Source: a virus
Taxonomy: Duplodnaviria > Caudoviricetes
DNA length: 54,458 bases
Virus record (IMG/VR): IMGVR_UViG_3300045256_000069
Span: 1-54,458 of that record
Reading direction: 5' to 3' (one strand)
Part shown: one piece after another, positions 1 to 54,458 of the stretch
Position numbering within the stretch: the first letter of the stretch is position 1
Layout of the letters: the number at the start of each line of letters is the position of its first letter
Made by a program: the position numbers and the translations under genes
The notes under the pieces: generated by a model
What the model was told of the DNA's origin: nothing
Database searches by the model: none
What the model saw: the letters and a program-made list of their open reading frames with translations, nothing else

Positions 1-105
1 GGCGGTGCCCCGGGCAACTTGAAGCGCTCGAAGATGTCCATCCCGGAGAAGGCGAAGTACGTCGAGGAACACGGCCAGGCCGCGTACCTCAAGCTTCCCA
101 TGTAA
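1..105 (+). CDS. Head scaffolding protein, C-terminal part (continuation of 53829..54458 across the window junction)
   Basis: Frame 1 reads GGAPGNLKRSKMSIPEKAKYVEEHGQAAYLKLPM*. It joins in frame to ...YPSLFKGTGQSGSG at the window end and lies directly upstream of the major capsid gene. Confidence 0.85.
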   Translation, partial: GGAPGNLKRSKMSIPEKAKYVEEHGQAAYLKLPM

Positions 106-151
106 CCAGGCTGGGCGTTGAAGAGCATCTCATCATCAGAAAGGACATGAG

Positions 152-1150
152 ATGGCCACTGGCACCAAGAGCAACTTCCAGATCTTCAACGAGTACACTC
201 ACACCGGCATGGTGGAGACGCTCGTCCAGGTCTCGGAAGTCTTCAACGCCGCCTCGCAGGGCTCGATCCGACTGACGTCGGTCAACCGCCGCGGTGACTT
301 CAACTACGAGTCGTTCTTCGCGTCCACGTCGGGTCTCGTCACCCGCCGTATCACGAAGGGCACCGGTTCCACGTCGGCTGTGACCGACCTGGCGCTGTCG
401 CAGTCCCAGAAGGTCGGCGTCAAGATCAATCGCAAGATCGGTCCCGTCGCCAACACCCTGGACTCGTTCAAGAAGATCGGCGACGGTCCCTTCGACGAGA
501 ACGCCCTGAACTACGCCATCGGCGTGCAGGCCGCGAAGGCCATGCAGGTCGAGATGTGCGACACGGCTCTTGCCGCGGCGGTCGCTGCGCTCAAGAACCA
601 GTCGGCGGTCAAGTACACCGTCACCTCGAACGGCACGCTCGCCACCTCTTCGCTGGTCTCCGGCCTCGCGAAGTTCGGTGACCAGGCGAACCGTATCGTC
701 TGCTGGGTCATGCACTCCAAGCCGTTCTACGACCTCGTGCAGTCCCAGATCGCGGCGAACATCGACGGCGTGTCTAACTTCGTCGTGGCCCAGGCGTCCC
801 CGATCACGCTGAACCGTCCGGTTCTCGTGACCGACTCGCCGTCCCTGCTCCTGACCTCCGGCTCGCCGGCTGTCACCGACTACTTCACGCTCGGCCTCAC
901 GGTCGACGCGCTGGAGTGCGAGGACAGCGAGGAGTCGACGGTTCTCTCCGACATCCAGCTCGGGCTCGAGAACCTCGTCGTCCGTATGCAGGGCGAATAC
1001 GCCTACAACATGTCCATGAAGGGCTTCACCTGGGACGTCACCAACGGCGGCGAGAACCCGACCGTGTCGGCGCTCGGGACGGGTTCCAACTGGGACCCGA
1101 TTGCGGCTTCCTACAAGGACTACGCCGGCATCGTCATCCAGTCGCGCTGA
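152..1150 (+). CDS. Major capsid protein
   Basis: 332 aa; RBS AAAGGA; strongly biased codons; lies after the scaffold; WVMHSK and C-terminal GFTWD..GG.NPT...LGTGSNW resemble siphovirus coat proteins; followed by a hairpin. Confidence 0.85.
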   Translation: MATGTKSNFQIFNEYTHTGMVETLVQVSEVFNAASQGSIRLTSVNRRGDFNYESFFASTSGLVTRRITKGTGSTSAVTDLALSQSQKVGVKINRKIGPVANTLDSFKKIGDGPFDENALNYAIGVQAAKAMQVEMCDTALAAAVAALKNQSAVKYTVTSNGTLATSSLVSGLAKFGDQANRIVCWVMHSKPFYDLVQSQIAANIDGVSNFVVAQASPITLNRPVLVTDSPSLLLTSGSPAVTDYFTLGLTVDALECEDSEESTVLSDIQLGLENLVVRMQGEYAYNMSMKGFTWDVTNGGENPTVSALGTGSNWDPIAASYKDYAGIVIQSR

Positions 1151-1175
1151 TCCTGGCGCCGACTGAAACTGGGAC

Positions 1176-1203
1176 ACGCGGGGAGTCGAAAGGCTCCTCG
1201 CGT
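1176..1203 (+). terminator. Stem-loop after capsid gene (weak terminator or mRNA-stabilising hairpin)
   Basis: ACGCGGGGAGTC-GAAA-GGCTCCTCGCGT; GNRA loop, poor U tract. Confidence 0.6.
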
Positions 1204-1226
1204 ATTCCACAACAAGGGCCCCAGCC

Positions 1227-1637
1227 ATGAATGACCGACCCAAGAAGCACTACGCCATCTACTACTTCGGAGCACCTGTGGCCGCAAAGGCCCGCGCCGC
1301 TGAGCTCCGTCGCGAGAAGCAGTCCGCCATCGTGATCGACGCCTACGCGTTCAACGGTGAGCTCGAGTCGTGCGACCTGATCGAGTTCATCGGCAACGAG
1401 AAGGATGACGACGCGCAGAAGGCTCGCATCGTCGCCGCCTACTCCGGTCGTGCCAAGGAGGCCAATCCCGTCGAGGAGGAAGCCGAGGCCGAAAAGATTT
1501 TCGTTCCCGAGGGATGGCAGAAGCTGTCCTGGACGAAGCTGCAATCGCTCGCGTCGGAGATCAAGCCCGATGCGACCATCCGCAACAAGGACGAGGCCAA
1601 GTCGATCATCGCCGACTACCTCGAGGACAACAGCTGA
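1227..1637 (+). CDS. Hypothetical virion-module protein
   Basis: 136 aa between capsid and adaptor genes; small helical C-terminal domain (IPEGW..LSW..L..LA-like). Confidence 0.7.
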   Translation: MNDRPKKHYAIYYFGAPVAAKARAAELRREKQSAIVIDAYAFNGELESCDLIEFIGNEKDDDAQKARIVAAYSGRAKEANPVEEEAEAEKIFVPEGWQKLSWTKLQSLASEIKPDATIRNKDEAKSIIADYLEDNS

Positions 1638-1647
1638 GGAGTGAGCA

Positions 1648-2181
1648 ATGGCACTCGAAGTCGAAGACGGCACTGCCAAGTCGGACGCTGAGTCCTACGT
1701 CTCCGTCGCCGATTGCCAAAGCTACTTCGAGCTTCGTGGCACGGACAACTGGAGCGGCCTGCCCGCATCGCCCGATCCGACGACGGCACAGGAAGAGTTC
1801 CTGCGTCGTGCCACTGAGTACATCGACCAGTGCTACGCCGAGCTGTTCAAGGGATACCGGGTGAGTGCCGAACAGGCGCTTGCCTGGCCCCGCGAATGCG
1901 TCGAGGTCGATGGCATCTACCTGGCGAATGACGCACTGCCCGTCGCCCTCGTGCGTGCGACCTGTGAGGCTGCCAAGCTGATCGCGAGCGGCGAGGACGT
2001 GACGCCGACGCTCGAGCGCGGCAACCGCATCAAGACGAAGACCGAAACCGTCGGTCCGATCAGCCAGCGCATCGCCTATGCCGATGACGCGCCCGTGACC
2101 AACGTCTACACGTCCGTCCATCGCTACATGAAGCAGCTGCTCGACAGCTCGAGCGCAGTTCGCAAGGTGGTGCGCGGATGA
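1648..2181 (+). CDS. Head-tail adaptor (DnaT-like family)
   Basis: N-terminal LEVEDGT...AESYVSVAD, QALAWPR and ETVGPI motifs; RBS GAGGAG. Confidence 0.8.
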   Translation: MALEVEDGTAKSDAESYVSVADCQSYFELRGTDNWSGLPASPDPTTAQEEFLRRATEYIDQCYAELFKGYRVSAEQALAWPRECVEVDGIYLANDALPVALVRATCEAAKLIASGEDVTPTLERGNRIKTKTETVGPISQRIAYADDAPVTNVYTSVHRYMKQLLDSSSAVRKVVRG

Positions 2182-2567
2182 CCGTCTACACCAACCTCAT
2201 CAACACCGCCTATCGCCTGGTCGACAAGTTCGGCCAGAACATGACGGTGAATGTCGTCACTGACGGCACGCCGCCCGATCCGAGCCAGCCGTGGAACGTG
2301 GCTGCTGGTACGACCGTCTCGCACAGCACGCGAGGCGTCATGCTTGACTTTCGCCCTGATCAGGTCGAGGGCTACGCATACCAGCGTGGCGACAAGCTCG
2401 TCTACATCGCGGCCAAGGACCTCCCTGTGGTCATCACAGAGGAGATGTTTATCACCGACGCGTCAGGTGTGAGCTGGGCGATCATCTCCGCTTCGCGCGT
2501 CTATCCGTCCGGCGAGGACATCCTCTTCCAGCTGTATGTGCGCGAATGGCCACGACGCTACAAGTAG
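2178..2567 (+). CDS. Head closure/stopper protein
   Basis: 129 aa; A.RL..KFG motif; ATGA overlap with the adaptor gene; gene order. Confidence 0.65.
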   Translation: MTVYTNLINTAYRLVDKFGQNMTVNVVTDGTPPDPSQPWNVAAGTTVSHSTRGVMLDFRPDQVEGYAYQRGDKLVYIAAKDLPVVITEEMFITDASGVSWAIISASRVYPSGEDILFQLYVREWPRRYK

Positions 2568-3010
2568 CCGTAGACGAGATTTACGGCCGACTCAAGACGG
2601 TGTGGGATGCACAAACGCCGGCAATTCTTGGCGCGTCTCCCGCAGCGCCTGTCACGTTGCTCTACGAGGACACGGAATGGAAGGGTCGTCCCGACGATCC
2701 GACCAGTGCTCCCTGGGCGCGTGTCTCAATTCGTCATGCGAGTGGGCAGCAAGCCACTCTCGCTGACTCGACTTCAAGGCGCTTGTTCCGTAACTACGGT
2801 GCGGTTACGGTTCAGTGCTTTGCGCCCATGCGAGACAATCGCGGCGCGCCGGTGGCACGTCAACTCGCGGAGGTTGTAAAGGCAGCGTTCGAAGGTGCTC
2901 GCACCTCGAATGTCTGGTTTCAATCCGTGCGGTTCAATGAGATTGGCCGCGAGGGACTGTTCTTCCAGCTCAACGTCGTCGCCAACTTCGAGTGGGACGA
3001 AGCGAGGTAA
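2546..3010 (+). CDS. Tail terminator protein
   Basis: 154 aa; PWARV..RH, G.VTVQ.F.P and F.W C-terminus; directly before the tail tube gene. Confidence 0.7.
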   Translation: MATTLQVAVDEIYGRLKTVWDAQTPAILGASPAAPVTLLYEDTEWKGRPDDPTSAPWARVSIRHASGQQATLADSTSRRLFRNYGAVTVQCFAPMRDNRGAPVARQLAEVVKAAFEGARTSNVWFQSVRFNEIGREGLFFQLNVVANFEWDEAR

Positions 3011-3016
3011 TCAACT

Positions 3017-4537
3017 ATGGCAACTTTGAATAAGCAGGACTCCAACAGCTCGGGACTGCGCTACGCGCGGGAGGCGTCTTACGGCGTTCTTCCGACTTCG
3101 CCTGCGCCGACCTGGTACCCGCTGGAGCCCAACTCCTACAACGACTTCGGTGGGCAGATCACCACCGTCGCTCGCAACCCGATCAACGATGGCCGTCAGC
3201 GCAAGAAGGGCGTCACGACGGACCTCGATGCTTCGGGCGGGTTCGAGTCGGACCTCACGTACACCAACTTGCAGGACCTCCTGCAGGGCTTCTTCTTCGC
3301 CGCGCTCGAGACCAAGGCGGAGAAGTCGTGCGCCACGATCTCGGGATCGCCGCTCGCCTACCAGGTGACCAGCGGTACCGACTACGCGGTGAACGATCTG
3401 CTCTTCGCCAAGGGCTTCGACGCCGACGCCAACAACGGACTGAAGGTGGTGACGAACGCCGCCTCCGGTTCTGTGAGGGCTGCGGGTCTGTCGGCGGCGA
3501 CGAGTCAGTCGGGCACGGTCAGCAAGGTTGGCTTCGCCTTCTCCAGCGGCGATGCGACCATCGATGCCTCCGGCACGTTGCCGCAGTTCAAGACCACGAC
3601 CAAGGACCTGACGACGCTCAACCTGATCCCGGGCGAATGGGTCTACGTCGGTGGCGATGCTGCGGGCGACAAGTTCGCCACAGCTGCCAACAACGGCTGG
3701 GCGCGTGTCAAGTCTGTGACCACGAATGCCATCACGTTCGACAAGACTGCTGGCACAATGGTTACCGACGCCGGCACCGGCAAGACGATCCGACTCTTCT
3801 TCGGTCGCGTTCTGCGCAACCGGACGGGATCGAACATCGCTCGTCGGTCCTACCAGCTCGAGCGCACGCTGGGCGCGCCCGATGATGCACTGCCGTCGCA
3901 GATCCAGTCCGAGTACCTGGTCGGTGCGATCCCGAACGAGTTCGAGCTCGCGATCAACACCGCCGACAAGGTGACGGCCACTCTCGGGTTCGTGGCGAAG
4001 GACAACGAAACGCGTACGGGTGCTGTGGGCGTCAAGTCCGGCACGCGTCCGACGCTCGTTGACGCCGACGCCTACAACACGTCCAGCGACGTGAAGCGTA
4101 TCAAGATGGGCATCATCGACTCGACCAACGAGAACGTGACGCCCCTCTTCGCCTACATCACCGACCTGACCTTGAACATCAACAACAACCTCTCGCCCAA
4201 CAAGGCGGTGGGTGTTCTCGGTGCCTTCGAGGTGACGGCCGGCACGTTCGAGGTCACGGCCTCGATGACTGCTTACTTCGCTGACGTGACGGCCACTGCT
4301 GCGGTCCGCAACAACAGCGACGTTACGATGGACATCATGCTCGTCAAGGCGAACTCCGGTATCGCCATCGACATTCCGCTCATCGCCCTCGGCGACGGTC
4401 GGCTCAACGTCGAGCAGGATCAGCCCATCACTCTGCCGCTCTCCGCTGACGCGGGCACCGGCGCCAAGATCGACAGCAACATGAACCACACGCTGCTGAT
4501 GGTCTTCTTCGACTACCTGCCTGATGCGGCGGAGTAA
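3017..4537 (+). CDS. Major tail tube protein
   Basis: 506 aa; LEPNSY.DFGG....[20 protein letters not shown] motif typical of YuA/M6-like siphovirus tail tubes; RBS GAGGT. Confidence 0.8.
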
Positions 4538-4548
4538 GTCCACCTTCA

Positions 4549-4574
4549 GGGGCGGCGGGCATCACCGCCGTCCC
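4549..4574 (+). terminator. Stem-loop after tail tube gene
   Basis: GGGGCGGCGG-GCATCA-CCGCCGTCCC. Confidence 0.5.
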
Positions 4575-4601
4575 ATCCCCAGTGACAAGAGGTTCTTGCA
4601 C

Positions 4602-5033
4602 ATGAACGCCTATGAAATGTATTCCGCGGACAAGTCGAAGGAGACCGGTGGTATCTGGCTCGACTTCGGTTCGTTCCGCATCAAGGTCGCTCGTGCCGGT
4701 GGCTCGAATGTGGCCTTCGCCAAGTGTGTCGAGGAAAAGACCCGCCCGTATCGTCGGGCGATCGACCAGGGAGTGATGGACCCCAAGCGCGGCGACGAGC
4801 TGCTTGCCGAGGTCTTCGCCGAGGTCATCGTGCTCGACTGGCAGGTGAAGAAAGACAACGGTGAACTCGTGCAGGGAATGCACACGCCGGAAGGCGACAT
4901 CGCGCCCTTCACCCGCGACAACGTGAAGAACGTCTTTATTGACTTGCCGGAACTGTTCCAGCAGGTCCAGGCCGAAACCGCGAAGCTCGCCAACTTCCGC
5001 AAGGAAGCGGTGAAGGCCGAAGGAAAAAACTGA
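4602..5033 (+). CDS. Tail assembly chaperone (G-like)
   Basis: ATG at 4602 with upstream GAGG; E..G.WLD.G...I.ARAGG.N..F motif; ends at slippery GGA AAA AAC TGA. Confidence 0.8.
   Translation: MNAYEMYSADKSKETGGIWLDFGSFRIKVARAGGSNVAFAKCVEEKTRPYRRAIDQGVMDPKRGDELLAEVFAEVIVLDWQVKKDNGELVQGMHTPEGDIAPFTRDNVKNVFIDLPELFQQVQAETAKLANFRKEAVKAEGKN
5024..5030 (+). other. Programmed -1 ribosomal frameshift site A AAA AAC
   Basis: Canonical X XXY YYZ heptamer just before the stop. The -1 frame reads KLTEVLLYVLEQGPVERRILEM... and stays open to 5422. Confidence 0.85.
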
Positions 5034-5422
5034 CCGAGGTCCTGCTCTACGTCCTCGAGCAAGGGCCTGTGGAACGACGCATACTCGAGATGGCAATGAA
5101 GGGTGGGGGCCCAATTCCCCAGGCGATGCAAAACGCTCCCACCCTTGAACCAGGTCTCGAACTCTACATGATGGCGTACACTGACCTCGACCGAGGACGA
5201 GCAATATCCCAGATGGGGCAGGAATTGCCGCTTTCGTGGGACTTGATTGACAGGTGGTGCCACGCTCATGGTATATTCGGTGAAACTCGGGTAGACGTAT
5301 TCGAGCACGTTAGGAACCTTGACGACTTCTACTTGAGGTGGCGTGAGAGCAAACGGCCTAAGGGGAAAGGCAATGGGAGACCTCCGCCAGTTCAGCCAGC
5401 GAATGTTCGGTCTCGCAAATAA
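5030..5422 (+). CDS. Tail assembly chaperone frameshift extension (T part of GT)
   Basis: Open -1 frame from the slippery site; includes the listed ORF 5069..5422; no obvious RBS of its own. Confidence 0.75.
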   Translation: MTEVLLYVLEQGPVERRILEMAMKGGGPIPQAMQNAPTLEPGLELYMMAYTDLDRGRAISQMGQELPLSWDLIDRWCHAHGIFGETRVDVFEHVRNLDDFYLRWRESKRPKGKGNGRPPPVQPANVRSRK

Positions 5423-5801
5423 GATCGACAAGAACGCTAACGAAAAGGTCAAGGACGCAGCAAAAGCGTTCTTGACCACAGTAGTAGAAATGACGCCCGT
5501 CGATACAGGCCAGGCAGTGTCCTCCTGGAAGGTGGGTCTGAACTACAAGCCGCGCGGGACGCGTGTCTTCAGTGAAGGGGCCTCCGGGTCTACGGCTTCG
5601 GCCAACAGGTCAGCGGTGCTGGCGCAGGAACTGCCCAAGATCAGCGCCCGTGTCACGGGTCAAACGATCTCTGTGGTGAACACCGCCCCGTACATTCAGC
5701 GCCTGAATAACGGGACATCCAAGCAGGCACCCGCTGGGTTCATCGATAGCGCCTACATCCAGGCGACATTGGCGATCCGCAAGAGAAAGCTGTTGGTCTG
5801 A
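5373..5801 (+). CDS. Tail completion/neck protein (HK97 gp10-like)
   Basis: TPVDTG.A.S.W and N.APYI.RLN.G.SKQAPAGF motifs. Confidence 0.8.
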   Translation: MGDLRQFSQRMFGLANKIDKNANEKVKDAAKAFLTTVVEMTPVDTGQAVSSWKVGLNYKPRGTRVFSEGASGSTASANRSAVLAQELPKISARVTGQTISVVNTAPYIQRLNNGTSKQAPAGFIDSAYIQATLAIRKRKLLV

Positions 5802-8302
5802 TGGCAACCGAAGAAACAGTCGTTTTAGTCTCCGAACGTGGCGCATCCGACGTAGCCAAGAAGGTTCGGGACATCGGAACAGCCGGCGAACAGTCGGCCA
5901 AGTCGATTGACACGCTCAAGGGCGTGCTCGCGACCATCGGCGGTGTGTTGGCTGTGGATAAGCTGAAGGAGGCGTCCGACGCCTACCTCGGCATCAACAA
6001 CCGACTTAAGCTTGTTACCAAAGGCGCCGACGACTTGGCGAAGACGCAGCAGCGATTGCTCGACATCTCGAACGACACACGGTCGAGCTTCGAAGGTACC
6101 GCCGCGCTCTACACCAAGCTGTCGCTCAACGCCAAGAACCTGAACATCAGTCAGGAAGATGTGGCGAAGGTTGTCGAACGCACCAACAAGGCCATCGTGC
6201 TGTCCGGTGCATCGGCGAACGAAGCGAAGGGCGGTCTGATCCAGTTCAGCCAGGGCCTTGCGTCCGGTCGTCTGCAGGGCGAAGAACTGCGGTCGGTGCT
6301 GGAGAACTTGCCCGCCCTCGCGCAGCAGATCGCCAAGGGCTTGAACACCACAGTCGACAACCTGCGCAAGCTTGGCGCCGCCGGATCGCTCACGACATCC
6401 GCCGTGCTCGGCGCGTTGAAGCGTCAGGGAGACGAGATCGATAAGGCCTTCAAGTCGTTCACGCCGACGATTGGCCAGGCGCTCGAGGTGCTCAACAACC
6501 AGTTTATCACCTTCGTTGGCAACGCAGGCCAGACCTCAGGCGCTGCAAACCTGATCGCGTCGAGCATCCTGACGCTCGCCAACAACCTGGGCACCGCCTC
6601 GAACATCGTCCTGACGTTCGGTGCTGCCTTCGCCACGCTGAAGATCGCCACGTTCATTCAAGGCATCTACACGGCGACGACGGCGGTCGGGTTCTTCAAC
6701 GCCATCCTGTCGGTCAATCCCATCGTCGCCTTTGCCGTCGCGCTCGTCGGCGTCACGACTGCGCTGCTGACCTTTGGCTCGAGCATCAAGCTCACAGCCG
6801 ATGGCACTGTGACGCTCGCGACGGTGACGAAGACCGCACTCAATCAGGTCGGACAGTCGCTGCTCACTCTAGCGCAGTATGCCATCACGGTCGGCACGTC
6901 GATCATCACGGTCTTGACCGACACCTTCAACTTCGTCGCCAACGGGTTCAACACCGCCTACAACACAGTCAGCGGATGGGTTACCAAGGTCAAGACGCTG
7001 TTCACTGACATTGGCAACTTCATCAAGACCACGTTCGATGGCGTAATCGCGTACATCAACGGCCTGTGGCAGTCGGTGCTCAACACGATCTCCTCGGTGC
7101 TGCAGCGTGTCGGCGACGTGGCCAACAAGATCGTGTCTGTGGGCAAGGCGAATGCACAGGGAGGAGGAAACCTTGCGAAGAGCCTACCGGGGTTTGCTAC
7201 TGGCGGGTCTTTCACCGTCGGCGGTTCGGGTGGCACGGACTCTCAGCTCGTTGCCTTCCGCGCGACACCTGGCGAGAAGGTCAGCATCAATACGCCTGGT
7301 CAGTCGGGCGGCAATTTCCAGATCACGACCGCCTTCGCTGGCCCCGAGTCGCAGAAGACGTTTCAGACTGTCTTGTCGAGCGGTAAGACCGAGAGCACGT
7401 TCAACGATGCGGTGAAGTCGGGAACGTCCGACGGGTTCAAGACGCTCAACAGCACGACGGCTGCTCTGTCGACCGATGTCACGACGGGCAACAACAAGCT
7501 GATCAGCCAGACTGTGGCATACGGTGGGCAGATCACGGGCGTTGTGAACGCGTCCAGCAAAAGCACCTCAGCAGGCCTCAGCACTGTCCGGGCCGGCACC
7601 GATGCGACGACGGAAAGCGTTGACCGCCTGACTGGCGTCGTCGCGGCATCTGGAGGCATCGGCGGCAGTGACGGCGGTGGTACATCGTTCAACACCGGCG
7701 GCGGTGGCAGCGATTTCAACAAGCCACTTCTCGGCAACACGCAGGGCAGCGGAGGCTTCAGCAGCGGAGGTGGCGGTGGTGGATCGTTCACGATCACTGT
7801 GACGCCGCCGTTCCAGCAGTGGCTGCAGAACCTGGGCGGTGTCGCAGTCAAGGGCGCACTTCAGGGTTTCCAGCAGGACGTCTATCAGTACGTCAAGCTG
7901 CTCGAGCGTCCCATTGACAACCAGGGCGCCATCGCCGCAAGCCGCAAGAACCTGGCTCGCAAGGTTGCCGTCTACAAGAATGACCCGCAGTTCAACCTCG
8001 CGTTCGGGTCGCTCGCCAACGAGCTGCTCAAGTTCCGCAACGGCGGCTCGGTCATGGTGGGCGGCACAGGTGCTGTCGACTCGACCTACCTGGCGATGCG
8101 TGCGACGAAGGGCGAACGGATCGACGTACTCACGCCCGCGCAGCAGCAGGAAGAGCGCAAGCAGATGCAGGCGGGCAGCCAGCGTCCCATCAATGTCGAG
8201 ATCAACATCACGACGCCGGATGCCAACAGCTTCCGCAAGTCGAAGACCCAGGTGCTGCAGCAGTTCGTGGTAGACCTGCAGAGGAGCTTGAATAATGTTT
8301 GA
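5801..8302 (+). CDS. Tape measure protein
   Basis: 833 aa; N-terminal tape-measure motif QFSQGLASGRLQGEELRSVLE; central hydrophobic segments; follows the chaperones. Confidence 0.9.
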   Translation: MATEETVVLVSERGASDVAKKVRDIGTAGEQSAKSIDTLKGVLATIGGVLAVDKLKEASDAYLGINNRLKLVTKGADDLAKTQQRLLDISNDTRSSFEGTAALYTKLSLNAKNLNISQEDVAKVVERTNKAIVLSGASANEAKGGLIQFSQGLASGRLQGEELRSVLENLPALAQQIAKGLNTTVDNLRKLGAAGSLTTSAVLGALKRQGDEIDKAFKSFTPTIGQALEVLNNQFITFVGNAGQTSGAANLIASSILTLANNLGTASNIVLTFGAAFATLKIATFIQGIYTATTAVGFFNAILSVNPIVAFAVALVGVTTALLTFGSSIKLTADGTVTLATVTKTALNQVGQSLLTLAQYAITVGTSIITVLTDTFNFVANGFNTAYNTVSGWVTKVKTLFTDIGNFIKTTFDGVIAYINGLWQSVLNTISSVLQRVGDVANKIVSVGKANAQGGGNLAKSLPGFATGGSFTVGGSGGTDSQLVAFRATPGEKVSINTPGQSGGNFQITTAFAGPESQKTFQTVLSSGKTESTFNDAVKSGTSDGFKTLNSTTAALSTDVTTGNNKLISQTVAYGGQITGVVNASSKSTSAGLSTVRAGTDATTESVDRLTGVVAASGGIGGSDGGGTSFNTGGGGSDFNKPLLGNTQGSGGFSSGGGGGGSFTITVTPPFQQWLQNLGGVAVKGALQGFQQDVYQYVKLLERPIDNQGAIAASRKNLARKVAVYKNDPQFNLAFGSLANELLKFRNGGSVMVGGTGAVDSTYLAMRATKGERIDVLTPAQQQEERKQMQAGSQRPINVEINITTPDANSFRKSKTQVLQQFVVDLQRSLNNV

Positions 8303-8882
8303 TGACGTCCGCCTGCCCGAAGAAGTCGAACGCGGCGCTGTAGGCGGTCCGCGTTTTCAGACGTCGATCACTGTGCTGGCGACAGGCGCCGAACAGCGCA
8401 ACGTCGACTGGGAACGCCAGCGCGGCAAGTGGGAACTGACCTACGGCATCCAGAGCAAGACCGACTTTATGGATGTTGTGAAGTTCTTCTACGCACGACA
8501 GGGCAAGGCCCGCGGGTTCCGGTTCAAAGACTGGACGGATTATCAGGCGACGGCCGAAGCCATCGGCACGGGCAACGGCGTGGCGACGACGTTCCAGCTG
8601 CGCAAGAACTACACATCGGTCGTCACGTACCAGCGCAAGATTACTCGACCTGTGAGCGGGACGGTGACGGTCTACAAGAACGGCGTAGCGCAGTCCGTGA
8701 CCATCAACTACAGCACCGGCGTGGTGACGTTCGGTGTTGCACCCGCTTCGCTCGATGCGATCACCGCCACCTTCGAGTTCGACGTGCCCGTCCGCTTCGA
8801 TACCGATGAGCTGCAGATCGAGGCCGAGACCTACGACGCTGCGGCAATCAAGTCACTGCCTGTGGTGGAGCTGCGCGAATGA
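8295..8882 (+). CDS. Distal tail protein (GTA-like, DUF2460/TIGR02217)
   Basis: GGP.F.T.I.....G.EQRN..W, FF.AR.G...GFRFKDW.DY and FEFDVPVRFDTD motifs. Confidence 0.9.
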   Translation: MFDDVRLPEEVERGAVGGPRFQTSITVLATGAEQRNVDWERQRGKWELTYGIQSKTDFMDVVKFFYARQGKARGFRFKDWTDYQATAEAIGTGNGVATTFQLRKNYTSVVTYQRKITRPVSGTVTVYKNGVAQSVTINYSTGVVTFGVAPASLDAITATFEFDVPVRFDTDELQIEAETYDAAAIKSLPVVELRE

Positions 8883-9763
8883 AGACTATCGGCGGGTCGC
8901 TTCAGACCGCAATCGAAGCTGAGACGACTTACCTGTGCCGTATTTGGGAGCTCCAGCTTTCAAACGGCACAATTCTTTATTTTACGGATCACGATCAGGA
9001 CGTGGTCTATAGCGGCCAGACATACAAGGCTGATCCCGGCGTCACCGTGTCAGCGTTGATGGCCACGACGGCAGGCGGACAGAACGCCACGCTGACTGTG
9101 CAGTTCAAGACGTCCTACATCACCGAGTCGATGGTTCGTCGCGGTCAGCTTGACGATGCGATCTTCGTGCTCAGCGCAGTCGACTGGACCAACACTTCGC
9201 TCGGCGCCATCCCATTGTTCACAGGATCGCTGGCCGATGTCGAGTGGCACGACAAGCTGATGGCGGTCATCACCATCCGCGCGGGGCTTGCTGCCGCGTC
9301 GGACAACACCGCCGGTGAGTTCTATTCGCGCACCTGCCGCGCCAAGCTCGGCGACAGCCGCTGTCAGGTCAATCTCACCTCGCTGTCCATCGCGTTGACT
9401 GTGGCGAGCGTCACGGCGTCAGGCCTGTCATTCACGGCAACGGCGGTCAATGCGTCGGCCACCAACTACTTTGCCCTCGGCGTCATCGAATGGGCGACAG
9501 GCGACAACGCTGGATTGATTGACGAGGTACAGGCGAACGTGACGGGCACCGGGTTGGTGACGTTGGCGCTCCAGCCTCGCTTCCCGATCCAAGTCGGCGA
9601 TACGGGAACGATCAAGCCTGGGTGCAACAAGGAAGCAGTGACGTGCAAGAACAAGTTCAACAACTTGGTCAATATGCGCGCTGAGCCTTATGCCCCACCG
9701 CCGAATGCCAACCTCATGGCCAACTGGCAGCCGCCTCCTCTCGCGCCTCTGGTAGGAAGCTAA
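8879..9763 (+). CDS. Baseplate hub protein (GTA-like, DUF2163/TIGR02218)
   Basis: FTDHD.D, CRA.LGD.RC.V and PGC.K...TC..KF.N..N.R.EP Cys motifs. Confidence 0.88.
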   Translation: MKTIGGSLQTAIEAETTYLCRIWELQLSNGTILYFTDHDQDVVYSGQTYKADPGVTVSALMATTAGGQNATLTVQFKTSYITESMVRRGQLDDAIFVLSAVDWTNTSLGAIPLFTGSLADVEWHDKLMAVITIRAGLAAASDNTAGEFYSRTCRAKLGDSRCQVNLTSLSIALTVASVTASGLSFTATAVNASATNYFALGVIEWATGDNAGLIDEVQANVTGTGLVTLALQPRFPIQVGDTGTIKPGCNKEAVTCKNKFNNLVNMRAEPYAPPPNANLMANWQPPPLAPLVGS

Positions 9764-9764
9764 C

Positions 9765-12700
9765 ATGGTCCTCGACATCAACTGGGGTTCACCCTACACG
9801 GGCGCTCCTCTCACCATCGATCCCAACTCGCAGCTCGCGCAGAACCTCAACTTCTACACGGGCACGCTCAAGGGACCTGTGGGCGGAGTCGGTAGCATTG
9901 GAAGCGATAGCCCGACGTGGGGACAGCCGATCCCGATCACATGGGGCAAGGTGAAGATCAGCGTGCCGGTGTTGCAGATGCTGCCGCTCCGTCGGCGGTA
10001 CGAGCTTCTGCGCAGCTACGCTTACGGGATCGACTCGCACAGCAGCGTGAGCGGTACAGACTACGCCACGTACTTCACCGCCGACTTCGTGCTCAGCCTC
10101 GGTTACAGTGGCGACACGACACGGCGCAAGATCATCAACAGGCTGTGGCTTGATGGCACGCTTGTGTATCAGGCAAACTCCGCATCCGCCAATCGCCAGC
10201 GGTTCGTGTTCTTCCCCGAGAGCGAGACAGCACCGATTGCCGATCAGCTGGCCGCTGGCACAGTCGACCCTGTGGCATATCGCGGGCTGAACTGGCTGCT
10301 CATGCTCGACACGCCCATCAATTCGCCTGGCTATCTTCGCAAGACGATGCCGAAGGTGGACATTGAGCTGTTCGACTATGCCATCACTTCCACGCCGGCT
10401 ACGAACTTCACGCCGCTCACTGCCGGCTCGCCTGGGCCTGGCGTCAGCAACAGCTCGACGTTCTACGACTGGGACGACGGCTATCTCTTCACTGTGGACA
10501 CCAACGATGTGATCCACAAGTGGAACGTCATCACAGGCGGCGAGATCGATAACTACCCGATCACGAACAAGACCACGCCTTGGTCGAACGTCGGTGCATC
10601 GACTGCCTGCACCTCGTTTGTCAAGATCAACGGCAAGCGGTTCATCACCGCCGAGATGGACAACGGCTCGAACCGCGACTACTTTGTCGTGATCGATCTA
10701 GACACAGGCGCAGTGACCGACTACTTCGGGTTGAGCACGACCGGCGGCGTGTTCTTCACCAACAACTACGGCGCTGACGAGATTGCCAACCAGTTCACTC
10801 ACATGCCGATGGTCACAGGTATCGTCGGCAGCCAGCAGGCGTTCGTGCTCATGGGCACGCTTGGCGGCGGTGAGTACCTGTGGCAGATCAATGACGCCGG
10901 TCAACTCATCTACCGCGGTCATGACAACGCCTATCCTCGTCCGAAGACAGCCTCACAGGAAGGCGTGCTCGATCACGACACGGGCGACTGCTATTTCATC
11001 GTGTCGCGCGAACCGAGCAGTGGTGGCGCTGAGTCGACTGACTTGCTGGTTGTGACGCGAGGCGGCAACGTCCGCTACATCACCGCACCATTTGCCGCGT
11101 CGGGCCTTACGCTCATTGCTGCGTTCCCCACGGCCGATGACTGCTTTGTGCTGTTCGAGACCAATGGCACGACGGTTCAGATCAGGAAGGTTGACCCGAT
11201 CAACCTGACTGTGGTCAAGACGTTGAGCGGTGGCAGCTGTCCTCCCTTCCCGTCCGGCGCGACGATCTCCCCGACGTGGCAGCAGTCGAACACGCAGGGC
11301 TTGTTCATCGGTTGGATGGTCATTACCGGCAACACGTTCTACAAGCTTGACATGCTGGCGATGACCTACACTTCCTGGACGCTGTCGCCGACGCCGACGG
11401 TCACGGGCGTGCCGGTGTACGACTCGATTGACAACAAGTTCTACGACGCGTCCGGCACTGCCGTCAAGGAGATCACAGTCGGTCCGCAGGACACTGACCG
11501 CGTAGCGCTCGAGGACATCCTCCTCGGCCTGTGCGTTCGCGCCGGCTACGATCCCGCAGACGTCATCATCGAGAACATCGATGACCTCGTGACCGGCGCA
11601 ATCATCTCGGCTGCCTTCAACCTGCGAGACGTGCTCAACAACCTGAAGGAGGTATACCGCTTCCGCATCGTTGAGCGTGGCGGCAAACTCGTGCTAACGC
11701 GTCGTGCTCGCGGGGCATCGTTCACCAATCCCGACTGGGTTGTGCAGGAGGAAGACCGCTGCGTACTCGATGAAGAGGAAGGCGTCTACCTCACGATCCG
11801 CACACGTCGCACGACCGACACCAACGTTCCGTCGAAGGTCTCGCTGACCTACATTGGCGAGGATTACAACTATCTGCCGTTCACCTACACGTACCAGCGC
11901 CCGGATGGCACGACCGTGTCCGAGAAGACAGCGGACTACACCGTGCCAATCGTCATGACGCAGGCCGAGGCTGCGGCGCTGGCAGCTCGTATCACCTACG
12001 ATACCGCAGCAGCTCGCATGGAGCACGAGTTCCGTTTGCCGCAGGCGTTTCTCGCGATGGAGCCCGGCGACACGATCAATCTGTACCGCGATGGCTTTAT
12101 CGATCTGGTGCAGGTTGACGAGCTGACAGTCAACGGCGACTTCACTATCGATGTCAAGGCCACATCGATCACGTCGACTCCGGCACCGACGTACCTCGAC
12201 GCCGACATTACCTCGCCTGAGATCGACCAGCCTGTGCTATATGGCGATGGCCGCTCGGCACTGCTTGTGCTCGACACCACGCCGTTCGTGCAGGGGCAGG
12301 CATTCGCCGATGATCGCAATCCGATCTACTATGCTGTCTACGGCGATGGCCGAGGCGAATGGCCGGGCGCTGGCGTCTACTCATCGAAGGACGCGGGCGA
12401 AAGCTACGACCTCATTGGCCAGCTGAAGACCGAAGCGATCATCGGTCGCTGCCTGACGACGCTGACCGACACGAACTCGCTCGGCATCGACCGCACGACT
12501 GCTGGTGACATCAACGTCCGCTTCACATCGGGCGACAAGACCCGCGTTGCGACCGTGACGACGACCGAGATGCTCAACGGCAAGAACCGCATCCTCATCG
12601 GCGACGTTGGCAGGTGGGAACTGATCGGGTTCGAGACGGTCACACAGAACGCTGACGGCTCGACCACGTTGAGTGGCACAGTACGCGGGATGCGCGGCAC

Positions 12701-13229
12701 CGACGTCTTCATGGGAACGCACACGAGCACCGACCGAGTAGTCTACCTCGACGATGCCGCCGACCAGCCGTTCTACGCACTGCTGAGCACTAGCCAGGAT
12801 GGCAACATCCAGAAGGTCAAGGCAGGTGGCGATGCGTCCGTTCTGCGCATGACTCCTCCCGTGAGCTACACAGTCAACAAGAACGGTCGCAAGCCTTTCG
12901 CCGTCATGAACCCGCGCGCAGTGCTTGCCGGCGGCAATGACATCACGCTCACGTGGTCGAGGCGCAACCGTAGCCAGCAGACGATGATCGACGGCACGGC
13001 GTTGACCGACCTCGATGAGACTGCTGAAACTTACGATGTGGAAATCTATAGCGGCTCGACTCTCAAGCGTACCGTAACGGTGACGAGCCCCACCTACACC
13101 TACACATCAGCGAACCAGACCACCGACGGATTTACTCCGCCGTTGGTTTCGCTTAAGGTAATCATCTACCAGGTCTCATCTGTCGCTGGCCGTGGCTTTG
13201 GAAGGAGCGTGACTCTCGATGTCGAATAA
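9765..13229 (+). CDS. Central tail/host-specificity protein (GTA megatron-like, Phage-tail_3)
   Basis: 1154 aa; G.PIP..WG, AYRGL, LAMEPGD, E.I.F......LS...RG.RGT and W.RR.R motifs; probable beta-propeller insert. Confidence 0.8.
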   Translation: MVLDINWGSPYTGAPLTIDPNSQLAQNLNFYTGTLKGPVGGVGSIGSDSPTWGQPIPITWGKVKISVPVLQMLPLRRRYELLRSYAYGIDSHSSVSGTDYATYFTADFVLSLGYSGDTTRRKIINRLWLDGTLVYQANSASANRQRFVFFPESETAPIADQLAAGTVDPVAYRGLNWLLMLDTPINSPGYLRKTMPKVDIELFDYAITSTPATNFTPLTAGSPGPGVSNSSTFYDWDDGYLFTVDTNDVIHKWNVITGGEIDNYPITNKTTPWSNVGASTACTSFVKINGKRFITAEMDNGSNRDYFVVIDLDTGAVTDYFGLSTTGGVFFTNNYGADEIANQFTHMPMVTGIVGSQQAFVLMGTLGGGEYLWQINDAGQLIYRGHDNAYPRPKTASQEGVLDHDTGDCYFIVSREPSSGGAESTDLLVVTRGGNVRYITAPFAASGLTLIAAFPTADDCFVLFETNGTTVQIRKVDPINLTVVKTLSGGSCPPFPSGATISPTWQQSNTQGLFIGWMVITGNTFYKLDMLAMTYTSWTLSPTPTVTGVPVYDSIDNKFYDASGTAVKEITVGPQDTDRVALEDILLGLCVRAGYDPADVIIENIDDLVTGAIISAAFNLRDVLNNLKEVYRFRIVERGGKLVLTRRARGASFTNPDWVVQEEDRCVLDEEEGVYLTIRTRRTTDTNVPSKVSLTYIGEDYNYLPFTYTYQRPDGTTVSEKTADYTVPIVMTQAEAAALAARITYDTAAARMEHEFRLPQAFLAMEPGDTINLYRDGFIDLVQVDELTVNGDFTIDVKATSITSTPAPTYLDADITSPEIDQPVLYGDGRSALLVLDTTPFVQGQAFADDRNPIYYAVYGDGRGEWPGAGVYSSKDAGESYDLIGQLKTEAIIGRCLTTLTDTNSLGIDRTTAGDINVRFTSGDKTRVATVTTTEMLNGKNRILIGDVGRWELIGFETVTQNADGSTTLSGTVRGMRGTDVFMGTHTSTDRVVYLDDAADQPFYALLSTSQDGNIQKVKAGGDASVLRMTPPVSYTVNKNGRKPFAVMNPRAVLAGGNDITLTWSRRNRSQQTMIDGTALTDLDETAETYDVEIYSGSTLKRTVTVTSPTYTYTSANQTTDGFTPPLVSLKVIIYQVSSVAGRGFGRSVTLDVE

Positions 13230-13965
13230 TCTTGACCTCGACCAGCTTACGACTGGTCAGACCGACAAGGAAACCACGGTCAACACGGCGACGGGGCAGA
13301 TCGATGCCGCGCTCACCGAGGGACTGACCTGCAACCTCACGTCCGGCGACGTGACGCTGACCGCGACACAGTTCCGGCGCAACCAGATTTTCCAGGCGTC
13401 GAACGTCGCCACGTCTGGTCGCAAGATCAACCTGCCGAGCACGAGCATCAAGCGGTCGTTTCTCGTGTTCAATCCCGCGAGCTCGACCAACTCGATTGCT
13501 GTGGTCAAGGGATCGACCAGTCTCAACGTCGGCGTCGGTGAGATCGGTATCTTCTATGCCGACGGCACGACCAACGGCTTGCTCGGTGGATCGCTCGTCG
13601 CGGTCACAGGGACTGTGGCCGATGCGTACTCCGTCGGCACCTCATGCGTTGGCAAGCCGGCCACGTCCGAGAAGCTGATCGTGTTCGCGTTCCCGTACTC
13701 GGCTACGCTCGCCGCGTCGGCGTCGGGATCGCAGTGTGTGGCACAGACTGCCGCCACGGCTCAGACCGACTTCACGCTCAAGAAAAACGGCTCGAGCATC
13801 GGCACGATCCGGTTCGCTGCAGCAGGAACTGTGGCAAGCTATGTTTCTATATCGTCTACCACGTTCGCTGCGGGCGACGTGTTGACAATCGAGGCTCCTG
13901 GCACGCAGGATGCAACGCTTGCCGACATCGGCTTCTCCCTTAAGCTAACCAGGACGAGTAACTAA
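13219..13965 (+). CDS. Tail fibre/tip protein (DUF2793-like N-terminus)
   Basis: L.Q...GQ..KE.TVN.A...ID N-terminus; Ser/Thr-rich beta domains. Confidence 0.6.
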   Translation: MSNNLDLDQLTTGQTDKETTVNTATGQIDAALTEGLTCNLTSGDVTLTATQFRRNQIFQASNVATSGRKINLPSTSIKRSFLVFNPASSTNSIAVVKGSTSLNVGVGEIGIFYADGTTNGLLGGSLVAVTGTVADAYSVGTSCVGKPATSEKLIVFAFPYSATLAASASGSQCVAQTAATAQTDFTLKKNGSSIGTIRFAAAGTVASYVSISSTTFAAGDVLTIEAPGTQDATLADIGFSLKLTRTSN

Positions 13966-13966
13966 C

Positions 13967-14182
13967 ATGGTCAAGCGCGTCACCAAGTGGTCCCCGGACA
14001 CCTGCGGCTGCATCATCCACTTCGGTTGGGATGACGACACGACGGAAACGGATCGTGTCCACACCTACGAAGCCTACGAGGCGAAGTGCAAAGAGCACGA
14101 GCATCTCGACGGCCAAGAGCTGATGGATGCTGTGGTGGCAAAGAACCGGGCCAAGAACCTAGCGGAGCAGCAGGATGGGTAG
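13967..14182 (+). CDS. Hypothetical protein (W.PDTCGC motif)
   Basis: 71 aa; tightly coupled to both neighbours. Confidence 0.6.
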   Translation: MVKRVTKWSPDTCGCIIHFGWDDDTTETDRVHTYEAYEAKCKEHEHLDGQELMDAVVAKNRAKNLAEQQDG

Positions 14183-15413
14183 TGCACTCGTAGGCGTCTC
14201 GACAGTCAGTACGTCGGGCGCCACCTCGGATATCTACTTCGGCTTCTCCGGCAGCCAATCCAACGGTGTTGATCGGTTGAGGCGTCAGTGGAAAGCTGGC
14301 GCCTCTTTCACTGTGCGCAACGCCCGCGTCTATGTGTCGGCGAACACCCGTAGCGCCACATCGAACATCCGCCTGCAGAAGAACGGCAGCAACGCCAATC
14401 TCAATGTCGCGATCACCGCGGGAAACACCGGGTGGTTCGAGGACATCTCAAACACCGACAGTATTGCGGACAACGATCTGCTCAACTGGGCGCTCGTCGC
14501 AGGCACCGGCACGGGCAGCGTTACGTTCGAGACTATCCACGCGACAATCGACACGACTAGCGGCAACTATCCGCTAACTGCCTACGGCTGGGCAGCTACG
14601 ACGCCTCCGGGCCCGTCAGCCGGCAACACCTACTACTTCACGCTCAACGGCGCCCAGGCGGCATCGATGCTGACTGCCGAGGCAAACGCTAAGTGCAAGA
14701 TGCGCTGCACGGGAACGTGGGGCAACATCCAAATCCTTGCACGCTCCAACAGCGTCAGCGTGTCGTCCACGTACCGCTCGCGCAAGAACGGTGCCAACGG
14801 CAACCAGTCAGTCTCGATCCCGGCGACAACTAGCGGCTTGTTCGAAGACGGTACGAACACGGACACGATTGCCGACGGGGATGAAATCAACACGCAGCTC
14901 GTGATCCCGGCAGGTTCCGGATCATTCACAGCTGACTGCGGTGGCTCGATGTTCACCGCGACCGAGAACGCGACGGACCTGTGGACGTGCAACACCAACT
15001 CGAACACCCGCACCAGCTCGACAGCCACCGAGTTCATTGGGCTCGTTGGATCGGGCAATCGTCTGGCGACCGAGGCCAACGCGAACGTCAAGTGGAAGTT
15101 TGCCGCCACATTGTCGAAGCTGCGCGTTCTCGTCACCAGCGCGTCGGGCAACGTCACCGACTTCACTCTACGCAAGAACGGCGCGGACACGTCGCTCAAG
15201 ATCAGCACGATTGTCTCGACCACAGGTTGGTATGAGGACGCGACCAACTCCGTGTCCTTCGCGGTCGATGACCTCGCGTGCATCAAGGTTTCCGCTGCGT
15301 CGTCGGCCACCGTTGTGTGGTACAACGCCGCAGTCAAGTGTGTCATCACCGATGGCGTCGCGGGTGGTGGCGGAGGCGGTGGTCGTCGGCGTCCTCTTAT
15401 CGTCACGAACTAG
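14175..15413 (+). CDS. Putative receptor-binding/structural protein with three internal repeats
   Basis: Three ~130-aa units containing KNG.......I....TG..ED..N...A..D; C-terminal GGGGGG-RRRPLIVTN. Confidence 0.65.
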   Translation: MGSALVGVSTVSTSGATSDIYFGFSGSQSNGVDRLRRQWKAGASFTVRNARVYVSANTRSATSNIRLQKNGSNANLNVAITAGNTGWFEDISNTDSIADNDLLNWALVAGTGTGSVTFETIHATIDTTSGNYPLTAYGWAATTPPGPSAGNTYYFTLNGAQAASMLTAEANAKCKMRCTGTWGNIQILARSNSVSVSSTYRSRKNGANGNQSVSIPATTSGLFEDGTNTDTIADGDEINTQLVIPAGSGSFTADCGGSMFTATENATDLWTCNTNSNTRTSSTATEFIGLVGSGNRLATEANANVKWKFAATLSKLRVLVTSASGNVTDFTLRKNGADTSLKISTIVSTTGWYEDATNSVSFAVDDLACIKVSAASSATVVWYNAAVKCVITDGVAGGGGGGGRRRPLIVTN

Positions 15414-15422
15414 GGGCACATC

Positions 15423-16142
15423 ATGCGCACTCTCAACAGCTACGTGGTGGACAAGCTCATCCAGTGGGAGGGCGAAGTCCTCTACGCCTACGATGACTTC
15501 GATCCCAAGAAGCGCTTCATTCAGATGGGCATGCCCGTTCGAGGCACGCTGACAATCGGCGTCGGACACACAGGGAAGGACGTAAGGCCCGGGATGCGCA
15601 TAACGCGTGAGCAATCACGCACGCTGCTCATGAGCGACCTGCAGCGCTTCATTTCGCGCGTCGAGAAGACGATCAAAGTCCCGCTCAACGACTATCAGTT
15701 CGGTGCGCTCGTGTCGTTCTGCTTCAACGTCGGCGAAGGTGCATTCGCCAGCAGCAGCCTTGTCAAGAAGCTCAACGCCGGCAATTACAAGGCCGTGCCC
15801 AGCGAGCTGCTCAAGTGGACAAAGTCAAAGGGCAAGGAGATGGAGGGGTTGGTCAATCGACGCAACGCCGAGATCGGTCTGTGGAACAAGGACTCCTTCG
15901 TGGCCAGCGCCAGCGGCGATGTCGATACCCCGAAAGCATCGGCCAGCGCCAAGATCGGCGGTGCGGGATCGGCAGCTGTAGTCGTAGGTGCAGGCGGCGT
16001 CGGTGCAGTCACCGAGATGGCGAACCAGCTCAAGCCCTACGCAGATGTTGAGTTCGTCAAGTACATCCTCATTGGCTTGTCCCTCGTCGGCGTGGCGTTC
16101 ACCGCCTACGCAGCGTGGAAGCGGTACAAGGACTCGATCTGA
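15423..16142 (+). CDS. Endolysin (GH24 lysozyme) with C-terminal hydrophobic segments
   Basis: EG...AY.D, TIG.GHT, QF.ALVSF.FNVG and GLV.RR.AE motifs. Confidence 0.9.
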   Translation: MRTLNSYVVDKLIQWEGEVLYAYDDFDPKKRFIQMGMPVRGTLTIGVGHTGKDVRPGMRITREQSRTLLMSDLQRFISRVEKTIKVPLNDYQFGALVSFCFNVGEGAFASSSLVKKLNAGNYKAVPSELLKWTKSKGKEMEGLVNRRNAEIGLWNKDSFVASASGDVDTPKASASAKIGGAGSAAVVVGAGGVGAVTEMANQLKPYADVEFVKYILIGLSLVGVAFTAYAAWKRYKDSI

Positions 16143-16390
16143 TGCTGTGGCTCATCCGATTTGCCACGTCACCGCTTGGGCGTTATATTGTCGCGCTCGT
16201 TGCGTTGCTCGTGATCATCGCCGGCATATACGTCAAGGGTCGGGGTGACGGCAAGGACAGTGCTCTCACAGGGGTGCAGAAACAAAATGACAAGGCCATC
16301 AAGGAAGCTGACAAAGCTGCTCGCACTGTCGATGACTGTTATCAGTCTGGCGGCGTGTGGGACCGTGCCACCGGCAACTGTCGAAGGTAG
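16142..16390 (+). CDS. Inner-membrane spanin (Rz-like)
   Basis: N-terminal TM helix, coiled segment and two Cys; follows the endolysin. Confidence 0.7.
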   Translation: MLWLIRFATSPLGRYIVALVALLVIIAGIYVKGRGDGKDSALTGVQKQNDKAIKEADKAARTVDDCYQSGGVWDRATGNCRR

Positions 16391-16505
16391 TTGCCGTGTG
16401 TTCCCTGACAGCCTCAAGGATGTCGAAGCCACTACGCGAGACGGCAACCGTCGCCTCGCCAACCACTTCGAGCGCGGGGTGTCCGCCGGCTGTTGGTCGC
16501 GATGA
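16287..16505 (+). CDS. Outer-membrane spanin lipoprotein (Rz1-like)
   Basis: Lipobox LAAC; overlaps the Rz-like gene in another frame. Confidence 0.7.
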   Translation: MTRPSRKLTKLLALSMTVISLAACGTVPPATVEGSCRVFPDSLKDVEATTRDGNRRLANHFERGVSAGCWSR

Positions 16506-16735
16506 ACGACGAGCCGACCAAGAAGTATGCAGACGTGCCGACACACGTCAGGGCTTTCCTCGAGGACTTGACTGAAGAGGAAGTGGATCAGCTTCAGTCA
16601 AGTATTCGATGGATGCGGAACACCCTCATAGTCCTGGGGTTTGTCAAATGGCTAATTGGAGCTGGAATAATCGCCTTCACCACGATGGCAACAGTAGGCG
16701 AGTCTATCATCAAGATTGGAAAGTCGTGGAAATGA
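16502..16735 (+). CDS. Small membrane protein, holin candidate
   Basis: 77 aa; one long hydrophobic segment and a basic C-terminus; in the lysis cassette. Confidence 0.5.
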   Translation: MNDEPTKKYADVPTHVRAFLEDLTEEEVDQLQSSIRWMRNTLIVLGFVKWLIGAGIIAFTTMATVGESIIKIGKSWK

Positions 16736-17262
16736 AGTACTGGGCAATGCGCTTCTTGTCCATCACGGCTCTTGCGCTCGTGATGTTCTGGGCCGGTATA
16801 GCCGGCTGGATGACGAGTGATCGCACTATCCCTGTGCGCGTCGACTACACAACGGTCTTGACGCCCCGTACCGAACGAGGCGGCGTGCTCAAGATCGAGT
16901 ATCAGGTGTACCGAGATCAGCAGTGCCGCACGTTGATCGAGCGAACGATCTTCGACTCGAAGGGCACTCGCCTGTATCTGCCCGACATTGACTACGAGAC
17001 TGTGGGCCCACTGGGTCGTGACACGTTCACGTCGGCAACTGTAGTGCCCTTGATCGCTGAGCCTGGATGGGCGAAGTATCGCGTGACGCTCAGCTATTCT
17101 TGCAACGTGATCCAGAGGCTGTTCTGGCCGATTGTCGATCAGCGTCCCGACATGCCGTTCTATATATCTGCTGAAATGAAAGAGTCGAGCCTCCACGATG
17201 GTGAGGGCCCGACTCGAGTAGAACGTGTGGCTTGGTCAGGCAGCGCCCGTCGAGCGCGTTGA
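16732..17262 (+). CDS. Membrane-anchored periplasmic protein (possible antiholin-like)
   Basis: ATGA-coupled start MKYWAMRF; N-terminal TM; two Cys; beta-rich. Confidence 0.55.
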   Translation: MKYWAMRFLSITALALVMFWAGIAGWMTSDRTIPVRVDYTTVLTPRTERGGVLKIEYQVYRDQQCRTLIERTIFDSKGTRLYLPDIDYETVGPLGRDTFTSATVVPLIAEPGWAKYRVTLSYSCNVIQRLFWPIVDQRPDMPFYISAEMKESSLHDGEGPTRVERVAWSGSARRAR

Positions 17263-17499
17263 CGGGGTTAGTGCATCGGCGACAGCACGACTACCGAGCT
17301 CGGAAGGCGAAGGTGCGCGCAGCGAAGCGAATGTCTTGGGCTGCGCCTTGTCGACCACCATGCCCTTGATGATGTCCTCGAGCTGATCGAGGTTGTCCTC
17401 GTCCTTCACCGACCACTTGTCGTTGCCGACGAGATCGTGCTGCGCGCGGATGTATGCACCCCGCAGCTCAGCGTGATGTTCCCTGGCGGTCTTTGCCAT
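17236..17499 (-). CDS. Hypothetical protein
   Basis: 87 aa; RBS AAGGAG. Confidence 0.6.
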   Translation of the reverse strand: MAKTAREHHAELRGAYIRAQHDLVGNDKWSVKDEDNLDQLEDIIKGMVVDKAQPKTFASLRAPSPSELGSRAVADALTPSTRSTGAA

Positions 17500-17764
17500 G
17501 CTCGTTACTCCTTACGTGAACCTGGGCGTCAACGCACGCCCCGCGATCCGTGCCAGACAGGACACGGAAACCTTCGCAGACAGCGCCACGACGGCCGACC
17601 TGGTAGGTCTGCATCACGTCGTCCATGCTGTCGTGCAACTCGATGATCTTGGCGGTGCCCGTCGTGTAGCGCTCGACCACGAACCGGCCTGTGGGAGCAT
17701 TGGACACTTGGGCGAGGGCGGGGCTCGACACGATGACGAGCAGTGCGGCGAGAGCGGTCTTCAT
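17468..17764 (-). CDS. Hypothetical secreted protein
   Basis: RBS GGAGGT; signal peptide MKTALAALLVIVSSPALA. Confidence 0.6.
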   Translation of the reverse strand: MKTALAALLVIVSSPALAQVSNAPTGRFVVERYTTGTAKIIELHDSMDDVMQTYQVGRRGAVCEGFRVLSGTDRGACVDAQVHVRSNEHGKDRQGTSR

Positions 17765-17798
17765 GTTCACCTCCATGGCAACATTGTTAAACAGGTGG

Positions 17799-17840
17799 GA
17801 AAGAAAAGGGGCCCAGCGCACAGGAAACACTGGACCCCTT
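17799..17840 (-). terminator. Rho-independent terminator of the replication operon
   Basis: AAGGGGCCCAG/CTGGACCCCTT stem, followed on the minus strand by TTTTCTTT. Confidence 0.65.
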
Positions 17841-17866
17841 GCCGCCATCAGCTGGGACGCTGTTGG

Positions 17867-18214
17867 TCAGGCGGCCTTCTTGGCCTTCGCCGGCGCCGCG
17901 GACTTCTCCTTCTCGGCCGCCTTCTTGACCTTCTCGTCGCCGCGCAGCTTGTTGGCCACCTCGTCGAGCTCGGCGATGGTGTTCCAGCCGTAGCTGCGGC
18001 CGGCCTTCTTGATGTTCTTGTTCCGGAGGCCGACGCGGACGGACGCCTCCTTGATGCCGAGCTTCTTGGCGAGGTCGCTCACGCCGTACTTGAACTCGGG
18101 TTCGGCAGCCTTCGGCGCCTTCGTCTCCTTGGCCGGCGCGGCCTTGGCAGTCGCCTTCGTGTCCTTCGCATCGGCCTTCGACGGCTTCGCGGTCTTCTTC
18201 TCTTCCTTGGCCAT
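17867..18214 (-). CDS. Probable internally initiated histone-like HTH DNA-binding protein
   Basis: Internal ATG with RBS GAAAGGA; abrupt switch to high-expression codons; K/A/P-rich arms flank YGVSDLAKKLGIKEASVRVGLR. Confidence 0.65.
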   Translation of the reverse strand: MAKEEKKTAKPSKADAKDTKATAKAAPAKETKAPKAAEPEFKYGVSDLAKKLGIKEASVRVGLRNKNIKKAGRSYGWNTIAELDEVANKLRGDEKVKKAAEKEKSAAPAKAKKAA

Positions 18215-19570
18215 GACAGTTCCTTTCGCGTGTTGTGCCTTCAACCGTTTGAAGACAAGATCATTTATCCGACTTTTGGACTGTAACGCCTGCAGCTGAT
18301 CTTCGTCAATAGTATTCTGTGCCATCAAGAAATAGAAGTCTACATATTTTTCTTGACCGTATCGCTCGAGCCGCGATTGGGCCTGCTCGAAGTCGATGTA
18401 GCTGTAGGTGCATGAATAGAATACCGCGTTGCACGCTTCGAACAAATCGACGCCAACTCCTCCTGTGCGCACCTGACACACGAGCGCATCAATGTCGCCA
18501 CGTTGAAATGCCGTGAGGATGTCCGAGCGTTCCTGTTTCTTGGCTGTGTCCCTGATCTTACCGTAGACTGACTTGACCGCGAGGTAGTGGCCACGAAGCA
18601 GAGCCTCGAGCATATGCACCTCATGAACGTACCGGCAGAACACGACGACCGGCGGCTTGAGCTGTGGCAACAATCGCTTGAGCGCGCGTTCCTTCGCTTT
18701 GCCCACTTTATGGATTTCCCCATCGTCATCGATCAAGAAGCCACCGGTGATCTGCGACAACTTACCCATGAGCGTCACCTTGAGTGGCGTTGTCACGGTG
18801 CCGGTCTCGCCAACCTCGATGGTCAGGTCTCGCTCGAGCTCATCGTAGGTCTGGGCTTGATTGCCCCACAGTGTGATGGGAACGATGTGCATCTTGCTTC
18901 CCTTCAGGTTGAGCACGCTGCGGTCTACACGCAGACACACGGGAGCAGCGCGCTTGAGGAAACGTTCCTGCATACCCGCTTTGAACTTGAACTTGTAGCC
19001 ACCGAAACCCGCCGGCCTCAGGTATCGATTGAAGAACGACTGCCAGTTGTCACCGAAGATGCTCGGTTCTGCGAAGCGCAGCTGAGCCCACAGGTCGACC
19101 GGAGATTTGTCAATCGGTGTACCACTCAGCACGCAACGCCTGGCCGCCCTGCGAAAGCGCCTAGCGTTTCTAGATGACAGCGATCCTCGCTGCTTCAGGC
19201 GTTGCGACTCATCGAACGCGACGAATGACCACGGCCACTTCTCGATGCGCTTCGCTAGCTTGGCTGTGAGTTGCTCGTAGTGCAGCAGCATGATGCGCGG
19301 ATGCGGCAGCTTCTTGAATGCCACGGGATCGCTCGTCACGTTGACGTGCGGCAGCAGCTCTTCGATCTTCGCAAGCCACGTGGTCAGCTTATTGGTCTTA
19401 AGGACGACGAGCAGCGCTTGGTAACCGGGCTGACGGCTTTCGCGGTCGATCACGCCCAGCGTCACGTAAGTCTTGCCTGTCCCCTGGTCGAAGAATAGAC
19501 ACGATCCCTCGTGTGTCAGAACGAACTCGGCCGCGGCTTTCTGGTAGTCGAAGAGCTTCTTCCACAGCAT
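17867..19570 (-). CDS. SNF2-family helicase with in-frame C-terminal Lys/Ala-rich HTH module
   Basis: YQ, GTGKT, DESQ, LSGTP and QVRTGGVGVDL motifs. Confidence 0.9.
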   Translation of the reverse strand: MLWKKLFDYQKAAAEFVLTHEGSCLFFDQGTGKTYVTLGVIDRESRQPGYQALLVVLKTNKLTTWLAKIEELLPHVNVTSDPVAFKKLPHPRIMLLHYEQLTAKLAKRIEKWPWSFVAFDESQRLKQRGSLSSRNARRFRRAARRCVLSGTPIDKSPVDLWAQLRFAEPSIFGDNWQSFFNRYLRPAGFGGYKFKFKAGMQERFLKRAAPVCLRVDRSVLNLKGSKMHIVPITLWGNQAQTYDELERDLTIEVGETGTVTTPLKVTLMGKLSQITGGFLIDDDGEIHKVGKAKERALKRLLPQLKPPVVVFCRYVHEVHMLEALLRGHYLAVKSVYGKIRDTAKKQERSDILTAFQRGDIDALVCQVRTGGVGVDLFEACNAVFYSCTYSYIDFEQAQSRLERYGQEKYVDFYFLMAQNTIDEDQLQALQSKSRINDLVFKRLKAQHAKGTVMAKEEKKTAKPSKADAKDTKATAKAAPAKETKAPKAAEPEFKYGVSDLAKKLGIKEASVRVGLRNKNIKKAGRSYGWNTIAELDEVANKLRGDEKVKKAAEKEKSAAPAKAKKAA

Positions 19571-19844
19571 CGAGAGCTTCCTTGACTGTCGTCACGTAAT
19601 CTGCATAGCCGCCGGCCTTGCGTATCTGGCGGATGTTCTTCCACTGTATCTTCGATGGCTCCTCACCTGGCATCTTGACTTCGAGCGCAATGAAGCGCCC
19701 GTTGATGCACAGCAGCAGGTCAGGGATGCCAGCCGGTTGGAACGGCCCGACGTAAATCTTTTTGAGGTAGCACGCGTCACCGTACTTGCCTGTGATGGCT
19801 TTCTGTATTCGTTGCTGCAATCGCGTCTCAGGCTTCTTTGCCAT
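19398..19844 (-). CDS. VRR-NUC endonuclease
   Basis: E..LQ..I, GIPDLL, FIALEVK.PG...S.IQ and AGG motifs. Confidence 0.88.
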   Translation of the reverse strand: MAKKPETRLQQRIQKAITGKYGDACYLKKIYVGPFQPAGIPDLLLCINGRFIALEVKMPGEEPSKIQWKNIRQIRKAGGYADYVTTVKEALDAVEEALRLPESRGRVRSDTRGIVSILRPGDRQDLRDAGRDRPRKPSARLPSAARRP

Positions 19845-19865
19845 GACCTATCCTGCAAATGGGAA

Positions 19866-19891
19866 CGGGCCGGTCACGAATGACCGACCCG
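19866..19891 (-). terminator. UUCG-tetraloop hairpin downstream of the SSB-like gene
   Basis: CGGGCCGGTCA-CGAA-TGACCGACCCG; the loop reads TTCG on the minus strand. Confidence 0.6.
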
Positions 19892-19945
19892 CACCGTGCC
19901 CACGTCGCCGGGAGGGAACAGCGACGAGGAAATGATCGCACAACG

Positions 19946-20890
19946 TCAGGCGTCGTGCAACTGCCCGTTTTCTTCGAGCTCTTCCTTCACCGCGGCGATC
20001 TTCTTGCGCAGCGTCTTGAAGTCGTCCAGGTCGACCGACAGGTCAAACTTCTCCACGACATCGGCCAGCTCGTCCTCGTCCATGTCATCGAGCTCCTCGG
20101 GCGTGATCTTCGGGCCCTTCTTGCCCTTGCCCTTGGCGCCCTTCTTGGGCTTCTCGTCCTCGTCGTCATCCTCGTCTTCGTCGTCCTTCGGCTTCGCCTT
20201 GCCGCGACCACGCCGAGCCGGCTTCTCCTCTTCTTCCTCGTCGTCGTCCTCGTCTTCATCCTTGGCCTTCGCCTTGGACTTCCGACCACGAGCCGGCTTC
20301 TCCTCCTCCTCGTCCTCGTCGTCTTCATCCTCGTCCTTGGCCTTGCGGCCACGACGCTTGGCGGGCTTCTCATCTTCCTCGTCGTCATCGTCCTCGTCGT
20401 CGGCCTTGCCCTTCTTGGCCTTGCCGCGCTTCGAGACCTTCTCGTCCTCGTCCTCGTCTTCCTCGTCGTCATCGGCGGGCGCATCGCCATCGACCGGGTA
20501 GTAGTCGGCGACCTTCGCCTGCGGCCGGCCCTCGTAGTCCTCGTGATGCACGACGGCCATGACCTCGGTGCCCTTCAGCTCTTCGAAGTCGAGCTCGAGG
20601 TCATCGTCGGGGACATCCTGGCCCATCGCCGTCAGCAGGTTGGCGAGGCGCCACAGGGCCTGCGGGGCGAGCGACGTGTTGTCGTAGATGAACTTGCCCT
20701 TGAACTTGCCGCTGACGACTTCCCACTTCCACTTCAGGTAGTCGGCGTTCTGGCCTTCCTCCTGAGTGATCTCCGCGACCTTCACGCGGTAATCGTCCTC
20801 GGGGAGCGTGACACGGGCCTCAACGCCCTTCATGCTCACTGTGATCTTCGTCTTCGGCTTCCCGCGCCGACCGGTTGCACGCCGTGCCAT
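19946..20890 (-). CDS. DUF669-like ssDNA-binding protein with long charged low-complexity linker
   Basis: LPEDDY.V.V, YLKW.W.V and SLAPQALWRL..LL.A.G motifs; next to the annealing ATPase. Confidence 0.7.
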   Translation of the reverse strand: MARRATGRRGKPKTKITVSMKGVEARVTLPEDDYRVKVAEITQEEGQNADYLKWKWEVVSGKFKGKFIYDNTSLAPQALWRLANLLTAMGQDVPDDDLELDFEELKGTEVMAVVHHEDYEGRPQAKVADYYPVDGDAPADDDEEDEDEDEKVSKRGKAKKGKADDEDDDDEEDEKPAKRRGRKAKDEDEDDEDEEEEKPARGRKSKAKAKDEDEDDDEEEEEKPARRGRGKAKPKDDEDEDDDEDEKPKKGAKGKGKKGPKITPEELDDMDEDELADVVEKFDLSVDLDDFKTLRKKIAAVKEELEENGQLHDA

Positions 20891-21729
20891 TATTCGACTT
20901 CTCCTTTGATGATAGCCACGATGTCATCGTAGCTCGGATTGACCACGAAGTCGGGAACCTCAATGTCCTTGGGCTTCCTGATCTTCGAGGTGTATATTGG
21001 ATTGGGACCGATGCGAAGGCAATACTCGGTTCTCTTCTTCTTAACCTTCTTGCCCTTCACCTCCTTGATCACAATCCGCTCACGGATGAACGTCGAGCCG
21101 ATCACGTCGACTGCGGCGTTCAAGTGACTTGCTGTGGACGGCGACAACCGCGGACCAACTTCCGGTGCCAGCTGCTCCTCCACATCGTCGCCCTCGTCGG
21201 ACGAATTGAACACGCGATGCTGAGCGAGGAACACCGTCTGCACAGGCAGGTCCCGCAGTGCGATGATCCACTCCTTCATCATGGAGCTGACCTCACCCCA
21301 GTCGCGCATCGTCATACTGCCCCAGTCGCCGGCGGCTTTGTTGGTCTTCTTCTTTTTCTTCTTCGCCACGACTTCCTCGATGGCGAGCTGCTGCAACTGC
21401 GTGACCGTATCGATGACGACGGTCTTGTAGAGGCCAGGGTTTTCCTTGACCTCCTCGACCAACAGCTCGACGTCTTCCCAGGTCTCGATCTCCGTGATCC
21501 GGATTTCGTCCTCGGAGTATTCGCTGATGCTGTCGGTGCCACGGTCCTTGACATCCGCGAACAGGATCGGCTTCGGGAACGTGCCGCTCAGCGTCGTCTT
21601 CCCCGTGCCGCTGGGACCGTAGATCACGAACGAGCGGTTGGGCTCCTTCATGCTCTTCTTCTTGAACCTAAGCCCGACACTACTCGTCGAGCTTGGCCGC
21701 GATTTCGTCTTCGTGCTGGTTGCTTTCAC
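20890..21729 (-). CDS. AAA_24 / Sak4-like ssDNA-annealing ATPase
   Basis: IYGPSGTGKTT, TVVIDTVT and F.AQ motifs; the start may instead be the ATG at 21651. Confidence 0.82.
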   Translation of the reverse strand: MKATSTKTKSRPSSTSSVGLRFKKKSMKEPNRSFVIYGPSGTGKTTLSGTFPKPILFADVKDRGTDSISEYSEDEIRITEIETWEDVELLVEEVKENPGLYKTVVIDTVTQLQQLAIEEVVAKKKKKKTNKAAGDWGSMTMRDWGEVSSMMKEWIIALRDLPVQTVFLAQHRVFNSSDEGDDVEEQLAPEVGPRLSPSTASHLNAAVDVIGSTFIRERIVIKEVKGKKVKKKRTEYCLRIGPNPIYTSKIRKPKDIEVPDFVVNPSYDDIVAIIKGEVE

Positions 21730-22780
21730 TGACCTTGAACTCCCGTTCCTTGATGAAGTCTGCGTCTGCGCCTGTCAGCTCAGCGCGGCAAATCGATGCA
21801 AACTCGCACCACTTGCAGTGCTGGTCAATCGTTTTGTGCTTCTTCTTTCCGATATTGTCTCGCATGTCGATTGCGGCCTCAACGAAGCCTTCGTACACGT
21901 TGTCCACAACGTTGCGAGAGATGGGCGTGAACACGCGGAAGAAATACTCGTTGCGGTTTTCGGCGAGCGACTTCAGTAGCGTCGGGTAGTTCTTCGCCTT
22001 GAAGCCATTCTCCTTGCACCACTGCTTGAACACGCTGGGCAACGAGTCGATCTTGGCCTGTGAGGGCTGACCGTTCTGAAGCAGCTTCGGGATCGCCGGC
22101 GGCTTCGACCGGATGTAATTCCACAGGGTGCCGTCGACCGGCTTCCAGCCGAGGATGTCCATCGCCTTCGCGTACACCGACGATTGCACGTTGAGCCAGC
22201 GGAAGTCTTCGCTCGGGCGCATCTTGAATGTCTTGTGCTCAGCGAGTGCGCGGTTCGTGCGCCACTTCGCCACGCCGTCGATAATGCCGGTAAAGGCTAG
22301 GCCGTCGTCCAGCTCGATCTCGAACGCGTGCTCGGACTTCTTGCCGTTGATCTTGATCATCTGCAGGTCGCCCTTTTGCGACCAGTGCTCGAAGTAGTCG
22401 GTCATGATGTAGTCGATGTCGACCAGAATGTCGCCATACATCTCGACCTCGGCGCTGAACATCTTGCGAGTGTCCATATCGACGTTGAGCGCCTCACGCC
22501 AGTCCTCGCCGTTCGCATCCAGCTCGATGGCCCTGTGAACGATCTTGCCGAACGCGAACGGGCGCTTGGTGCGCTTGGGCTCGAGTCGTTCGACGTGCTT
22601 CAGGTGCGCAGCGTACTTGCAGCGCAGCCACTGCTTCACTTTTGACTGGCCGACTTTGAAGACGCTTGAGCTGCCTTCCACTTCGCCAGAGTTATGCCCT
22701 TTCCCCACGGGCCGATCTTCGCGTCCGCCTCGAGCGGGACGCTCAGCTTGATCTCGAACACGTCGAGCAGTTTTGGCCAT
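21680..22780 (-). CDS. Cas4-like PD-(D/E)XK exonuclease
   Basis: N-terminal C, FG..VH, G.ID, EHKT, Q...Y and C..CEF..IC motifs. Confidence 0.85.
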   Translation of the reverse strand: MAKTARRVRDQAERPARGGREDRPVGKGHNSGEVEGSSSVFKVGQSKVKQWLRCKYAAHLKHVERLEPKRTKRPFAFGKIVHRAIELDANGEDWREALNVDMDTRKMFSAEVEMYGDILVDIDYIMTDYFEHWSQKGDLQMIKINGKKSEHAFEIELDDGLAFTGIIDGVAKWRTNRALAEHKTFKMRPSEDFRWLNVQSSVYAKAMDILGWKPVDGTLWNYIRSKPPAIPKLLQNGQPSQAKIDSLPSVFKQWCKENGFKAKNYPTLLKSLAENRNEYFFRVFTPISRNVVDNVYEGFVEAAIDMRDNIGKKKHKTIDQHCKWCEFASICRAELTGADADFIKEREFKVSESNQHEDEIAAKLDE

Positions 22781-25167
22781 CTCATGATCTCCAGCATTCG
22801 ATTGTGGACACGCTCGAGGTAGTCATTGCGAACCTCGATAAGACACGCATCATGCACAGTTGCGACAGGATAGACAATAGGTTCCGGGAACTCTTCTCTC
22901 AACTGAAGGAGCGACATGAGATTTAATTCGTTCGCGAACGATTGGACTGGTGAGTTGATTGCCTGACGTTCTGCTTCCATGCGCTCCATTGTCTTCTCGC
23001 GCGCCATGGCAGCTGGCAGTCGACGTTTACGACCGGACAGTGATCGCACGAAGCCGTGGCGCCGCGCGTGCTTGCGCTGCTGCTCGTGCCAATCCTCGAA
23101 GCCGGGGTAGAGGTCGAAGAAGTTGATGCGGCTTTCCTGTGCTTCCTCTTCGGTCACGATGACATCGTAGTTGTCCCGCGCGTAGATCATGAACTTCTTC
23201 CACCACATACCGAACAGGTAGCCGAAGTTCACGGCCTTAGCTTTCTTACGCAATTCCTTCCACGTCGGGTCGATCTCGGCACACGCATCGGGGCCAGCCT
23301 TGAACACGATGTCTAGCGCTTCGCCATAGTTCGTGATCTTGCGCTGCGTGAGCGTGCTCGCCGTTTCCTTGATCAGCTTGGGCGATGCACCGCCACGTCC
23401 CATCTCACGTATCATCGTGAGCCAATGCGCATCCTCGCCCTTGTGGAACACACGCAGCATGTTGGTCTCGTTCGCCAGCTCGGCCGCAATGCGTAGCTCG
23501 ATCTGTGACAAGTCGACTTCCAGCAGCGTGTACCCCTCGGGCGCGGTGATCAGCGACCGGATGCGAGGATCGCGTGGCACCTGCTGCAGGTTCGGATGCT
23601 CACAGGACAAACGACCCGTGACTGTGCCATGCAACTTGAACGAGGGATGAATGCGGCTGCCTTCAAGGAATGGCTTCCAGCCTTCGATGAATGACGACAG
23701 TTGCTTCTGCGCCGCACGCCACCTAAGCAACGCCTTGGCGATTGGATGATTGATGCGCTTGAGCACCGACTCGCTGCACGAGTCTGCGCCGCCCTTCGTC
23801 TTCTCGACCGACTTGATCTTGAGCTTGGTGAACAGCAATTCGCCGAGCTGCTTCGGTGAGCCCCAATTGATGTCGCCATAGGGCTTCAGCTCTGCGAGCG
23901 CACCAGCGATCTCATTGCGCAGGTATTCCTCGGCAACCTCGAACTGGTCCACGTTGATGAAGACGCCATGATACTCTATGCGAGTGAACAGCTTGGCGCA
24001 CGGAAACAAGATTTCATCGTAGACCTTGGCGACCTCGGGGTCCTTGTCGAGTTGCTTGCGCAGCTTGAAGTGAAGCTTGCGGGTGTAGAGCAGGTCTTTG
24101 CCCTGATACTCGCAACACTCGGCGAGCGGGCCACGAAACTGCTTGACCTCCTTGGACACGTCATAGTCGGGCGCGTTGAAATGAACCTTGCTTAGGAACT
24201 TGAGGCCGTGCTCGCTGTTCTCGTCAATCATGTAGTGCATGAGCATGGTGTCGCTTTCCCAATGCTCAAGCCAGTTGTAACCGTATCGCACCCACGTCCA
24301 CAGGAAGTCGAACTTGCCGTTCTGCGTCGTGAACCGGACGTCTCCTTCCTGAAGCTTCCAATTGATCTTGCGCATCATGCGCTTGATGTCTTTGAACGTC
24401 CACTTAACCTCGTCGTGGATCAGTGGGATCGTCCAGTGTGCGCGCTTCGTGCCGAAGCCGAGCGACATGATCTCGGCACCAAACTCCCAAGGGTACAGGC
24501 CACTCGTCTCGAGGTCATAGCTGGTCAGTCCGTAGAAGTCATCGAGGAACTCATCGAACGTGTCCCAGTCTGTGACAATACGAAGGTTGAGCTCCTCCTC
24601 CTTGCGGATCGCGCCGTTCTCAACGATGTCGGCGAAGTTTTGCAGGTCATGCTGCAGGATCACTTCCTGCCGCGGATCGTACTCGACGTAGCTTGGCGAG
24701 TATATCGGGAAGAAGATCATCGAGACGTCGCCACTCTCCGCAGTCACCGGTCGACCGCGATGGTTCTTGATGCCCGTCTTGTTCATCACGCCGGCTAGGG
24801 CTGTGCTCCCGACCACCAGGACGAACTTCGGTTGCACCTCGGCGATCTGTGCATCGAGCCATTTGCGGCATGCCTTTATCTGTGCTTTGGTGGGCTTGTC
24901 CGTCGCGCAACTGACGGCATAGCAGAAGAACATCTTGCTGGTGTCGAGGCCGACATCCTCGAGCATCTCGATCAACTTGTCGGGCGGTTTGATCTCGCCA
25001 CGCTTTTGCTCACGCTCACTCGGAGCGTCGAGCACGACCATGATCTTGCGATGCTTGATCGGTGATCCCAACAAACAAGCCCGGTCAACTGTTGCACCGA
25101 GCTTGCAGAGGCGGCAGTTGACGTCCCGCTTGAGCGGAGCGTCCAGGTTAATCTCGAGCTGGCTCAT
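22636..25167 (-). CDS. polA: DNA polymerase family A with N-terminal UDG-like domain and 3'-5' exonuclease
   Basis: DLETSGL (ExoI), NGKFD, TGRLSC..PNLQQ, DLSQIELR, KAVNFGYLFG and VHD motifs; start MSQLEINL is ATGA-coupled to the deaminase. Confidence 0.93.
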   Translation of the reverse strand: MSQLEINLDAPLKRDVNCRLCKLGATVDRACLLGSPIKHRKIMVVLDAPSEREQKRGEIKPPDKLIEMLEDVGLDTSKMFFCYAVSCATDKPTKAQIKACRKWLDAQIAEVQPKFVLVVGSTALAGVMNKTGIKNHRGRPVTAESGDVSMIFFPIYSPSYVEYDPRQEVILQHDLQNFADIVENGAIRKEEELNLRIVTDWDTFDEFLDDFYGLTSYDLETSGLYPWEFGAEIMSLGFGTKRAHWTIPLIHDEVKWTFKDIKRMMRKINWKLQEGDVRFTTQNGKFDFLWTWVRYGYNWLEHWESDTMLMHYMIDENSEHGLKFLSKVHFNAPDYDVSKEVKQFRGPLAECCEYQGKDLLYTRKLHFKLRKQLDKDPEVAKVYDEILFPCAKLFTRIEYHGVFINVDQFEVAEEYLRNEIAGALAELKPYGDINWGSPKQLGELLFTKLKIKSVEKTKGGADSCSESVLKRINHPIAKALLRWRAAQKQLSSFIEGWKPFLEGSRIHPSFKLHGTVTGRLSCEHPNLQQVPRDPRIRSLITAPEGYTLLEVDLSQIELRIAAELANETNMLRVFHKGEDAHWLTMIREMGRGGASPKLIKETASTLTQRKITNYGEALDIVFKAGPDACAEIDPTWKELRKKAKAVNFGYLFGMWWKKFMIYARDNYDVIVTEEEAQESRINFFDLYPGFEDWHEQQRKHARRHGFVRSLSGRKRRLPAAMAREKTMERMEAERQAINSPVQSFANELNLMSLLQLREEFPEPIVYPVATVHDACLIEVRNDYLERVHNRMLEIMRWPKLLDVFEIKLSVPLEADAKIGPWGKGITLAKWKAAQASSKSASQK

Positions 25168-25628
25168 TGATCCACAAACTGACCCGTTTCCCAATTGATC
25201 ATATACCCGCTCGGCGTCAGCCTGAACAGCGAGACTCCAGCCGCCTTGAACCCGACGAGGTGTTGCCAACTGCGGTATTCGTCGCGATACACCACGCGCT
25301 TGATGCCCGACTCGATGACCTTGATCGTGCAGGCCTCACAGGGCGAGTTGGTGACATACAACGTCGTGGCGCCGTCGCACACGAAACCCTTGGCGGCTGC
25401 GCGCCTCAAGGCGTTGTCCTCGGCGTGCACCGAGCGCGTGCATGAGGGTATGCCGCAATCAGGACCTGTGCAGTGCTCATCGCCGCTCGGCGGGCCGTTG
25501 TAGCCGACGCTGACGACATCGTTGGCGTGGACGATGATCGCGCCGACGTTGAGACGCTTGCAGGTCGAGCGACGAGACGCCGCCTCGCACATCATCATCC
25601 ACATCTGGTCTCTAGAGATACGTGTCAC
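25164..25628 (-). CDS. dCMP deaminase
   Basis: RSTC.R..VGA, GYNG, HAE.NA and SPC..C zinc motifs. Confidence 0.92.
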   Translation of the reverse strand: MTRISRDQMWMMMCEAASRRSTCKRLNVGAIIVHANDVVSVGYNGPPSGDEHCTGPDCGIPSCTRSVHAEDNALRRAAAKGFVCDGATTLYVTNSPCEACTIKVIESGIKRVVYRDEYRSWQHLVGFKAAGVSLFRLTPSGYMINWETGQFVDQ

Positions 25629-26485
25629 TTGTCCCCTCCAAACATGGCGATGTAGTCATTGCGGAACATGTGGAACGAAGTGATGTGCATCACCAGGTTG
25701 CCGGCTTTGACCTCGTTCCATTTGGGATCGCGTTCCCTCAAACGAGCCATAACCCACAGAAGGAGACGCCCAGTAAGATAAACGTCATCACGGAAATGTC
25801 GGACGAAGTCGCAGCTTCGAAGGCCATATACGCAGTGCAGAGCACCACCGCGCATAATGAAATGATAGCCCAGAGTGCACGGCAGTCGTCCACCATGATG
25901 GGCCCCAGTGTCTTCGGGAAAGAAGATTGGCATATACGCCTGGCGCGTGAGAGGCTGTTCCTCCAAAAGCTTGATGATGTCATTGAGGTCTCCGTACCTG
26001 TGGTGGATGCCGAGGTTCTCGAACTCGAGCGAATGGATCGTCCCTGGCGCATCAAATTCCTCACGAAACTCCTCTGCAGTTCGTGTCGCCTGGTCAACGA
26101 AGCCAGCACGACGCGGCCAATAGCGCTCCATGTAGTTGTGATTGAACTTGCCCGAGGGATCGCGGAACGTGTCGGCCGACTTGTTGAACGGCCAGTTCTC
26201 CCACTCGACGCCCGGATTGATCGGCTCGCCACAGACTCGCTCCTCGAAATGCTTGTCCGCCCAAGGCAGGTTCGGCCTCACTCGAGCTGCGAAGTCGGCG
26301 AGGTTCTCGGGCACCGGCGCCGACAGACTGTAGTTCAACAGCTCGTGCGTCGCCATCTCCGGACGCTGGCTGATGTCGGTGCCCTGCCACTTCTCGGTGT
26401 GCACCAGCTCCGAATAGTCGCGGAAGTCCCTCGTCGCGTGAAGGATCGCCGCGTTCCACGACCAGTGGTTACTCACTCTCATCAT
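25625..26485 (-). CDS. Thymidylate-synthase-fold enzyme 1 (probably dCMP-modifying)
   Basis: TRQA, catalytic PC, RSCDFVRHFRDD (Asp at +8 from the RSxD Asp) and SFH motifs. Confidence 0.8.
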   Translation of the reverse strand: MMRVSNHWSWNAAILHATRDFRDYSELVHTEKWQGTDISQRPEMATHELLNYSLSAPVPENLADFAARVRPNLPWADKHFEERVCGEPINPGVEWENWPFNKSADTFRDPSGKFNHNYMERYWPRRAGFVDQATRTAEEFREEFDAPGTIHSLEFENLGIHHRYGDLNDIIKLLEEQPLTRQAYMPIFFPEDTGAHHGGRLPCTLGYHFIMRGGALHCVYGLRSCDFVRHFRDDVYLTGRLLLWVMARLRERDPKWNEVKAGNLVMHITSFHMFRNDYIAMFGGDK

Positions 26486-27293
26486 CGTCCGGGTCCTTGT
26501 ACTCGTTGCGATAGCCGGGGTGGTTGTCGGCGATGTACTTCTGCAGCTTCGCCATCAGCTTCGGATTGATAAGCTTCTGCGCCTCGTCATGCACGCGCAT
26601 TGCCTGTGCGAACTTCTGGATGCCGCGCTTGTGTTCGGGGCACAGGTAACGACCGGACCACTTGATGATCCAGTCATAGTAATGCTTGTCCTTCGCCTTC
26701 AGTGCGTCGAGCTCGCCAATCGGGTCATCGAGCCACGGCAGCAGCACCACGAAGTACATCGGGTGGCAGGTGACATTGGCGAAGTGGAAATTGATCTCCT
26801 GCACAGGGCAGCCATCGAAATTAAATCTAGAGAGCAGATCGTCGCGCAGGAACACGAGGTCTGCCGGAAACTTCTTGAACAACTCGGTAGTGCGATAGAA
26901 CACGTCCACTGCTGTGGCACGTTGCTTGCCAGCGAGGTACGTCAGCGACACGGCCTGTAGACATGGCCCCATCACTGACGCACGCTTGCTTTTCTTCTCG
27001 GGATCGTTCTTGATGTAGTGGTTATAGCAATGGAACGACACGGAGCCATACTTGTCCTGCTCCTTGCGACGTTCCCACAGCTGAACCGCCACGGCGAGCG
27101 ACTCCTCGTGCAGGTAGAGCTTGTTCAACGCGCGCCGCTTGTGCGACGTGTAGCCCGCGTGTTCATACTGCAGGTCCGCCTCGATGGCATCGAAGGTGAA
27201 GTGGACGTTGCGAATGATCTTGCGGGCACCGGAGAAGAAGTCTGCCTTGCGTCGAGACAGACGACATGCGTTGTGGAGCCAGCCTTCAAGCAC
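26469..27293 (-). CDS. Divergent thymidylate-synthase-fold protein 2
   Basis: GPCLQAVSL ... FYRTTELFKKFPAD parallels PC...YxRSxD(+8)D; overlaps TS1. Confidence 0.55.
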   Translation of the reverse strand: MLEGWLHNACRLSRRKADFFSGARKIIRNVHFTFDAIEADLQYEHAGYTSHKRRALNKLYLHEESLAVAVQLWERRKEQDKYGSVSFHCYNHYIKNDPEKKSKRASVMGPCLQAVSLTYLAGKQRATAVDVFYRTTELFKKFPADLVFLRDDLLSRFNFDGCPVQEINFHFANVTCHPMYFVVLLPWLDDPIGELDALKAKDKHYYDWIIKWSGRYLCPEHKRGIQKFAQAMRVHDEAQKLINPKLMAKLQKYIADNHPGYRNEYKDPDDDESE

Positions 27294-27495
27294 GATGTTT
27301 CCTCGCCATTTGCAGGATGTCTCCCGCGGTCATCCCTTTACGATATGTGATCAATGCGCACATATCGCACTCTAGTGTGTCGCCGCAAGACTTGTTCTCT
27401 TCCTGACGACACACTGTCAACTGCTCGCCCTCTTCGAGATCATCAAGGGCGCACAGTATCGCCTCGAGCTTGGTCTTAAAGTGCTCGGTGGACAT
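27286..27495 (-). CDS. Small Cys-rich protein (69 aa)
   Basis: MSTEHFK...C...C...C...CDMC; fills the gap between the MazG-like gene and TS2, overlapping both. Confidence 0.55.
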   Translation of the reverse strand: MSTEHFKTKLEAILCALDDLEEGEQLTVCRQEENKSCGDTLECDMCALITYRKGMTAGDILQMARKHRA

Positions 27496-27961
27496 GATCC
27501 TCGACCAGGTCAGTGTGTCGAGGCGGTGTCCAGCCTGCGGGCTTGACGACATCGAACGCGGAGCCGCGCTTGCTCTCCTCAGCCGAGGCAACGCGTATCT
27601 TCTCCATGTTCTTCTTGTGCACTCGGCGCCAGGCCTCGTAGAAGCGATTGTACTCGAAGCCATGGAGATACGCCGTGCCGAGCGCGACATACACCAAGTC
27701 CACGATTGCGTCGAGCTGCTCTTCGAGAAGCTTGGTGATCCGCTCCTCATCGATCTTGCTGGTGGCGCGCTCGTTGCCGAAGATGTCGAGCAGCTCATCC
27801 CTGTGGGTCTTGTACTCGTCCAGCTCTTCCTGCATGAACTTGGTGCGGAAGAAGCCGAGCTCGGGCGGCAATGCACGAGGACGACCGTGGTAGGAAATCT
27901 CGAACTTGTGGTGGAAGTCGGCGATGTCCGCCATGAGATCAGGAGTTGACGTTTGCGTCAT
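27476..27961 (-). CDS. MazG-like/all-alpha NTP pyrophosphohydrolase
   Basis: FH.KF, EE..E, DA.VDL.YV..G, VH..NM.K and KP.GW.PP motifs. Confidence 0.88.
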   Translation of the reverse strand: MTQTSTPDLMADIADFHHKFEISYHGRPRALPPELGFFRTKFMQEELDEYKTHRDELLDIFGNERATSKIDEERITKLLEEQLDAIVDLVYVALGTAYLHGFEYNRFYEAWRRVHKKNMEKIRVASAEESKRGSAFDVVKPAGWTPPRHTDLVEDHVHRAL

Positions 27962-28442
27962 AGCACGCTCTCACAATGAGTTGGACAGTCTCGTCGAACC
28001 GCTCGCCGAGACGATACATGATATTGGCATGGCGAAGCCCCCACGCCTGGTAGGCCGCCAGCAGATCGTTGTACTTTTCCTGCACGCCGGCGAGGTGCTC
28101 AGGATTGTCAGCTTCGGGATTGAACGTGTGACGAGCGAAGCCCTGTGCATCCGGCTGACAGAATACGAAGAGCGGCTTGCTTTCGTAGAAGCGTCGGATC
28201 AGCGGGGCCTTGATGTCGTCGCGCGAGCCGCGGATCATCGCGTAGATCGGCTGACTGACGCAGGGGTGTCGGTCGAAGAGAACGAAGTCGAGCTTCGCGT
28301 AGCGTTCAACTCGTTCGTTCATCTCGCCGGGATATTTGGGAGGACCCTCCGAAGGCTGCACAGGCCAATGAACGCGTGCGCGTATCGCTTCGAGGAGGGT
28401 AGATTTGCCGGCGGCATCGCAACCTTCAATAACAACGTTCAT
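27939..28442 (-). CDS. dNMP (thymidylate-like) kinase
   Basis: VIEG.D.AGKSTL P-loop, FDRH and S..IY motifs; RBS GGAG. Confidence 0.85.
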   Translation of the reverse strand: MNVVIEGCDAAGKSTLLEAIRARVHWPVQPSEGPPKYPGEMNERVERYAKLDFVLFDRHPCVSQPIYAMIRGSRDDIKAPLIRRFYESKPLFVFCQPDAQGFARHTFNPEADNPEHLAGVQEKYNDLLAAYQAWGLRHANIMYRLGERFDETVQLIVRACYDANVNS

Positions 28443-28472
28443 GCGCTGGTTTCTCCGTATCGACAAGACGTG

Positions 28473-28501
28473 AACATAATGTTAAGACATCGCTTCGTCA
28501 A
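28473..28501 (-). promoter_or_regulatory. Sigma70-type promoter of the nucleotide-metabolism/replication operon
   Basis: Minus strand TTGACG-17 bp-TATGTT; overlapped by a one-mismatch CtrA box (TGAA-N7-TTAA, 28471-28485). Confidence 0.65.
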
Positions 28502-28519
28502 CCATGAACGGCGAAAGCG

Positions 28520-28714
28520 ATGGACGATTACATCACGGCAAAAGAAGCTGCCGCAGAACTGGGCCTGAAGTATCACACCTTCATGAGCCGGTGCCGCCGC
28601 GGGAGGATACCTTTCCTCCGCAAGGGGTGGGCCGTGTTCATCAAGAAAGAGGACGTGCAGCGGGTTCGGGAAAATGGGCATCGTGACAGCAACCTGGCGC
28701 AAGCAGCCGGGTGA
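28520..28714 (+). CDS. Small excisionase/MerR-like HTH protein
   Basis: YITAKEAAAELG....T....RRGRIP motif. Confidence 0.75.
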   Translation: MDDYITAKEAAAELGLKYHTFMSRCRRGRIPFLRKGWAVFIKKEDVQRVRENGHRDSNLAQAAG

Positions 28715-30608
28715 TTTTTTCTGCATATCAACGAAGACTCGGGGAGGCGACTGGCAGGATCACTTCTTTAGCCGTGACCAATTCAGCCAAGTTAATCGGT
28801 TCATCGAAGAGAACGCGGACAAGAACCTTTACTGGTGTCCGCATGGCTTTTCGAAGAAGCGACGGCTGAAGAAGTACGCGGTCAAACCGAAGCTCCTGTG
28901 GGCAGACCTCGATCACGTTGATCCGCGCAAGTTAAACGGCACACAGCCGACGCTGGCGTGGGAGTCGTCACCAAATCGGTTTGCCGGCATCTGGCATATC
29001 GACCAGGAGATGACAGAGGAGCTCAACCAGTCGCTCACTATGTCGATTGGTGCCGACCGTGGTGGCTGGGACTTGACGCAGGTCTTGCGCATCCCCGGCA
29101 CGACGAACTACAAATATGGCAAGGGCGTACCCGGCAGGAAGCTGTGGTGGAAAGCCGACGAGATCGTTCCGGTCAAGGAGCTGCGCAAGCATCTCAAGCT
29201 GTCGATCAACACGACCGACGGTGAAGGCGGCTTCGTCAGTGATCGTGGGCTCGCACGCAAGATCTACGAGAAGTACGCCAAGCGCATGAAGCCCGACGTG
29301 CGCAAGATGATCCTCGCAGAACGCGCCGTCGGTGATCGCAGTAAGGTCCTGTGGCATCTCGGCCAGTCGCTCATCAACATCGGACTCACGCGCGATGAGT
29401 GGTTGACGCTCGTTAGCTCGACAGTGTGGAACAAGTTCGAGAAACATCCTCGCCAGCTAGAGAGGGAGTACGACAAGATACTCGGGCAGCGTCTACCGGG
29501 CGCGCGTGCAATCGATCTGTCGGACGATGAGGAAGCCGGCGAGGCACCACTGTTCGACTTCGAGGGTGGGCTCAAGCGGCTGAGCGACGAAGAAGAGCGA
29601 GACGTCAACTGGCTGATACCGGGATGGATCGCTAGATCGGAGATCACGATTGTCGAGGGCGATCCGGGCGTAGGCAAGTCGTGGTTCACTCAGTACATCG
29701 GTGCACTGGCGATCAAGGGCAAACGACTCAAGACACACCATCAATACATGAAGCGTGCGATGCACGGGACGAGCGTCTTGTATATCGACATGGAGAACGC
29801 GGTCAACGTCATCACTAAGCCTCGCATGACTGACCTCGGCCTGTCGAAGGAAGAGCAGCATCGCTTCATCGTGTTTGACAAACCGTTCTCGCTCACCGAT
29901 CCTGATGCAGTTGAGGCAGTGCGCAAATACCTCGAGAAGGTCAAGGGAACGCCTGACGAGATCGGACTGATCGTATTCGACACGATCAACGTCTATCTAG
30001 GCGACACTGACTCTCACAAGGCTGCTGAGGTCGCTCAAAGCATGTCGCACCTGACGCAGATGTGTCGCGACTTCGAGCTCGCTATCGTTGTCATCAGGCA
30101 TCTCACGAAAGGCTCACAGGGAGGCAGCGCGCTGTATCGAGGACAAGGCTCGATGGCGTTCGCCGGCAATGCACGCATGGTCGTCCGGATCGCGAAGCAT
30201 CCGATGCGTGACGATGGCACGCTCGTCGCCAAGGTCATCAAGACCAACATCTCTAAGTTCGAGCCTGCCCTGTGCTGGCGACTCGAGGAAGGCGAGAGAA
30301 AACCCGGTCGCGATCATACGCCGACGTGGGTGGTCATCGAGGACTTTGACCTCGACGTGAAGGACGACGACCTCGGCAAGGTCGAGGACAAGAAGAAGGA
30401 CAAGGAGAAGGGCGATCCGCTTACTGACGCCAAGATATGGCTGCAGTCGAAGCTCGACAACGAGGGCGCGTGTTTCGTGTTAGCCCTGCATGACGAGATG
30501 AAGAAGCGGAACAAGCCGTTCAATGAGAAGGTGCTCGACAAGGCGGCACGCGAGCTCAACGTGCATCGCAAGAAGGTCGGCAACTCGTGGAAGTGGTCAC
30601 TAAAATAA
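28674..30608 (+). CDS. Primase-helicase fusion (RepB-like primase + AAA_25)
   Basis: LWADLD, ESSP, LRIPGT.N.KY, GDPGVGKS, VFDT and RH..K motifs. Confidence 0.88.
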   Translation: MGIVTATWRKQPGDFFCISTKTRGGDWQDHFFSRDQFSQVNRFIEENADKNLYWCPHGFSKKRRLKKYAVKPKLLWADLDHVDPRKLNGTQPTLAWESSPNRFAGIWHIDQEMTEELNQSLTMSIGADRGGWDLTQVLRIPGTTNYKYGKGVPGRKLWWKADEIVPVKELRKHLKLSINTTDGEGGFVSDRGLARKIYEKYAKRMKPDVRKMILAERAVGDRSKVLWHLGQSLINIGLTRDEWLTLVSSTVWNKFEKHPRQLEREYDKILGQRLPGARAIDLSDDEEAGEAPLFDFEGGLKRLSDEEERDVNWLIPGWIARSEITIVEGDPGVGKSWFTQYIGALAIKGKRLKTHHQYMKRAMHGTSVLYIDMENAVNVITKPRMTDLGLSKEEQHRFIVFDKPFSLTDPDAVEAVRKYLEKVKGTPDEIGLIVFDTINVYLGDTDSHKAAEVAQSMSHLTQMCRDFELAIVVIRHLTKGSQGGSALYRGQGSMAFAGNARMVVRIAKHPMRDDGTLVAKVIKTNISKFEPALCWRLEEGERKPGRDHTPTWVVIEDFDLDVKDDDLGKVEDKKKDKEKGDPLTDAKIWLQSKLDNEGACFVLALHDEMKKRNKPFNEKVLDKAARELNVHRKKVGNSWKWSLK

Positions 30609-30628
30609 GAGGGGCATTCGCGCCCCTC
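30609..30628. terminator. Hairpin between convergent genes
   Basis: GAGGGGC-ATTCGC-GCCCCTC. Confidence 0.5.
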
Positions 30629-30655
30629 CCAAGTCACACAGGAAGCGTGTAGTGC

Positions 30656-31603
30656 TCAGGCTGCCATGTCGAGCAGTGTGCTGAGCACCTTGTCCTTCAT
30701 CTGCGCAGTCTTGCCGACCCAGGCGCGCTCGAGGCGCTTGTCGGGCGTGCGCGATGCCAGGTGATCAGCCCAGTAGGTGACGGCGTTGAACACGCCCCAG
30801 GCGTTGCCCGGGACGGCGCCAGGCGCGCGCTCGTACACGTCGAGCAGCAACTTCATGCGCGGTGCGAACACGCCGGCTTCGGTGCGGTGCGTCACGAGCT
30901 GCTCGACATCATCGCCCTTCTGGAAAACCGGTGCGAGGATGCGCACCACGTCGTCCATGTTGACCTTGATCTTCGACAGCTTCTTGGCGTTCTTCTCGAA
31001 GCCCATGTGCACTTCCTCGGTCACGCCGAACACGTCCTTGGCGCGGTCGATGATCGAGTCGTCAAACTCCTTCCTGTGGTGGATGCGCATCTCGGTCGAC
31101 ACTTCGCGCAGCGCCATAGTCATGGTGTTCATGCACACGACGCGGACGTTGGTCGCCTTGAAGATCGCCGACTTGCCCTGCTCGTGCGGCGACGCCAGCA
31201 GCAGGTAGTTGCGCAGCTTGTCGCCCTTCGTGACCTCGATGTCACGCTTCAGGCGCGCCAGGCCCCAGATCAGCTTGCCGCCCTTGAGCGAGCCGGCCGT
31301 TTCCATCGTGGCGCCGCCCGCTTTCGCGAACGCGTCGAACAGCTTGAACGTATCGCGGTTCTGGTGGGGATGGTAGTCCTTGCCGACCACGTCGAGCACC
31401 TTGCCGTCGCTGTCGCGGACAAGAGCGTAGTGGCCGTAGACGTCCTTGCCGTCGGCCAGAAACATCTTCTCCTTGTTGACGCGCCAATCGATGCCGGCGG
31501 TCTTGAGCGCGGCGGTGGGCGTCGGGGCGTCAGCGACGTATTCGCCGAGGCCGTGCCACGGAACCTCGTTGGTATACATCATGGTCTCGACAGCTGCGGG
31601 CAT
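30656..31603 (-). CDS. DUF932 (TIGR03299-like) protein
   Basis: VETM.Y....PWHGLG, ETAGSL.GG, RVVC.NT and WG..NAVT...DH motifs; RBS AGGAG. Confidence 0.88.
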   Translation of the reverse strand: MPAAVETMMYTNEVPWHGLGEYVADAPTPTAALKTAGIDWRVNKEKMFLADGKDVYGHYALVRDSDGKVLDVVGKDYHPHQNRDTFKLFDAFAKAGGATMETAGSLKGGKLIWGLARLKRDIEVTKGDKLRNYLLLASPHEQGKSAIFKATNVRVVCMNTMTMALREVSTEMRIHHRKEFDDSIIDRAKDVFGVTEEVHMGFEKNAKKLSKIKVNMDDVVRILAPVFQKGDDVEQLVTHRTEAGVFAPRMKLLLDVYERAPGAVPGNAWGVFNAVTYWADHLASRTPDKRLERAWVGKTAQMKDKVLSTLLDMAA

Positions 31604-31642
31604 TGTAGTCTCCTGTGTTGAGCTCGTCATCGAGCATGACGT

Positions 31643-31704
31643 AATCTAACACAGTGATGAGCGCACTCAACGCCATCAGAGAGTTTTGGTTAACAAAGCG
31701 TTAA
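31643..31704 (-). promoter_or_regulatory. Class I CtrA-box promoter
   Basis: TTAA-N7-TTAA (31690-31704), 19 bp, TTGAGT, 16 bp, TAGATT. Confidence 0.75.
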
Positions 31705-31781
31705 GTGGCTGCATTTGCGATTAATTGCATACAGTGTTAGTATTGCGCCCGGGAATACACCACAAACCCAGGGGGTACATC

Positions 31782-32099
31782 ATGACTGACCGCGCACACG
31801 TTGTTTTTGCCAAGATCAAGGGACGCTCGCGAGACACGGGCGCAGGAATGCCGGTGTACGGCGGAGACATCCAGTACTCCGAGACGCTGACTGTGAGTGC
31901 ATCGCCGCAGACCACTTCTATCTCCGCGCCGGACCAGACGTTCGACGTGTTCGCCGACATCACGACGGAGACGAGCTGCTGGGTTGCCACAGGTGCCACG
32001 CCTGCACCGGGAAGCAATCCCCGCTGGCTGCTGCTTGCCAACCAGAGCCTGACGCTTCGGCTGAAGTCCGGCGACAAGGTAGCTGTGGTGGCAGCATGA
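31782..32099 (+). CDS. Small beta-rich protein, candidate head-spike/fibre base
   Basis: 105 aa; C-terminal GDKVAVVAA; ATGA-coupled to the fibre-like gene. Confidence 0.55.
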   Translation: MTDRAHVVFAKIKGRSRDTGAGMPVYGGDIQYSETLTVSASPQTTSISAPDQTFDVFADITTETSCWVATGATPAPGSNPRWLLLANQSLTLRLKSGDKVAVVAA

Positions 32100-33433
32100 G
32101 GAACAGTCGGAACGTAAGACACTCACGACGCACCGGAACCGGTGGTAGCTCTTCAGGAGGTGACGACTTGCCCTCATACTATTCCGTCAACAGCCCCTCG
32201 GGTTCCGAAGGCGGCAACATGGTCTTCACGATCTCGCGCACTCAGGCGGGCATCGCGGAGCGCGTGAACTTCACGCTCACAGGTACAGCAACCAGCGGAG
32301 TCGATTACACACCGCCGGCCAATCTCTACGTCGACTTCCTCGCCGCAGACACGAGCAAGCAGGTCACGATCCCAGTCGCGACGGACTTGGTCAACGATGC
32401 GGCCGAGACCATCATCATGACGCTGACCAGCATCGTGAACACCTCGCGTCTCACTACTCCCGTGGGTACGGGGACGATCACCGACCTGACTGCAGCTCCT
32501 GTGTATACCGTCGCAGTGTCCGGCAGCCCGACAGCTGAAGCTGGCTCGGCGATGACGTTCACGATCACTCGCACAACGACTGGCCTGGCGCAGACGGCGA
32601 ACTTCACGCTGACGGGTACAGCGACCGAAGGAGTCGACTACACGACCTCCGCCTCGACCTCGGTGAGCTTCGCGGCCGGGGACACGTCGAAGACCGTGAC
32701 TATCACACCGCTGTCGGATACCAACTACGCTGAGAGCGACGAGACCGTTATCCTCACGCTGACCTCGATCACCGGCTCGGGCACTGGTAGTGTCGGATCG
32801 CCGGGCTCGGCTACGGGCACGATCACCAACGTGGTCACCTACGCCTACTGGGACAACGCGAACAAGGGCACGGGCAGCTTTGCTCCCGTCCTCGCCAACG
32901 TCAACAGCGTGCTGCGTTCTGTGAAGCCGAGCGCCGGTGGTCAGCGCGGCACAGTGCGCGGCAACGCGGGCAAGTCCAGCGGCAAGTGGTATTTCGAGCT
33001 GAAGCTTGTCTCGGGTACCGACGGCAACTTCGGCATGTCGCTCAACTCGGTCAGCCTCAACCAAGATATGTCGGGTGTCAACAACACCTTCCAGATCGTG
33101 ATCTTCAATGGCAACGTCTATGTCAATGGGTCATTGACGAGCGGCGTGACACCGAGGCAGCCCGGCGTCTACTTCTTCGCTCTCGACAGGGACGCGGGCA
33201 AGGTGTACGTCGGAACATGCACGACGGCAGGTGCGAGCGTCGCCTGGGCGAACAGCGCTAACCCCGATGCCGGAACGGGCGGGATCACATGGAACCCGTC
33301 CGGTGCAGTGTTCTTCGATGCAAGTCCGTACTGGTCGGGCTCGCAGACCGAAGTGCAAGTCAACTGCGGTCAGGATGCGTTCATCGGACCCAAGAACTCG
33401 GTCTGCACAACGTTCAATCCCTGGACCATCTGA
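32096..33433 (+). CDS. Calx-beta (x2) + SPRY/B30.2 domain protein, candidate fibre/adhesin
   Basis: Two FTI.R...NFTLTGTAT.GVDYT...F.A.DTSK.VTI...D....ET.I.TL repeats; SSGKWYFE and ALD.DAGK.Y SPRY-like motifs. Confidence 0.8.
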   Translation: MRNSRNVRHSRRTGTGGSSSGGDDLPSYYSVNSPSGSEGGNMVFTISRTQAGIAERVNFTLTGTATSGVDYTPPANLYVDFLAADTSKQVTIPVATDLVNDAAETIIMTLTSIVNTSRLTTPVGTGTITDLTAAPVYTVAVSGSPTAEAGSAMTFTITRTTTGLAQTANFTLTGTATEGVDYTTSASTSVSFAAGDTSKTVTITPLSDTNYAESDETVILTLTSITGSGTGSVGSPGSATGTITNVVTYAYWDNANKGTGSFAPVLANVNSVLRSVKPSAGGQRGTVRGNAGKSSGKWYFELKLVSGTDGNFGMSLNSVSLNQDMSGVNNTFQIVIFNGNVYVNGSLTSGVTPRQPGVYFFALDRDAGKVYVGTCTTAGASVAWANSANPDAGTGGITWNPSGAVFFDASPYWSGSQTEVQVNCGQDAFIGPKNSVCTTFNPWTI

Positions 33434-33936
33434 CGATACCAGGTGGGTGGGCCTCGACGCGTCCAACGCGCGTTCATCCCATCCACCTTCCACTTCGCCG
33501 CCATATACTGTCTATAGGCCGAGTGGACATCGTTGACGTGAGTGAAGTCGAGACCTCGCGCTAAGCTACGCGCACAGTTCACGAACTCCGTACGCTCGAC
33601 CGGGATACGCTTTCCCCTGATCAGCTCGGGCATTCGATCAGCGGCGCACAGGATGATTGTCGAGCTGGCGTGCTCACGATCATATCGCCGGCTGTATTCC
33701 TTCAGCAGCCACTCAGCGTGCAGGATCAACCACGACAGGTTGTCGGATGATGCACGCGCCCAGACAGCGCACGGGTGGTTGACGTGCGTCGGTCGATAGC
33801 CAAGATGCACGCCCATGACCTGTGACCAAGTCGTGCTGATCAGCTGTGCAGTCTCGAGCACCATCTTGACGAGGCGTCGATCATCGAGCGCTTCCGCGCA
33901 CAACTTCGCCGAGGGATGGGTTGCGAAGATGTTCAT
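33370..33936 (-). CDS. Pyrimidine-dimer DNA glycosylase family protein
   Basis: MNIF, VKM.LE.AQL, Y.PTH.NHPC..W and EY..RY...H motifs. Confidence 0.82.
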   Translation of the reverse strand: MNIFATHPSAKLCAEALDDRRLVKMVLETAQLISTTWSQVMGVHLGYRPTHVNHPCAVWARASSDNLSWLILHAEWLLKEYSRRYDREHASSTIILCAADRMPELIRGKRIPVERTEFVNCARSLARGLDFTHVNDVHSAYRQYMAAKWKVDGMNARWTRRGPPTWYRQMVQGLNVVQTEFLGPMNAS

Positions 33937-34460
33937 TGGAACCCCTTGAAGAACGGCCACTTCGCTTCGCGCGTCTGCTTGATGTGATCGGCGATGCTGC
34001 CCCACAATTTGGCTGCGTGCGTGTTGCCGGTCTTGAGCAGTCGACGGCCTGTGCTGCGCGTCCACTCCTCCATCTTCACGTTCTCCATGATCGCGCCCGT
34101 ATCATCGTTCCAGAGCGACGGCATGACGCGATCAGCCACGCCGTCGTAGTTGATGTGAGTGATGTAGGAGCGACGGATCAGACCGCTGCGCAACCAGACC
34201 ATGTAGATCGTCATGCCGCCGATCACGATGCCGTCGGGGTGCTTGTGCGCGATGTCGCGCGGGTCCTCGTGTCGCCGCTGAATGTAGAGCGTGCGATCCG
34301 GAAGCGGAGGCAGCTTCGCGGCGGTCACAGGACCGACGATGAGCGTGCGTCCCTTCGTCATGCCTTGGAACCAACGAAGGTCCTCAGCGTCGTTCCAGGG
34401 CAGCTTGCCATCGAGGCCGAGTTGTCCGTGTTTACCCACTGCTGCTATCAAGTCGACCAC
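33933..34460 (-). CDS. Dihydrofolate reductase
   Basis: LIAAV......G..GKLPW....DL.WF...T, LP.LP.R, VIGG..IY and Y.THI....AD motifs; GTG start with RBS AGGAG. Confidence 0.85.
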   Translation of the reverse strand: MVDLIAAVGKHGQLGLDGKLPWNDAEDLRWFQGMTKGRTLIVGPVTAAKLPPLPDRTLYIQRRHEDPRDIAHKHPDGIVIGGMTIYMVWLRSGLIRRSYITHINYDGVADRVMPSLWNDDTGAIMENVKMEEWTRSTGRRLLKTGNTHAAKLWGSIADHIKQTREAKWPFFKGFQ

Positions 34461-34668
34461 GTCGTCTCTCCTGTTGTTGCTCGTAGAACTTAAGCTTGTC
34501 GAGTCGTGCGCGCAACGCGTTGTTCTCTTCAATTGTCAGCGCGCGTGACCTGATCGCTTCGCTGTAGTTATGCACGAGCGAGCTGAGCAGGTTCACAGGT
34601 ACGCTTATGCTCCGTCGTCCCCGATGTCGTGCAATGGCGTTCTTGAGGAATTGAATTTCTTGTTCCAT
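34432..34668 (-). CDS. Hypothetical protein
   Basis: 78 aa; coiled-coil-like; tiles the operon. Confidence 0.5.
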   Translation of the reverse strand: MEQEIQFLKNAIARHRGRRSISVPVNLLSSLVHNYSEAIRSRALTIEENNALRARLDKLKFYEQQQERRRGRLDSSSG

Positions 34669-34922
34669 ACGTCGGCACCCTGGATCGCGAGATCACGAAC
34701 ACGGCGGAACTTCTCGTAGTGGGGGTGGGATGTATCGAGCAGGCGCAGCTCCTCGTAGATTTCCTCGAGCAGATGTTCCATGACCTCGACACGAAAGACC
34801 AAGGCCATAGCGCACTTCTGCGGGAGAGTGGTTGCGGGAAGACACTCGCGACGGGTGAACGAGCACAGGGCGTCGAGGTTCATGCGACGGATCGACTCCT
34901 CAGCTTTCGGCAAATCGACCAT
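34605..34922 (-). CDS. Hypothetical protein
   Basis: Start MVDLPK with RBS GGGAG. Confidence 0.5.
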   Translation of the reverse strand: MVDLPKAEESIRRMNLDALCSFTRRECLPATTLPQKCAMALVFRVEVMEHLLEEIYEELRLLDTSHPHYEKFRRVRDLAIQGADVWNKKFNSSRTPLHDIGDDGA

Positions 34923-35316
34923 CTTGAAACTCCCTACGTTCGCGCACGTAGACGTTACCGTTCGCGTCACGATACACCACAACCTCGTCGCCGTCACCCA
35001 TGACGACGCCGTTCGCCGGGAAGCCGCTGAAGCCGATGCGACTGACCTGCAGCTTAGCCACAGCGATGGCTTCGTAGTACGTACCCCTCTTGACGTGCTT
35101 GTGCGTCGGCGTGAAAGCGACACGCTCGAGTGCTCCTGTGAAGGTCACCGCTCGTTTCTCCCGGCGGATGCGCATCTCGATCTCGCACGACTTTTTGAAC
35201 TCGTCCGCAGCGCTTAGCGCAGCTCCCCAGCCGGTCGCGTTCTTGATGTAGTCTTCCCACTTCTTGTGCTCGGCGGACAACTCCTCGTCCGTGAGGTCTT
35301 TAATCTGTTTTCCCAT
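34900..35316 (-). CDS. Hypothetical protein with DUF1653-like C-terminus
   Basis: H.K.G..Y...VVVYR......VR...EF..GRF; RBS GGAGG. Confidence 0.65.
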   Translation of the reverse strand: MGKQIKDLTDEELSAEHKKWEDYIKNATGWGAALSAADEFKKSCEIEMRIRREKRAVTFTGALERVAFTPTHKHVKRGTYYEAIAVAKLQVSRIGFSGFPANGVVMGDGDEVVVYRDANGNVYVRERREFQDGRFAES

Positions 35317-35560
35317 CTTCAACCTCCGTTGCGCCTGATGCTCTGTAGAACTGATCGCGCGCCTGCGCGTCAGCAAACGTGTAGACGCGACCTGCGCGCG
35401 TGTTGTAGGAGCCCCAGTTCGTTGCGAGCGCACAGCGCTGAGCGAGCACGCGCTTCAGCGTCCTGTCGGGCACGAAACAACGATAGGGATTGCGAAGGAG
35501 CGCCTTCGCGATCCTCCGCATCTCCAACGTGTTCGGCGATGGTGACTTGTCTGTGATCAA
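35300..35560 (-). CDS. Hypothetical protein
   Basis: 86 aa; overlaps both neighbours. Confidence 0.5.
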   Translation of the reverse strand: MITDKSPSPNTLEMRRIAKALLRNPYRCFVPDRTLKRVLAQRCALATNWGSYNTRAGRVYTFADAQARDQFYRASGATEVEDGKTD

Positions 35561-35694
35561 TCGAGCCCCCTCAGCTTGCGGATCGTTTTAATCCAGCGAA
35601 TTGCCCACGCGTCACCGCGCTTGGCATCAAGAATGATCTCGAGAGCTTTCGCCCCCGAATGACCATGACCTGTCAGCACCTGATAGTCGCTCAT
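35557..35694 (-). CDS. Hypothetical protein (45 aa)
   Basis: RBS AGGAGG; TGATG coupling. Confidence 0.5.
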   Translation of the reverse strand: MSDYQVLTGHGHSGAKALEIILDAKRGDAWAIRWIKTIRKLRGLD

Positions 35695-36401
35695 CACTTG
35701 ACCTCCTGTCTCAGCTTCACCTGGTTGCCGGCGGCGTTGCCCGCCCATGAACCCGATCCCGACTTGATCGACACCTGGCGATTGGACTTGCGCACACCCG
35801 CTTCGGCGAAGAATTGCTCGACCTCATCCTCGAGCTCCTTGCGGTGGCTGATGATTGCCAACGCGGTGCCCGTCTTGGGAGCCGGCAGCGCGAGCGCCTC
35901 GGACGCGGCAGCGTCGTTCGCCATCATGTCCTTGACCAGCGCCTCGACGCGAGCGAAGACACGCAGCGCGCACGCCTCCTTGAACGTGCGGCGAAACTCG
36001 GCGCGATCCGACTTGCTCAGCCCGCGCGGCAACGCCTGCTTGTAGAACGTCTCGATCTGACTGCACAGCCAGCCGTACGTCAGCTGCGCCGCATCGATGT
36101 TGTCCTCGCGGCCGACGAATGTCACCTTGTCGCTTTCGCGACCACCCGAGTAGCGGATGTACTTGCACCCGTACAGTCGGCCGGCGGCGTTCGCCATCCA
36201 CAGCATCCAACGCTTGTCGGCTTCGAACATTGCCGACTCACGCGCCTTCTTCTCGATCTTCTTGAACTCGGACTCGCTGATGCCGTGCTGCGTCATGAGA
36301 CGCATTGCCATCTGCATCGCAGTGGCGGCCTCGTGTTCGGTCGCGCCCTTGTCGTGGGCGACGGCGAGCAGCTTCTGGATTTTTTCCTTGATCGCAGACA
36401 T
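35694..36401 (-). CDS. DUF2786-domain protein
   Basis: KIQKLLA.A......EA..A...A..LM..HGI N-terminus; RBS AGGAGG. Confidence 0.8.
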   Translation of the reverse strand: MSAIKEKIQKLLAVAHDKGATEHEAATAMQMAMRLMTQHGISESEFKKIEKKARESAMFEADKRWMLWMANAAGRLYGCKYIRYSGGRESDKVTFVGREDNIDAAQLTYGWLCSQIETFYKQALPRGLSKSDRAEFRRTFKEACALRVFARVEALVKDMMANDAAASEALALPAPKTGTALAIISHRKELEDEVEQFFAEAGVRKSNRQVSIKSGSGSWAGNAAGNQVKLRQEVK

Positions 36402-36430
36402 CGTGTCCTCCTGTGTGTTTCGGTATAGAT

Positions 36431-36492
36431 ACTCTATCACAGCTACATGCTGCGTCAGGTACCGTACCCGGGCAGGGTTAACAAAGCGTTAA
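36431..36492 (-). promoter_or_regulatory. Class I CtrA-box promoter
   Basis: Box 36478-36492, 19 bp, CTGACG, 16 bp, TAGAGT. Confidence 0.75.
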
Positions 36493-36824
36493 GCCGGGCG
36501 CACCTTGTAACCCGTCATGTCCTCGTGTTCGATGGGCAGCCCGTTGTAGTTGGGCACCGTCGCCGCTGCGAGATCGTCGAGACGCGACCACGTCCACCGA
36601 ACCTTCTCGCCGCGCTTGACGTGCTGAAAGAACCCGTTGGGATTGACCAGCCCGAACGATGGGCCGTGCACTGTGACTGCCATCGACTTGCGCGACGGCG
36701 ACTGCTCAACGCGATTGACGTTCCACCCGCGGTCGAGCAGATAGCGCAGCGTGTTGTGCTGGAAGCCGCTCGTGTGATCGAGGGCAAAGAGGTTGAGCTG
36801 AGCCTGAGTCAGTCGGCGTGCCAT
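36489..36824 (-). CDS. Hypothetical early protein
   Basis: 111 aa; RBS AGGAG; has its own promoter. Confidence 0.7.
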   Translation of the reverse strand: MARRLTQAQLNLFALDHTSGFQHNTLRYLLDRGWNVNRVEQSPSRKSMAVTVHGPSFGLVNPNGFFQHVKRGEKVRWTWSRLDDLAAATVPNYNGLPIEHEDMTGYKVRPA

Positions 36825-36854
36825 CGGTGTTCTCCTGTGTTCATCCGATGTCGT

Positions 36855-36916
36855 ACTCTAACACAGGCAGCAGCTATGTCAGCCACCGCCTGTGCTCGTA
36901 GTTAACAGATCGTTAA
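36855..36916 (-). promoter_or_regulatory. Class I CtrA-box promoter
   Basis: Box 36902-36916, 19 bp, CTGACA, 16 bp, TAGAGT. Confidence 0.75.
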
Positions 36917-36919
36917 GGC

Positions 36920-37594
36920 TTAACGACCGCGGCCTCCGCCACCATGGCCGCCGCCCTGTCCGTTGTTCTGTCCTCCGTTGCCGGAGCCCGGACCGTTCCC
37001 GTTCGTGTTCCCGCCGCCGTTGCCGGAGTTCGGGTTGTTGCCGTTCCCATTGCCGGGACCGCTGCCGTTGTGCCCGTTGTTGCCGCCACCATTGCCCGTG
37101 CCGGGACCCGATCCGCCAGTGTTGCCACCGCCATTGCCCGGATTGCCGTGGTTGCCGTTGCCGTTGCCCGGTCCATCGCCACCACGCCCGGGCCCATCGC
37201 CGTGACCGTGACCATGGTCATCGCCTCGCCCCGGTCCGTCGCCCTTCGGACCTTCACCGTGTCCGCCACCGCCGTGATGACCGCCAGGGCCCCCGTGACC
37301 GCCAGGGCCGCCAGGATGGTCACCTCCACCGCCAGGCTTATCGGGCGTCGAAGGTCCGGCGGGACCCGGTGCAACTGGGTCAGGAGCAGGACTGCTAGTG
37401 TTGCCACCAGCGACGCCAACAGGATTGGATGCTGCACGATCTCCTCCTTCCCCGTACGAGCGGAACCCAGCCGCGAAGCAGCCGTTGCGCTCAAAGAACC
37501 CCATCGGCTCGCGACAGTTGCTCGCCGCCATCGATGCGTTGCACCCCGACAGGATCATCAAGGATGCCATTGTCGTGAAGATTACTCGAGTCAT
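36920..37594 (-). CDS. Gly/Asn/His-rich exported protein (possible lipoprotein)
   Basis: Signal-like N-terminus with LSGC; long GN/GPG/GH low-complexity tail; RBS GGGAG. Confidence 0.65.
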   Translation of the reverse strand: MTRVIFTTMASLMILSGCNASMAASNCREPMGFFERNGCFAAGFRSYGEGGDRAASNPVGVAGGNTSSPAPDPVAPGPAGPSTPDKPGGGGDHPGGPGGHGGPGGHHGGGGHGEGPKGDGPGRGDDHGHGHGDGPGRGGDGPGNGNGNHGNPGNGGGNTGGSGPGTGNGGGNNGHNGSGPGNGNGNNPNSGNGGGNTNGNGPGSGNGGQNNGQGGGHGGGGRGR

Positions 37595-38501
37595 TGCGTG
37601 ATACTCCCTTTACCTTGTACCGCTTCTGTTGAGGACCTTCGCCCGTCCTCGGGTCGAAGTTTACGAGAACAGCCGGGAAGTGCATGAGCCTGAAGCCCGT
37701 GCGTCCCTTCCCGACTCTCACGTTGCGATTGTGCGCTCGCCGCAGATGAACGCGGGGAGACGCACGCTTGCCTGCTTCGGTCGTCCGGTCGATCGCGTTC
37801 CCTGTGCGATCATAGACCGTGCCGATATTGATGTAGGTATAGCCCGGGATCGGTGCACGACCGAGCTTCGCCCGCTTCTTGTTGAGCCGAGGTTCCACAG
37901 GGACGACGTGCTTCGCCATTCCCTTGGTGTTGAGCAGGATCAGCGCCGCAGTGACGTGCCGACCGGCGTAGATCAGGTAGGTCTTGTGCAGATACTTCTG
38001 CAGCTTGTCGCGGTGCATCTTCCAGAACGACGGCATCCAAGGAGTGTCGCGCACCTCGAACTCGACTGTGCCCGTCTTCAGGTTGAGCGAGGCGTCGATA
38101 CCCGACGGTGGCAAGAACGCCATCTCGTCATTCAGGTAGTAAATCCACGTGATGACGCGGAACACGCTGCCGGGCAGCTCGTGGATTAGCGAGATGTGCC
38201 GACACTTGCCGAACCCATCGCTCTCCTCGGTTTCGACGACCATTTCGGGGAACGGCAGGCTCAGGCAGCCGGCTTCCTGCATCGCGCTGAGTGATGCGAT
38301 AATGTCCGACGTTGCCATCTCTCTGTGGAGATCGACATCGAACACGAACAGCGGCTTCTGGACCAGAGCGACGCCGAGGTTCTTGAAGATGTGCAGCTGG
38401 TCGTCGCGGACCTGGACGTGATCTCGCTCGCTGTGGGGAGTCGCCATCATGATGCGACCGGCGGACGCCGCGTCGAGCATGTGATGGATCTTCGTGTGCA
38501 T
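37491..38501 (-). CDS. Hypothetical protein with SPR.H.RR.H.R motif
   Basis: RBS AGGAGG before MHTKIHH; LPFP and C-terminal His/Arg motif. Confidence 0.7.
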   Translation of the reverse strand: MHTKIHHMLDAASAGRIMMATPHSERDHVQVRDDQLHIFKNLGVALVQKPLFVFDVDLHREMATSDIIASLSAMQEAGCLSLPFPEMVVETEESDGFGKCRHISLIHELPGSVFRVITWIYYLNDEMAFLPPSGIDASLNLKTGTVEFEVRDTPWMPSFWKMHRDKLQKYLHKTYLIYAGRHVTAALILLNTKGMAKHVVPVEPRLNKKRAKLGRAPIPGYTYINIGTVYDRTGNAIDRTTEAGKRASPRVHLRRAHNRNVRVGKGRTGFRLMHFPAVLVNFDPRTGEGPQQKRYKVKGVSRNDSSNLHDNGILDDPVGVQRIDGGEQLSRADGVL

Positions 38502-38569
38502 CGTGTATCCCTCCTGTGACACGTAGTAATGTATCATAGTGGGTTACACGATGCAGACGATGAAGTCTC

Positions 38570-39244
38570 TTAACGATCTTCGACCGGGACCATGATCACG
38601 TCGCGGTTGATGCGATGCTTGACCACGTAGCCGAACTCTCCGTTCAGCCAAGTCTCGATGTCGCCCTGCCGATAGCCGAACGGAATGCCGAGCCCTTTGT
38701 CCTCGAACGCGATCACAGGGCGCGCACGATTGATCGTGTCGACCGCCCCTCGCAGTGCGAGCATCTCCGCGCCTTCGATGTCGAGGTAGATCAGGTCCAC
38801 CTCTTCGCCGCCGGGCATCGCCATGTCATCGATGGTGATCGTCGGCAGACCTTCGCTCTGATCGTTGAACGTGATCTGGTGCGCGCCGCAGTTCCGATCC
38901 TCACGGAGTAGGCTGACGTGCTGCTTCGCTTTGCTCGTGAGAGCGAACGGCATGGGAGTGATGACGTTGGCGTAGTCCTTGACGTTGTAGAGCAGGGCCT
39001 TGTAGTTCGTCGGGTCCGGCTCGAAGGTATAGACGCGAGCGAAGTGCGCAGCGAACTTGACTGCCCACACACCGCAGTTGCCGCCAGCCTGGATGACTAC
39101 GCGTTTCCGTCGGCAGGCGTTGACGGCGAGGATGGCGTCGGTGTTGAAGGTATCGAAGACGACGGCTGCACACTCGGTGTCAGTGGCCGGCCAAAGATAT
39201 CCGCGTTCCCAGCGGTACCCTTCAGGCGCAGATCGAGATTCCAT
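38570..39244 (-). CDS. FkbM-family SAM methyltransferase
   Basis: QAGGNCG.W, FEPDP.N, TIDD and LDIEG.E..AL.GA..TI....PVI..E motifs. Confidence 0.88.
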   Translation of the reverse strand: MESRSAPEGYRWERGYLWPATDTECAAVVFDTFNTDAILAVNACRRKRVVIQAGGNCGVWAVKFAAHFARVYTFEPDPTNYKALLYNVKDYANVITPMPFALTSKAKQHVSLLREDRNCGAHQITFNDQSEGLPTITIDDMAMPGGEEVDLIYLDIEGAEMLALRGAVDTINRARPVIAFEDKGLGIPFGYRQGDIETWLNGEFGYVVKHRINRDVIMVPVEDR

Positions 39245-39855
39245 TTGATGTCCCTCGGCTTCGGATGCCCGTGGAAGATGACGACCCGCGCTTCGGGCGG
39301 AACGGGGCCACCGTGCATGGTTGCCTTGTAGCTGACGAAGTGACCGGGCACCATGTCCTGCCAGTACCGCACAGCCTGGTACTTCATCTGCAGCTCAATG
39401 AACGCCTGGTCGCCGCCCTCGGCGAACTCGCCCATCCAGCCGTGCGGGTTCTTCATGAACGTTTGCCAGATCACAGGCTTGATGTAGTTCGGGATATACA
39501 TGAACGACGATTGCATACCACGCGGCCGGTAGAAGTCGCGCAGGATACGGAACTCGGTGCCTGGCTGTGCGAGGTGGTGGCAGTTGTCCACAAGGATCGT
39601 GTCGAGGTCCATGTAGAGCAGATCGCCGAAGAACTTGTCCTGGTCGAACAGCTCCATCTTGCTCCACCAGCCGGGCAGGTTCCACGTCAGCGGGCGGATG
39701 TAGTGCCGCAGGCCAACAGACGGATCGTCGGTCAGGATGACGGGCGTCTGGCCGAAGCGATACTTGATCTGCTCCACCAGCGTGTCAACGTCGAGGTCTC
39801 GGTAGTATCCACCCGTCTTGTAGACGAGCACTATCTGTACCATTGCATCCCCCAT
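39097..39855 (-). CDS. GT-A fold glycosyltransferase (GT8-like)
   Basis: LTD, GWWSK.ELF, YMDLD (DxD), GDQ.FI and FHG.PKP motifs. Confidence 0.85.
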   Translation of the reverse strand: MGDAMVQIVLVYKTGGYYRDLDVDTLVEQIKYRFGQTPVILTDDPSVGLRHYIRPLTWNLPGWWSKMELFDQDKFFGDLLYMDLDTILVDNCHHLAQPGTEFRILRDFYRPRGMQSSFMYIPNYIKPVIWQTFMKNPHGWMGEFAEGGDQAFIELQMKYQAVRYWQDMVPGHFVSYKATMHGGPVPPEARVVIFHGHPKPRDIKWNLDLRLKGTAGNADIFGRPLTPSVQPSSSIPSTPTPSSPSTPADGNA

Positions 39856-39911
39856 GCTATAAGCCCGGCGATGACGCCGAGCAAGATGCTGAGTTTCGGG
39901 TTAAAGCGCAT
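39831..39911 (-). CDS. Possible 26-aa membrane peptide
   Basis: MRFNPKLSILLGVIAGLIAWGMQWYR*; fills the gap upstream of the glycosyltransferase. Confidence 0.3.
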   Translation of the reverse strand: MRFNPKLSILLGVIAGLIAWGMQWYR

Positions 39912-39953
39912 GATGGTGGGACCAGCGTTTGTGGCACTGGCCCCAATGTATCA

Positions 39954-40175
39954 TCAGAGCAGCGTGCGCGCAAACGCGCGGGCATCGCTCTCGGTCGTGA
40001 ACTTGTTCACCTTCGCCTTGCACACCACGACCCACTTGCCGGGCTCGGGCGACATCACGACGACGGAGGTGACAGCCGGCTTGTGCGGCTTGTCGGGATC
40101 GACGTGCGGCTTCGGCTGCGGGAGCACAGGGAAGCGACGACGACGCGTGCCGAGGTAATCGCGAGCGTGCTTCAT
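39954..40175 (-). CDS. Hypothetical protein
   Basis: ATGA-coupled start MKHARDY. Confidence 0.55.
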   Translation of the reverse strand: MKHARDYLGTRRRRFPVLPQPKPHVDPDKPHKPAVTSVVVMSPEPGKWVVVCKAKVNKFTTESDARAFARTLL

Positions 40176-40375
40176 CCGTCGATCACACCGCGGTCGATGA
40201 GCTTCTGCTTCTGCGACGTGCGCAGCTGCTCGAGCTTGTCGAGGAACTTCTCGAACTGTCCCTTGGCGAAACGCTCGCGCTCGCCGCCGGTCAGCCACTT
40301 GGCATCCTCGTGACATGGGACGCCCTGAGCGCCCTTCTCGAACTGGAAGTGCTTCGCGAAATTGCCGTACTTCAT
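40172..40375 (-). CDS. Hypothetical protein
   Basis: 67 aa; RBS GGAAGG. Confidence 0.6.
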   Translation of the reverse strand: MKYGNFAKHFQFEKGAQGVPCHEDAKWLTGGERERFAKGQFEKFLDKLEQLRTSQKQKLIDRGVIDG

Positions 40376-40426
40376 TTGATCTTCCTTCCGTTGACTGTGG
40401 TCAGTAGACTCACAGGAGTGATGTGA

Positions 40427-40798
40427 TTAGGCGTGAGCAGCACCGTTGTCTTGCTGTGCATCCTGATGACCGTCCCCGTGAACTTCGCTCCTAAACACGA
40501 AGCGCCCTCGACCTTGTCTCCAGGATTTAACTTGATCTTCATCCACCTCGACTCCGATAATGTTCACGTCGAAGACATTGAGGCAAGCCTCGATATGCGT
40601 CAACAGTGGATTTGCGCGCGTCTTCCACTGGCGTATCGTTGTTCTCTGCACACCACTGCGCTCGGCGAGTTCCTTCATCGTCATGAGGTGCTGGTTCATG
40701 AGCCGGAACAGGTATCGCACGAGCGGATGAGCATGCTCGGGCACGCGCTGCTTGCGGTAGTGAGGCCGGTGCAGCTCCGGAGGTTTGCGCGCGGTCAT
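40427..40798 (-). CDS. XRE/Cro-like HTH regulator
   Basis: MTMKELAERSGV...TI..W.....P.L..IEACL. Confidence 0.75.
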   Translation of the reverse strand: MTARKPPELHRPHYRKQRVPEHAHPLVRYLFRLMNQHLMTMKELAERSGVQRTTIRQWKTRANPLLTHIEACLNVFDVNIIGVEVDEDQVKSWRQGRGRFVFRSEVHGDGHQDAQQDNGAAHA

Positions 40799-41004
40799 GT
40801 CAATAACTTCTCCACGGTTCGGTAGCCCCTTTCATCGATCTGGACTTGGTCGCCGTTCATAAGGACGAGATAAACATCGCCCTCGTGGAAGTGAAGGAAG
40901 CAGATGGATCGGATCGGAATAACGTAGACGTCGTGTGGTCCCTGCACATGGATAGATTTGGGCTTCTTCGTGTCGGGACGAGGAACGCGGAAATGCTCAC
41001 ACAT
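40795..41004 (-). CDS. Hypothetical protein
   Basis: 69 aa; RBS AAGGAG. Confidence 0.6.
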   Translation of the reverse strand: MCEHFRVPRPDTKKPKSIHVQGPHDVYVIPIRSICFLHFHEGDVYLVLMNGDQVQIDERGYRTVEKLLT

Positions 41005-41099
41005 GGTGATCTCCTTTGTTGCTGACCTGTGAATGATCAGTTCAGCGATCCTCGCTCGTCAACGCTTCTCACTCTAGTGTTACCAAATGTTGCGGGATG

Positions 41100-41324
41100 T
41101 TACTCCATCATCCTCGCATCGCACGGCTTCGCAGTGCACGCCCAGTGCACGTGGTTGTTGCTGCGCGCCTTGCTGAGGCGCACGCTGTCCTTCGTCCCAC
41201 AGATCGGGCAAGTCGCCTTGGCCACGTCGAGCTTCTTGTCGATCATGCGCTGCTTCATCTTCACGTGGAACGTGACCATCTTGGCGAACTTCTCTCTGCT
41301 CATGGCTTGTGCAAACTCAGTCAT
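41100..41324 (-). CDS. Small zinc-ribbon protein
   Basis: CPIC...H..C....C. Confidence 0.6.
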   Translation of the reverse strand: MTEFAQAMSREKFAKMVTFHVKMKQRMIDKKLDVAKATCPICGTKDSVRLSKARSNNHVHWACTAKPCDARMME

Positions 41325-41572
41325 AGGCCCACGTCTCCAGAAGTTGGGTTGCGTTGATCGCCGGCAGTTCCTGGTCGGGGAACCGGTAGCCGGCTTCCGA
41401 CACGGCGCGCACGATGCACCATCTGTTCGTAGGTCATCGGATGCGGATCGAGCACCTCCTCGCCGTTGATCCGCGCTTCGAGATATTCGATGCGGTCCAC
41501 GAAGTCCTTGAGCACGTCGGGCAGGTTGTACCGCTGCCGGATGCGACGGCGTAACTCGTTGTAAAAGCTCAC
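41321..41572 (-). CDS. Hypothetical protein
   Basis: GTG start with RBS AAGGAGG; GTGA coupling. Confidence 0.55.
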   Translation of the reverse strand: MSFYNELRRRIRQRYNLPDVLKDFVDRIEYLEARINGEEVLDPHPMTYEQMVHRARRVGSRLPVPRPGTAGDQRNPTSGDVGL

Positions 41573-42036
41573 GAATACCTCCTTACGATGATGTCGCCAG
41601 TGGCGAGCTGGGTTATGCGGACGGTGAAGCCGAAGCGTCGTGCGGCCATGTGGAACGTGCCGCGTGTTGCCTTGCCGAGAGCAGAGCGCGTGACGCGGAA
41701 CCTGTCGCCCTCTTTCTTGAGGTACGTCGTGAAGGCGTGATCCCACCGCCCGTGCTTGTATAGCCGAACAGTGGTGGTGTCGACCACAGGAACGCCTTCG
41801 TTGTCGAGCCGCGCCTGCTTGTCGAGCAGCTCGTGGTACAGCCGCTTGTATCGATTGCGGCTTTCGGTGAGCTGCTTGATCTCCGTGCGCGGCGGGATCG
41901 GTCGAGTGACTGCCTTGATGACCCATATGGGCACGAACACCGACGCGTTGTCGTGATCGGTTGGCTTGATCTGATGCTTGGCCAACGCCTCGAGCCAGGC
42001 AAGCGCATTCGCGCGTATCTCGTCAGTGGAGTGCAT
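41569..42036 (-). CDS. Hypothetical protein
   Basis: 155 aa; tiles the operon. Confidence 0.6.
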   Translation of the reverse strand: MHSTDEIRANALAWLEALAKHQIKPTDHDNASVFVPIWVIKAVTRPIPPRTEIKQLTESRNRYKRLYHELLDKQARLDNEGVPVVDTTTVRLYKHGRWDHAFTTYLKKEGDRFRVTRSALGKATRGTFHMAARRFGFTVRITQLATGDIIVRRYS

Positions 42037-42247
42037 GGCCGATCATCCTGCGGATGGACAGCTCGGCGGTGGCGAGCAGATGCGCCTGCTTCTCGATATA
42101 CCTCAGGAGGCGCTCATTCTCGAGCGCGAGTGTATGCGTGGCGAGCTGCAGCGACTGGATCGTCTCCGACGAATAGCTTAGCGGCAGCGGGCGGCTTGAA
42201 GTACGGGACCCTTTTCTCAAATGCTTTTCCTCTCTTGTAGAGACCAT
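42023..42247 (-). CDS. Hypothetical protein
   Basis: Start MVSTREE; coiled-coil-like; overlaps the upstream ORF. Confidence 0.4.
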   Translation of the reverse strand: MVSTREEKHLRKGSRTSSRPLPLSYSSETIQSLQLATHTLALENERLLRYIEKQAHLLATAELSIRRMIGHALH

Positions 42248-42617
42248 GTTCCAGTGGGGCGATGCCTGCCTGCGTCCAGAACTTGAACAGCTCGGGACCG
42301 GTATGCTGCCAGCGGGACTCCTCGAACAGCCGGCGTCGGCGCATGAACACCCGGTAGGCGTCATTGCCCCACGCGCAGCCGTGCGTGAAGGGGTCGTAGA
42401 GAGCGAGATCGTACCGGTCGATGTATTCCTCGAGCCACTCGAGCGCCTGTGTCTCGAGGTGCCAGAACGGAAGGGGGCCACAGCGCTGCTGCTTGAGCAG
42501 ACCGACGCTACGCTTTTCGTTGCTGCTTGCCACGAGCTGATACATGGGCAGCACGATCCCTCTTCCGGTAATACGCAGCGAGACTGGCGGCTCGAATTTT
42601 CTCACGCTTTTCCTCAC
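42114..42617 (-). CDS. Hypothetical protein
   Basis: 167 aa; aromatic-rich; RBS AAGGAG. Confidence 0.55.
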   Translation of the reverse strand: MRKSVRKFEPPVSLRITGRGIVLPMYQLVASSNEKRSVGLLKQQRCGPLPFWHLETQALEWLEEYIDRYDLALYDPFTHGCAWGNDAYRVFMRRRRLFEESRWQHTGPELFKFWTQAGIAPLEHGLYKRGKAFEKRVPYFKPPAAAKLFVGDDPVAAARHAYTRARE

Positions 42618-42972
42618 TCTCCTTGTCGACCTGTTCGGACACTACGCTCAAGTATATTGCCAGGTCAACGAGGAAAGTCTTGTATTTCTGAGTGCGCAAG
42701 AGTCTAGTCTGCAGGTTGGAATACCGCCGGAGTTGAGTGGATGCGCGGAGCAGCACTGGTGCGATTTGCTCCCGGACGTGCTGTGGCATCAACCGGTCAC
42801 CAGCGAGGTACCGTCTGGCAGAGCGCTCGTCTACTCCGGTAAGTAGGGCGAGAAAAACTGAGTCCCACTGGAGAAATCTGCAGGCGATAATCACCGGGTC
42901 TGCGCTCTCATGAATGCCCACCATGAGGTGCTTTAATCGCTGCTTTATCAACGTCTTAGCTTGTTTGTGCAT
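42508..42972 (-). CDS. Hypothetical protein with HTH-like segment
   Basis: LALLTGVDERSARRYLAG.R..P. Confidence 0.5.
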   Translation of the reverse strand: MHKQAKTLIKQRLKHLMVGIHESADPVIIACRFLQWDSVFLALLTGVDERSARRYLAGDRLMPQHVREQIAPVLLRASTQLRRYSNLQTRLLRTQKYKTFLVDLAIYLSVVSEQVDKESEEKREKIRAASLAAYYRKRDRAAHVSARGKQQRKA

Positions 42973-43089
42973 GCTGGCCGTTCGCGGTCTAGGGATTGGT
43001 AGTGTACGCCACAGGATCGATGAATGCAAATGCGGGTTGTTGCTTTGCGCGCGTAGGGGCGTGTGTGGTGTGCGTGTGCCGGTGCGCAT

Positions 43090-43600
43090 TATGCGCGCTT
43101 ATACGCGCATGTGAAAACCGGCAAATTTGCTAATCATCATCATATAGTTAGTGTTAGTGTGTTGATATTGCTGGTGAAAATGATGATTGGTGTTGAGTGT
43201 CCGAAAGAGGTACTTCATTTACGATGGTGTGTTAAGTCATTGATTTTGTTGATGTCGACTTTTTGAGAGTTCGTGAAAAGCGTGATGTTTCAGCTGGTTA
43301 GATGGTGATCGTGTGTGATGTATCCAGTGGCCTAATCTTCATACGGGTAGTTTTTGTTGTGCTGGATCAATGACTTAGTGTCTGATCGTTGATGATGTGT
43401 CTCGACGGTGTTTGCCTTCGTCACGCGTAATGCGCTGCGCACGTACCGCCCCTACGAGGCTTGGACCTGTGAGTGGGGGGGGTAGTGTGTGGATGGACAA
43501 GATGTGGATTAGGGGCTGGGTGGCCCATATCCACCTTCTAAAAGACCAAACGGCCACTCCAGTCTCTTAATCTTAATCTTTAACGTTAATTCTCACCCAC
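43090..43600. other. AT-richer, G/T-skewed non-coding region with IHF-like sites at the transcription divergence point
   Basis: No credible ORF; WATCAANNNNTTR match at 43233-43245 (-) and near-matches at 43365-43377 (+) and 43155-43167 (-). Confidence 0.55.
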
Positions 43601-43602
43601 TA

Positions 43603-43631
43603 TTGAGACTCTATACCCATTGATGTAGACT
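43603..43631 (+). promoter_or_regulatory. Sigma70-type promoter
   Basis: TTGAGA-17 bp-TAGACT; four TTAA half-sites upstream (43567-43589), one of them exactly 19 bp before the -35. Confidence 0.65.
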
Positions 43632-43653
43632 CTGAAGATCACGGAGGGAACCG

Positions 43654-44004
43654 ATGATAGTCTTGAAGCACCTCTGCCGCGAGTTCGACCTTGAGCCACG
43701 TCGCTTGCGGATGGTCCTGCGCTCACACTACGGCAACCGAGGGAGATGGAAATGGGAAGACGACGCAAGCGAACTGAAAACGATCCGCGACCTGTTGCGG
43801 GATACATTGAACCGTCCAGCCCCCAAAGGCCGCCCACCTCGTGCCTCTACTTCCACAAGGACGGTCGAGACCTCATCGTCAACTTCTGCCACGACGGCGC
43901 AGCAGCCCGATACCTCGAGCTGGTTGGCGAAGGCGAAGGTCCGTACCGTTGGCGGAAAGACGAAGCTGGTCGTCACGCGATCATCTACGAAAGCGGCATC
44001 GTAG
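43654..44004 (+). CDS. Small HTH protein (paralog family)
   Basis: RBS GGAGG; LKHLCREFDLEPRRLRMVLR...RWKW; the C-terminal half looks like shadow-frame sequence. Confidence 0.6.
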   Translation: MIVLKHLCREFDLEPRRLRMVLRSHYGNRGRWKWEDDASELKTIRDLLRDTLNRPAPKGRPPRASTSTRTVETSSSTSATTAQQPDTSSWLAKAKVRTVGGKTKLVVTRSSTKAAS

Positions 44005-44372
44005 CCCGCGCCTCGTCACTCGAGGAGCTGGAGCGGATCATCGAGTCCGATCCTCTCGATGAGCTGCCTGAACCGCACGAGCGGAACATCGCCAACTTCA
44101 AGAGCGATCACGTCCGCGAGTACGTTCCTCGCGAGACACGGAAGCAGAAGCGTGAGCGTCGAGCTGGCGAAGAGCGGGAGCCAAAGCAACCGCGCTTGCC
44201 GAAGCCCGACACGTCCGGTCTCGTAGGCGTGAGCTGGCTCGCAGAGAAGCTCAACGTCGAAGGCAAAGACGTACGGGTTGCGCTACGTGCGCAGTTCAAG
44301 AAGCCTGACATCGGTTGGCTGTGGGACCCTACCGAAGCCGAGAAGGTTCTCAAGTCCCTGAAGCTACGTTAA
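43746..44372 (+). CDS. Protein with C-terminal HTH (paralog family); start uncertain
   Basis: VGVSWLAEKLNVEGKDVRVALR...GWLW. Confidence 0.65.
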   Translation: MEMGRRRKRTENDPRPVAGYIEPSSPQRPPTSCLYFHKDGRDLIVNFCHDGAAARYLELVGEGEGPYRWRKDEAGRHAIIYESGIVARASSLEELERIIESDPLDELPEPHERNIANFKSDHVREYVPRETRKQKRERRAGEEREPKQPRLPKPDTSGLVGVSWLAEKLNVEGKDVRVALRAQFKKPDIGWLWDPTEAEKVLKSLKLR

Positions 44373-44419
44373 TGGGGAGCTGGCATTAAATGGAAGCTGG
44401 CGTTAATGAGAAGCTGGCG
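44369..44419. repeat. Three tandem 17-bp imperfect direct repeats
   Basis: TTAATGGGGAGCTGGCA / TTAAATGGAAGCTGGCG / TTAATGAGAAGCTGGCG. Confidence 0.85.
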
Positions 44420-44692
44420 TCTCGGCTGCCGGTGAGGCCGCGGCTGATCCGCCTGATCCGGAAAGCATTGCGTGACCGATACAGTCTTGCCATGCACGTC
44501 GCCAAGCATCCACGACCTCCTCCCGACCTCGTGCGCAAGTTCCGACGGTCAGACGTGCGAGTCGACGGCCTCATCTCCCTGTGCGGCAGGCATCTTGTGG
44601 CCGCCTATACCGACAGGGAGGTGTGCCTTCTGATGACCGAGGGTGAGTTGAAGCGCCTGGAGGCCTCTCTAGGGCCCGAGAGGGATGACTAA
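44390..44692 (+). CDS. Hypothetical protein
   Basis: 100 aa ORF starting inside the 17-bp repeats; weak support. Confidence 0.35.
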   Translation: MEAGVNEKLASRLPVRPRLIRLIRKALRDRYSLAMHVAKHPRPPPDLVRKFRRSDVRVDGLISLCGRHLVAAYTDREVCLLMTEGELKRLEASLGPERDD

Positions 44693-44832
44693 GCAAATTC
44701 CCTCGACATTCACCGGCTCTCGGGCGCCTGGCTGCCCTCTAGGTTCGTTGCGTGACGCAACTTGAGCGACTTCGACGGTGCAAAATCACCATGCACGACG
44801 CTAGACACGTATCGATGCGGATCAAGAGCCCG

Positions 44833-44868
44833 CTAGAGATGTCTAGAGATCTAGAGATGTCTAGAGAC
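44833..44868. repeat. Four tandem CTAGAGA units
   Basis: CTAGAGATGT CTAGAGAT CTAGAGATGT CTAGAGAC. Confidence 0.85.
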
Positions 44869-44896
44869 CGAGGTGTGGCCACGCCACCGCGACGTC

Positions 44897-45075
44897 TTAA
44901 CCTTACTTGTTAACGTTAAGGCCCCATTAACCTTAACTCTTAACGTTAACGGCATCTTAATGGTTAACGCCATCTTAACCTTAATTCTTAACGTTAACAC
45001 TCCGTCTATCTTAACGCTTTGGTAACGTCTATTCTTAACGTTAACGCCACCCGTGCCACCTTAACGCTTTGTTAA
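44897..45075. promoter_or_regulatory. Dense TTAA/CtrA-box array 1
   Basis: 18 TTAA in 179 bp; perfect TTAA-N7-TTAA at 44916, 44946, 44964 and 45061. Confidence 0.85.
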
Positions 45076-45122
45076 CCACATGCAGGTGTGGCACCTGACA
45101 CGCCGCAGCAGTCTTGTATGAT
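45061..45122 (+). promoter_or_regulatory. Class I CtrA-box promoter
   Basis: Box, 19 bp, CTGACA, 16 bp, TATGAT. Confidence 0.78.
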
Positions 45123-45148
45123 GTGAAGGTCAACAACGAGGACACGCC

Positions 45149-45355
45149 ATGGCCTACTACATGCTCTTCACCCGCCCCTACGTGACGCACAAGTGGGCGC
45201 CGCAATTCGGCGACTACAAGCGCAAGGACGTTGAGCAGGAACGTCGCGACTCGTTCCCGCGCCTCGCCGGCAAGCTGTGGCGCATCGTGCGCCTTGCCGA
45301 CGACCACAAGAACACGCTCGACGCCGTGACGAGGGAAATCAATGGCGATCAGTGA
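45149..45355 (+). CDS. Hypothetical early protein
   Basis: 68 aa; RBS GAGG; W.PQFGDY.R.DVEQE. Confidence 0.7.
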   Translation: MAYYMLFTRPYVTHKWAPQFGDYKRKDVEQERRDSFPRLAGKLWRIVRLADDHKNTLDAVTREINGDQ

Positions 45356-45641
45356 GCAGGAATATCACGCTCTCGTGTCGCGGCGCAAGCCGCGGCATGA
45401 GGTTGACACCACCCTGTGGATGCGCGCACACCTCGCCCCGCCGGAGGACGGGAAGGTCGCCGCGTATTCGTTCGAATATGAAGACCTCGTGTTAACGGTC
45501 CGTGCACCATACCGCGCAGCAGTCGACGCGGCGGTGCGATACTTTCGCCAGGAAAACACCAGCGAAGTTGCCGTCAATTATATCCGCCTGCTTCCGTCAA
45601 AGTTTAAGCATGGCGATGAGGCAAAGGTGACGCGCATTTAG
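45342..45641 (+). CDS. Hypothetical early protein
   Basis: 99 aa; RBS GAGGG. Confidence 0.65.
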   Translation: MAISEQEYHALVSRRKPRHEVDTTLWMRAHLAPPEDGKVAAYSFEYEDLVLTVRAPYRAAVDAAVRYFRQENTSEVAVNYIRLLPSKFKHGDEAKVTRI

Positions 45642-45651
45642 CGCGCCACTC

Positions 45652-45821
45652 TTTACGCCTTGTTAACGTTAACGGAGTGTTAAGCTTCACGTCTTGTTAA
45701 CGTTAACTGTTAAGGTTACCGACGGGTTAAGATTTACGTCTCAGTAATGTTACGAGTTAACGTTAATGGAGCGTACAGAAACATGGTTAACGGTGGGTGG
45801 GCCACTTTAACGGTTCATTAA
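45652..45821. promoter_or_regulatory. Dense TTAA/CtrA-box array 2
   Basis: 12 TTAA; perfect boxes at 45669 and 45807 and several one-mismatch boxes. Confidence 0.8.
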
Positions 45822-45868
45822 CCATTGCGGACGGATGCACCTGACATGCGGGTCGGGTGTGATAATGT
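45807..45868 (+). promoter_or_regulatory. Class I CtrA-box promoter
   Basis: Box, 19 bp, CTGACA, 16 bp, TAATGT. Confidence 0.72.
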
Positions 45869-45909
45869 ATCTCTACGCTCAATGACGAGCGCGACACAGG
45901 AAAACGAAC

Positions 45910-46236
45910 ATGACCACGATCAACGCTCTCCTCGCCACCCGCAACGAACTCGCCGCCCGCCTCGACGTGAAGTCTATTGCTTCATGGAAGGCCTCGAAGG
46001 CGAAGCTGCAGGAACAGATCGACGAGTTCACGGCACGCCTGACGCCCACGCGCAAGCGTGACGACCTGTTCCACCTCACTGACCTGTGCCGCGAGCTCGG
46101 CATGAACGCGAAGGTGGCACGCGCGAAGGCACGCCGCCTGTACGCGAAGGACGACACGACGCTGCCGACGCCCATCACGAAGTGGGCATGGGACATGAGC
46201 GATCAGGATCGCGTCCGCGAACACTTCGCGAAGTGA
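45910..46236 (+). CDS. Early protein with C-terminal HTH (paralog family)
   Basis: FHLTDLCRELGMNAKVARAKARR...KWAW; RBS AGGA. Confidence 0.72.
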   Translation: MTTINALLATRNELAARLDVKSIASWKASKAKLQEQIDEFTARLTPTRKRDDLFHLTDLCRELGMNAKVARAKARRLYAKDDTTLPTPITKWAWDMSDQDRVREHFAK

Positions 46237-46245
46237 TTAACGAAG

Positions 46246-46275
46246 GGGGCGGGGAAACCCGCCTCTTTTTCTTTT
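46246..46275 (+). terminator. Rho-independent terminator
   Basis: GGGGCGGG-GAAA-CCCGCCTC followed by TTTTTCTTTT. Confidence 0.88.
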
Positions 46276-46279
46276 GGCA

Positions 46280-46388
46280 TTAACCCGACGGTAACGATAA
46301 GAAGTAACGTTAACGAGCGGTAAAGCTTAACGCTCCATTAACGTTAACGGCCGCTTAACCTTGACCCGCATTGCAGGTGTGGTATGAT
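46280..46388 (+). promoter_or_regulatory. CtrA-box array 3 and class I promoter
   Basis: Boxes at 46327-46341 and 46344-46358; first box, 19 bp, TTGACC, 16 bp, TATGAT. Confidence 0.8.
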
Positions 46389-46421
46389 GTGACATCGAAA
46401 CACGAACACGGGATTTCCGCC

Positions 46422-46907
46422 ATGCACATCGCCGACCACCTGCGCACGCAAATCGCCGCCGCTCTCCGCGCCGATGACGTGACCATCTTCTTCGACGACT
46501 CCCGCGAACGCACCATTGCCATCGTGCGCCGCGCCGATGCCGTTGACGTGTTCCTGCACGACTCGTCGTCCGACGATGACGACTTCGCGTTCTACGCCAT
46601 CGATCCCGACCTGTCCGCTCCTGCGTGCATCCCTGCGTTCTTCGTCGCCATCCCTGATGCCATCGATGACGACGCCGACGCACCGCGCGTCGTGACGCTC
46701 CCTGCCGACTCTGTCGCGCTGATCGTTGACGCCATCGACTCGCACGTCGACTCGCTCGCCGAAAACGCTGCGTCCGACGCTGCCGACCTGCAACCCGAAC
46801 ACGTTCCCGCCATTCAATCGCTCATGAACGCCGCCAACGCGCTGTCGCCGTCGTACTACACGATGACCGCGACCGAACTGCTCGACCTCGATCTCGTTGA
46901 CGATTGA
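46422..46907 (+). CDS. Highly acidic early protein (161 aa)
   Basis: By hand count 29 Asp + 4 Glu versus 7 Arg, with no Lys, Gly or Trp; monocistronic, with its own promoter and terminator. Confidence 0.78.
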   Translation: MHIADHLRTQIAAALRADDVTIFFDDSRERTIAIVRRADAVDVFLHDSSSDDDDFAFYAIDPDLSAPACIPAFFVAIPDAIDDDADAPRVVTLPADSVALIVDAIDSHVDSLAENAASDAADLQPEHVPAIQSLMNAANALSPSYYTMTATELLDLDLVDD

Positions 46908-46918
46908 TTTACCATCGT

Positions 46919-46958
46919 GCGCGCGTCGTGGGATTTTTCCTGTGACGCGCGCTTCTTT
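46919..46958 (+). terminator. Rho-independent terminator
   Basis: GCGCGCGTCGTGGGA-TTTT-TCCTGTGACGCGCGC followed by TTCTTT. Confidence 0.8.
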
Positions 46959-46988
46959 AATGGTTTCTTAACACCTCGATGCTATACT
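46957..46988 (+). promoter_or_regulatory. Class II CtrA-box promoter (box replaces -35)
   Basis: TTAA-TGGTTTC-TTAA, 11 bp ending ATGC, TATACT. Confidence 0.75.
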
Positions 46989-47014
46989 GATCATGTCAAC
47001 AACGAGGTGCTGCC

Positions 47015-47221
47015 ATGCTGATCTTCACCTCCGTCTTCCTCGCCACCCCGATCCTGCCCGCCACGCTCGACGCCGCCTCGCGCGTCTCCGTGTGCAACGA
47101 ACTCGCCCGCCTGTGCCGTGCGCACGCCGACCACGTCGAAGTGACGACAGCGGGCGTTTATATCAACGTGCGCATCGAGGGCGAGCTCGTCGCGTCCTAC
47201 CGCACGTTGAACCAAATCTGA
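47015..47221 (+). CDS. Hypothetical early protein
   Basis: 68 aa; RBS GAGGT. Confidence 0.65.
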   Translation: MLIFTSVFLATPILPATLDAASRVSVCNELARLCRAHADHVEVTTAGVYINVRIEGELVASYRTLNQI

Positions 47222-47228
47222 CGTTGAC

Positions 47229-47256
47229 GGGGGCGCAGGATTTTTCCTGCGTCCTC
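47229..47256 (+). terminator. Hairpin (same GGA-TTTT-TCC loop as 46919)
   Basis: GGGGGCGCAGGA-TTTT-TCCTGCGTCCTC. Confidence 0.6.
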
Positions 47257-47263
47257 GCCTACG

Positions 47264-47295
47264 TTAACACTTTCTTAATGGGTACATGCTACACT
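47264..47295 (+). promoter_or_regulatory. Class II CtrA-box promoter
   Basis: TTAA-CACTTTC-TTAA, 11 bp ending ATGC, TACACT. Confidence 0.75.
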
Positions 47296-47324
47296 GTATG
47301 TATCGAAACGAAGGGAATACGTCG

Positions 47325-47531
47325 ATGACCATCATGAACGTGACCTCCACCCGCCTGACTGTCGCGCCCGTCGATACCAACGCGACCGACTACGTTATCG
47401 ACTACACGTCCTTCGCCGACAACGCCACGCGCCGCGTTGCGCACCTGACCTACAGCGATGCGATGCAGCGTGCCGACGCCCTGCGCAAGCGCGGGTATCG
47501 TGTCAACGTGCGCCGCCTGCACGTCCTGTGA
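47325..47531 (+). CDS. Hypothetical early protein
   Basis: RBS AAGGGA; start MTIMNVT. Confidence 0.65.
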   Translation: MTIMNVTSTRLTVAPVDTNATDYVIDYTSFADNATRRVAHLTYSDAMQRADALRKRGYRVNVRRLHVL

Positions 47532-47562
47532 TCCACACACATACACACGAAGGGAGTAATAC

Positions 47563-47764
47563 AATGTTCACCATTCTCACCGTCATGTCGTGCATCGTCG
47601 CGTGTGTCGTGCTCATCCGTATGATGAACGAAACGACAAGGGAACGCATCAACGTTGACCGTATGCGTTACGTCTCGCTCTCGCCCGACGAGCGGCACAT
47701 CGCGCAGAAATACGATGCAAGGTTGATGCCACGTCGTTCGATCAGGGACTATCGTCACGGATGA
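47563..47764 (+). CDS. Small membrane protein
   Basis: RBS AAGGGAG; N-terminal TM MFTILTVMSCIVACVVLI; start position approximate (+/-1). Confidence 0.55.
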
Positions 47765-47911
47765 TGATGAACGAAGGGTTAAGGGGTACGGATTGCGCGA
47801 ATGCAACCGTATCCCACCCATCAACTTTTAACCATCTGCCTACCCCCACCCATTCCACCCGCATGGCTAAGGACAAAAGACCCATCTTTTGAATTTCCAC
47901 AGAAGAGCTAT

Positions 47912-47940
47912 TTGACAGACCACAGAGCTCGAAGTATCAT
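47912..47940 (+). promoter_or_regulatory. Sigma70-type promoter upstream of terminase
   Basis: TTGACA-17 bp-TATCAT. Confidence 0.72.
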
Positions 47941-47964
47941 CCCGAGAACATCGGGAGCCATTTC

Positions 47965-48474
47965 ATGCGTCGAGACACCGCCTATAGACCATTGAAAGAG
48001 CTGGCAAAAGAGCTGGACTCCTTAATTCCGTACGCCCCGTCCAACGAGCAAAAACTCGCAGATTTCCTCGAGTACTTCTCCGAGCACGGAAACGTCGGCG
48101 AAGCGGCACGACACGCGAACATCTCCCGCCGCACGATCTTCCGCGCACGGAAAGACCCCGAGTTCGAGAAGTTGTACCAGGAAGCGCACGAGCTGGGCGT
48201 CTCCGCGATGGAAGATGAGGCTGTGCTGCGCGCCACGAAAGGAACGCTCGAACCAGTGTTCTGGAAAGGCCGCCGGGTTGCGACAATCCGGAAGAAGTCC
48301 GACCTGCTGCTCATGTTCATACTCAAGGCCCGGAAGCCGGAGCTGTACCGCGATAACTTCGAACAGAAAGACCCTGTGAATGTCCACGATGACACGATCC
48401 AGTCTCCACGCGAAGTCATCGCTAGCCGACTTGCTCGCATCTCGGCCCGAACACGAGAGGCAGACAATTCTTGA
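47965..48474 (+). CDS. terS: Terminase small subunit
   Basis: FLE.....GNV.EAA......R.T....R..DPEF, E.EA..RA..G and SD.LL.F.LKA.KPE.YR motifs. Confidence 0.85.
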   Translation: MRRDTAYRPLKELAKELDSLIPYAPSNEQKLADFLEYFSEHGNVGEAARHANISRRTIFRARKDPEFEKLYQEAHELGVSAMEDEAVLRATKGTLEPVFWKGRRVATIRKKSDLLLMFILKARKPELYRDNFEQKDPVNVHDDTIQSPREVIASRLARISARTREADNS

Positions 48475-49750
48475 CGGCTTCTCGGACCTCGAGCTGCAGA
48501 AACTCGAGTACGATTGGAAGTTCTGGGGCCGCACAGACCAGCAAATCCCACCCAAGCCGTGGTCGATCTGGATCGCACTCGCCGGCCGCGGATGGGGCAA
48601 GACCCGCGTCGGCGCAGAGTTCATCAGGGATCGTGCCTGTGGCAAAACGCCTTTCTCCAAAGGCCGTGCGCGACACATCGCCATCGTGGGCGAAACCGCC
48701 GCTGACGCGCGAGACGTCATGATCGAAGGCGTCTCTGGCATCCTCGCCGCACATCCGAAGGACTTCCGTCCGCACTACGAGCCGTCCAAGCGCAAGCTGA
48801 CGTGGCCCAACGGCGCCACAGCCCTCGTGTTCAACGCGACTGAGCCCGACCAACTGCGTGGTCCGCAGTTCGACACCGCCTGGCTCGACGAGATGGCGAA
48901 GTGGCGGTACATCCAAGAGACGTGGGACATGCTGCAGTTCGGTATGCGCCTCGGCGACGATCCGGAGCAGCTTATCACGACGACGCCCAAGCCACTCCCG
49001 CTCATCCGTGAAATTCTCAAGTATCCGTACACTCATGTCACCAGGGGCTCTACCTACGACAACAAGGCCAACCTTGCCAAGAGCTTCTTCGCACAGGTGG
49101 TGACCAAATACGAGGGCACGCGCCTCGGTCGCCAGGAGATCGACGCGGAAATCCTGGACGACGTGCCCAACGCGCTCTTCTCCCGCGCAAACATCGACAA
49201 AAACCGCACGCGTTCACTTCCCGAGCTCGAGCGCATTGTCGTCGGAGTCGACCCGTCTGGCACCGAGGGCGACGAGGAGAAGCGCTCCGACGAAGTGGGC
49301 ATCGTCGTCGCCGGTCGCAGCGAAGACAAGCACGGCTACATCATTGACGACTGCACCATCAACGAACGCCCGGAGAAATGGGCACAGAAGGTCATCGAAG
49401 CCTTCGACCAGTACGAGGCCGACGAGATTGTGGTCGAAACGAACTTCGGTGGAGCAATGGTCGAGGCTGTGCTCCGCAGCGTACCTGGAGGGCAGAGCCT
49501 TCCCATCAAGAAGGTCACGGCATCACGTGGCAAGCACATCCGAGCTCAGCCGGTGGCGAGCTTGTACGAGCAGGACCGTATCCACCATCTGGGCTCCTTG
49601 AGCTCACTGGAGGATCAGCTCTGCCTGTTCACGCCCGACGGGTACATGGGAGGACGATCTCCGGACCGCGCAGACGCAGCGATCTGGGCACTGACCGACC
49701 TGCTCGTCGAGAAGATCAAGCGCACCGCTAGCAAAGAAACGAGGATGTAA
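48380..49750 (+). CDS. terL: Terminase large subunit (GTA-like terminase_6)
   Basis: AGRGWGKT, LRGPQFD.AW.DE, TTTP, GRQE, VGVDP, E.NFGG and SPDR.DA..WA motifs. Confidence 0.93.
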   Translation: MSTMTRSSLHAKSSLADLLASRPEHERQTILDGFSDLELQKLEYDWKFWGRTDQQIPPKPWSIWIALAGRGWGKTRVGAEFIRDRACGKTPFSKGRARHIAIVGETAADARDVMIEGVSGILAAHPKDFRPHYEPSKRKLTWPNGATALVFNATEPDQLRGPQFDTAWLDEMAKWRYIQETWDMLQFGMRLGDDPEQLITTTPKPLPLIREILKYPYTHVTRGSTYDNKANLAKSFFAQVVTKYEGTRLGRQEIDAEILDDVPNALFSRANIDKNRTRSLPELERIVVGVDPSGTEGDEEKRSDEVGIVVAGRSEDKHGYIIDDCTINERPEKWAQKVIEAFDQYEADEIVVETNFGGAMVEAVLRSVPGGQSLPIKKVTASRGKHIRAQPVASLYEQDRIHHLGSLSSLEDQLCLFTPDGYMGGRSPDRADAAIWALTDLLVEKIKRTASKETRM

Positions 49751-49752
49751 TC

Positions 49753-51261
49753 ATGGCCACCACATCAACTCTCGATGTCTCCCACCGCATCGGCGCCTAC
49801 GGGCAGATGGAATTGCGCTGGGAGCTACCCGCTTCCCTGTGGGGCGGCACCTACGAAATGCGCAAGAAAGGGCAGAAGTACCTGCCGGCGGACGAGAAAG
49901 AGTCTCCGGCTGCATACACTTCCCGCCTCAACCGGTCGTTCCTGTTCAACGGCTTCAAGAAGACCGTGAACACGATGGTCGGCAAGGTGTTCTCCAAGCC
50001 CATCATCATGAAGGACGACAATCCAACTGCTCTCAAGGATTGGGCAGAGGCGGTCGACAGCGAGGGCCGGCGCCTGGACTTGTTCGCCGAGGACGTCTTC
50101 CGCGAGGCGCTCAAGTGGGGCCTGTGCCACGTCTTCGTGGACATGCCGAAGATGCCGGCGAACGCGACACTCGCCGACGAGAAGGCGATGAACGCCAAGC
50201 CGTACTGGAACAAGGTGATCCCGCAGCACCTCATCGGTTGGCAGTCGATCAAGGTCGGCGCCATCGATGTTCTCACCAGCATTCGCATCTGGGAGGAGTA
50301 CACCGAGGCCGACGGCGACTACGGCGAGAAGAAGGTGCAGCGCATCAGGGAAGTCACGCGCACCGAGTACAAGATTTGGGAGCTGCGCCCCGTCGTCACC
50401 GCAGGCAAGAAGAGCACGCGCACTGAGTGGCAGATGATCGAGACGGGCCCGATGACTCTTGGGTACATCCCGCTCTTCACGATCTACACCCAGCGCGAGG
50501 GGTTCATGCTCGGCTCTCCGCCGCTCGAGGACCTGTGCTGGATCAACGTCGCGCACTGGCAGAGCTCCTCGGATCAGCGGCACATTCTGCACGTCGCACG
50601 CGTGCCCATCCTGTTCGGCTCCGGGCTTGGCGACAGCGCGGACAAGATCATCGTCGGTCCCAACCGCATGATCGCCGGGCCGGAGTCCAGTGACCTCAAG
50701 TACGTCGAGCACAGCGGCAAAGCCATCGAGTCTGGCCGCGAAGACTTGAAGGACCTCGAGTCCCAGATGAAGATCATGGGCTTGGAGCTTCTGCTGCCGA
50801 ACACCTCTGGTGGTGGCCAAACAGCCACCGCCAAGTCTCTCGACTACGCCGACGTGAACTCTCCGCTGCAGTTCATGGCCATCGCGTTGCAGGACGCCTT
50901 GGAGGCTGGCTTGCAGATCACAGCCGACTGGATGAAGATCGGCCAGGCAGGCTCGCTGAAGGTCAACACCGACTACGGCATCACGCTGCGCGATGCTGCA
51001 GACGTGCAGGCACTCATCCAGGCTCGCATCGCAGGCGAGATCAGCGACGAGACGTTCTGGACGGAACTGAAGCGCCGCAACATCCTCAGCGAAGACTTCG
51101 ACGTGAACAAGGAGAAGTCACTGCTGAAGCAGGAGCAGGATGCCGCAGCTGCCGAAGCCAAGGCACTGGCCGAAGCACAGGCCGCAGCCAAGCCTCCCGC
51201 ACAACAGCCGGGTGCAGCACGAGGTGGCACACCGGGTGTAGGATCGGACGTGCAGCAGTGA
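49753..51261 (+). CDS. Portal protein (DUF4055 type)
   Basis: GGT..MR..G.KYLP...E....Y..RL and PPL.DL...N..HWQS.SD...ILH.A..P motifs. Confidence 0.88.
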   Translation: MATTSTLDVSHRIGAYGQMELRWELPASLWGGTYEMRKKGQKYLPADEKESPAAYTSRLNRSFLFNGFKKTVNTMVGKVFSKPIIMKDDNPTALKDWAEAVDSEGRRLDLFAEDVFREALKWGLCHVFVDMPKMPANATLADEKAMNAKPYWNKVIPQHLIGWQSIKVGAIDVLTSIRIWEEYTEADGDYGEKKVQRIREVTRTEYKIWELRPVVTAGKKSTRTEWQMIETGPMTLGYIPLFTIYTQREGFMLGSPPLEDLCWINVAHWQSSSDQRHILHVARVPILFGSGLGDSADKIIVGPNRMIAGPESSDLKYVEHSGKAIESGREDLKDLESQMKIMGLELLLPNTSGGGQTATAKSLDYADVNSPLQFMAIALQDALEAGLQITADWMKIGQAGSLKVNTDYGITLRDAADVQALIQARIAGEISDETFWTELKRRNILSEDFDVNKEKSLLKQEQDAAAAEAKALAEAQAAAKPPAQQPGAARGGTPGVGSDVQQ

Positions 51262-51560
51262 AGACGCTCATCATCTACACACTCATCGCCATCTTCTCGG
51301 CGACCACAGCCTTGAGCCACGACTGGTATCCGACAGAGTGCTGCTCGGCTACCGACTGCGCGCCTCTCCCTGTGGACAAGATAAAGTTCACCAGCGAAGG
51401 GTGGACTCTCCCCAACGGAGAGTTCATCGCCAAGGGTAACGAGCGGCAGTCGAAAGACTGCAGCTTCCACTGGTGTCGGTACAACGAAGACCCCAAGACC
51501 AAAGTCATCTGGCCCACAGGACGGAAGCAGTGCTTCTTCGTACCGGATTGCAGCACATGA
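51258..51560 (+). CDS. Secreted Cys-rich small protein
   Basis: Signal peptide, then HDWYP.ECCS..DC.P ... S.D..FHWC ... CFFVP. Confidence 0.7.
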   Translation: MKTLIIYTLIAIFSATTALSHDWYPTECCSATDCAPLPVDKIKFTSEGWTLPNGEFIAKGNERQSKDCSFHWCRYNEDPKTKVIWPTGRKQCFFVPDCST

Positions 51561-52291
51561 CCAATCAAGAGGAACATGACGCAGCGATCAGGCGTGCATT
51601 CGAGGTCAAAGACGCGCTCAGGACGCTCGCAGGCGTCGTTGAGCACTTGCGCTTGATCGCACAGCGCGAAGCGATGCTGAAGGTCCTTGAGGCGTCGTCG
51701 CTCACGAACAAGCGACAGCTCAATCGACTGCTCACCGAGCTCGCCGGCATTCGGCGCGACTCCTACGCCAAGATCGACTTCACGATCAGGGATGCGATGC
51801 AGCAGCTCGAGCCAGCCGCTGACACCGCCCGCCTGCTCAACACCTACCCACTCGTCGGCACGTTCTACGTCGAGTGGCTCACCGTAGCCGAGACACGCGA
51901 GGCGCAGCGAGTCAAGGCAGCCATGCGGATGGCGTTGATCAACAAGGAGGACGCCAAGCTGCTCAGCGAACGCATCACCGAAGCTTACGCTGCCAGCAAA
52001 ACCAGCCTAGCGTCGCTAGTTGCCACAGTGGGCAACATGGTGGTAAACGAAGCACGTATCGCAGCGATGAAAGCGGCGGGCGTGAAGCAATGGCGCATTA
52101 CTGCGCTCGTCGACTCAGGCACATCGCCTAAGACCTTGGCGTCTCTTGGGGAGATATACGATGTCGGCAAAGGACCTCATCTTCCGCTTCACATCGGCGG
52201 TCGGTCGATTGCTACTCCTGTCCATGAGGGACCTCTTCCTGATCTCGAAACAGTCGAACAATGGCGTGCTCGTCAGGCAACAGCGCCATGA
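51557..52291 (+). CDS. Head morphogenesis protein (Mu F/SPP1 gp7-like), degenerate
   Basis: Position after the portal; A.VD..T....LG..Y....GP..PLH..GRS with the usual Cys residues replaced. Confidence 0.6.
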   Translation: MTNQEEHDAAIRRAFEVKDALRTLAGVVEHLRLIAQREAMLKVLEASSLTNKRQLNRLLTELAGIRRDSYAKIDFTIRDAMQQLEPAADTARLLNTYPLVGTFYVEWLTVAETREAQRVKAAMRMALINKEDAKLLSERITEAYAASKTSLASLVATVGNMVVNEARIAAMKAAGVKQWRITALVDSGTSPKTLASLGEIYDVGKGPHLPLHIGGRSIATPVHEGPLPDLETVEQWRARQATAP

Positions 52292-52327
52292 TCGTCACCA
52301 TCGCTGAGTACAAGGACCTGTGGTTCA

Positions 52328-52927
52328 GTGGCAAGGTACTCTACGATGGCACGACGAGAGTCTATCGCCCAACTGGAGAGCGTATCGCGATCCGAGAGGG
52401 ACAAGTACAAGAAGATGTGGCGACACTCCCAGTACGGGGAGGCATCACATGGCTTGGCGTCAATCGGGAAGGTTCTGAAGGATCACATCAAGGTCTCTCG
52501 TGGGGAGAAAGCATATGACTTCGGATGCGGTGACGGGGGCGTGGTCGACTTTCTTGCTGATCGAGGCATTGACACCACAGGCATCGATATTGTGGCTTGC
52601 GACTCTAGTATCCTTGAGCATCCGCTTTGGGACATGCCGTCGGACCTGGAGCCTGCGCCGTATGGCTTTTGCTTCGATGTCATGCAGTGCGTACCAGAAG
52701 AACTTGTTGCGCCGTCACTGGCGGGCATCTCGCGGCTCGTCACAAAAGAAGCGTGGTTTCAGATTGCGCTTGGCGAAGATGATTTCGGCACACTTATCGG
52801 TAAGAAGCTCCATGTGACTCTCAAGCCCATCGGATGGTGGCGCAACCAACTGCTCAACCATTTTTCGGGTTGCAGGATGGGCCAGCCAAATGATACAACG
52901 TGGCTGTGGGCACATGTCCGAAAGTAA
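52328..52927 (+). CDS. Class I SAM-dependent methyltransferase
   Basis: E..KY..MW, DFGCG.G, GID, FC.DVM..VP and H.T.KP..WW motifs; start may be 52346. Confidence 0.82.
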   Translation: MARYSTMARRESIAQLESVSRSERDKYKKMWRHSQYGEASHGLASIGKVLKDHIKVSRGEKAYDFGCGDGGVVDFLADRGIDTTGIDIVACDSSILEHPLWDMPSDLEPAPYGFCFDVMQCVPEELVAPSLAGISRLVTKEAWFQIALGEDDFGTLIGKKLHVTLKPIGWWRNQLLNHFSGCRMGQPNDTTWLWAHVRK

Positions 52928-53303
52928 CGTGATCCCGTTTCCGTCTCGGCCCAAACCCACACGACGCATCTCGTTTGAGGTCTGGGTTGACGATGACTGG
53001 ATTATCAGAAGCTACCGATCTCATGGCATCAAGCCAGATCAATTGGGTGCCGCTAGCCTTGCTCTACATCGTCTTGCGGCGATGGTCGCTGAGAGTTATC
53101 GAGCTTGTGGTTATTGCAATGCTCTTGATGAGCCAGTATTTTCCGCTCTGATCTTGCGCAGCTCGGACTTCTTTACGTGGTTCGAGCAGGAAGAGTTCCA
53201 GCGTGTCGAGGACCTGCAATGGCTAAAGGAAAGATGGCTGGCAGCGTTCAAATCCGTACAGCGCTCGTCGTCGGTGGAGCCCGGTGCGTCTGGCGCGACT
53301 TAG
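52914..53303 (+). CDS. Hypothetical protein
   Basis: MSESNVIPFP N-terminus. Confidence 0.55.
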   Translation: MSESNVIPFPSRPKPTRRISFEVWVDDDWIIRSYRSHGIKPDQLGAASLALHRLAAMVAESYRACGYCNALDEPVFSALILRSSDFFTWFEQEEFQRVEDLQWLKERWLAAFKSVQRSSSVEPGASGAT

Positions 53304-53836
53304 ACGCTGCACTCTCTCTCGGTAAGTACGATGCGGTCCTGTGCGTCAACGATATTGGCACGGTCTTCGAGGATCGCATCGACTTCTGGTGCACGCTCCA
53401 TCCCGAAAAATTCAAACCGTGGCAAGCAGTTAGGGCCGTTAACGGTTTCAACAATGACTACATTGCTGTATGCCACGAGCTCAACCCAGAGCTTGGGAAG
53501 CGTGACAACTTGCCCCGTATTGATAAATCTATCGATTACCGTTATCCTGGCATGGATGGCAGCGGGTCCAGTGGATTGTTTGCTGTCAAGGTTGCTCAGG
53601 ACCACGGTTTCAACCGCATTGTGCTTGCAGGAATACCGATGAAAGCCGACGAGGCACACTTCTTCGACGACAAGGTCTGGACCGAACGGGACCAGTTCCT
53701 TGTGGCGTGGAAGATTGCTCGTCCCGCGATCAAGGACGCCGTGCGCAGCATGTCCGGTTGGACACGTCAGCTTCTGGGTGCTCCCACTTCCCTGTGGCTC
53801 AGTGAGCCCACAACCAGCGGTGCTGATCATGGATAA
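53234..53836 (+). CDS. Rossmann-like transferase (MptE/DUF115/Maf- or sialyltransferase-like)
   Basis: ALVVGGA, CVND, W.TLHPE, GSSGL.A...A...GF.RIVL.G.PM and VRS.SG.T..LLG.P motifs. Confidence 0.6.
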   Translation: MAGSVQIRTALVVGGARCVWRDLDAALSLGKYDAVLCVNDIGTVFEDRIDFWCTLHPEKFKPWQAVRAVNGFNNDYIAVCHELNPELGKRDNLPRIDKSIDYRYPGMDGSGSSGLFAVKVAQDHGFNRIVLAGIPMKADEAHFFDDKVWTERDQFLVAWKIARPAIKDAVRSMSGWTRQLLGAPTSLWLSEPTTSGADHG

Positions 53837-54458
53837 AATCCTCGACTCGCTCGAAGGCGTGCCCGAGCACTTCCACCAGTTCTACGAGAAGGACGCAGCG
53901 GACGGCAAGTTCAAGCTGCAGGACATCACTCCGCTCAAGAACGCGTTGAACCACGCGAAGGAAGAGCGGAACCAGGCCCGCGCCAAGGCGAAGGCCGTCG
54001 AAGCGTGGGAGAAGCTGGGCAAGACGCCGGAGGAAATCTCGGCGCTGCTCGAGGCGAAGACGAAGGAAGAGGAAGAGGCGGCGAAGAAGGCCGGCAACTT
54101 CGATCAGGTGCTCGAGCAGCACAAGTCGAAGTGGCAGAAGGACCTCGAAGCTGCCGCGGCCGAACGCGACACGTGGCGCAACCAGTTCGTGAACGCCCAC
54201 GTGAACAACAACCTCACCCAGGCGCTTGTCAAGGGTGAGACGACGCCGGAAGGCGCCGAGCTGCTGCCCAACATCTTGAAGGACCGCGTGTCCGTCGAGG
54301 TGAAGGACGGAAAGGTTTCGACTCGCATCACCAACTCCGACGGCTCGCCGATGATCGGCAACGGCGAAGGCGGCATGGCCACGTTCGATGACCTGGTCGC
54401 CGATGCGAAGAAGAAGTATCCCTCCCTGTTCAAGGGAACGGGTCAGTCGGGAAGCGGT
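53829..54458 (+). CDS. Head scaffolding protein, N-terminal part
   Basis: MDKILDSLEGVPEHFHQFYEK..DGKFKL, LKNAL..., G.FD.VL..; 210 codons open to the window end. Confidence 0.85.
   Translation, partial: MDKILDSLEGVPEHFHQFYEKDAADGKFKLQDITPLKNALNHAKEERNQARAKAKAVEAWEKLGKTPEEISALLEAKTKEEEEAAKKAGNFDQVLEQHKSKWQKDLEAAAAERDTWRNQFVNAHVNNNLTQALVKGETTPEGAELLPNILKDRVSVEVKDGKVSTRITNSDGSPMIGNGEGGMATFDDLVADAKKKYPSLFKGTGQSGSG

Follow-up and report, generated by a model that had tools for sequence, protein, structure and literature searches.

Does a phage operon that combines two thymidylate synthase (TS)-type genes with a kinase, a pyrophosphatase, a deaminase and a DNA polymerase supply ordinary thymidylate, or does it prepare a modified cytosine for the phage DNA? 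The question is raised by the Caudoviricetes record IMGVR_UViG_3300045256_000069, all 54,458 nt of which were analyzed (hereafter the window). Seven overlapping genes lie on the minus strand in the order originally predicted: kinase, MazG-like pyrophosphatase, 69-aa Cys-rich ORF, TS2, TS1, dCMP deaminase and PolA. From the kinase to the deaminase the successive overlaps are 23, 20, 8, 17 and 4 nt, and the deaminase–PolA junction also overlaps by 4 nt if PolA starts at the ATG at 25167, which is probably the case. A sequence scan of the operon gave no convincing internal terminator. Directly before the kinase gene, a weak sigma-70-like promoter match (28473..28501, minus strand) agrees with the consensus at 9 of 12 positions when read from 28501 to 28473, the count of promoter-like sites across the region not being above that of shuffled sequences.

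The first gene (27939..28466, minus strand) encodes a thymidylate-type dNMP kinase with a P-loop (phrog_761, 2.3e-10; weak match to TIGR00041). It probably starts at the ATG at 28442, where the original prediction had ended the locus and which gives a normal P-loop N-terminus. In 49 of 56 related IMG/VR loci, TS2 is preceded by a kinase match. The second protein (27476..27961, minus strand) is a MazG-like all-alpha NTP pyrophosphatase of the PRA-PH family (PF01503, 9.6e-07; phrog_671, 4.3e-19). It is matched in 47 of the 56 loci, and in the phages Serbin, Muddy and Cleo a protein annotated as 'dUTPase' occupies its position. Among solved structures it is closest to 3nl9 and to the MazG-like NTP-PPase DR2231, which we take to be dUTP-specific, and its proposed substrates are dCTP and/or dUTP. 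The zinc deaminase (25164..25628, minus strand) affiliates to the dCMP deaminase family (PF00383, 2.4e-22; phrog_174, 1.1e-42; PDB 2hvv, 1.1e-21) and recurs in 53 of the 56 loci; dCMP or a 5-substituted dC nucleotide is its predicted substrate. PolA (22636..25269, minus strand), the last large gene of the coupled block, is a family A DNA polymerase (PF00476, 3.3e-73) with an N-terminal UDG-like domain (PF03167, 1.6e-15) and a 3'-5' exonuclease domain (PF01612, 8.4e-08).

TS1 (25625..26485, minus strand) is a divergent TS homolog. It matched the thymidylate synthase group phrog_160 (3.1e-25) and scored 21.1 bits against PF00303, under the gathering cut-off of 24.3; PF00303 matches are precomputed for many of its relatives. 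Its fold is that of a TS: comparison with many TS chains gave VIA Z values of 17.5-18.6, at rmsd 2.7-3.5 for 203-231 residues, and all TS classes alike scored about 18. Profile comparison with PDB placed it nearest to AfhB (9iqu, 4.7e-07), followed by MilA (1.3e-06) and T4 dCMP hydroxymethylase (2.4e-05). In alignments with E. coli ThyA, T4 gp42 and the XP12 TS, Cys203 and Arg223-Ser224-Cys225-Asp226 correspond to ThyA Cys146 (P-C motif) and Arg166-Ser167-x-Asp169. At position +8 after RSxD, ThyA carries Asn177, and gp42, the XP12 TS and TS1 (Asp234) all carry Asp, which bears out the replacement originally claimed for TS1. This Asp is present in 45 of 45 TS1 relatives, among which C203, R223, S224 and C225 are invariant and D226 is conserved in at least 90%. 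The pattern R..C[TS]...RSCD-x7-D was matched by 58 of 60 proteins in the TS1 position, the remaining two being regex mis-hits. TS1 therefore has the fold, the Cys and the RSxD of the ThyA family, and lacks its Asn177 and the PF00303 gathering score. In characterized cases, Asp at the Asn177 position marks cytosine substrates (PMC13326640; PMC8670742), and from Asp234 TS1 is predicted to act on a cytosine nucleotide. Given how atypical the protein is (18% identity to ThyA, no C-terminal tail, Asn72 for Glu58, Arg229-His230 for Leu172-Gly173 and Phe274 for Tyr209), the rules for classical TS may not necessarily transfer to it.

TS2 (26469..27293, minus strand) was matched neither in Pfam nor in NCBIfam, hmmsearch against PDB sequences gave nothing relevant, and PF00303 was matched by none of 78 family members. 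Its predicted structure (pLDDT 88.9) has the TS fold assumed in the original prediction: all matches listed in a Foldseek search of PDB belong to the TS family, 135 of them with E<=0.001. The closest was 9iqu, the dCMP hydroxylase of phage HY126 (VIA Z 14.8, rmsd 3.6 over 180 residues), also known as AfhB; the values for AfhB and MilA were 14.8, 14.4 and 13.7, and the range for MilA and classical TS was 11-14. Cys111 is followed by strands 112-120 and 126-137 and helix 141-156; as in the TS fold, the strand opened by the Cys is followed by the R-x-x-acidic strand and then by the helix with the specificity residue. The candidate active site comprises Cys111, Arg134, Glu137 and Asp145, the residue equivalences being drawn from predicted secondary structure and a statistically insignificant profile alignment (probability 0.5%). 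Across 78 diverse relatives, with identities down to 21%, only K52, Y60, C111 and D145 are invariant, and R134, E137, L56 and F142 are conserved in at least 90%; such a distribution would be expected around an active site. At the C-terminus, residues 190-274 add a further helical part that is conserved. The family, with 291 representative clusters, is widespread, highly divergent and unannotated, and TS2 is probably an active enzyme that represents a new family with the TS fold. The motifs pointed out originally, LPC and RSCD-FVRHFRD-D in TS1 and GPC and RTTE-LFKKFPA-D in TS2, are present, and the nucleophilic Cys, the RSxD-type Arg and the Asp at the ThyA-Asn177 position are conserved throughout both families. 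By these residues, both proteins look built for cytosine.

The surroundings of the two genes point the same way. In metavirome screens, neighborhoods of TS(Asp177), PRA-PH, dCMP deaminase and PolA were linked to fully modified cytosine (PMC8670742; 10.1101/2024.12.05.627091). Exchange of Asn177 for Asp turns TS towards dCMP and is a marker of modified-cytosine contigs, in which TS, PRA-PH and dCMP deaminase specifically co-occur (PMC8670742). Deaminase genes were found within 3 kb of TS in 104 of 149 modified and 17 of 277 unmodified contigs, with PRA-PH and DNA_pol_A among their top neighbors (10.1101/2024.12.05.627091). The domains of this MetaGPA neighborhood (TS, PRA-PH, dCMP deaminase/MafB19 and DNA_pol_A) are identical to those of the present operon. 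The originally proposed cytosine-replacement context of kinase, pyrophosphatase and deaminase is thus in agreement with these screens, and the type of pathway is less new than had been assumed. The novelty lies in TS2, which has no Pfam match; the MetaGPA studies are Pfam-based, and their available sections do not mention a TS2-like gene.

A separate dTMP synthase often accompanies the pair. Of 34 related records, 16 carry a ThyX-family gene, among them 12 of the 24 with a completeness of 90% or more, and in MW202777 such a gene lies inside the cassette; ThyX is absent from the window, a point against modified cytosine in this phage. Since about half of the relatives encode ThyX, it is unlikely that the TS2-TS1 pair is the dTMP synthase, and the simple alternative that TS1 converts dUMP to dTMP is disfavored. 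The window carries a dihydrofolate reductase (DHFR; 33933..34532, minus strand; PF00186, 2.6e-13; phrog_316) 8 kb from the cassette. DHFR exceeded the family cut-off in none of the 34 relatives, one of which gave a weak sub-threshold match, and is therefore an accessory folate gene specific to this phage among the relatives examined, not a member of the conserved cassette. Its absence at this cut-off mildly favors a chemistry without release of dihydrofolate.

We regard it as evenly balanced whether the operon is a T4-style module for reprogramming the nucleotide pool, which would form a C5-modified deoxycytidine nucleotide before replication and so lead to modified cytosine in the phage DNA. 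The MazG-like pyrophosphatase would convert dCTP and/or dUTP to the monophosphates. TS1 and TS2 would act as separate TS-fold enzymes, each attacking C6 of the cytosine nucleotide with its own Cys and reading the base with its own Asp, and at least one of them would place a C5 group on dCMP. The non-canonical dNMP would then be phosphorylated by the thymidylate-type kinase and incorporated by the phage PolA, and the deaminase would supply dUMP for dTMP synthesis. The latter would proceed through phage ThyX in about half of the relatives and here probably through host ThyA backed by the phage DHFR. Our literature search found no nucleoside data for this phage or any cultured relative.

Equivalent activities are predicted here for each part of the T4 module (gp1 dNMP kinase, gp56 dCTPase/dUTPase, gp42 dCMP hydroxymethylase, cd dCMP deaminase and td/frd), as is a separate dTMP route (ThyX in relatives, DHFR in the present phage). 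The gp42 motif RSND-x7-D aligns with RSCD-x7-D of TS1. In contrast to T4, the genes form a single overlapping operon beside PolA in a phage of about 54 kb, two TS-fold genes carry the Asp, and the cassette has no linked DNA glucosyltransferase. Nor is any other 5hmC-decorating enzyme linked to it, which counts against modified cytosine; a glycosyltransferase-like gene lies elsewhere in the genome, apart from the cassette. T4-type dCMP hydroxymethylases carry an acidic residue at the ThyA-Leu143 position (PMC13326640), whereas TS1 has an invariant Arg (Arg200) there, three residues before the Cys, and an Asn for gp42 Glu60. The acidic-residue rule is imperfect, however, because the XP12 methylase has Asn at this position. 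The flavin-dependent 5-hydroxy-dCMP synthases (RB69 gp48, DLP3 gp80 and HY126 AfhB; PDB 9iqu/9iqc) provide the best structural match of TS2 and the best profile match of TS1, share the Asp with both, and have a short C-terminus and an H-x-F motif in common with TS1. Their signature is D169N, an Asn at the ThyA-Asp169 position (PMC13326640), as in RSQN of AfhB; TS1 has Asp226 there and TS2 Glu137, conserved in at least 90% of its 78 relatives. An arabinosyl- or glycosyltransferase cluster is absent here. As a rough estimate, a 5-hydroxymethyl or another non-reductive product comes slightly short of an even chance, a product outside both this group and 5-methyl is possible though doubtful, and 5-methyl is somewhat unlikely.

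Whether TS1 and TS2 work independently is a further question. They had been called paralogs, which overstates their relation, as they share no detectable sequence similarity (hhalign probability 0.1-0.5%). Chance is a very poor explanation of their arrangement: in 55 of the 56 related loci TS2 is followed downstream by TS1, the 56th ending just past TS2, and the gap between the matches is at most 100 nt in 37 of the 55. Serbin, PMBT14, Strzyga and MW202777 have the pair as well; in Clostridium phage E1 the protein upstream of the TS1 counterpart matches the TS2 profile (4.8e-27), and positional counterparts of both were found in Muddy, Cleo, Zuko and Triscuit. Cultured carriers of the pair thus include phages of Proteobacteria and of Clostridium, and probable carriers are phages of Actinobacteria (Muddy and the Gordonia phages). 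That the two genes occur together and side by side so strictly in very distant phages, and that the stop and start codons of TS2 and TS1 overlap, would fit subunits of an obligate heteromeric enzyme or two consecutive steps on the same nucleotide, with one subunit lending active-site residues to the other or TS2 reworking a C5 group installed by TS1. Classical TS enzymes are dimers with shared active sites, and TS1 keeps one of the two partner-donated Arg (TRQ versus SRR in ThyA; K-Y in TS2 by alignment). However, the MazG gene lies between TS2 and TS1 in two loci, the gap exceeds 300 nt in ten, where other ORFs or an HNH endonuclease intervene, each protein retains a complete-looking catalytic set of its own, and overlap is common to all genes of the operon and hence not specific to the pair; we consider such a coupling unlikely. 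Similarly, it is a tentative and rather unlikely proposal that TS2 and TS1 form a so far unrecognized two-component TS-fold system, shared by phages of Proteobacteria, phages of Clostridium and actinophages such as Muddy, that would either make a cytosine derivative new to DNA or arrive at a known one through a new route with two enzymes. If this were true, TS2, invisible to domain databases, would be the factor missing from earlier single-gene 'thymidylate synthase' assays.

Quite unlikely, in our view, is a pathway of the XP12 type, in which 5-methylcytosine replaces cytosine: TS1 would be a dCMP C5-methylase, the deaminase would turn 5-methyl-dC nucleotides into thymidylate, DHFR would recycle dihydrofolate and TS2 would be accessory. 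XP12 carries an Asp177-type TS directly upstream of the deaminase, as here, with DHFR alongside; DHFR is also present in the window, which has no ThyX. Moreover, 5mdCMP was the product of five of seven deaminase-linked Asp177 TS homologs, and conversion of 5mdCTP to dTTP was shown for one of the linked deaminases (10.1101/2024.12.05.627091). On the other hand, TS1 shares only 25% identity with the XP12 enzyme, whose long C-terminal part has no counterpart in TS1, and XP12 has a HAD hydrolase upstream of TS, with no TS2-like gene there and no annotated MazG or kinase alongside. The distribution of DHFR and ThyX given above makes thymidylate independent of 5-methyl-dC deamination at the family level, and the universally conserved TS2 would be left without a role.

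Ordinary thymidylate supply with canonical DNA, in which deaminase and dUTPase yield dUMP, TS1 forms dTMP despite its Asp, the kinase makes dTDP and TS2 is a decayed or regulatory relic, is highly improbable: the four annotated names (kinase, dUTPase, TS and deaminase) compose exactly the de novo dTTP pathway, which counts against modified cytosine, as do the presumed dUTP specificity of DR2231 and a literature search that found no report of unusual DNA in widely handled carriers such as Muddy, but the Asp that replaces Asn177 is invariant, ThyX is encoded by half of the relatives as well, and the most conserved residues of TS2 are the putative catalytic ones, unlike in a relic.

Between the MazG-like gene and TS2, the 69-aa ORF (27286..27495, minus strand) overlaps the stop of the former and the start of the latter and, from its sequence, contains five Cys. 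It gave no NCBIfam match and no tblastn match in any related locus; in ten loci, a different small ORF of 92-106 aa sits in its place.

The window comprises an entire IMG/VR virus record of 54,458 bases, rated 100% complete by CheckV and with ends classed as linear, and its G+C content lies at ~55-63%. A search for sequencing runs listed no RNA data set with this sequence; the DNA sources were environmental metagenomes in contig form, from which base modification cannot be read. The operon sits on the minus strand within the replication module. Its reading frames overlap at every junction and the block is hence translationally coupled, as the original prediction had claimed. The first gene codes for a P-loop kinase of the thymidylate type (27939-28466, with the ATG at 28442 as the likelier start; phrog_761, 2.3e-10) and the second for a MazG-like PRA-PH pyrophosphatase (27476-27961; PF01503, 9.6e-07). 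An ORF of 69 aa with five cysteines (27286-27495), recognized by reading the sequence of 27250-27520, spans from the MazG stop to the TS2 start; it has no homolog in the related loci, and ten relatives hold an unrelated ORF of 92-106 aa in its place. The two genes TS2 (26469-27293) and TS1 (25625-26485) are followed by a dCMP deaminase (25164-25628; PF00383, 2.4e-22) and by PolA, a family A polymerase (22636-25269; Pfam and PHROGs). PolA carries a UDG-superfamily domain (PF03167, 1.6e-15) N-terminal to its exonuclease and polymerase domains. A divergently oriented primase-helicase (28674-30608) is located upstream of the operon. One promoter-like match was present at 28501-28473, the number of such sites not being above chance.

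The best-supported reading of this operon is a T4-like module in which dC is replaced by a form already modified at C5 as a nucleotide, and in which TS1 and TS2 would both act as cytosine-directed TS-fold enzymes. Pre-replicative replacement of cytosine by TS homologs serves phages as counter-defence.

TS1 affiliates with the thymidylate synthases of PHROGs (phrog_160, 3.1e-25) and reaches 21.1 bits with PF00303, for which the cut-off is 24.3. In an alignment with E. coli ThyA, T4 gp42 and the XP12 TS, Cys203 corresponds to ThyA Cys146 and Arg223-Ser224-x-Asp226 to ThyA Arg166-Ser167-x-Asp169, while Asp234 occupies the column of ThyA Asn177, in which gp42 and XP12 also have Asp. These Cys, RSxD and Asp residues are invariant or nearly so among 45 relatives of 52-81% identity, and the expression R..C[TS]...RSCD-x7-D was present in 58 of the 60 proteins at the TS1 position of related loci, the remaining two being mis-hits of the expression. 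Because of the Asp at position 177, TS1 is predicted to be cytosine-directed by the signatures in the accessible text of PMC13326640. The closest solved chains in profile comparison were the flavin-dependent dCMP hydroxylase AfhB (4.7e-07) and, next, MilA (1.3e-06), with further matches to the Asn229Asp variant of the L. casei TS (7.4e-06) and to T4 dCMP hydroxymethylase (2.4e-05). The structural model (pLDDT 88.3) has the TS fold, with scores tied across all TS classes (Z 17.5-18.6). A role as 5-hydroxy-dCMP synthase was rejected since Asp169 is retained, against the signature in the part of PMC13326640 available. TS1 also fails the acidic-143 rule for hydroxymethylases from the same text; XP12 has Asn at that position, and the rule is therefore not trusted to call the product. 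TS1 departs from classical TS at further sites, read tentatively from an alignment at 18% identity: Asn72 takes the place of Glu58, Arg200 precedes the Cys by three residues, RSCD is followed by Arg229-His230, Phe274 stands at ThyA Tyr209, ~60 residues are inserted and the C-terminal tail is lacking. A shorter, divergent TS1 (26-28% identical, RSCD-x7-D kept) occurs in the loci L023, L050, L051 and L058, in which the MazG query was unmatched and TS2 was kept at 45-52% identity.

TS2 gave no useful sequence match in Pfam, NCBIfam or PDB by phmmer and hmmsearch, and in PHROGs it weakly matched phrog_34294 alone, a family of unknown function. Of the 940 relatives retrieved in a homolog search, not one carries a Pfam domain, and PF00303 matched none of 78 diverse members. 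Matches in the ESM Atlas were clusters of viral hypothetical proteins, in one of which 10% of the members carry PF00303. The TS2 family is thus outside the Pfam, NCBIfam and PHROGs libraries searched. When 1.84 billion representatives were searched with a profile, 291 clusters matched at E<=0.001, of which 221 had E<=1e-10. Cluster lengths do not exceed ~290 residues, bar two at 317 and 330, which indicates that there are no fusions; shorter matches are evidently partial.

A non-TS fold of TS2, named in the original prediction as one of the findings that would overturn it, was not what the structural model revealed. The predicted fold (pLDDT 88.9, pTM 0.85) is that of a TS: the Foldseek matches listed from the PDB were TS-family entries only, 135 of them with E<=0.001 and 9iqu at the top (6.3e-06). 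VIA-align ranked 9iqu first as well (Z 14.8, rmsd 3.6 over 180 residues), ahead of 9iqc (14.4), MilA (13.7) and classical TS (11-12.4). These structural alignments span residues 1-189; residues 190-274 form an additional helical part, likewise of high conservation. The nearest neighbors in BFVD were an 'uncharacterized protein' of PMBT14 and further phage proteins without a name; annotated TS and dCMP hydroxymethylases ranked after them.

In the predicted secondary structure of TS2, Cys111 heads a strand (112-120), a second strand (126-137) ends with R-T-T-E, and Asp145 lies on a helix (141-156), an order that matches Cys, RSxD and Asn177 of TS. Within the 78 diverse members, which reach down to 21% identity, K52, Y60, C111 and D145 are the sole invariant residues; the conservation of R134, E137, L56 and F142 is 90% or higher. 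Two hhalign comparisons of TS2 with TS1 profiles were not significant. The sole alignment obtained, non-significant and with the diverse TS2 profile, covers the active-site strand pair, joins C111-C203, R134-R223, E137-D226 and D145-D234, and was used as a consistency check only. We infer that the TS2 residues are equivalent to those of TS, and conclude that TS2 is a real, selected TS-fold protein which is probably catalytic. The original prediction had offered a TS1:TS2 heterodimer as one arrangement; a complex prediction, run without controls, scored 0.00 and counts neither for nor against binding.

TS2 was matched by tblastn in 16 phage records, among them the Brevundimonas phages Strzyga and Polewnik, two uncultured Caudoviricetes, a Desulfofustis phage, Yersinia phage P744, the Serratia phages Serbin, Tlacuache and Opt-155, and the Pseudomonas phages PMBT14, Almagne and Lebethron. 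TS1 was found in 115 records, including phages of Gordonia (68), Clostridium (10), Mycobacterium (9) and Streptomyces (4). Annotated neighborhoods keep the order kinase, pyrophosphatase, hypothetical protein, TS, deaminase, PolA and nuclease. In 56 IMG/VR loci collected with the TS2 alignment and mapped by tblastn, TS1 lies downstream of TS2 in 55, the remaining locus stopping just after TS2; deaminase and PolA were each detected in 53, whereas 49 loci matched the kinase and 47 MazG. Of the 55 loci, 37 have no more than 100 nt between the TS2 and TS1 matches and 45 no more than 300 nt, and MazG is placed between the two genes in two loci. In Clostridium phage E1, the gene immediately upstream of the TS1-type gene encodes a clear member of the TS2 family (4.8e-27), and the deaminase is absent between TS and PolA. 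Some relatives have additional ORFs within their cassettes; these were clustered, and a scan of ten representatives detected one Rv2179c-like exoribonuclease, one HNH endonuclease and one sub-threshold chance match to HydF_tetramer (E 0.005), the rest having no family; an additional modification enzyme was not found among these ten. The 'dCMP deaminase' of PMBT14 (L008, 6778-7737) comprises 319 aa, of which the N-terminal ~180 aa belong to no known family; this part is a stand-alone ORF in the IMG/VR loci L011 and L053.

The neighborhood of the operon is the same as the modified-cytosine neighborhood described in the accessible texts of PMC8670742 and 10.1101/2024.12.05.627091, and the type of pathway is therefore already recognized. 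According to the former, the joint occurrence of TS, PRA-PH and dCMP-deaminase domains is specific to fully cytosine-modified contigs, and Asn177 and His147 are the TS positions most associated with such contigs. The latter places 104 of the 149 deaminase genes in modified contigs within 3 kb of a TS vs 17 of 277 in unmodified contigs, with PRA-PH and DNA_pol_A plus its exonuclease as top neighbors; five of seven deaminase-linked TS homologs made 5mdCMP and one linked deaminase acted on 5mdCTP. The schemes published, as far as accessible, assign one TS-fold enzyme to each modified base. No mention of a second TS-fold gene was found in the accessible text of either paper, nor anything in the literature searched on such a gene upstream of TS1-type genes; these searches also gave no account of how the DNA is composed in PMBT14, Serbin, Tlacuache, Strzyga, Muddy or any of the Gordonia phages. 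In XP12 the genes for TS, deaminase and DHFR are consecutive, but unlike the present operon they are not accompanied by a TS2-like gene.

The alternative that TS1 simply makes dTMP, which the original prediction had named as fatal to it, is disfavored. ThyX is absent from the window, and TS1, below the cut-off, is its only PF00303-like gene. Against this alternative, a ThyX-family match accompanies TS1 and TS2 in four of five and 12 of 29 related TS2-bearing virus records (16/34 in total; 12/24 among records at least 90% complete), and in MW202777 ThyX is located between TS1 and the deaminase. The presence of a dedicated dUMP-to-dTMP enzyme in many relatives argues for another job of the pair, and given this ThyX the deaminase would be an ordinary dUMP supplier. 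The ThyX-family matches in records G003-G005, G015, G018 and G030 cover model positions 59-190 only, within open frames of 280-354 aa, and may represent a divergent or fused ThyX-like protein. DHFR shows the opposite pattern: it is encoded here (33933-34532, minus strand) and reached the family cut-off in none of the 34 relatives, with one weak match. Not being common to relatives, this DHFR was dropped as evidence for a methylase and kept as a feature of this phage only, where it probably supports host ThyA. The general scarcity of DHFR mildly favors a chemistry without release of dihydrofolate.

Four actinophages encode a 'hypothetical protein' in the slot of TS2: Muddy gp47 (L007, 3033-3926), Cleo gp42 (L065, 2503-3411), Zuko gp75 (L066, 2389-3450) and Triscuit gp64 (L067, 2045-3073). 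A targeted hmmsearch with TS2 profiles gave weak matches, with E values of 1e-6 to 6e-3 for these proteins (databases of 4 or 8 sequences) and of 0.11-0.75 for three controls. A G-x-C motif lies inside the aligned stretch, and the pattern SRT-x-Y-x7-D is also common to all four. Muddy gp47 had no BLASTP similarity to TS2 and an hhalign probability of 0.3%. At the level of sequence, these results are suggestive of remote TS2 members, a possible to probable assignment. Microbacterium phage Triscuit has a second annotated thymidylate synthase (L067, 4325-5122) directly after the TS1-type gene; counting the upstream hypothetical protein, its cassette may hold three TS-related genes.

A second TS-fold gene, invisible at the sequence level, is tied to TS1 in cultured phages as well as across a large group of environmental phages (291 representative clusters). 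Should TS2 prove catalytic, a two-enzyme system is concealed in many phage genomes under the annotation 'thymidylate synthase plus hypothetical protein', and some carriers, perhaps relatives of therapeutic mycobacteriophages among them, may hold overlooked modified DNA. TS2 would then represent a new branch of the TS superfamily with unknown chemistry.

Elsewhere in the genome, an ORF of 252 aa (39097-39855, minus strand) matched the 'glycosyltransferase' family phrog_1962 (7.8e-45) and no Pfam family. It is ~35% identical to P1 PmgQ and P7 HdmD; cassette-bearing phages were absent among the 32 records that it matched, and it was rejected as a part of the pathway. Just outside the replication module lie a DUF932 protein (30656-31630, minus strand), a Calx-beta repeat protein (32096-33433, plus strand) and a DUF2786/DUF7168 protein (35694-36440, minus strand).

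What the first reader, a model, noticed from the sequence alone, without database searches (positions are those of the whole stretch)
46413..46930. 518-nt stretch with no AG or GG on the sense strand: strand-specific dinucleotide exclusion in an early gene
Seen: reading base by base from just after the Shine-Dalgarno (GG at 46411-12) to the terminator stem (GG at 46930-31), I find no AG and no GG on the + strand, although G is abundant. The template strand therefore has no CC or CT. Codon choice enforces this. Gln is always CAA and Glu is GAA (CAG and GAG dominate elsewhere). Ser is never AGY. Leu is CTC before G-starting codons, and CTG occurs only before non-G. Pro-CCT, Val-GTT and Ser-TCT appear before G. 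The protein has no Gly, Trp or Lys. CC and CT are common on the + strand, so avoidance of a dsDNA restriction site or PAM does not explain it. Inference (a): virion DNA carries a bulky, context-specific cytosine modification at 5'-CY that blocks host RNA polymerase on the template strand, so the first essential gene stays modification-free. This fits the dCMP-type TS pair and the glycosyltransferase. Inference (b): the mRNA escapes a host or phage ribonuclease that cuts at purine-G. I know of no description of this pattern.
Basis: partly seen in the sequence, partly recalled or inferred. Interest (0 to 1): 0.92.

Follow-up and report, generated by a model that had tools for sequence, protein, structure and literature searches.

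The report
Phage early genes banning purine-G
A small, very acidic first-expressed phage gene is written with no G after a purine on its message strand, and its protein sequence is bent to allow this; related phages do the same, so something unidentified reads that two-letter step.

Summary
Confirmed. Window 46413-46930 (+) has 0 AG and 0 GG, against about 61 expected from the genome mean. It is the longest such run in this 54,458-bp phage genome; the longest outside the early cluster is 78. It spans one transcription unit, from the promoter -10 to the terminator. Its only purine-G (RG) steps are the Shine-Dalgarno GGG and a GGG at the terminator tip. Given the protein and the phage's codon usage, P(no RG) = 1.9e-21. 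The protein is shaped by the ban: it has no Gly or Trp, and Q/E/M are never followed by a G-starting codon.

Six distant homologues (46-68% identity) carry the same protein fingerprint: 2 Gly in 511 residues. Neighbouring genes have RG-free 5' tracts. The nearest relatives, including cultured Brevundimonas phage Strzyga, show the same sense-strand ban in non-homologous early genes. Five control phage genomes, two of them on Strzyga's host, and the T7 early region do not.

Tests argue against anti-Shine-Dalgarno avoidance, G-poverty/Rho and RNA unfolding. What remains is an enzyme-like reader of RG on the mRNA (favoured, about 0.35) or of CY on the copied DNA strand (about 0.25). Neither is shown. 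This scan has noted similar one-strand bans of other dinucleotides in other phages. Three literature searches found no description in print.

The parts
46327..46358 (+). Two tandem TTAA-N7-TTAA boxes (46327-46341 and 46344-46358) just upstream of the -35 element
Evidence: Read directly.
46361..46388 (+). Sigma-70-type promoter: TTGACC, 16 nt, TATGAT, with TG before the -10
   Evidence: 10 of 12 matches. AG is absent from 46376 onward.
46410..46413 (+). Shine-Dalgarno GGGA, 8 nt before the ATG. It is one of only two RG-bearing spots in the transcript.
   Evidence: Predicted to be base-paired (probability 0.8-1.0), but G in general is 0.89 paired in this RNA.
46413..46930 (+). RG-free tract: 0 AG and 0 GG in 518 nt
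   Evidence: P = 1.9e-21 given the protein.
46422..46907 (+). ORF of 161 aa. It is very acidic (29 D, 4 E, 7 R, 0 K) with no Gly or Trp, and is a fusion of two small acidic domains (about 1-85 and 88-161).
   Evidence: Codon periodicity (G 46% at position 1, 6% at position 2; C 60% at position 3). Homologues P0002-P0008 and the domain split. No significant Pfam, PHROG, PDB or Atlas match.
46919..46958 (+). Intrinsic terminator: a 15-pair hairpin whose long arms are alternating CG and therefore RG-free. GGG sits at the tip (46930-46932), followed by a T-rich tail.
45900..45971 (+). 72-nt RG-free tract starting right after the SD of the upstream gene (ORF 45910-46236)
   Evidence: P(zero in first 20 codons) = 0.0087. 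The same tract (73 nt) is present in L001.
47007..47140 (+). 134-nt RG-free tract from the SD through the first 41 codons of ORF 47015-47221
   Evidence: P = 2.2e-5. Whole gene: 8 RG against 18.5 +/- 2.8 expected.
47315..47454 (+). 140-nt RG-free tract from the SD through the first 43 codons of ORF 47325-47531
   Evidence: P = 0.0011. Whole gene: 5 RG against 12.7 +/- 2.8 expected.
47556..47639 (+). 84-nt RG-free tract at the start of the small membrane-protein ORF that begins at 47564
   Evidence: My codon test for this gene was run one base out of frame and is dropped.
47791..47865 (+). 75-nt RG-free, C-rich non-coding stretch upstream of the small-terminase promoter
   Evidence: Function not examined.

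Best explanation
The transcripts of a subset of first-expressed genes in this phage lineage are kept free of 5'-purine-G-3'. The likely reason is a factor in the infected cell that acts on exposed single-stranded RNA at that step. It could be a nuclease, a base-modifying enzyme of the CmdT kind, or an RNA sensor, encoded by either host or phage.

The 161-aa acidic protein is then probably an immediate-early counter-defence or take-over protein whose synthesis must not be interrupted, so its whole message has been recoded and its amino-acid sequence bent to fit. Less critical neighbours are purged only over the first 60-130 nt. That is the part of a nascent RNA that stays naked before the first ribosome follows the polymerase.

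Shown: the ban, its strand, its dinucleotide precision, its match to the transcription unit, its effect on the proteins, and its conservation. Inferred: that the level is RNA, that the genes are early, what the protein does, and that a reader exists.
For: (1) Dinucleotide precision. Given an RG-free coding of the same protein, 12 of the 14 other dinucleotides lie within about 2 sd of expectation. Only GC (+2.8) and TA (-2.3) exceed this. G at third positions is used more than expected where allowed (33 against 22.9). The constraint is therefore RG itself, as for an active site, not base composition.

(2) One strand only.

(3) The tract runs from the -10 element to the terminator and includes the 5' UTR, the 3' UTR and both long arms of the hairpin. 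The exceptions are the SD and the hairpin tip, both predicted to be paired.

(4) Selection reaches the protein. There is no G or W in 161 aa, against 8.5% G and 1.8% W in the reference genes, which gives about 2.5e-8 by my arithmetic. 0 of 10 Q/E/M residues are followed by A/D/E/G/V, although these make up 47% of residues.

(5) Long-term conservation. P0002 (86% identity, 22 substitutions plus a 7-aa insertion) adds no G/W/K and no forced junction. Six distant representatives hold 2 G and 0 W in 511 residues, and 4 forced junctions among 44 purine-ending residues.

(6) The same ban occurs in non-homologous early genes of relatives. In Strzyga six genes show observed RG of 0, 0, 9, 2, 4 and 10 against expected 18.7, 11.4, 20.6, 15.4, 22.0 and 44.1. 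In the Desulfofustis phage one gene has 10 against 38.1 (z -6.4), and in MW202777 one has 14 against 25.1 (z -4.3).

(7) A 5' bias within partly purged genes fits shielding by ribosomes.

(8) Precedent: a dinucleotide-specific attack on mRNA exists in phage defence. CmdT acts at GA, as cited in passages of PMC12945103.
Against: No RG-specific RNase, RNA modifier or sensor is known to me or was found. DarT1, the guanine ADP-ribosyltransferase, has no consensus motif (passages of PMC11543638).

The trait follows the phage lineage and not the host. Two unrelated phages of Strzyga's own host strain lack it (Babayka, whole genome; MaInes, 50,000 of 68,997 bases). A constitutive host factor is therefore not enough.

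Genes behind the same promoter type are not purged (45149: 20 against 26.1; 45342: 36 against 40.0; Strzyga 23533: 38 against 49.7).

A 451-nt non-coding stretch downstream of a strong terminator in Strzyga is also RG-poor (AG 1 against 15.6, GG 5 against 14.9). That fits an RNA-level cause only if the stretch is transcribed.

Message, non-template DNA strand and complement of the template strand share one sequence, so no analysis here separates RNA from DNA. No expression data exist.
Confidence: 0.35

Rival explanations
1. DNA-level reading. Virion DNA of this lineage carries a context-specific mark, or suffers a context-specific lesion (a glycosylase, nickase or ADP-ribosylation defence), at 5'-CY-3'. 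On the template strand this hinders host RNA polymerase. Genes that must be read from incoming DNA therefore keep their template strand free of CC and CT.
For: The trait is lineage-specific and crosses predicted hosts. It is absent from unrelated phages of the same host.

All phages with the ban share a replication/nucleotide module with the window: a dCMP deaminase, two thymidylate-synthase-like genes, a MazG-like pyrophosphatase and a thymidylate-kinase-like gene. That gene set resembles those that make hydroxymethyl-pyrimidine DNA; the resemblance is recalled, not tested.

Dinucleotide-context hypermodification of phage DNA is in print: TG/TC in M6, ViI and phiW-14 (passages of PMC6449724), and 'sequence-specific contexts' (passages of PMC8989533). 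Bulky major-groove groups block bacterial RNA polymerases in vitro (abstract of PMC4838386).

The RG-poor non-coding stretch in Strzyga is easier to explain on DNA. Earlier notes of this scan tie similar bans to DNA-modifying phages; these notes are unchecked leads.
Against: The shared module is how the relatives were found, so the link is partly circular. MW202455 has the module (TS-like 49% and 31% identity) but its longest RG-free run is 66.

No context-specific enzyme is shared. The glycosyltransferase and FkbM methyltransferase occur in the window only (0 of 3 relatives). No 5-hmU DNA kinase, aGPT-pyrophosphorylase or DpdA came out of the three Pfam searches of other window genes (30 queries: 29 window genes and one Desulfofustis-phage gene) or the PHROG search (10 proteins).

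The replication genes are not purged. The in-vitro block in PMC4838386 was judged to act at initiation, whereas here the promoter is not purged and the transcribed body is. No modification data exist.
Confidence: 0.25
2. Translation reading. The messages avoid any sequence that could pair with the anti-Shine-Dalgarno tail of 16S rRNA. The true SD is then the only ribosome landing site and elongation is never slowed.
For: AG and GG are the dinucleotides of the SD core. The SD is the only RG-bearing element near each start. The RG-free tracts begin right after each SD and are 5'-biased. One Strzyga gene has no SD at all and no RG.
Against: Resampling the same protein gives 16.3 +/- 2.9 RG steps (minimum 7 in 2000) that lie in none of AGG, GGA, GAG, GGT or GGG and so have no anti-SD complementarity. 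Observed: 0. Gly could be coded Y-GGY without any SD-like triplet, yet it is absent. GA, also part of the SD, is at expectation (41 against 41.9). Late genes, unrelated phages on the same host and T7 ocr (21 AG and 14 GG in 354 nt) show no such purge.
Confidence: 0.05
3. Physical or termination readings. The purge makes the RNA unstructured, or C-rich/G-poor to engage or avoid Rho, or unable to form R-loops. Alternatively it removes primase start sites (a pppRG primer needs CY on the template) from one strand.
For: The sense strand is C-rich (C 204, G 125) and the YC density is above the genome mean. Predicted folding is slightly weaker than for synonymous versions (-159 against -178 +/- 9 kcal/mol, z +2.1). 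The 5' bias would suit events on nascent RNA. The lineage encodes its own primase-helicase.
Against: G is not avoided where it is allowed. The RNA is still predicted to be heavily folded. C-richness would attract Rho, not evade it. By nearest-neighbour values that I recall, AC and GC favour RNA:DNA hybrids about as much as AG, yet they are abundant. I see no benefit of a primer-free template strand. None of these readings predicts an absolute dinucleotide rule.
Confidence: 0.08

Closest known systems
One-strand depletion of asymmetric restriction sites in phages (T7's 36 EcoP15I sites in one orientation; MANTIS sites). Source: passages of bioRxiv 10.64898/2026.09.23.753747.
   Same: A phage escapes by removing a recognised word from one strand only.
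   Different: Those words are 5-6 bp, the bias is genome-wide, and it works through site orientation on double-stranded DNA. Here the word is a dinucleotide class, the purge is absolute, it is confined to certain transcription units, and it changes the proteins.
CmdTAC defence: CmdT ADP-ribosylates adenine in GA dinucleotides of mRNA (as cited in passages of PMC12945103; the original paper was not read).
   Same: It shows that a dinucleotide-specific attack on single-stranded mRNA exists in anti-phage immunity.
   Different: The target there is GA, which is abundant here (41 in 518 nt). No CmdT-like gene or activity was examined. The host is unknown for the window.
Dinucleotide-context thymidine hypermodification from 5-hmdU (Pseudomonas M6, Salmonella ViI, Delftia phiW-14; TG/TC context). 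Source: passages of PMC6449724 and PMC8989533.
   Same: A phage-made DNA mark placed by dinucleotide context. It relies on a thymidylate-synthase-like hydroxymethylase, a kinase, a pyrophosphatase and a dCMP deaminase, as found in this lineage.
   Different: The context there is T followed by G or C and applies to both strands. Those papers, as far as I read them, describe no purged early genes. The hallmark DNA kinase and aGPT-pyrophosphorylase were not found here, and no modification is shown.
Ocr (T7 gene 0.3) and other acidic DNA-mimic anti-restriction proteins
   Same: A small, strongly acidic protein from a monocistronic unit with a strong host-type promoter, probably among the first made.
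   Different: No sequence or fold match. The AlphaFold model is unusable (pLDDT 39). T7 ocr has 21 AG and 14 GG in 354 nt.
ACA-less messages that escape MazF, CpG depletion of vertebrate RNA viruses against ZAP, and chlorovirus Nt.CviQII/M.CviQII acting at (R)AG. None was read here.
   Same: Escape from a short-word reader by recoding, and the existence of enzymes with 2-3-nt specificity that includes AG.
   Different: Other words, other hosts, and mostly statistical depletion, not an absolute, protein-bending, transcript-limited ban.

Membership tests
Restriction/defence site avoidance (Type II palindromes; Type III/MANTIS one-strand bias) | The avoided word is a defined recognition site of 4 bp or more, avoided over the genome | tested here: not met
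   The avoided set is two dinucleotides. Elsewhere in the genome RG is at 0.117-0.125 per nt on both strands.
Restriction/defence site avoidance (Type II palindromes; Type III/MANTIS one-strand bias) | A cognate enzyme with that specificity is known in the host | not testable with these tools
   The host of the window is unknown and no enzyme with RG or CY specificity was found in the papers I read.
mRNA escape from a sequence-specific RNA-targeting toxin (MazF-type or CmdT-type) | The target word is absent from the whole message, UTRs included, but not from the opposite strand | tested here: met
mRNA escape from a sequence-specific RNA-targeting toxin (MazF-type or CmdT-type) | A toxin with matching specificity exists | tested here: inconclusive
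   DarT1 has no motif and CmdT targets GA. Nothing with RG specificity was found. The PADLOC library was not searched because no host genome is at hand.
Context-specific DNA hypermodification (5-hmdU/5-hmdC pathways) | Pyrimidine hydroxymethylase with a supporting nucleotide module | tested here: inconclusive
   A TS-like gene (Pfam E = 1.9e-4, below the cut-off; PHROG thymidylate synthase 3e-25), a second TS-like gene without a family match, and dCMP deaminase, MazG-like, tmpK-like and DHFR genes. Substrate not determinable.
Context-specific DNA hypermodification (5-hmdU/5-hmdC pathways) | A post-replicative, context-specific modifying enzyme shared by the phages that show the ban | tested here: not met
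   The glycosyltransferase and FkbM methyltransferase are present in the window only, 0 of 3 relatives. No 5-HMUDK, aGPT-Pplase or DpdA hits.
Context-specific DNA hypermodification (5-hmdU/5-hmdC pathways) | A modified base is present in virion DNA at the avoided context | not testable with these tools
   Only assembled contigs are available; there are no raw signal or mass-spectrometry data.
Ocr/ArdA-type DNA mimics | Strong net negative charge in a small early protein | tested here: met
   33 acidic residues against 7 Arg and 0 Lys in 161 aa.
Ocr/ArdA-type DNA mimics | Sequence or fold similarity to a known mimic | tested here: not met
   No PHROG match and no Pfam match above the curated cut-off. 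No tblastn hit in the phage collection. In the PDB search the best hit was E = 0.25, to an unrelated GTPase. The model was too poor to search.
Avoidance of internal Shine-Dalgarno-like sequences | Depletion scales with anti-SD complementarity, and words without complementarity are tolerated | tested here: not met
   16.3 +/- 2.9 non-SD-like RG steps expected, 0 seen.
Rho utilisation / Rho avoidance composition | General G-poverty or YC avoidance on the message | tested here: not met
   G at third positions is 33 against 22.9 expected under the ban. CC plus TC is 102 in 518 nt.

The most novel reading that the evidence does not exclude
An undescribed enzyme or sensor with purine-G (or, on the other strand, C-pyrimidine) specificity acts on single-stranded nucleic acid early in infection by this phage lineage. 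The phages answer with 'stealth' genes whose messages and proteins are rewritten to lack the word entirely. Together with the other one-strand dinucleotide bans noted by this scan, this would point to a widespread, unrecognised layer of phage-host conflict, or of phage self-marking, that operates at dinucleotide resolution. The banned word would report the specificity of each reader.
Probability: 0.55. Interest if true: 0.88.

Novelty: new variant of a known kind. Interest (0 to 1): 0.8.

Why it matters
If a reader of RG (or CY) exists, the purged genes mark which phage products must be made first and unharmed. They are therefore candidate counter-defence proteins. The banned word also gives the specificity of an enzyme nobody has described, of a kind that has been useful as a tool.

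The case is directly testable because a cultured phage-host pair, Brevundimonas phage Strzyga on B. pondensis LVF1, shows the same ban in six genes. It also shows that nucleotide-level selection can remove whole amino acids (Gly, Trp) from a protein family. That matters for reading compositional oddities in orphan phage proteins.

Tried and rejected
Anti-SD avoidance is rejected. General G-poverty or a Rho-type composition is rejected. An unstructured message gets only weak support: z = +2.1 and an MFE still at -159 kcal/mol.

UV dipyrimidine avoidance on the template strand is rejected: AA (12) and GA (41) on the sense strand mean that TT and TC remain on the template. A PAM or double-strand site is rejected because CC and CT are common on the same strand.

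A virion RNase was considered because the Desulfofustis phage record labels a tail-module gene 'Rnase'. Pfam found nothing in it or in the window's tail genes.

Strzyga's acidic early protein is not homologous to the target (BLASTP E > 1). The AlphaFold2 single-sequence model had pLDDT 39 and was not used for fold search. The ESM Atlas gave no usable hit, the PDB sequence search gave none, and Rfam gave 0 matches in the window.

blastn and tblastn of the region against the phage collection found no match. Scans of viral contigs with the target and with the small terminase found no relatives.

No RNA holder was listed among 20 sequencing runs, so nothing can be said about expression. Laying contigs of runs X5, X7, X10 and X13 showed relatives. 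The table of differing letters was cut (122 rows not shown), so I could not see the variants inside 46413-46930. The DNA of P0002-P0008 was not obtained, and only their protein fingerprint was tested.

The 540-nt AA-free run at 20047-20586 is ordinary: it is the T-poor D/E/K-rich low-complexity middle of the DUF669 gene. RG bases being base-paired is not special, because G in general is 0.77-0.89 paired in these C-rich RNAs.

The gene set (greedy longest ORFs) contained wrong-strand ORFs and was replaced by the sets used. The row for the start at '47565' was out of frame and is dropped. Supplementary files of the papers were not opened; those of PMC6449724 and PMC8989533 may hold context data that bear on the DNA-level rival.
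Full report
WHAT THE WINDOW IS. The window is a complete 54,458-bp contig, the whole 'genome' on hand. It is a tailed phage with small and large terminase at 47965-49750 and GTA-like tail genes: DUF2460, BR0599 and a lysozyme. Its replication and nucleotide module comprises SNF2 helicase, DUF669, AAA_24, a PD-(D/E)XK nuclease, PolA, dCMP deaminase, two thymidylate-synthase-like genes, a MazG-like pyrophosphatase, a thymidylate-kinase-like gene, a RepB-primase/DnaB-like helicase, DHFR, an FkbM methyltransferase and a glycosyltransferase. I found no phage RNA polymerase among the genes searched. The nearest records share at most 51-53% protein identity in terminase and PolA: Caudoviricetes sp. 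MW202777, Desulfofustis phage OP947159, and Brevundimonas phages Strzyga and Polewnik.

THE OBSERVATION. 46413-46930 (+) holds 0 AG and 0 GG in 518 nt, although G is 24% of bases. CC (53) and CT (34) are common on the same strand. The run is the longest RG-free run in the genome on either strand. The next five all lie in the adjacent small genes. Outside 45800-47900 the longest of 13,082 gaps is 78 nt. Among 52 predicted genes, the three lowest sense-strand RG densities are this gene (0), 47325-47531 (0.024) and 47015-47221 (0.039). The fourth is 0.093 and the median is 0.128.

With the amino-acid sequence fixed and codons drawn from the usage of ten long genes, 32.3 +/- 4.0 RG are expected. 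The exact probability of none is 1.9e-21.

ANATOMY. The tract is one transcription unit. It comprises:
- two TTAA-N7-TTAA boxes (46327-46358, read);
- a TTGACC-16-TATGAT promoter (46361-46388);
- a short leader with GGGA as the Shine-Dalgarno (46410-46413);
- an ORF of 161 codons (46422-46907);
- a 15-pair terminator (46919-46952) with a T-rich tail.

RG is absent from the -10 element to the terminator tail, except for the SD GGG and a GGG at the hairpin tip. The long arms of the hairpin are alternating CG and so avoid RG on both arms. The ORF has normal coding periodicity.

THE PROTEIN IS BENT TO THE RULE. The protein has 29 Asp, 4 Glu, 7 Arg and no Lys, Gly or Trp. The reference genes have 8.5% Gly and 1.8% Trp. 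Residues whose codons must end in a purine (Q, E, M; 10 in all) are never followed by A, D, E, G or V, although these make up 47% of the protein. By my arithmetic 0.53^10 is about 0.002. Asp, whose codons can end in a pyrimidine, is preferred over Glu 29 to 4.

CONSERVATION OF THE GENE. The only close homologue, P0002 (86% identity), differs by 22 substitutions and a 7-residue insertion. None of these brings G, W, K or a forced RG junction. A metagenome contig (L001) carries the upstream gene, the same promoter architecture and the first 85 codons. It has 8 base differences in 255 nt, and all 266 nt from the SD onward are RG-free.

A full HMMER search of 1.84 billion representatives found six further proteins at 46-68% identity. 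Together they have 2 Gly and 0 Trp in 511 residues; about 43 Gly would be expected at 8.5%. Only 4 of 44 purine-ending residues are followed by a G-starting residue. Three of the six are fully compatible with an RG-free coding.

The alignment shows that the target is a fusion of two small acidic domains that occur as separate proteins elsewhere. No family, fold or structure match was obtained. 'DNA mimic/counter-defence protein' is therefore an inference from charge and position.

THE NEIGHBOURS. The RG-free tracts at 45900-45971, 47007-47140, 47315-47454 and 47556-47639 each begin right after an SD and cover the first 20-43 codons. RG is normal further downstream. Given the proteins, the probabilities of these RG-free starts are 0.0087, 2.2e-5 and 0.0011 for the first three. 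The fourth was mis-framed in my script and is not counted. Two genes behind the same kind of promoter (45149, 45342) are not purged (20 against 26.1; 36 against 40.0).

THE LINEAGE. In cultured Brevundimonas phage Strzyga, five sigma-70-type promoters on the minus strand head a row of small genes. The first unit is only mildly depleted (38 RG against 49.7 expected). The next six ORFs have 0, 0, 9, 2, 4 and 10 RG against 18.7, 11.4, 20.6, 15.4, 22.0 and 44.1 expected. RG-free runs there reach 376, 300, 277 and 271 nt. Over 20815-22800, AG is 7 against 95.1 expected and GG is 32 against 103.3. Lys is coded AAA. The residual RG steps are mostly Gly codons, SDs and promoter spacers, and one gene has neither an SD nor any RG. 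These genes are not homologous to the window's early genes.

In the Desulfofustis phage one early gene has 10 RG against 38.1 +/- 4.4. In MW202777 its counterpart has 14 against 25.1 +/- 2.6, with RG-free non-coding runs of 107-133 nt nearby.

CONTROLS. Longest RG-free run on either strand:
- MW202455, which has the same nucleotide module: 66;
- Fanboy, whole genome: 99;
- MaInes, first 50,000 of 68,997 bases, same host strain as Strzyga: 78;
- Babayka, whole genome, same host strain: 68;
- Roseobacter phage CRP-6: 89;
- T7 bases 1-6000: 64, and its acidic first gene ocr holds 21 AG and 14 GG in 354 nt.

The ban is therefore a property of a phage lineage. It is not a general property of early genes or of that host.

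WHAT KIND OF CONSTRAINT. I sampled codings of the same proteins conditioned on being RG-free. Of the 14 other dinucleotides, 12 then fall within about 2 sd of expectation; the exceptions are GC (+2.8) and TA (-2.3). G in third positions is used more than expected (33 against 22.9). The rule is RG itself, not G-poverty or C-richness.

Of the RG steps expected in resampled versions, 16.3 +/- 2.9 (minimum 7 in 2000) lie in no SD-like triplet, yet none is present. Together with the loss of Gly and of AGY Ser codons, this rejects avoidance of anti-SD pairing. Predicted folding is only slightly weaker than for synonymous versions (z +2.1). UV dipyrimidines, PAMs and double-strand sites do not fit the strand and dinucleotide pattern.

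An absolute, strand-specific dinucleotide rule that overrides protein sequence looks like escape from something with enzyme-like specificity for single-stranded nucleic acid.

RNA OR DNA? The message, the non-template strand and the complement of the template strand have the same sequence, so no analysis here can separate the levels.

For RNA: the tract coincides with the transcript, UTRs included. The 5' bias in partly purged genes suits a threat to nascent RNA that is still ribosome-free. A dinucleotide-specific mRNA attack is known in phage defence (CmdT at GA, as cited in PMC12945103).

For DNA: the trait follows the phage lineage and not the host. Dinucleotide-context hypermodification of phage DNA is in print (TG/TC; PMC6449724; PMC8989533). 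Bulky groove groups can block bacterial RNA polymerase, although probably at initiation (PMC4838386 abstract). A non-coding stretch after a strong terminator in Strzyga is also RG-poor.

Against DNA: no context-specific enzyme is shared, MW202455 has the module without the ban, and the replication genes are not purged.

I put the RNA reading at 0.35, the template-DNA reading at 0.25, translation at 0.05 and physical or termination readings at 0.08. The rest is unassigned.

WHAT IS KNOWN. Three full-text searches for such a pattern found nothing pertinent; I judged them from listings and abstracts. The paper on the Brevundimonas phages does not mention the pattern in the passages I read. The nearest things in print are the one-strand depletion of 5-6-bp Type III/MANTIS sites and dinucleotide-context DNA marks.

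Earlier notes of this scan record the same tracts in this genome, and analogous one-strand bans of other dinucleotides (TC, TG/CA, CT, YC, GR) in early genes of unrelated phages. I used them as leads only. They suggest that this case belongs to a wider class, with RG as a further banned word.

VERDICT. The cause is unidentified.

Noticed in passing
window 46409-46918 and 46956-47264: In contigs of related phages from other samples the units behave as cassettes. One contig (run X10) joins 46409 to 46918, that is, from the SD to the terminator, so the acidic gene is absent or replaced ('between: not known'). Contigs in X10 and X13 join 46956 to 47264 and so skip the next unit, which lies between two TTAA-box promoters.
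   Followed up: partly
window 46410-46420, 46930-46942 and about 47238-47251: The two RG-bearing spots of the transcript share one motif: GGGATTT(TT)CC at the SD and at the terminator tip. The next terminator has a similar tip, CAGGATTTTTCCTG. This could be a common protein-binding hairpin or shared ancestry of the terminators.
   Followed up: no
window 47004-47009 and 47026-47031: The SD of the next gene (GAGGTG) is perfectly complementary to CACCTC lying 17 nt downstream, across the start codon. It is predicted to be paired with it (probability 0.95-0.99). SDs of these C-rich messages are generally predicted to be sequestered.
   Followed up: partly
window 46422-46907; proteins P0003-P0008: The acidic protein is a fusion of two domains that occur as separate ~80-aa proteins elsewhere. 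The N domain has a conserved FFDxSRERTIAVV...SDDDD core; the C domain is matched by P0004 alone.
   Followed up: partly
window 25164-28466 and 33933-34532 (minus strand): dCMP deaminase, two thymidylate-synthase-like genes, a MazG-like pyrophosphatase, a thymidylate-kinase-like gene and DHFR. From recall, this gene set resembles the pathways that make hydroxymethyl-pyrimidine DNA. It is shared at 39-57% identity with the three relatives that show the ban, and at 22-49% with MW202455, which does not.
   Followed up: partly
L002 (Strzyga) 20350-20800, minus strand: A non-coding, RG-poor stretch (AG 1 against 15.6 expected, GG 5 against 14.9) lies downstream of the strong terminator of the early cluster. 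It contains direct repeats that look like -35/-10 pairs and runs antisense into STRZYGA_00270. It may be an antisense or non-coding RNA unit, or an origin.
   Followed up: partly
window 45910-46236; L002 20815-21228; L003 585-776; L004 1269-1640: A small early protein with a Lys/Ala-rich front (in some members) and a C-terminal helix-hairpin-like domain ending in W-x-W/F recurs in all four genomes. It is RG-depleted in each (z about -2, -9, -4.3 and -6.4). The records label it sigma factor or AlpA-like, and Pfam/PHROG gave nothing for the window copy.
   Followed up: partly
window 20047-20586: A 540-nt AA-free run on the plus strand (TT-free on the gene's sense strand) is ordinary. It is the T-poor, D/E/K-rich low-complexity middle of the DUF669 gene. 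Matching runs occur at comparable positions in the three relatives, overlapping the tblastn match of this gene in Strzyga and MW202777; Desulfo gave no match.
   Followed up: yes
L004 (Desulfofustis phage) about 900-1130: Tandem copies of a ~21-nt unit containing TTAATCGGGTGGAGAAA lie just upstream of the early promoter. They take the place held by the TTAA-box arrays in the window and in Strzyga.
   Followed up: no
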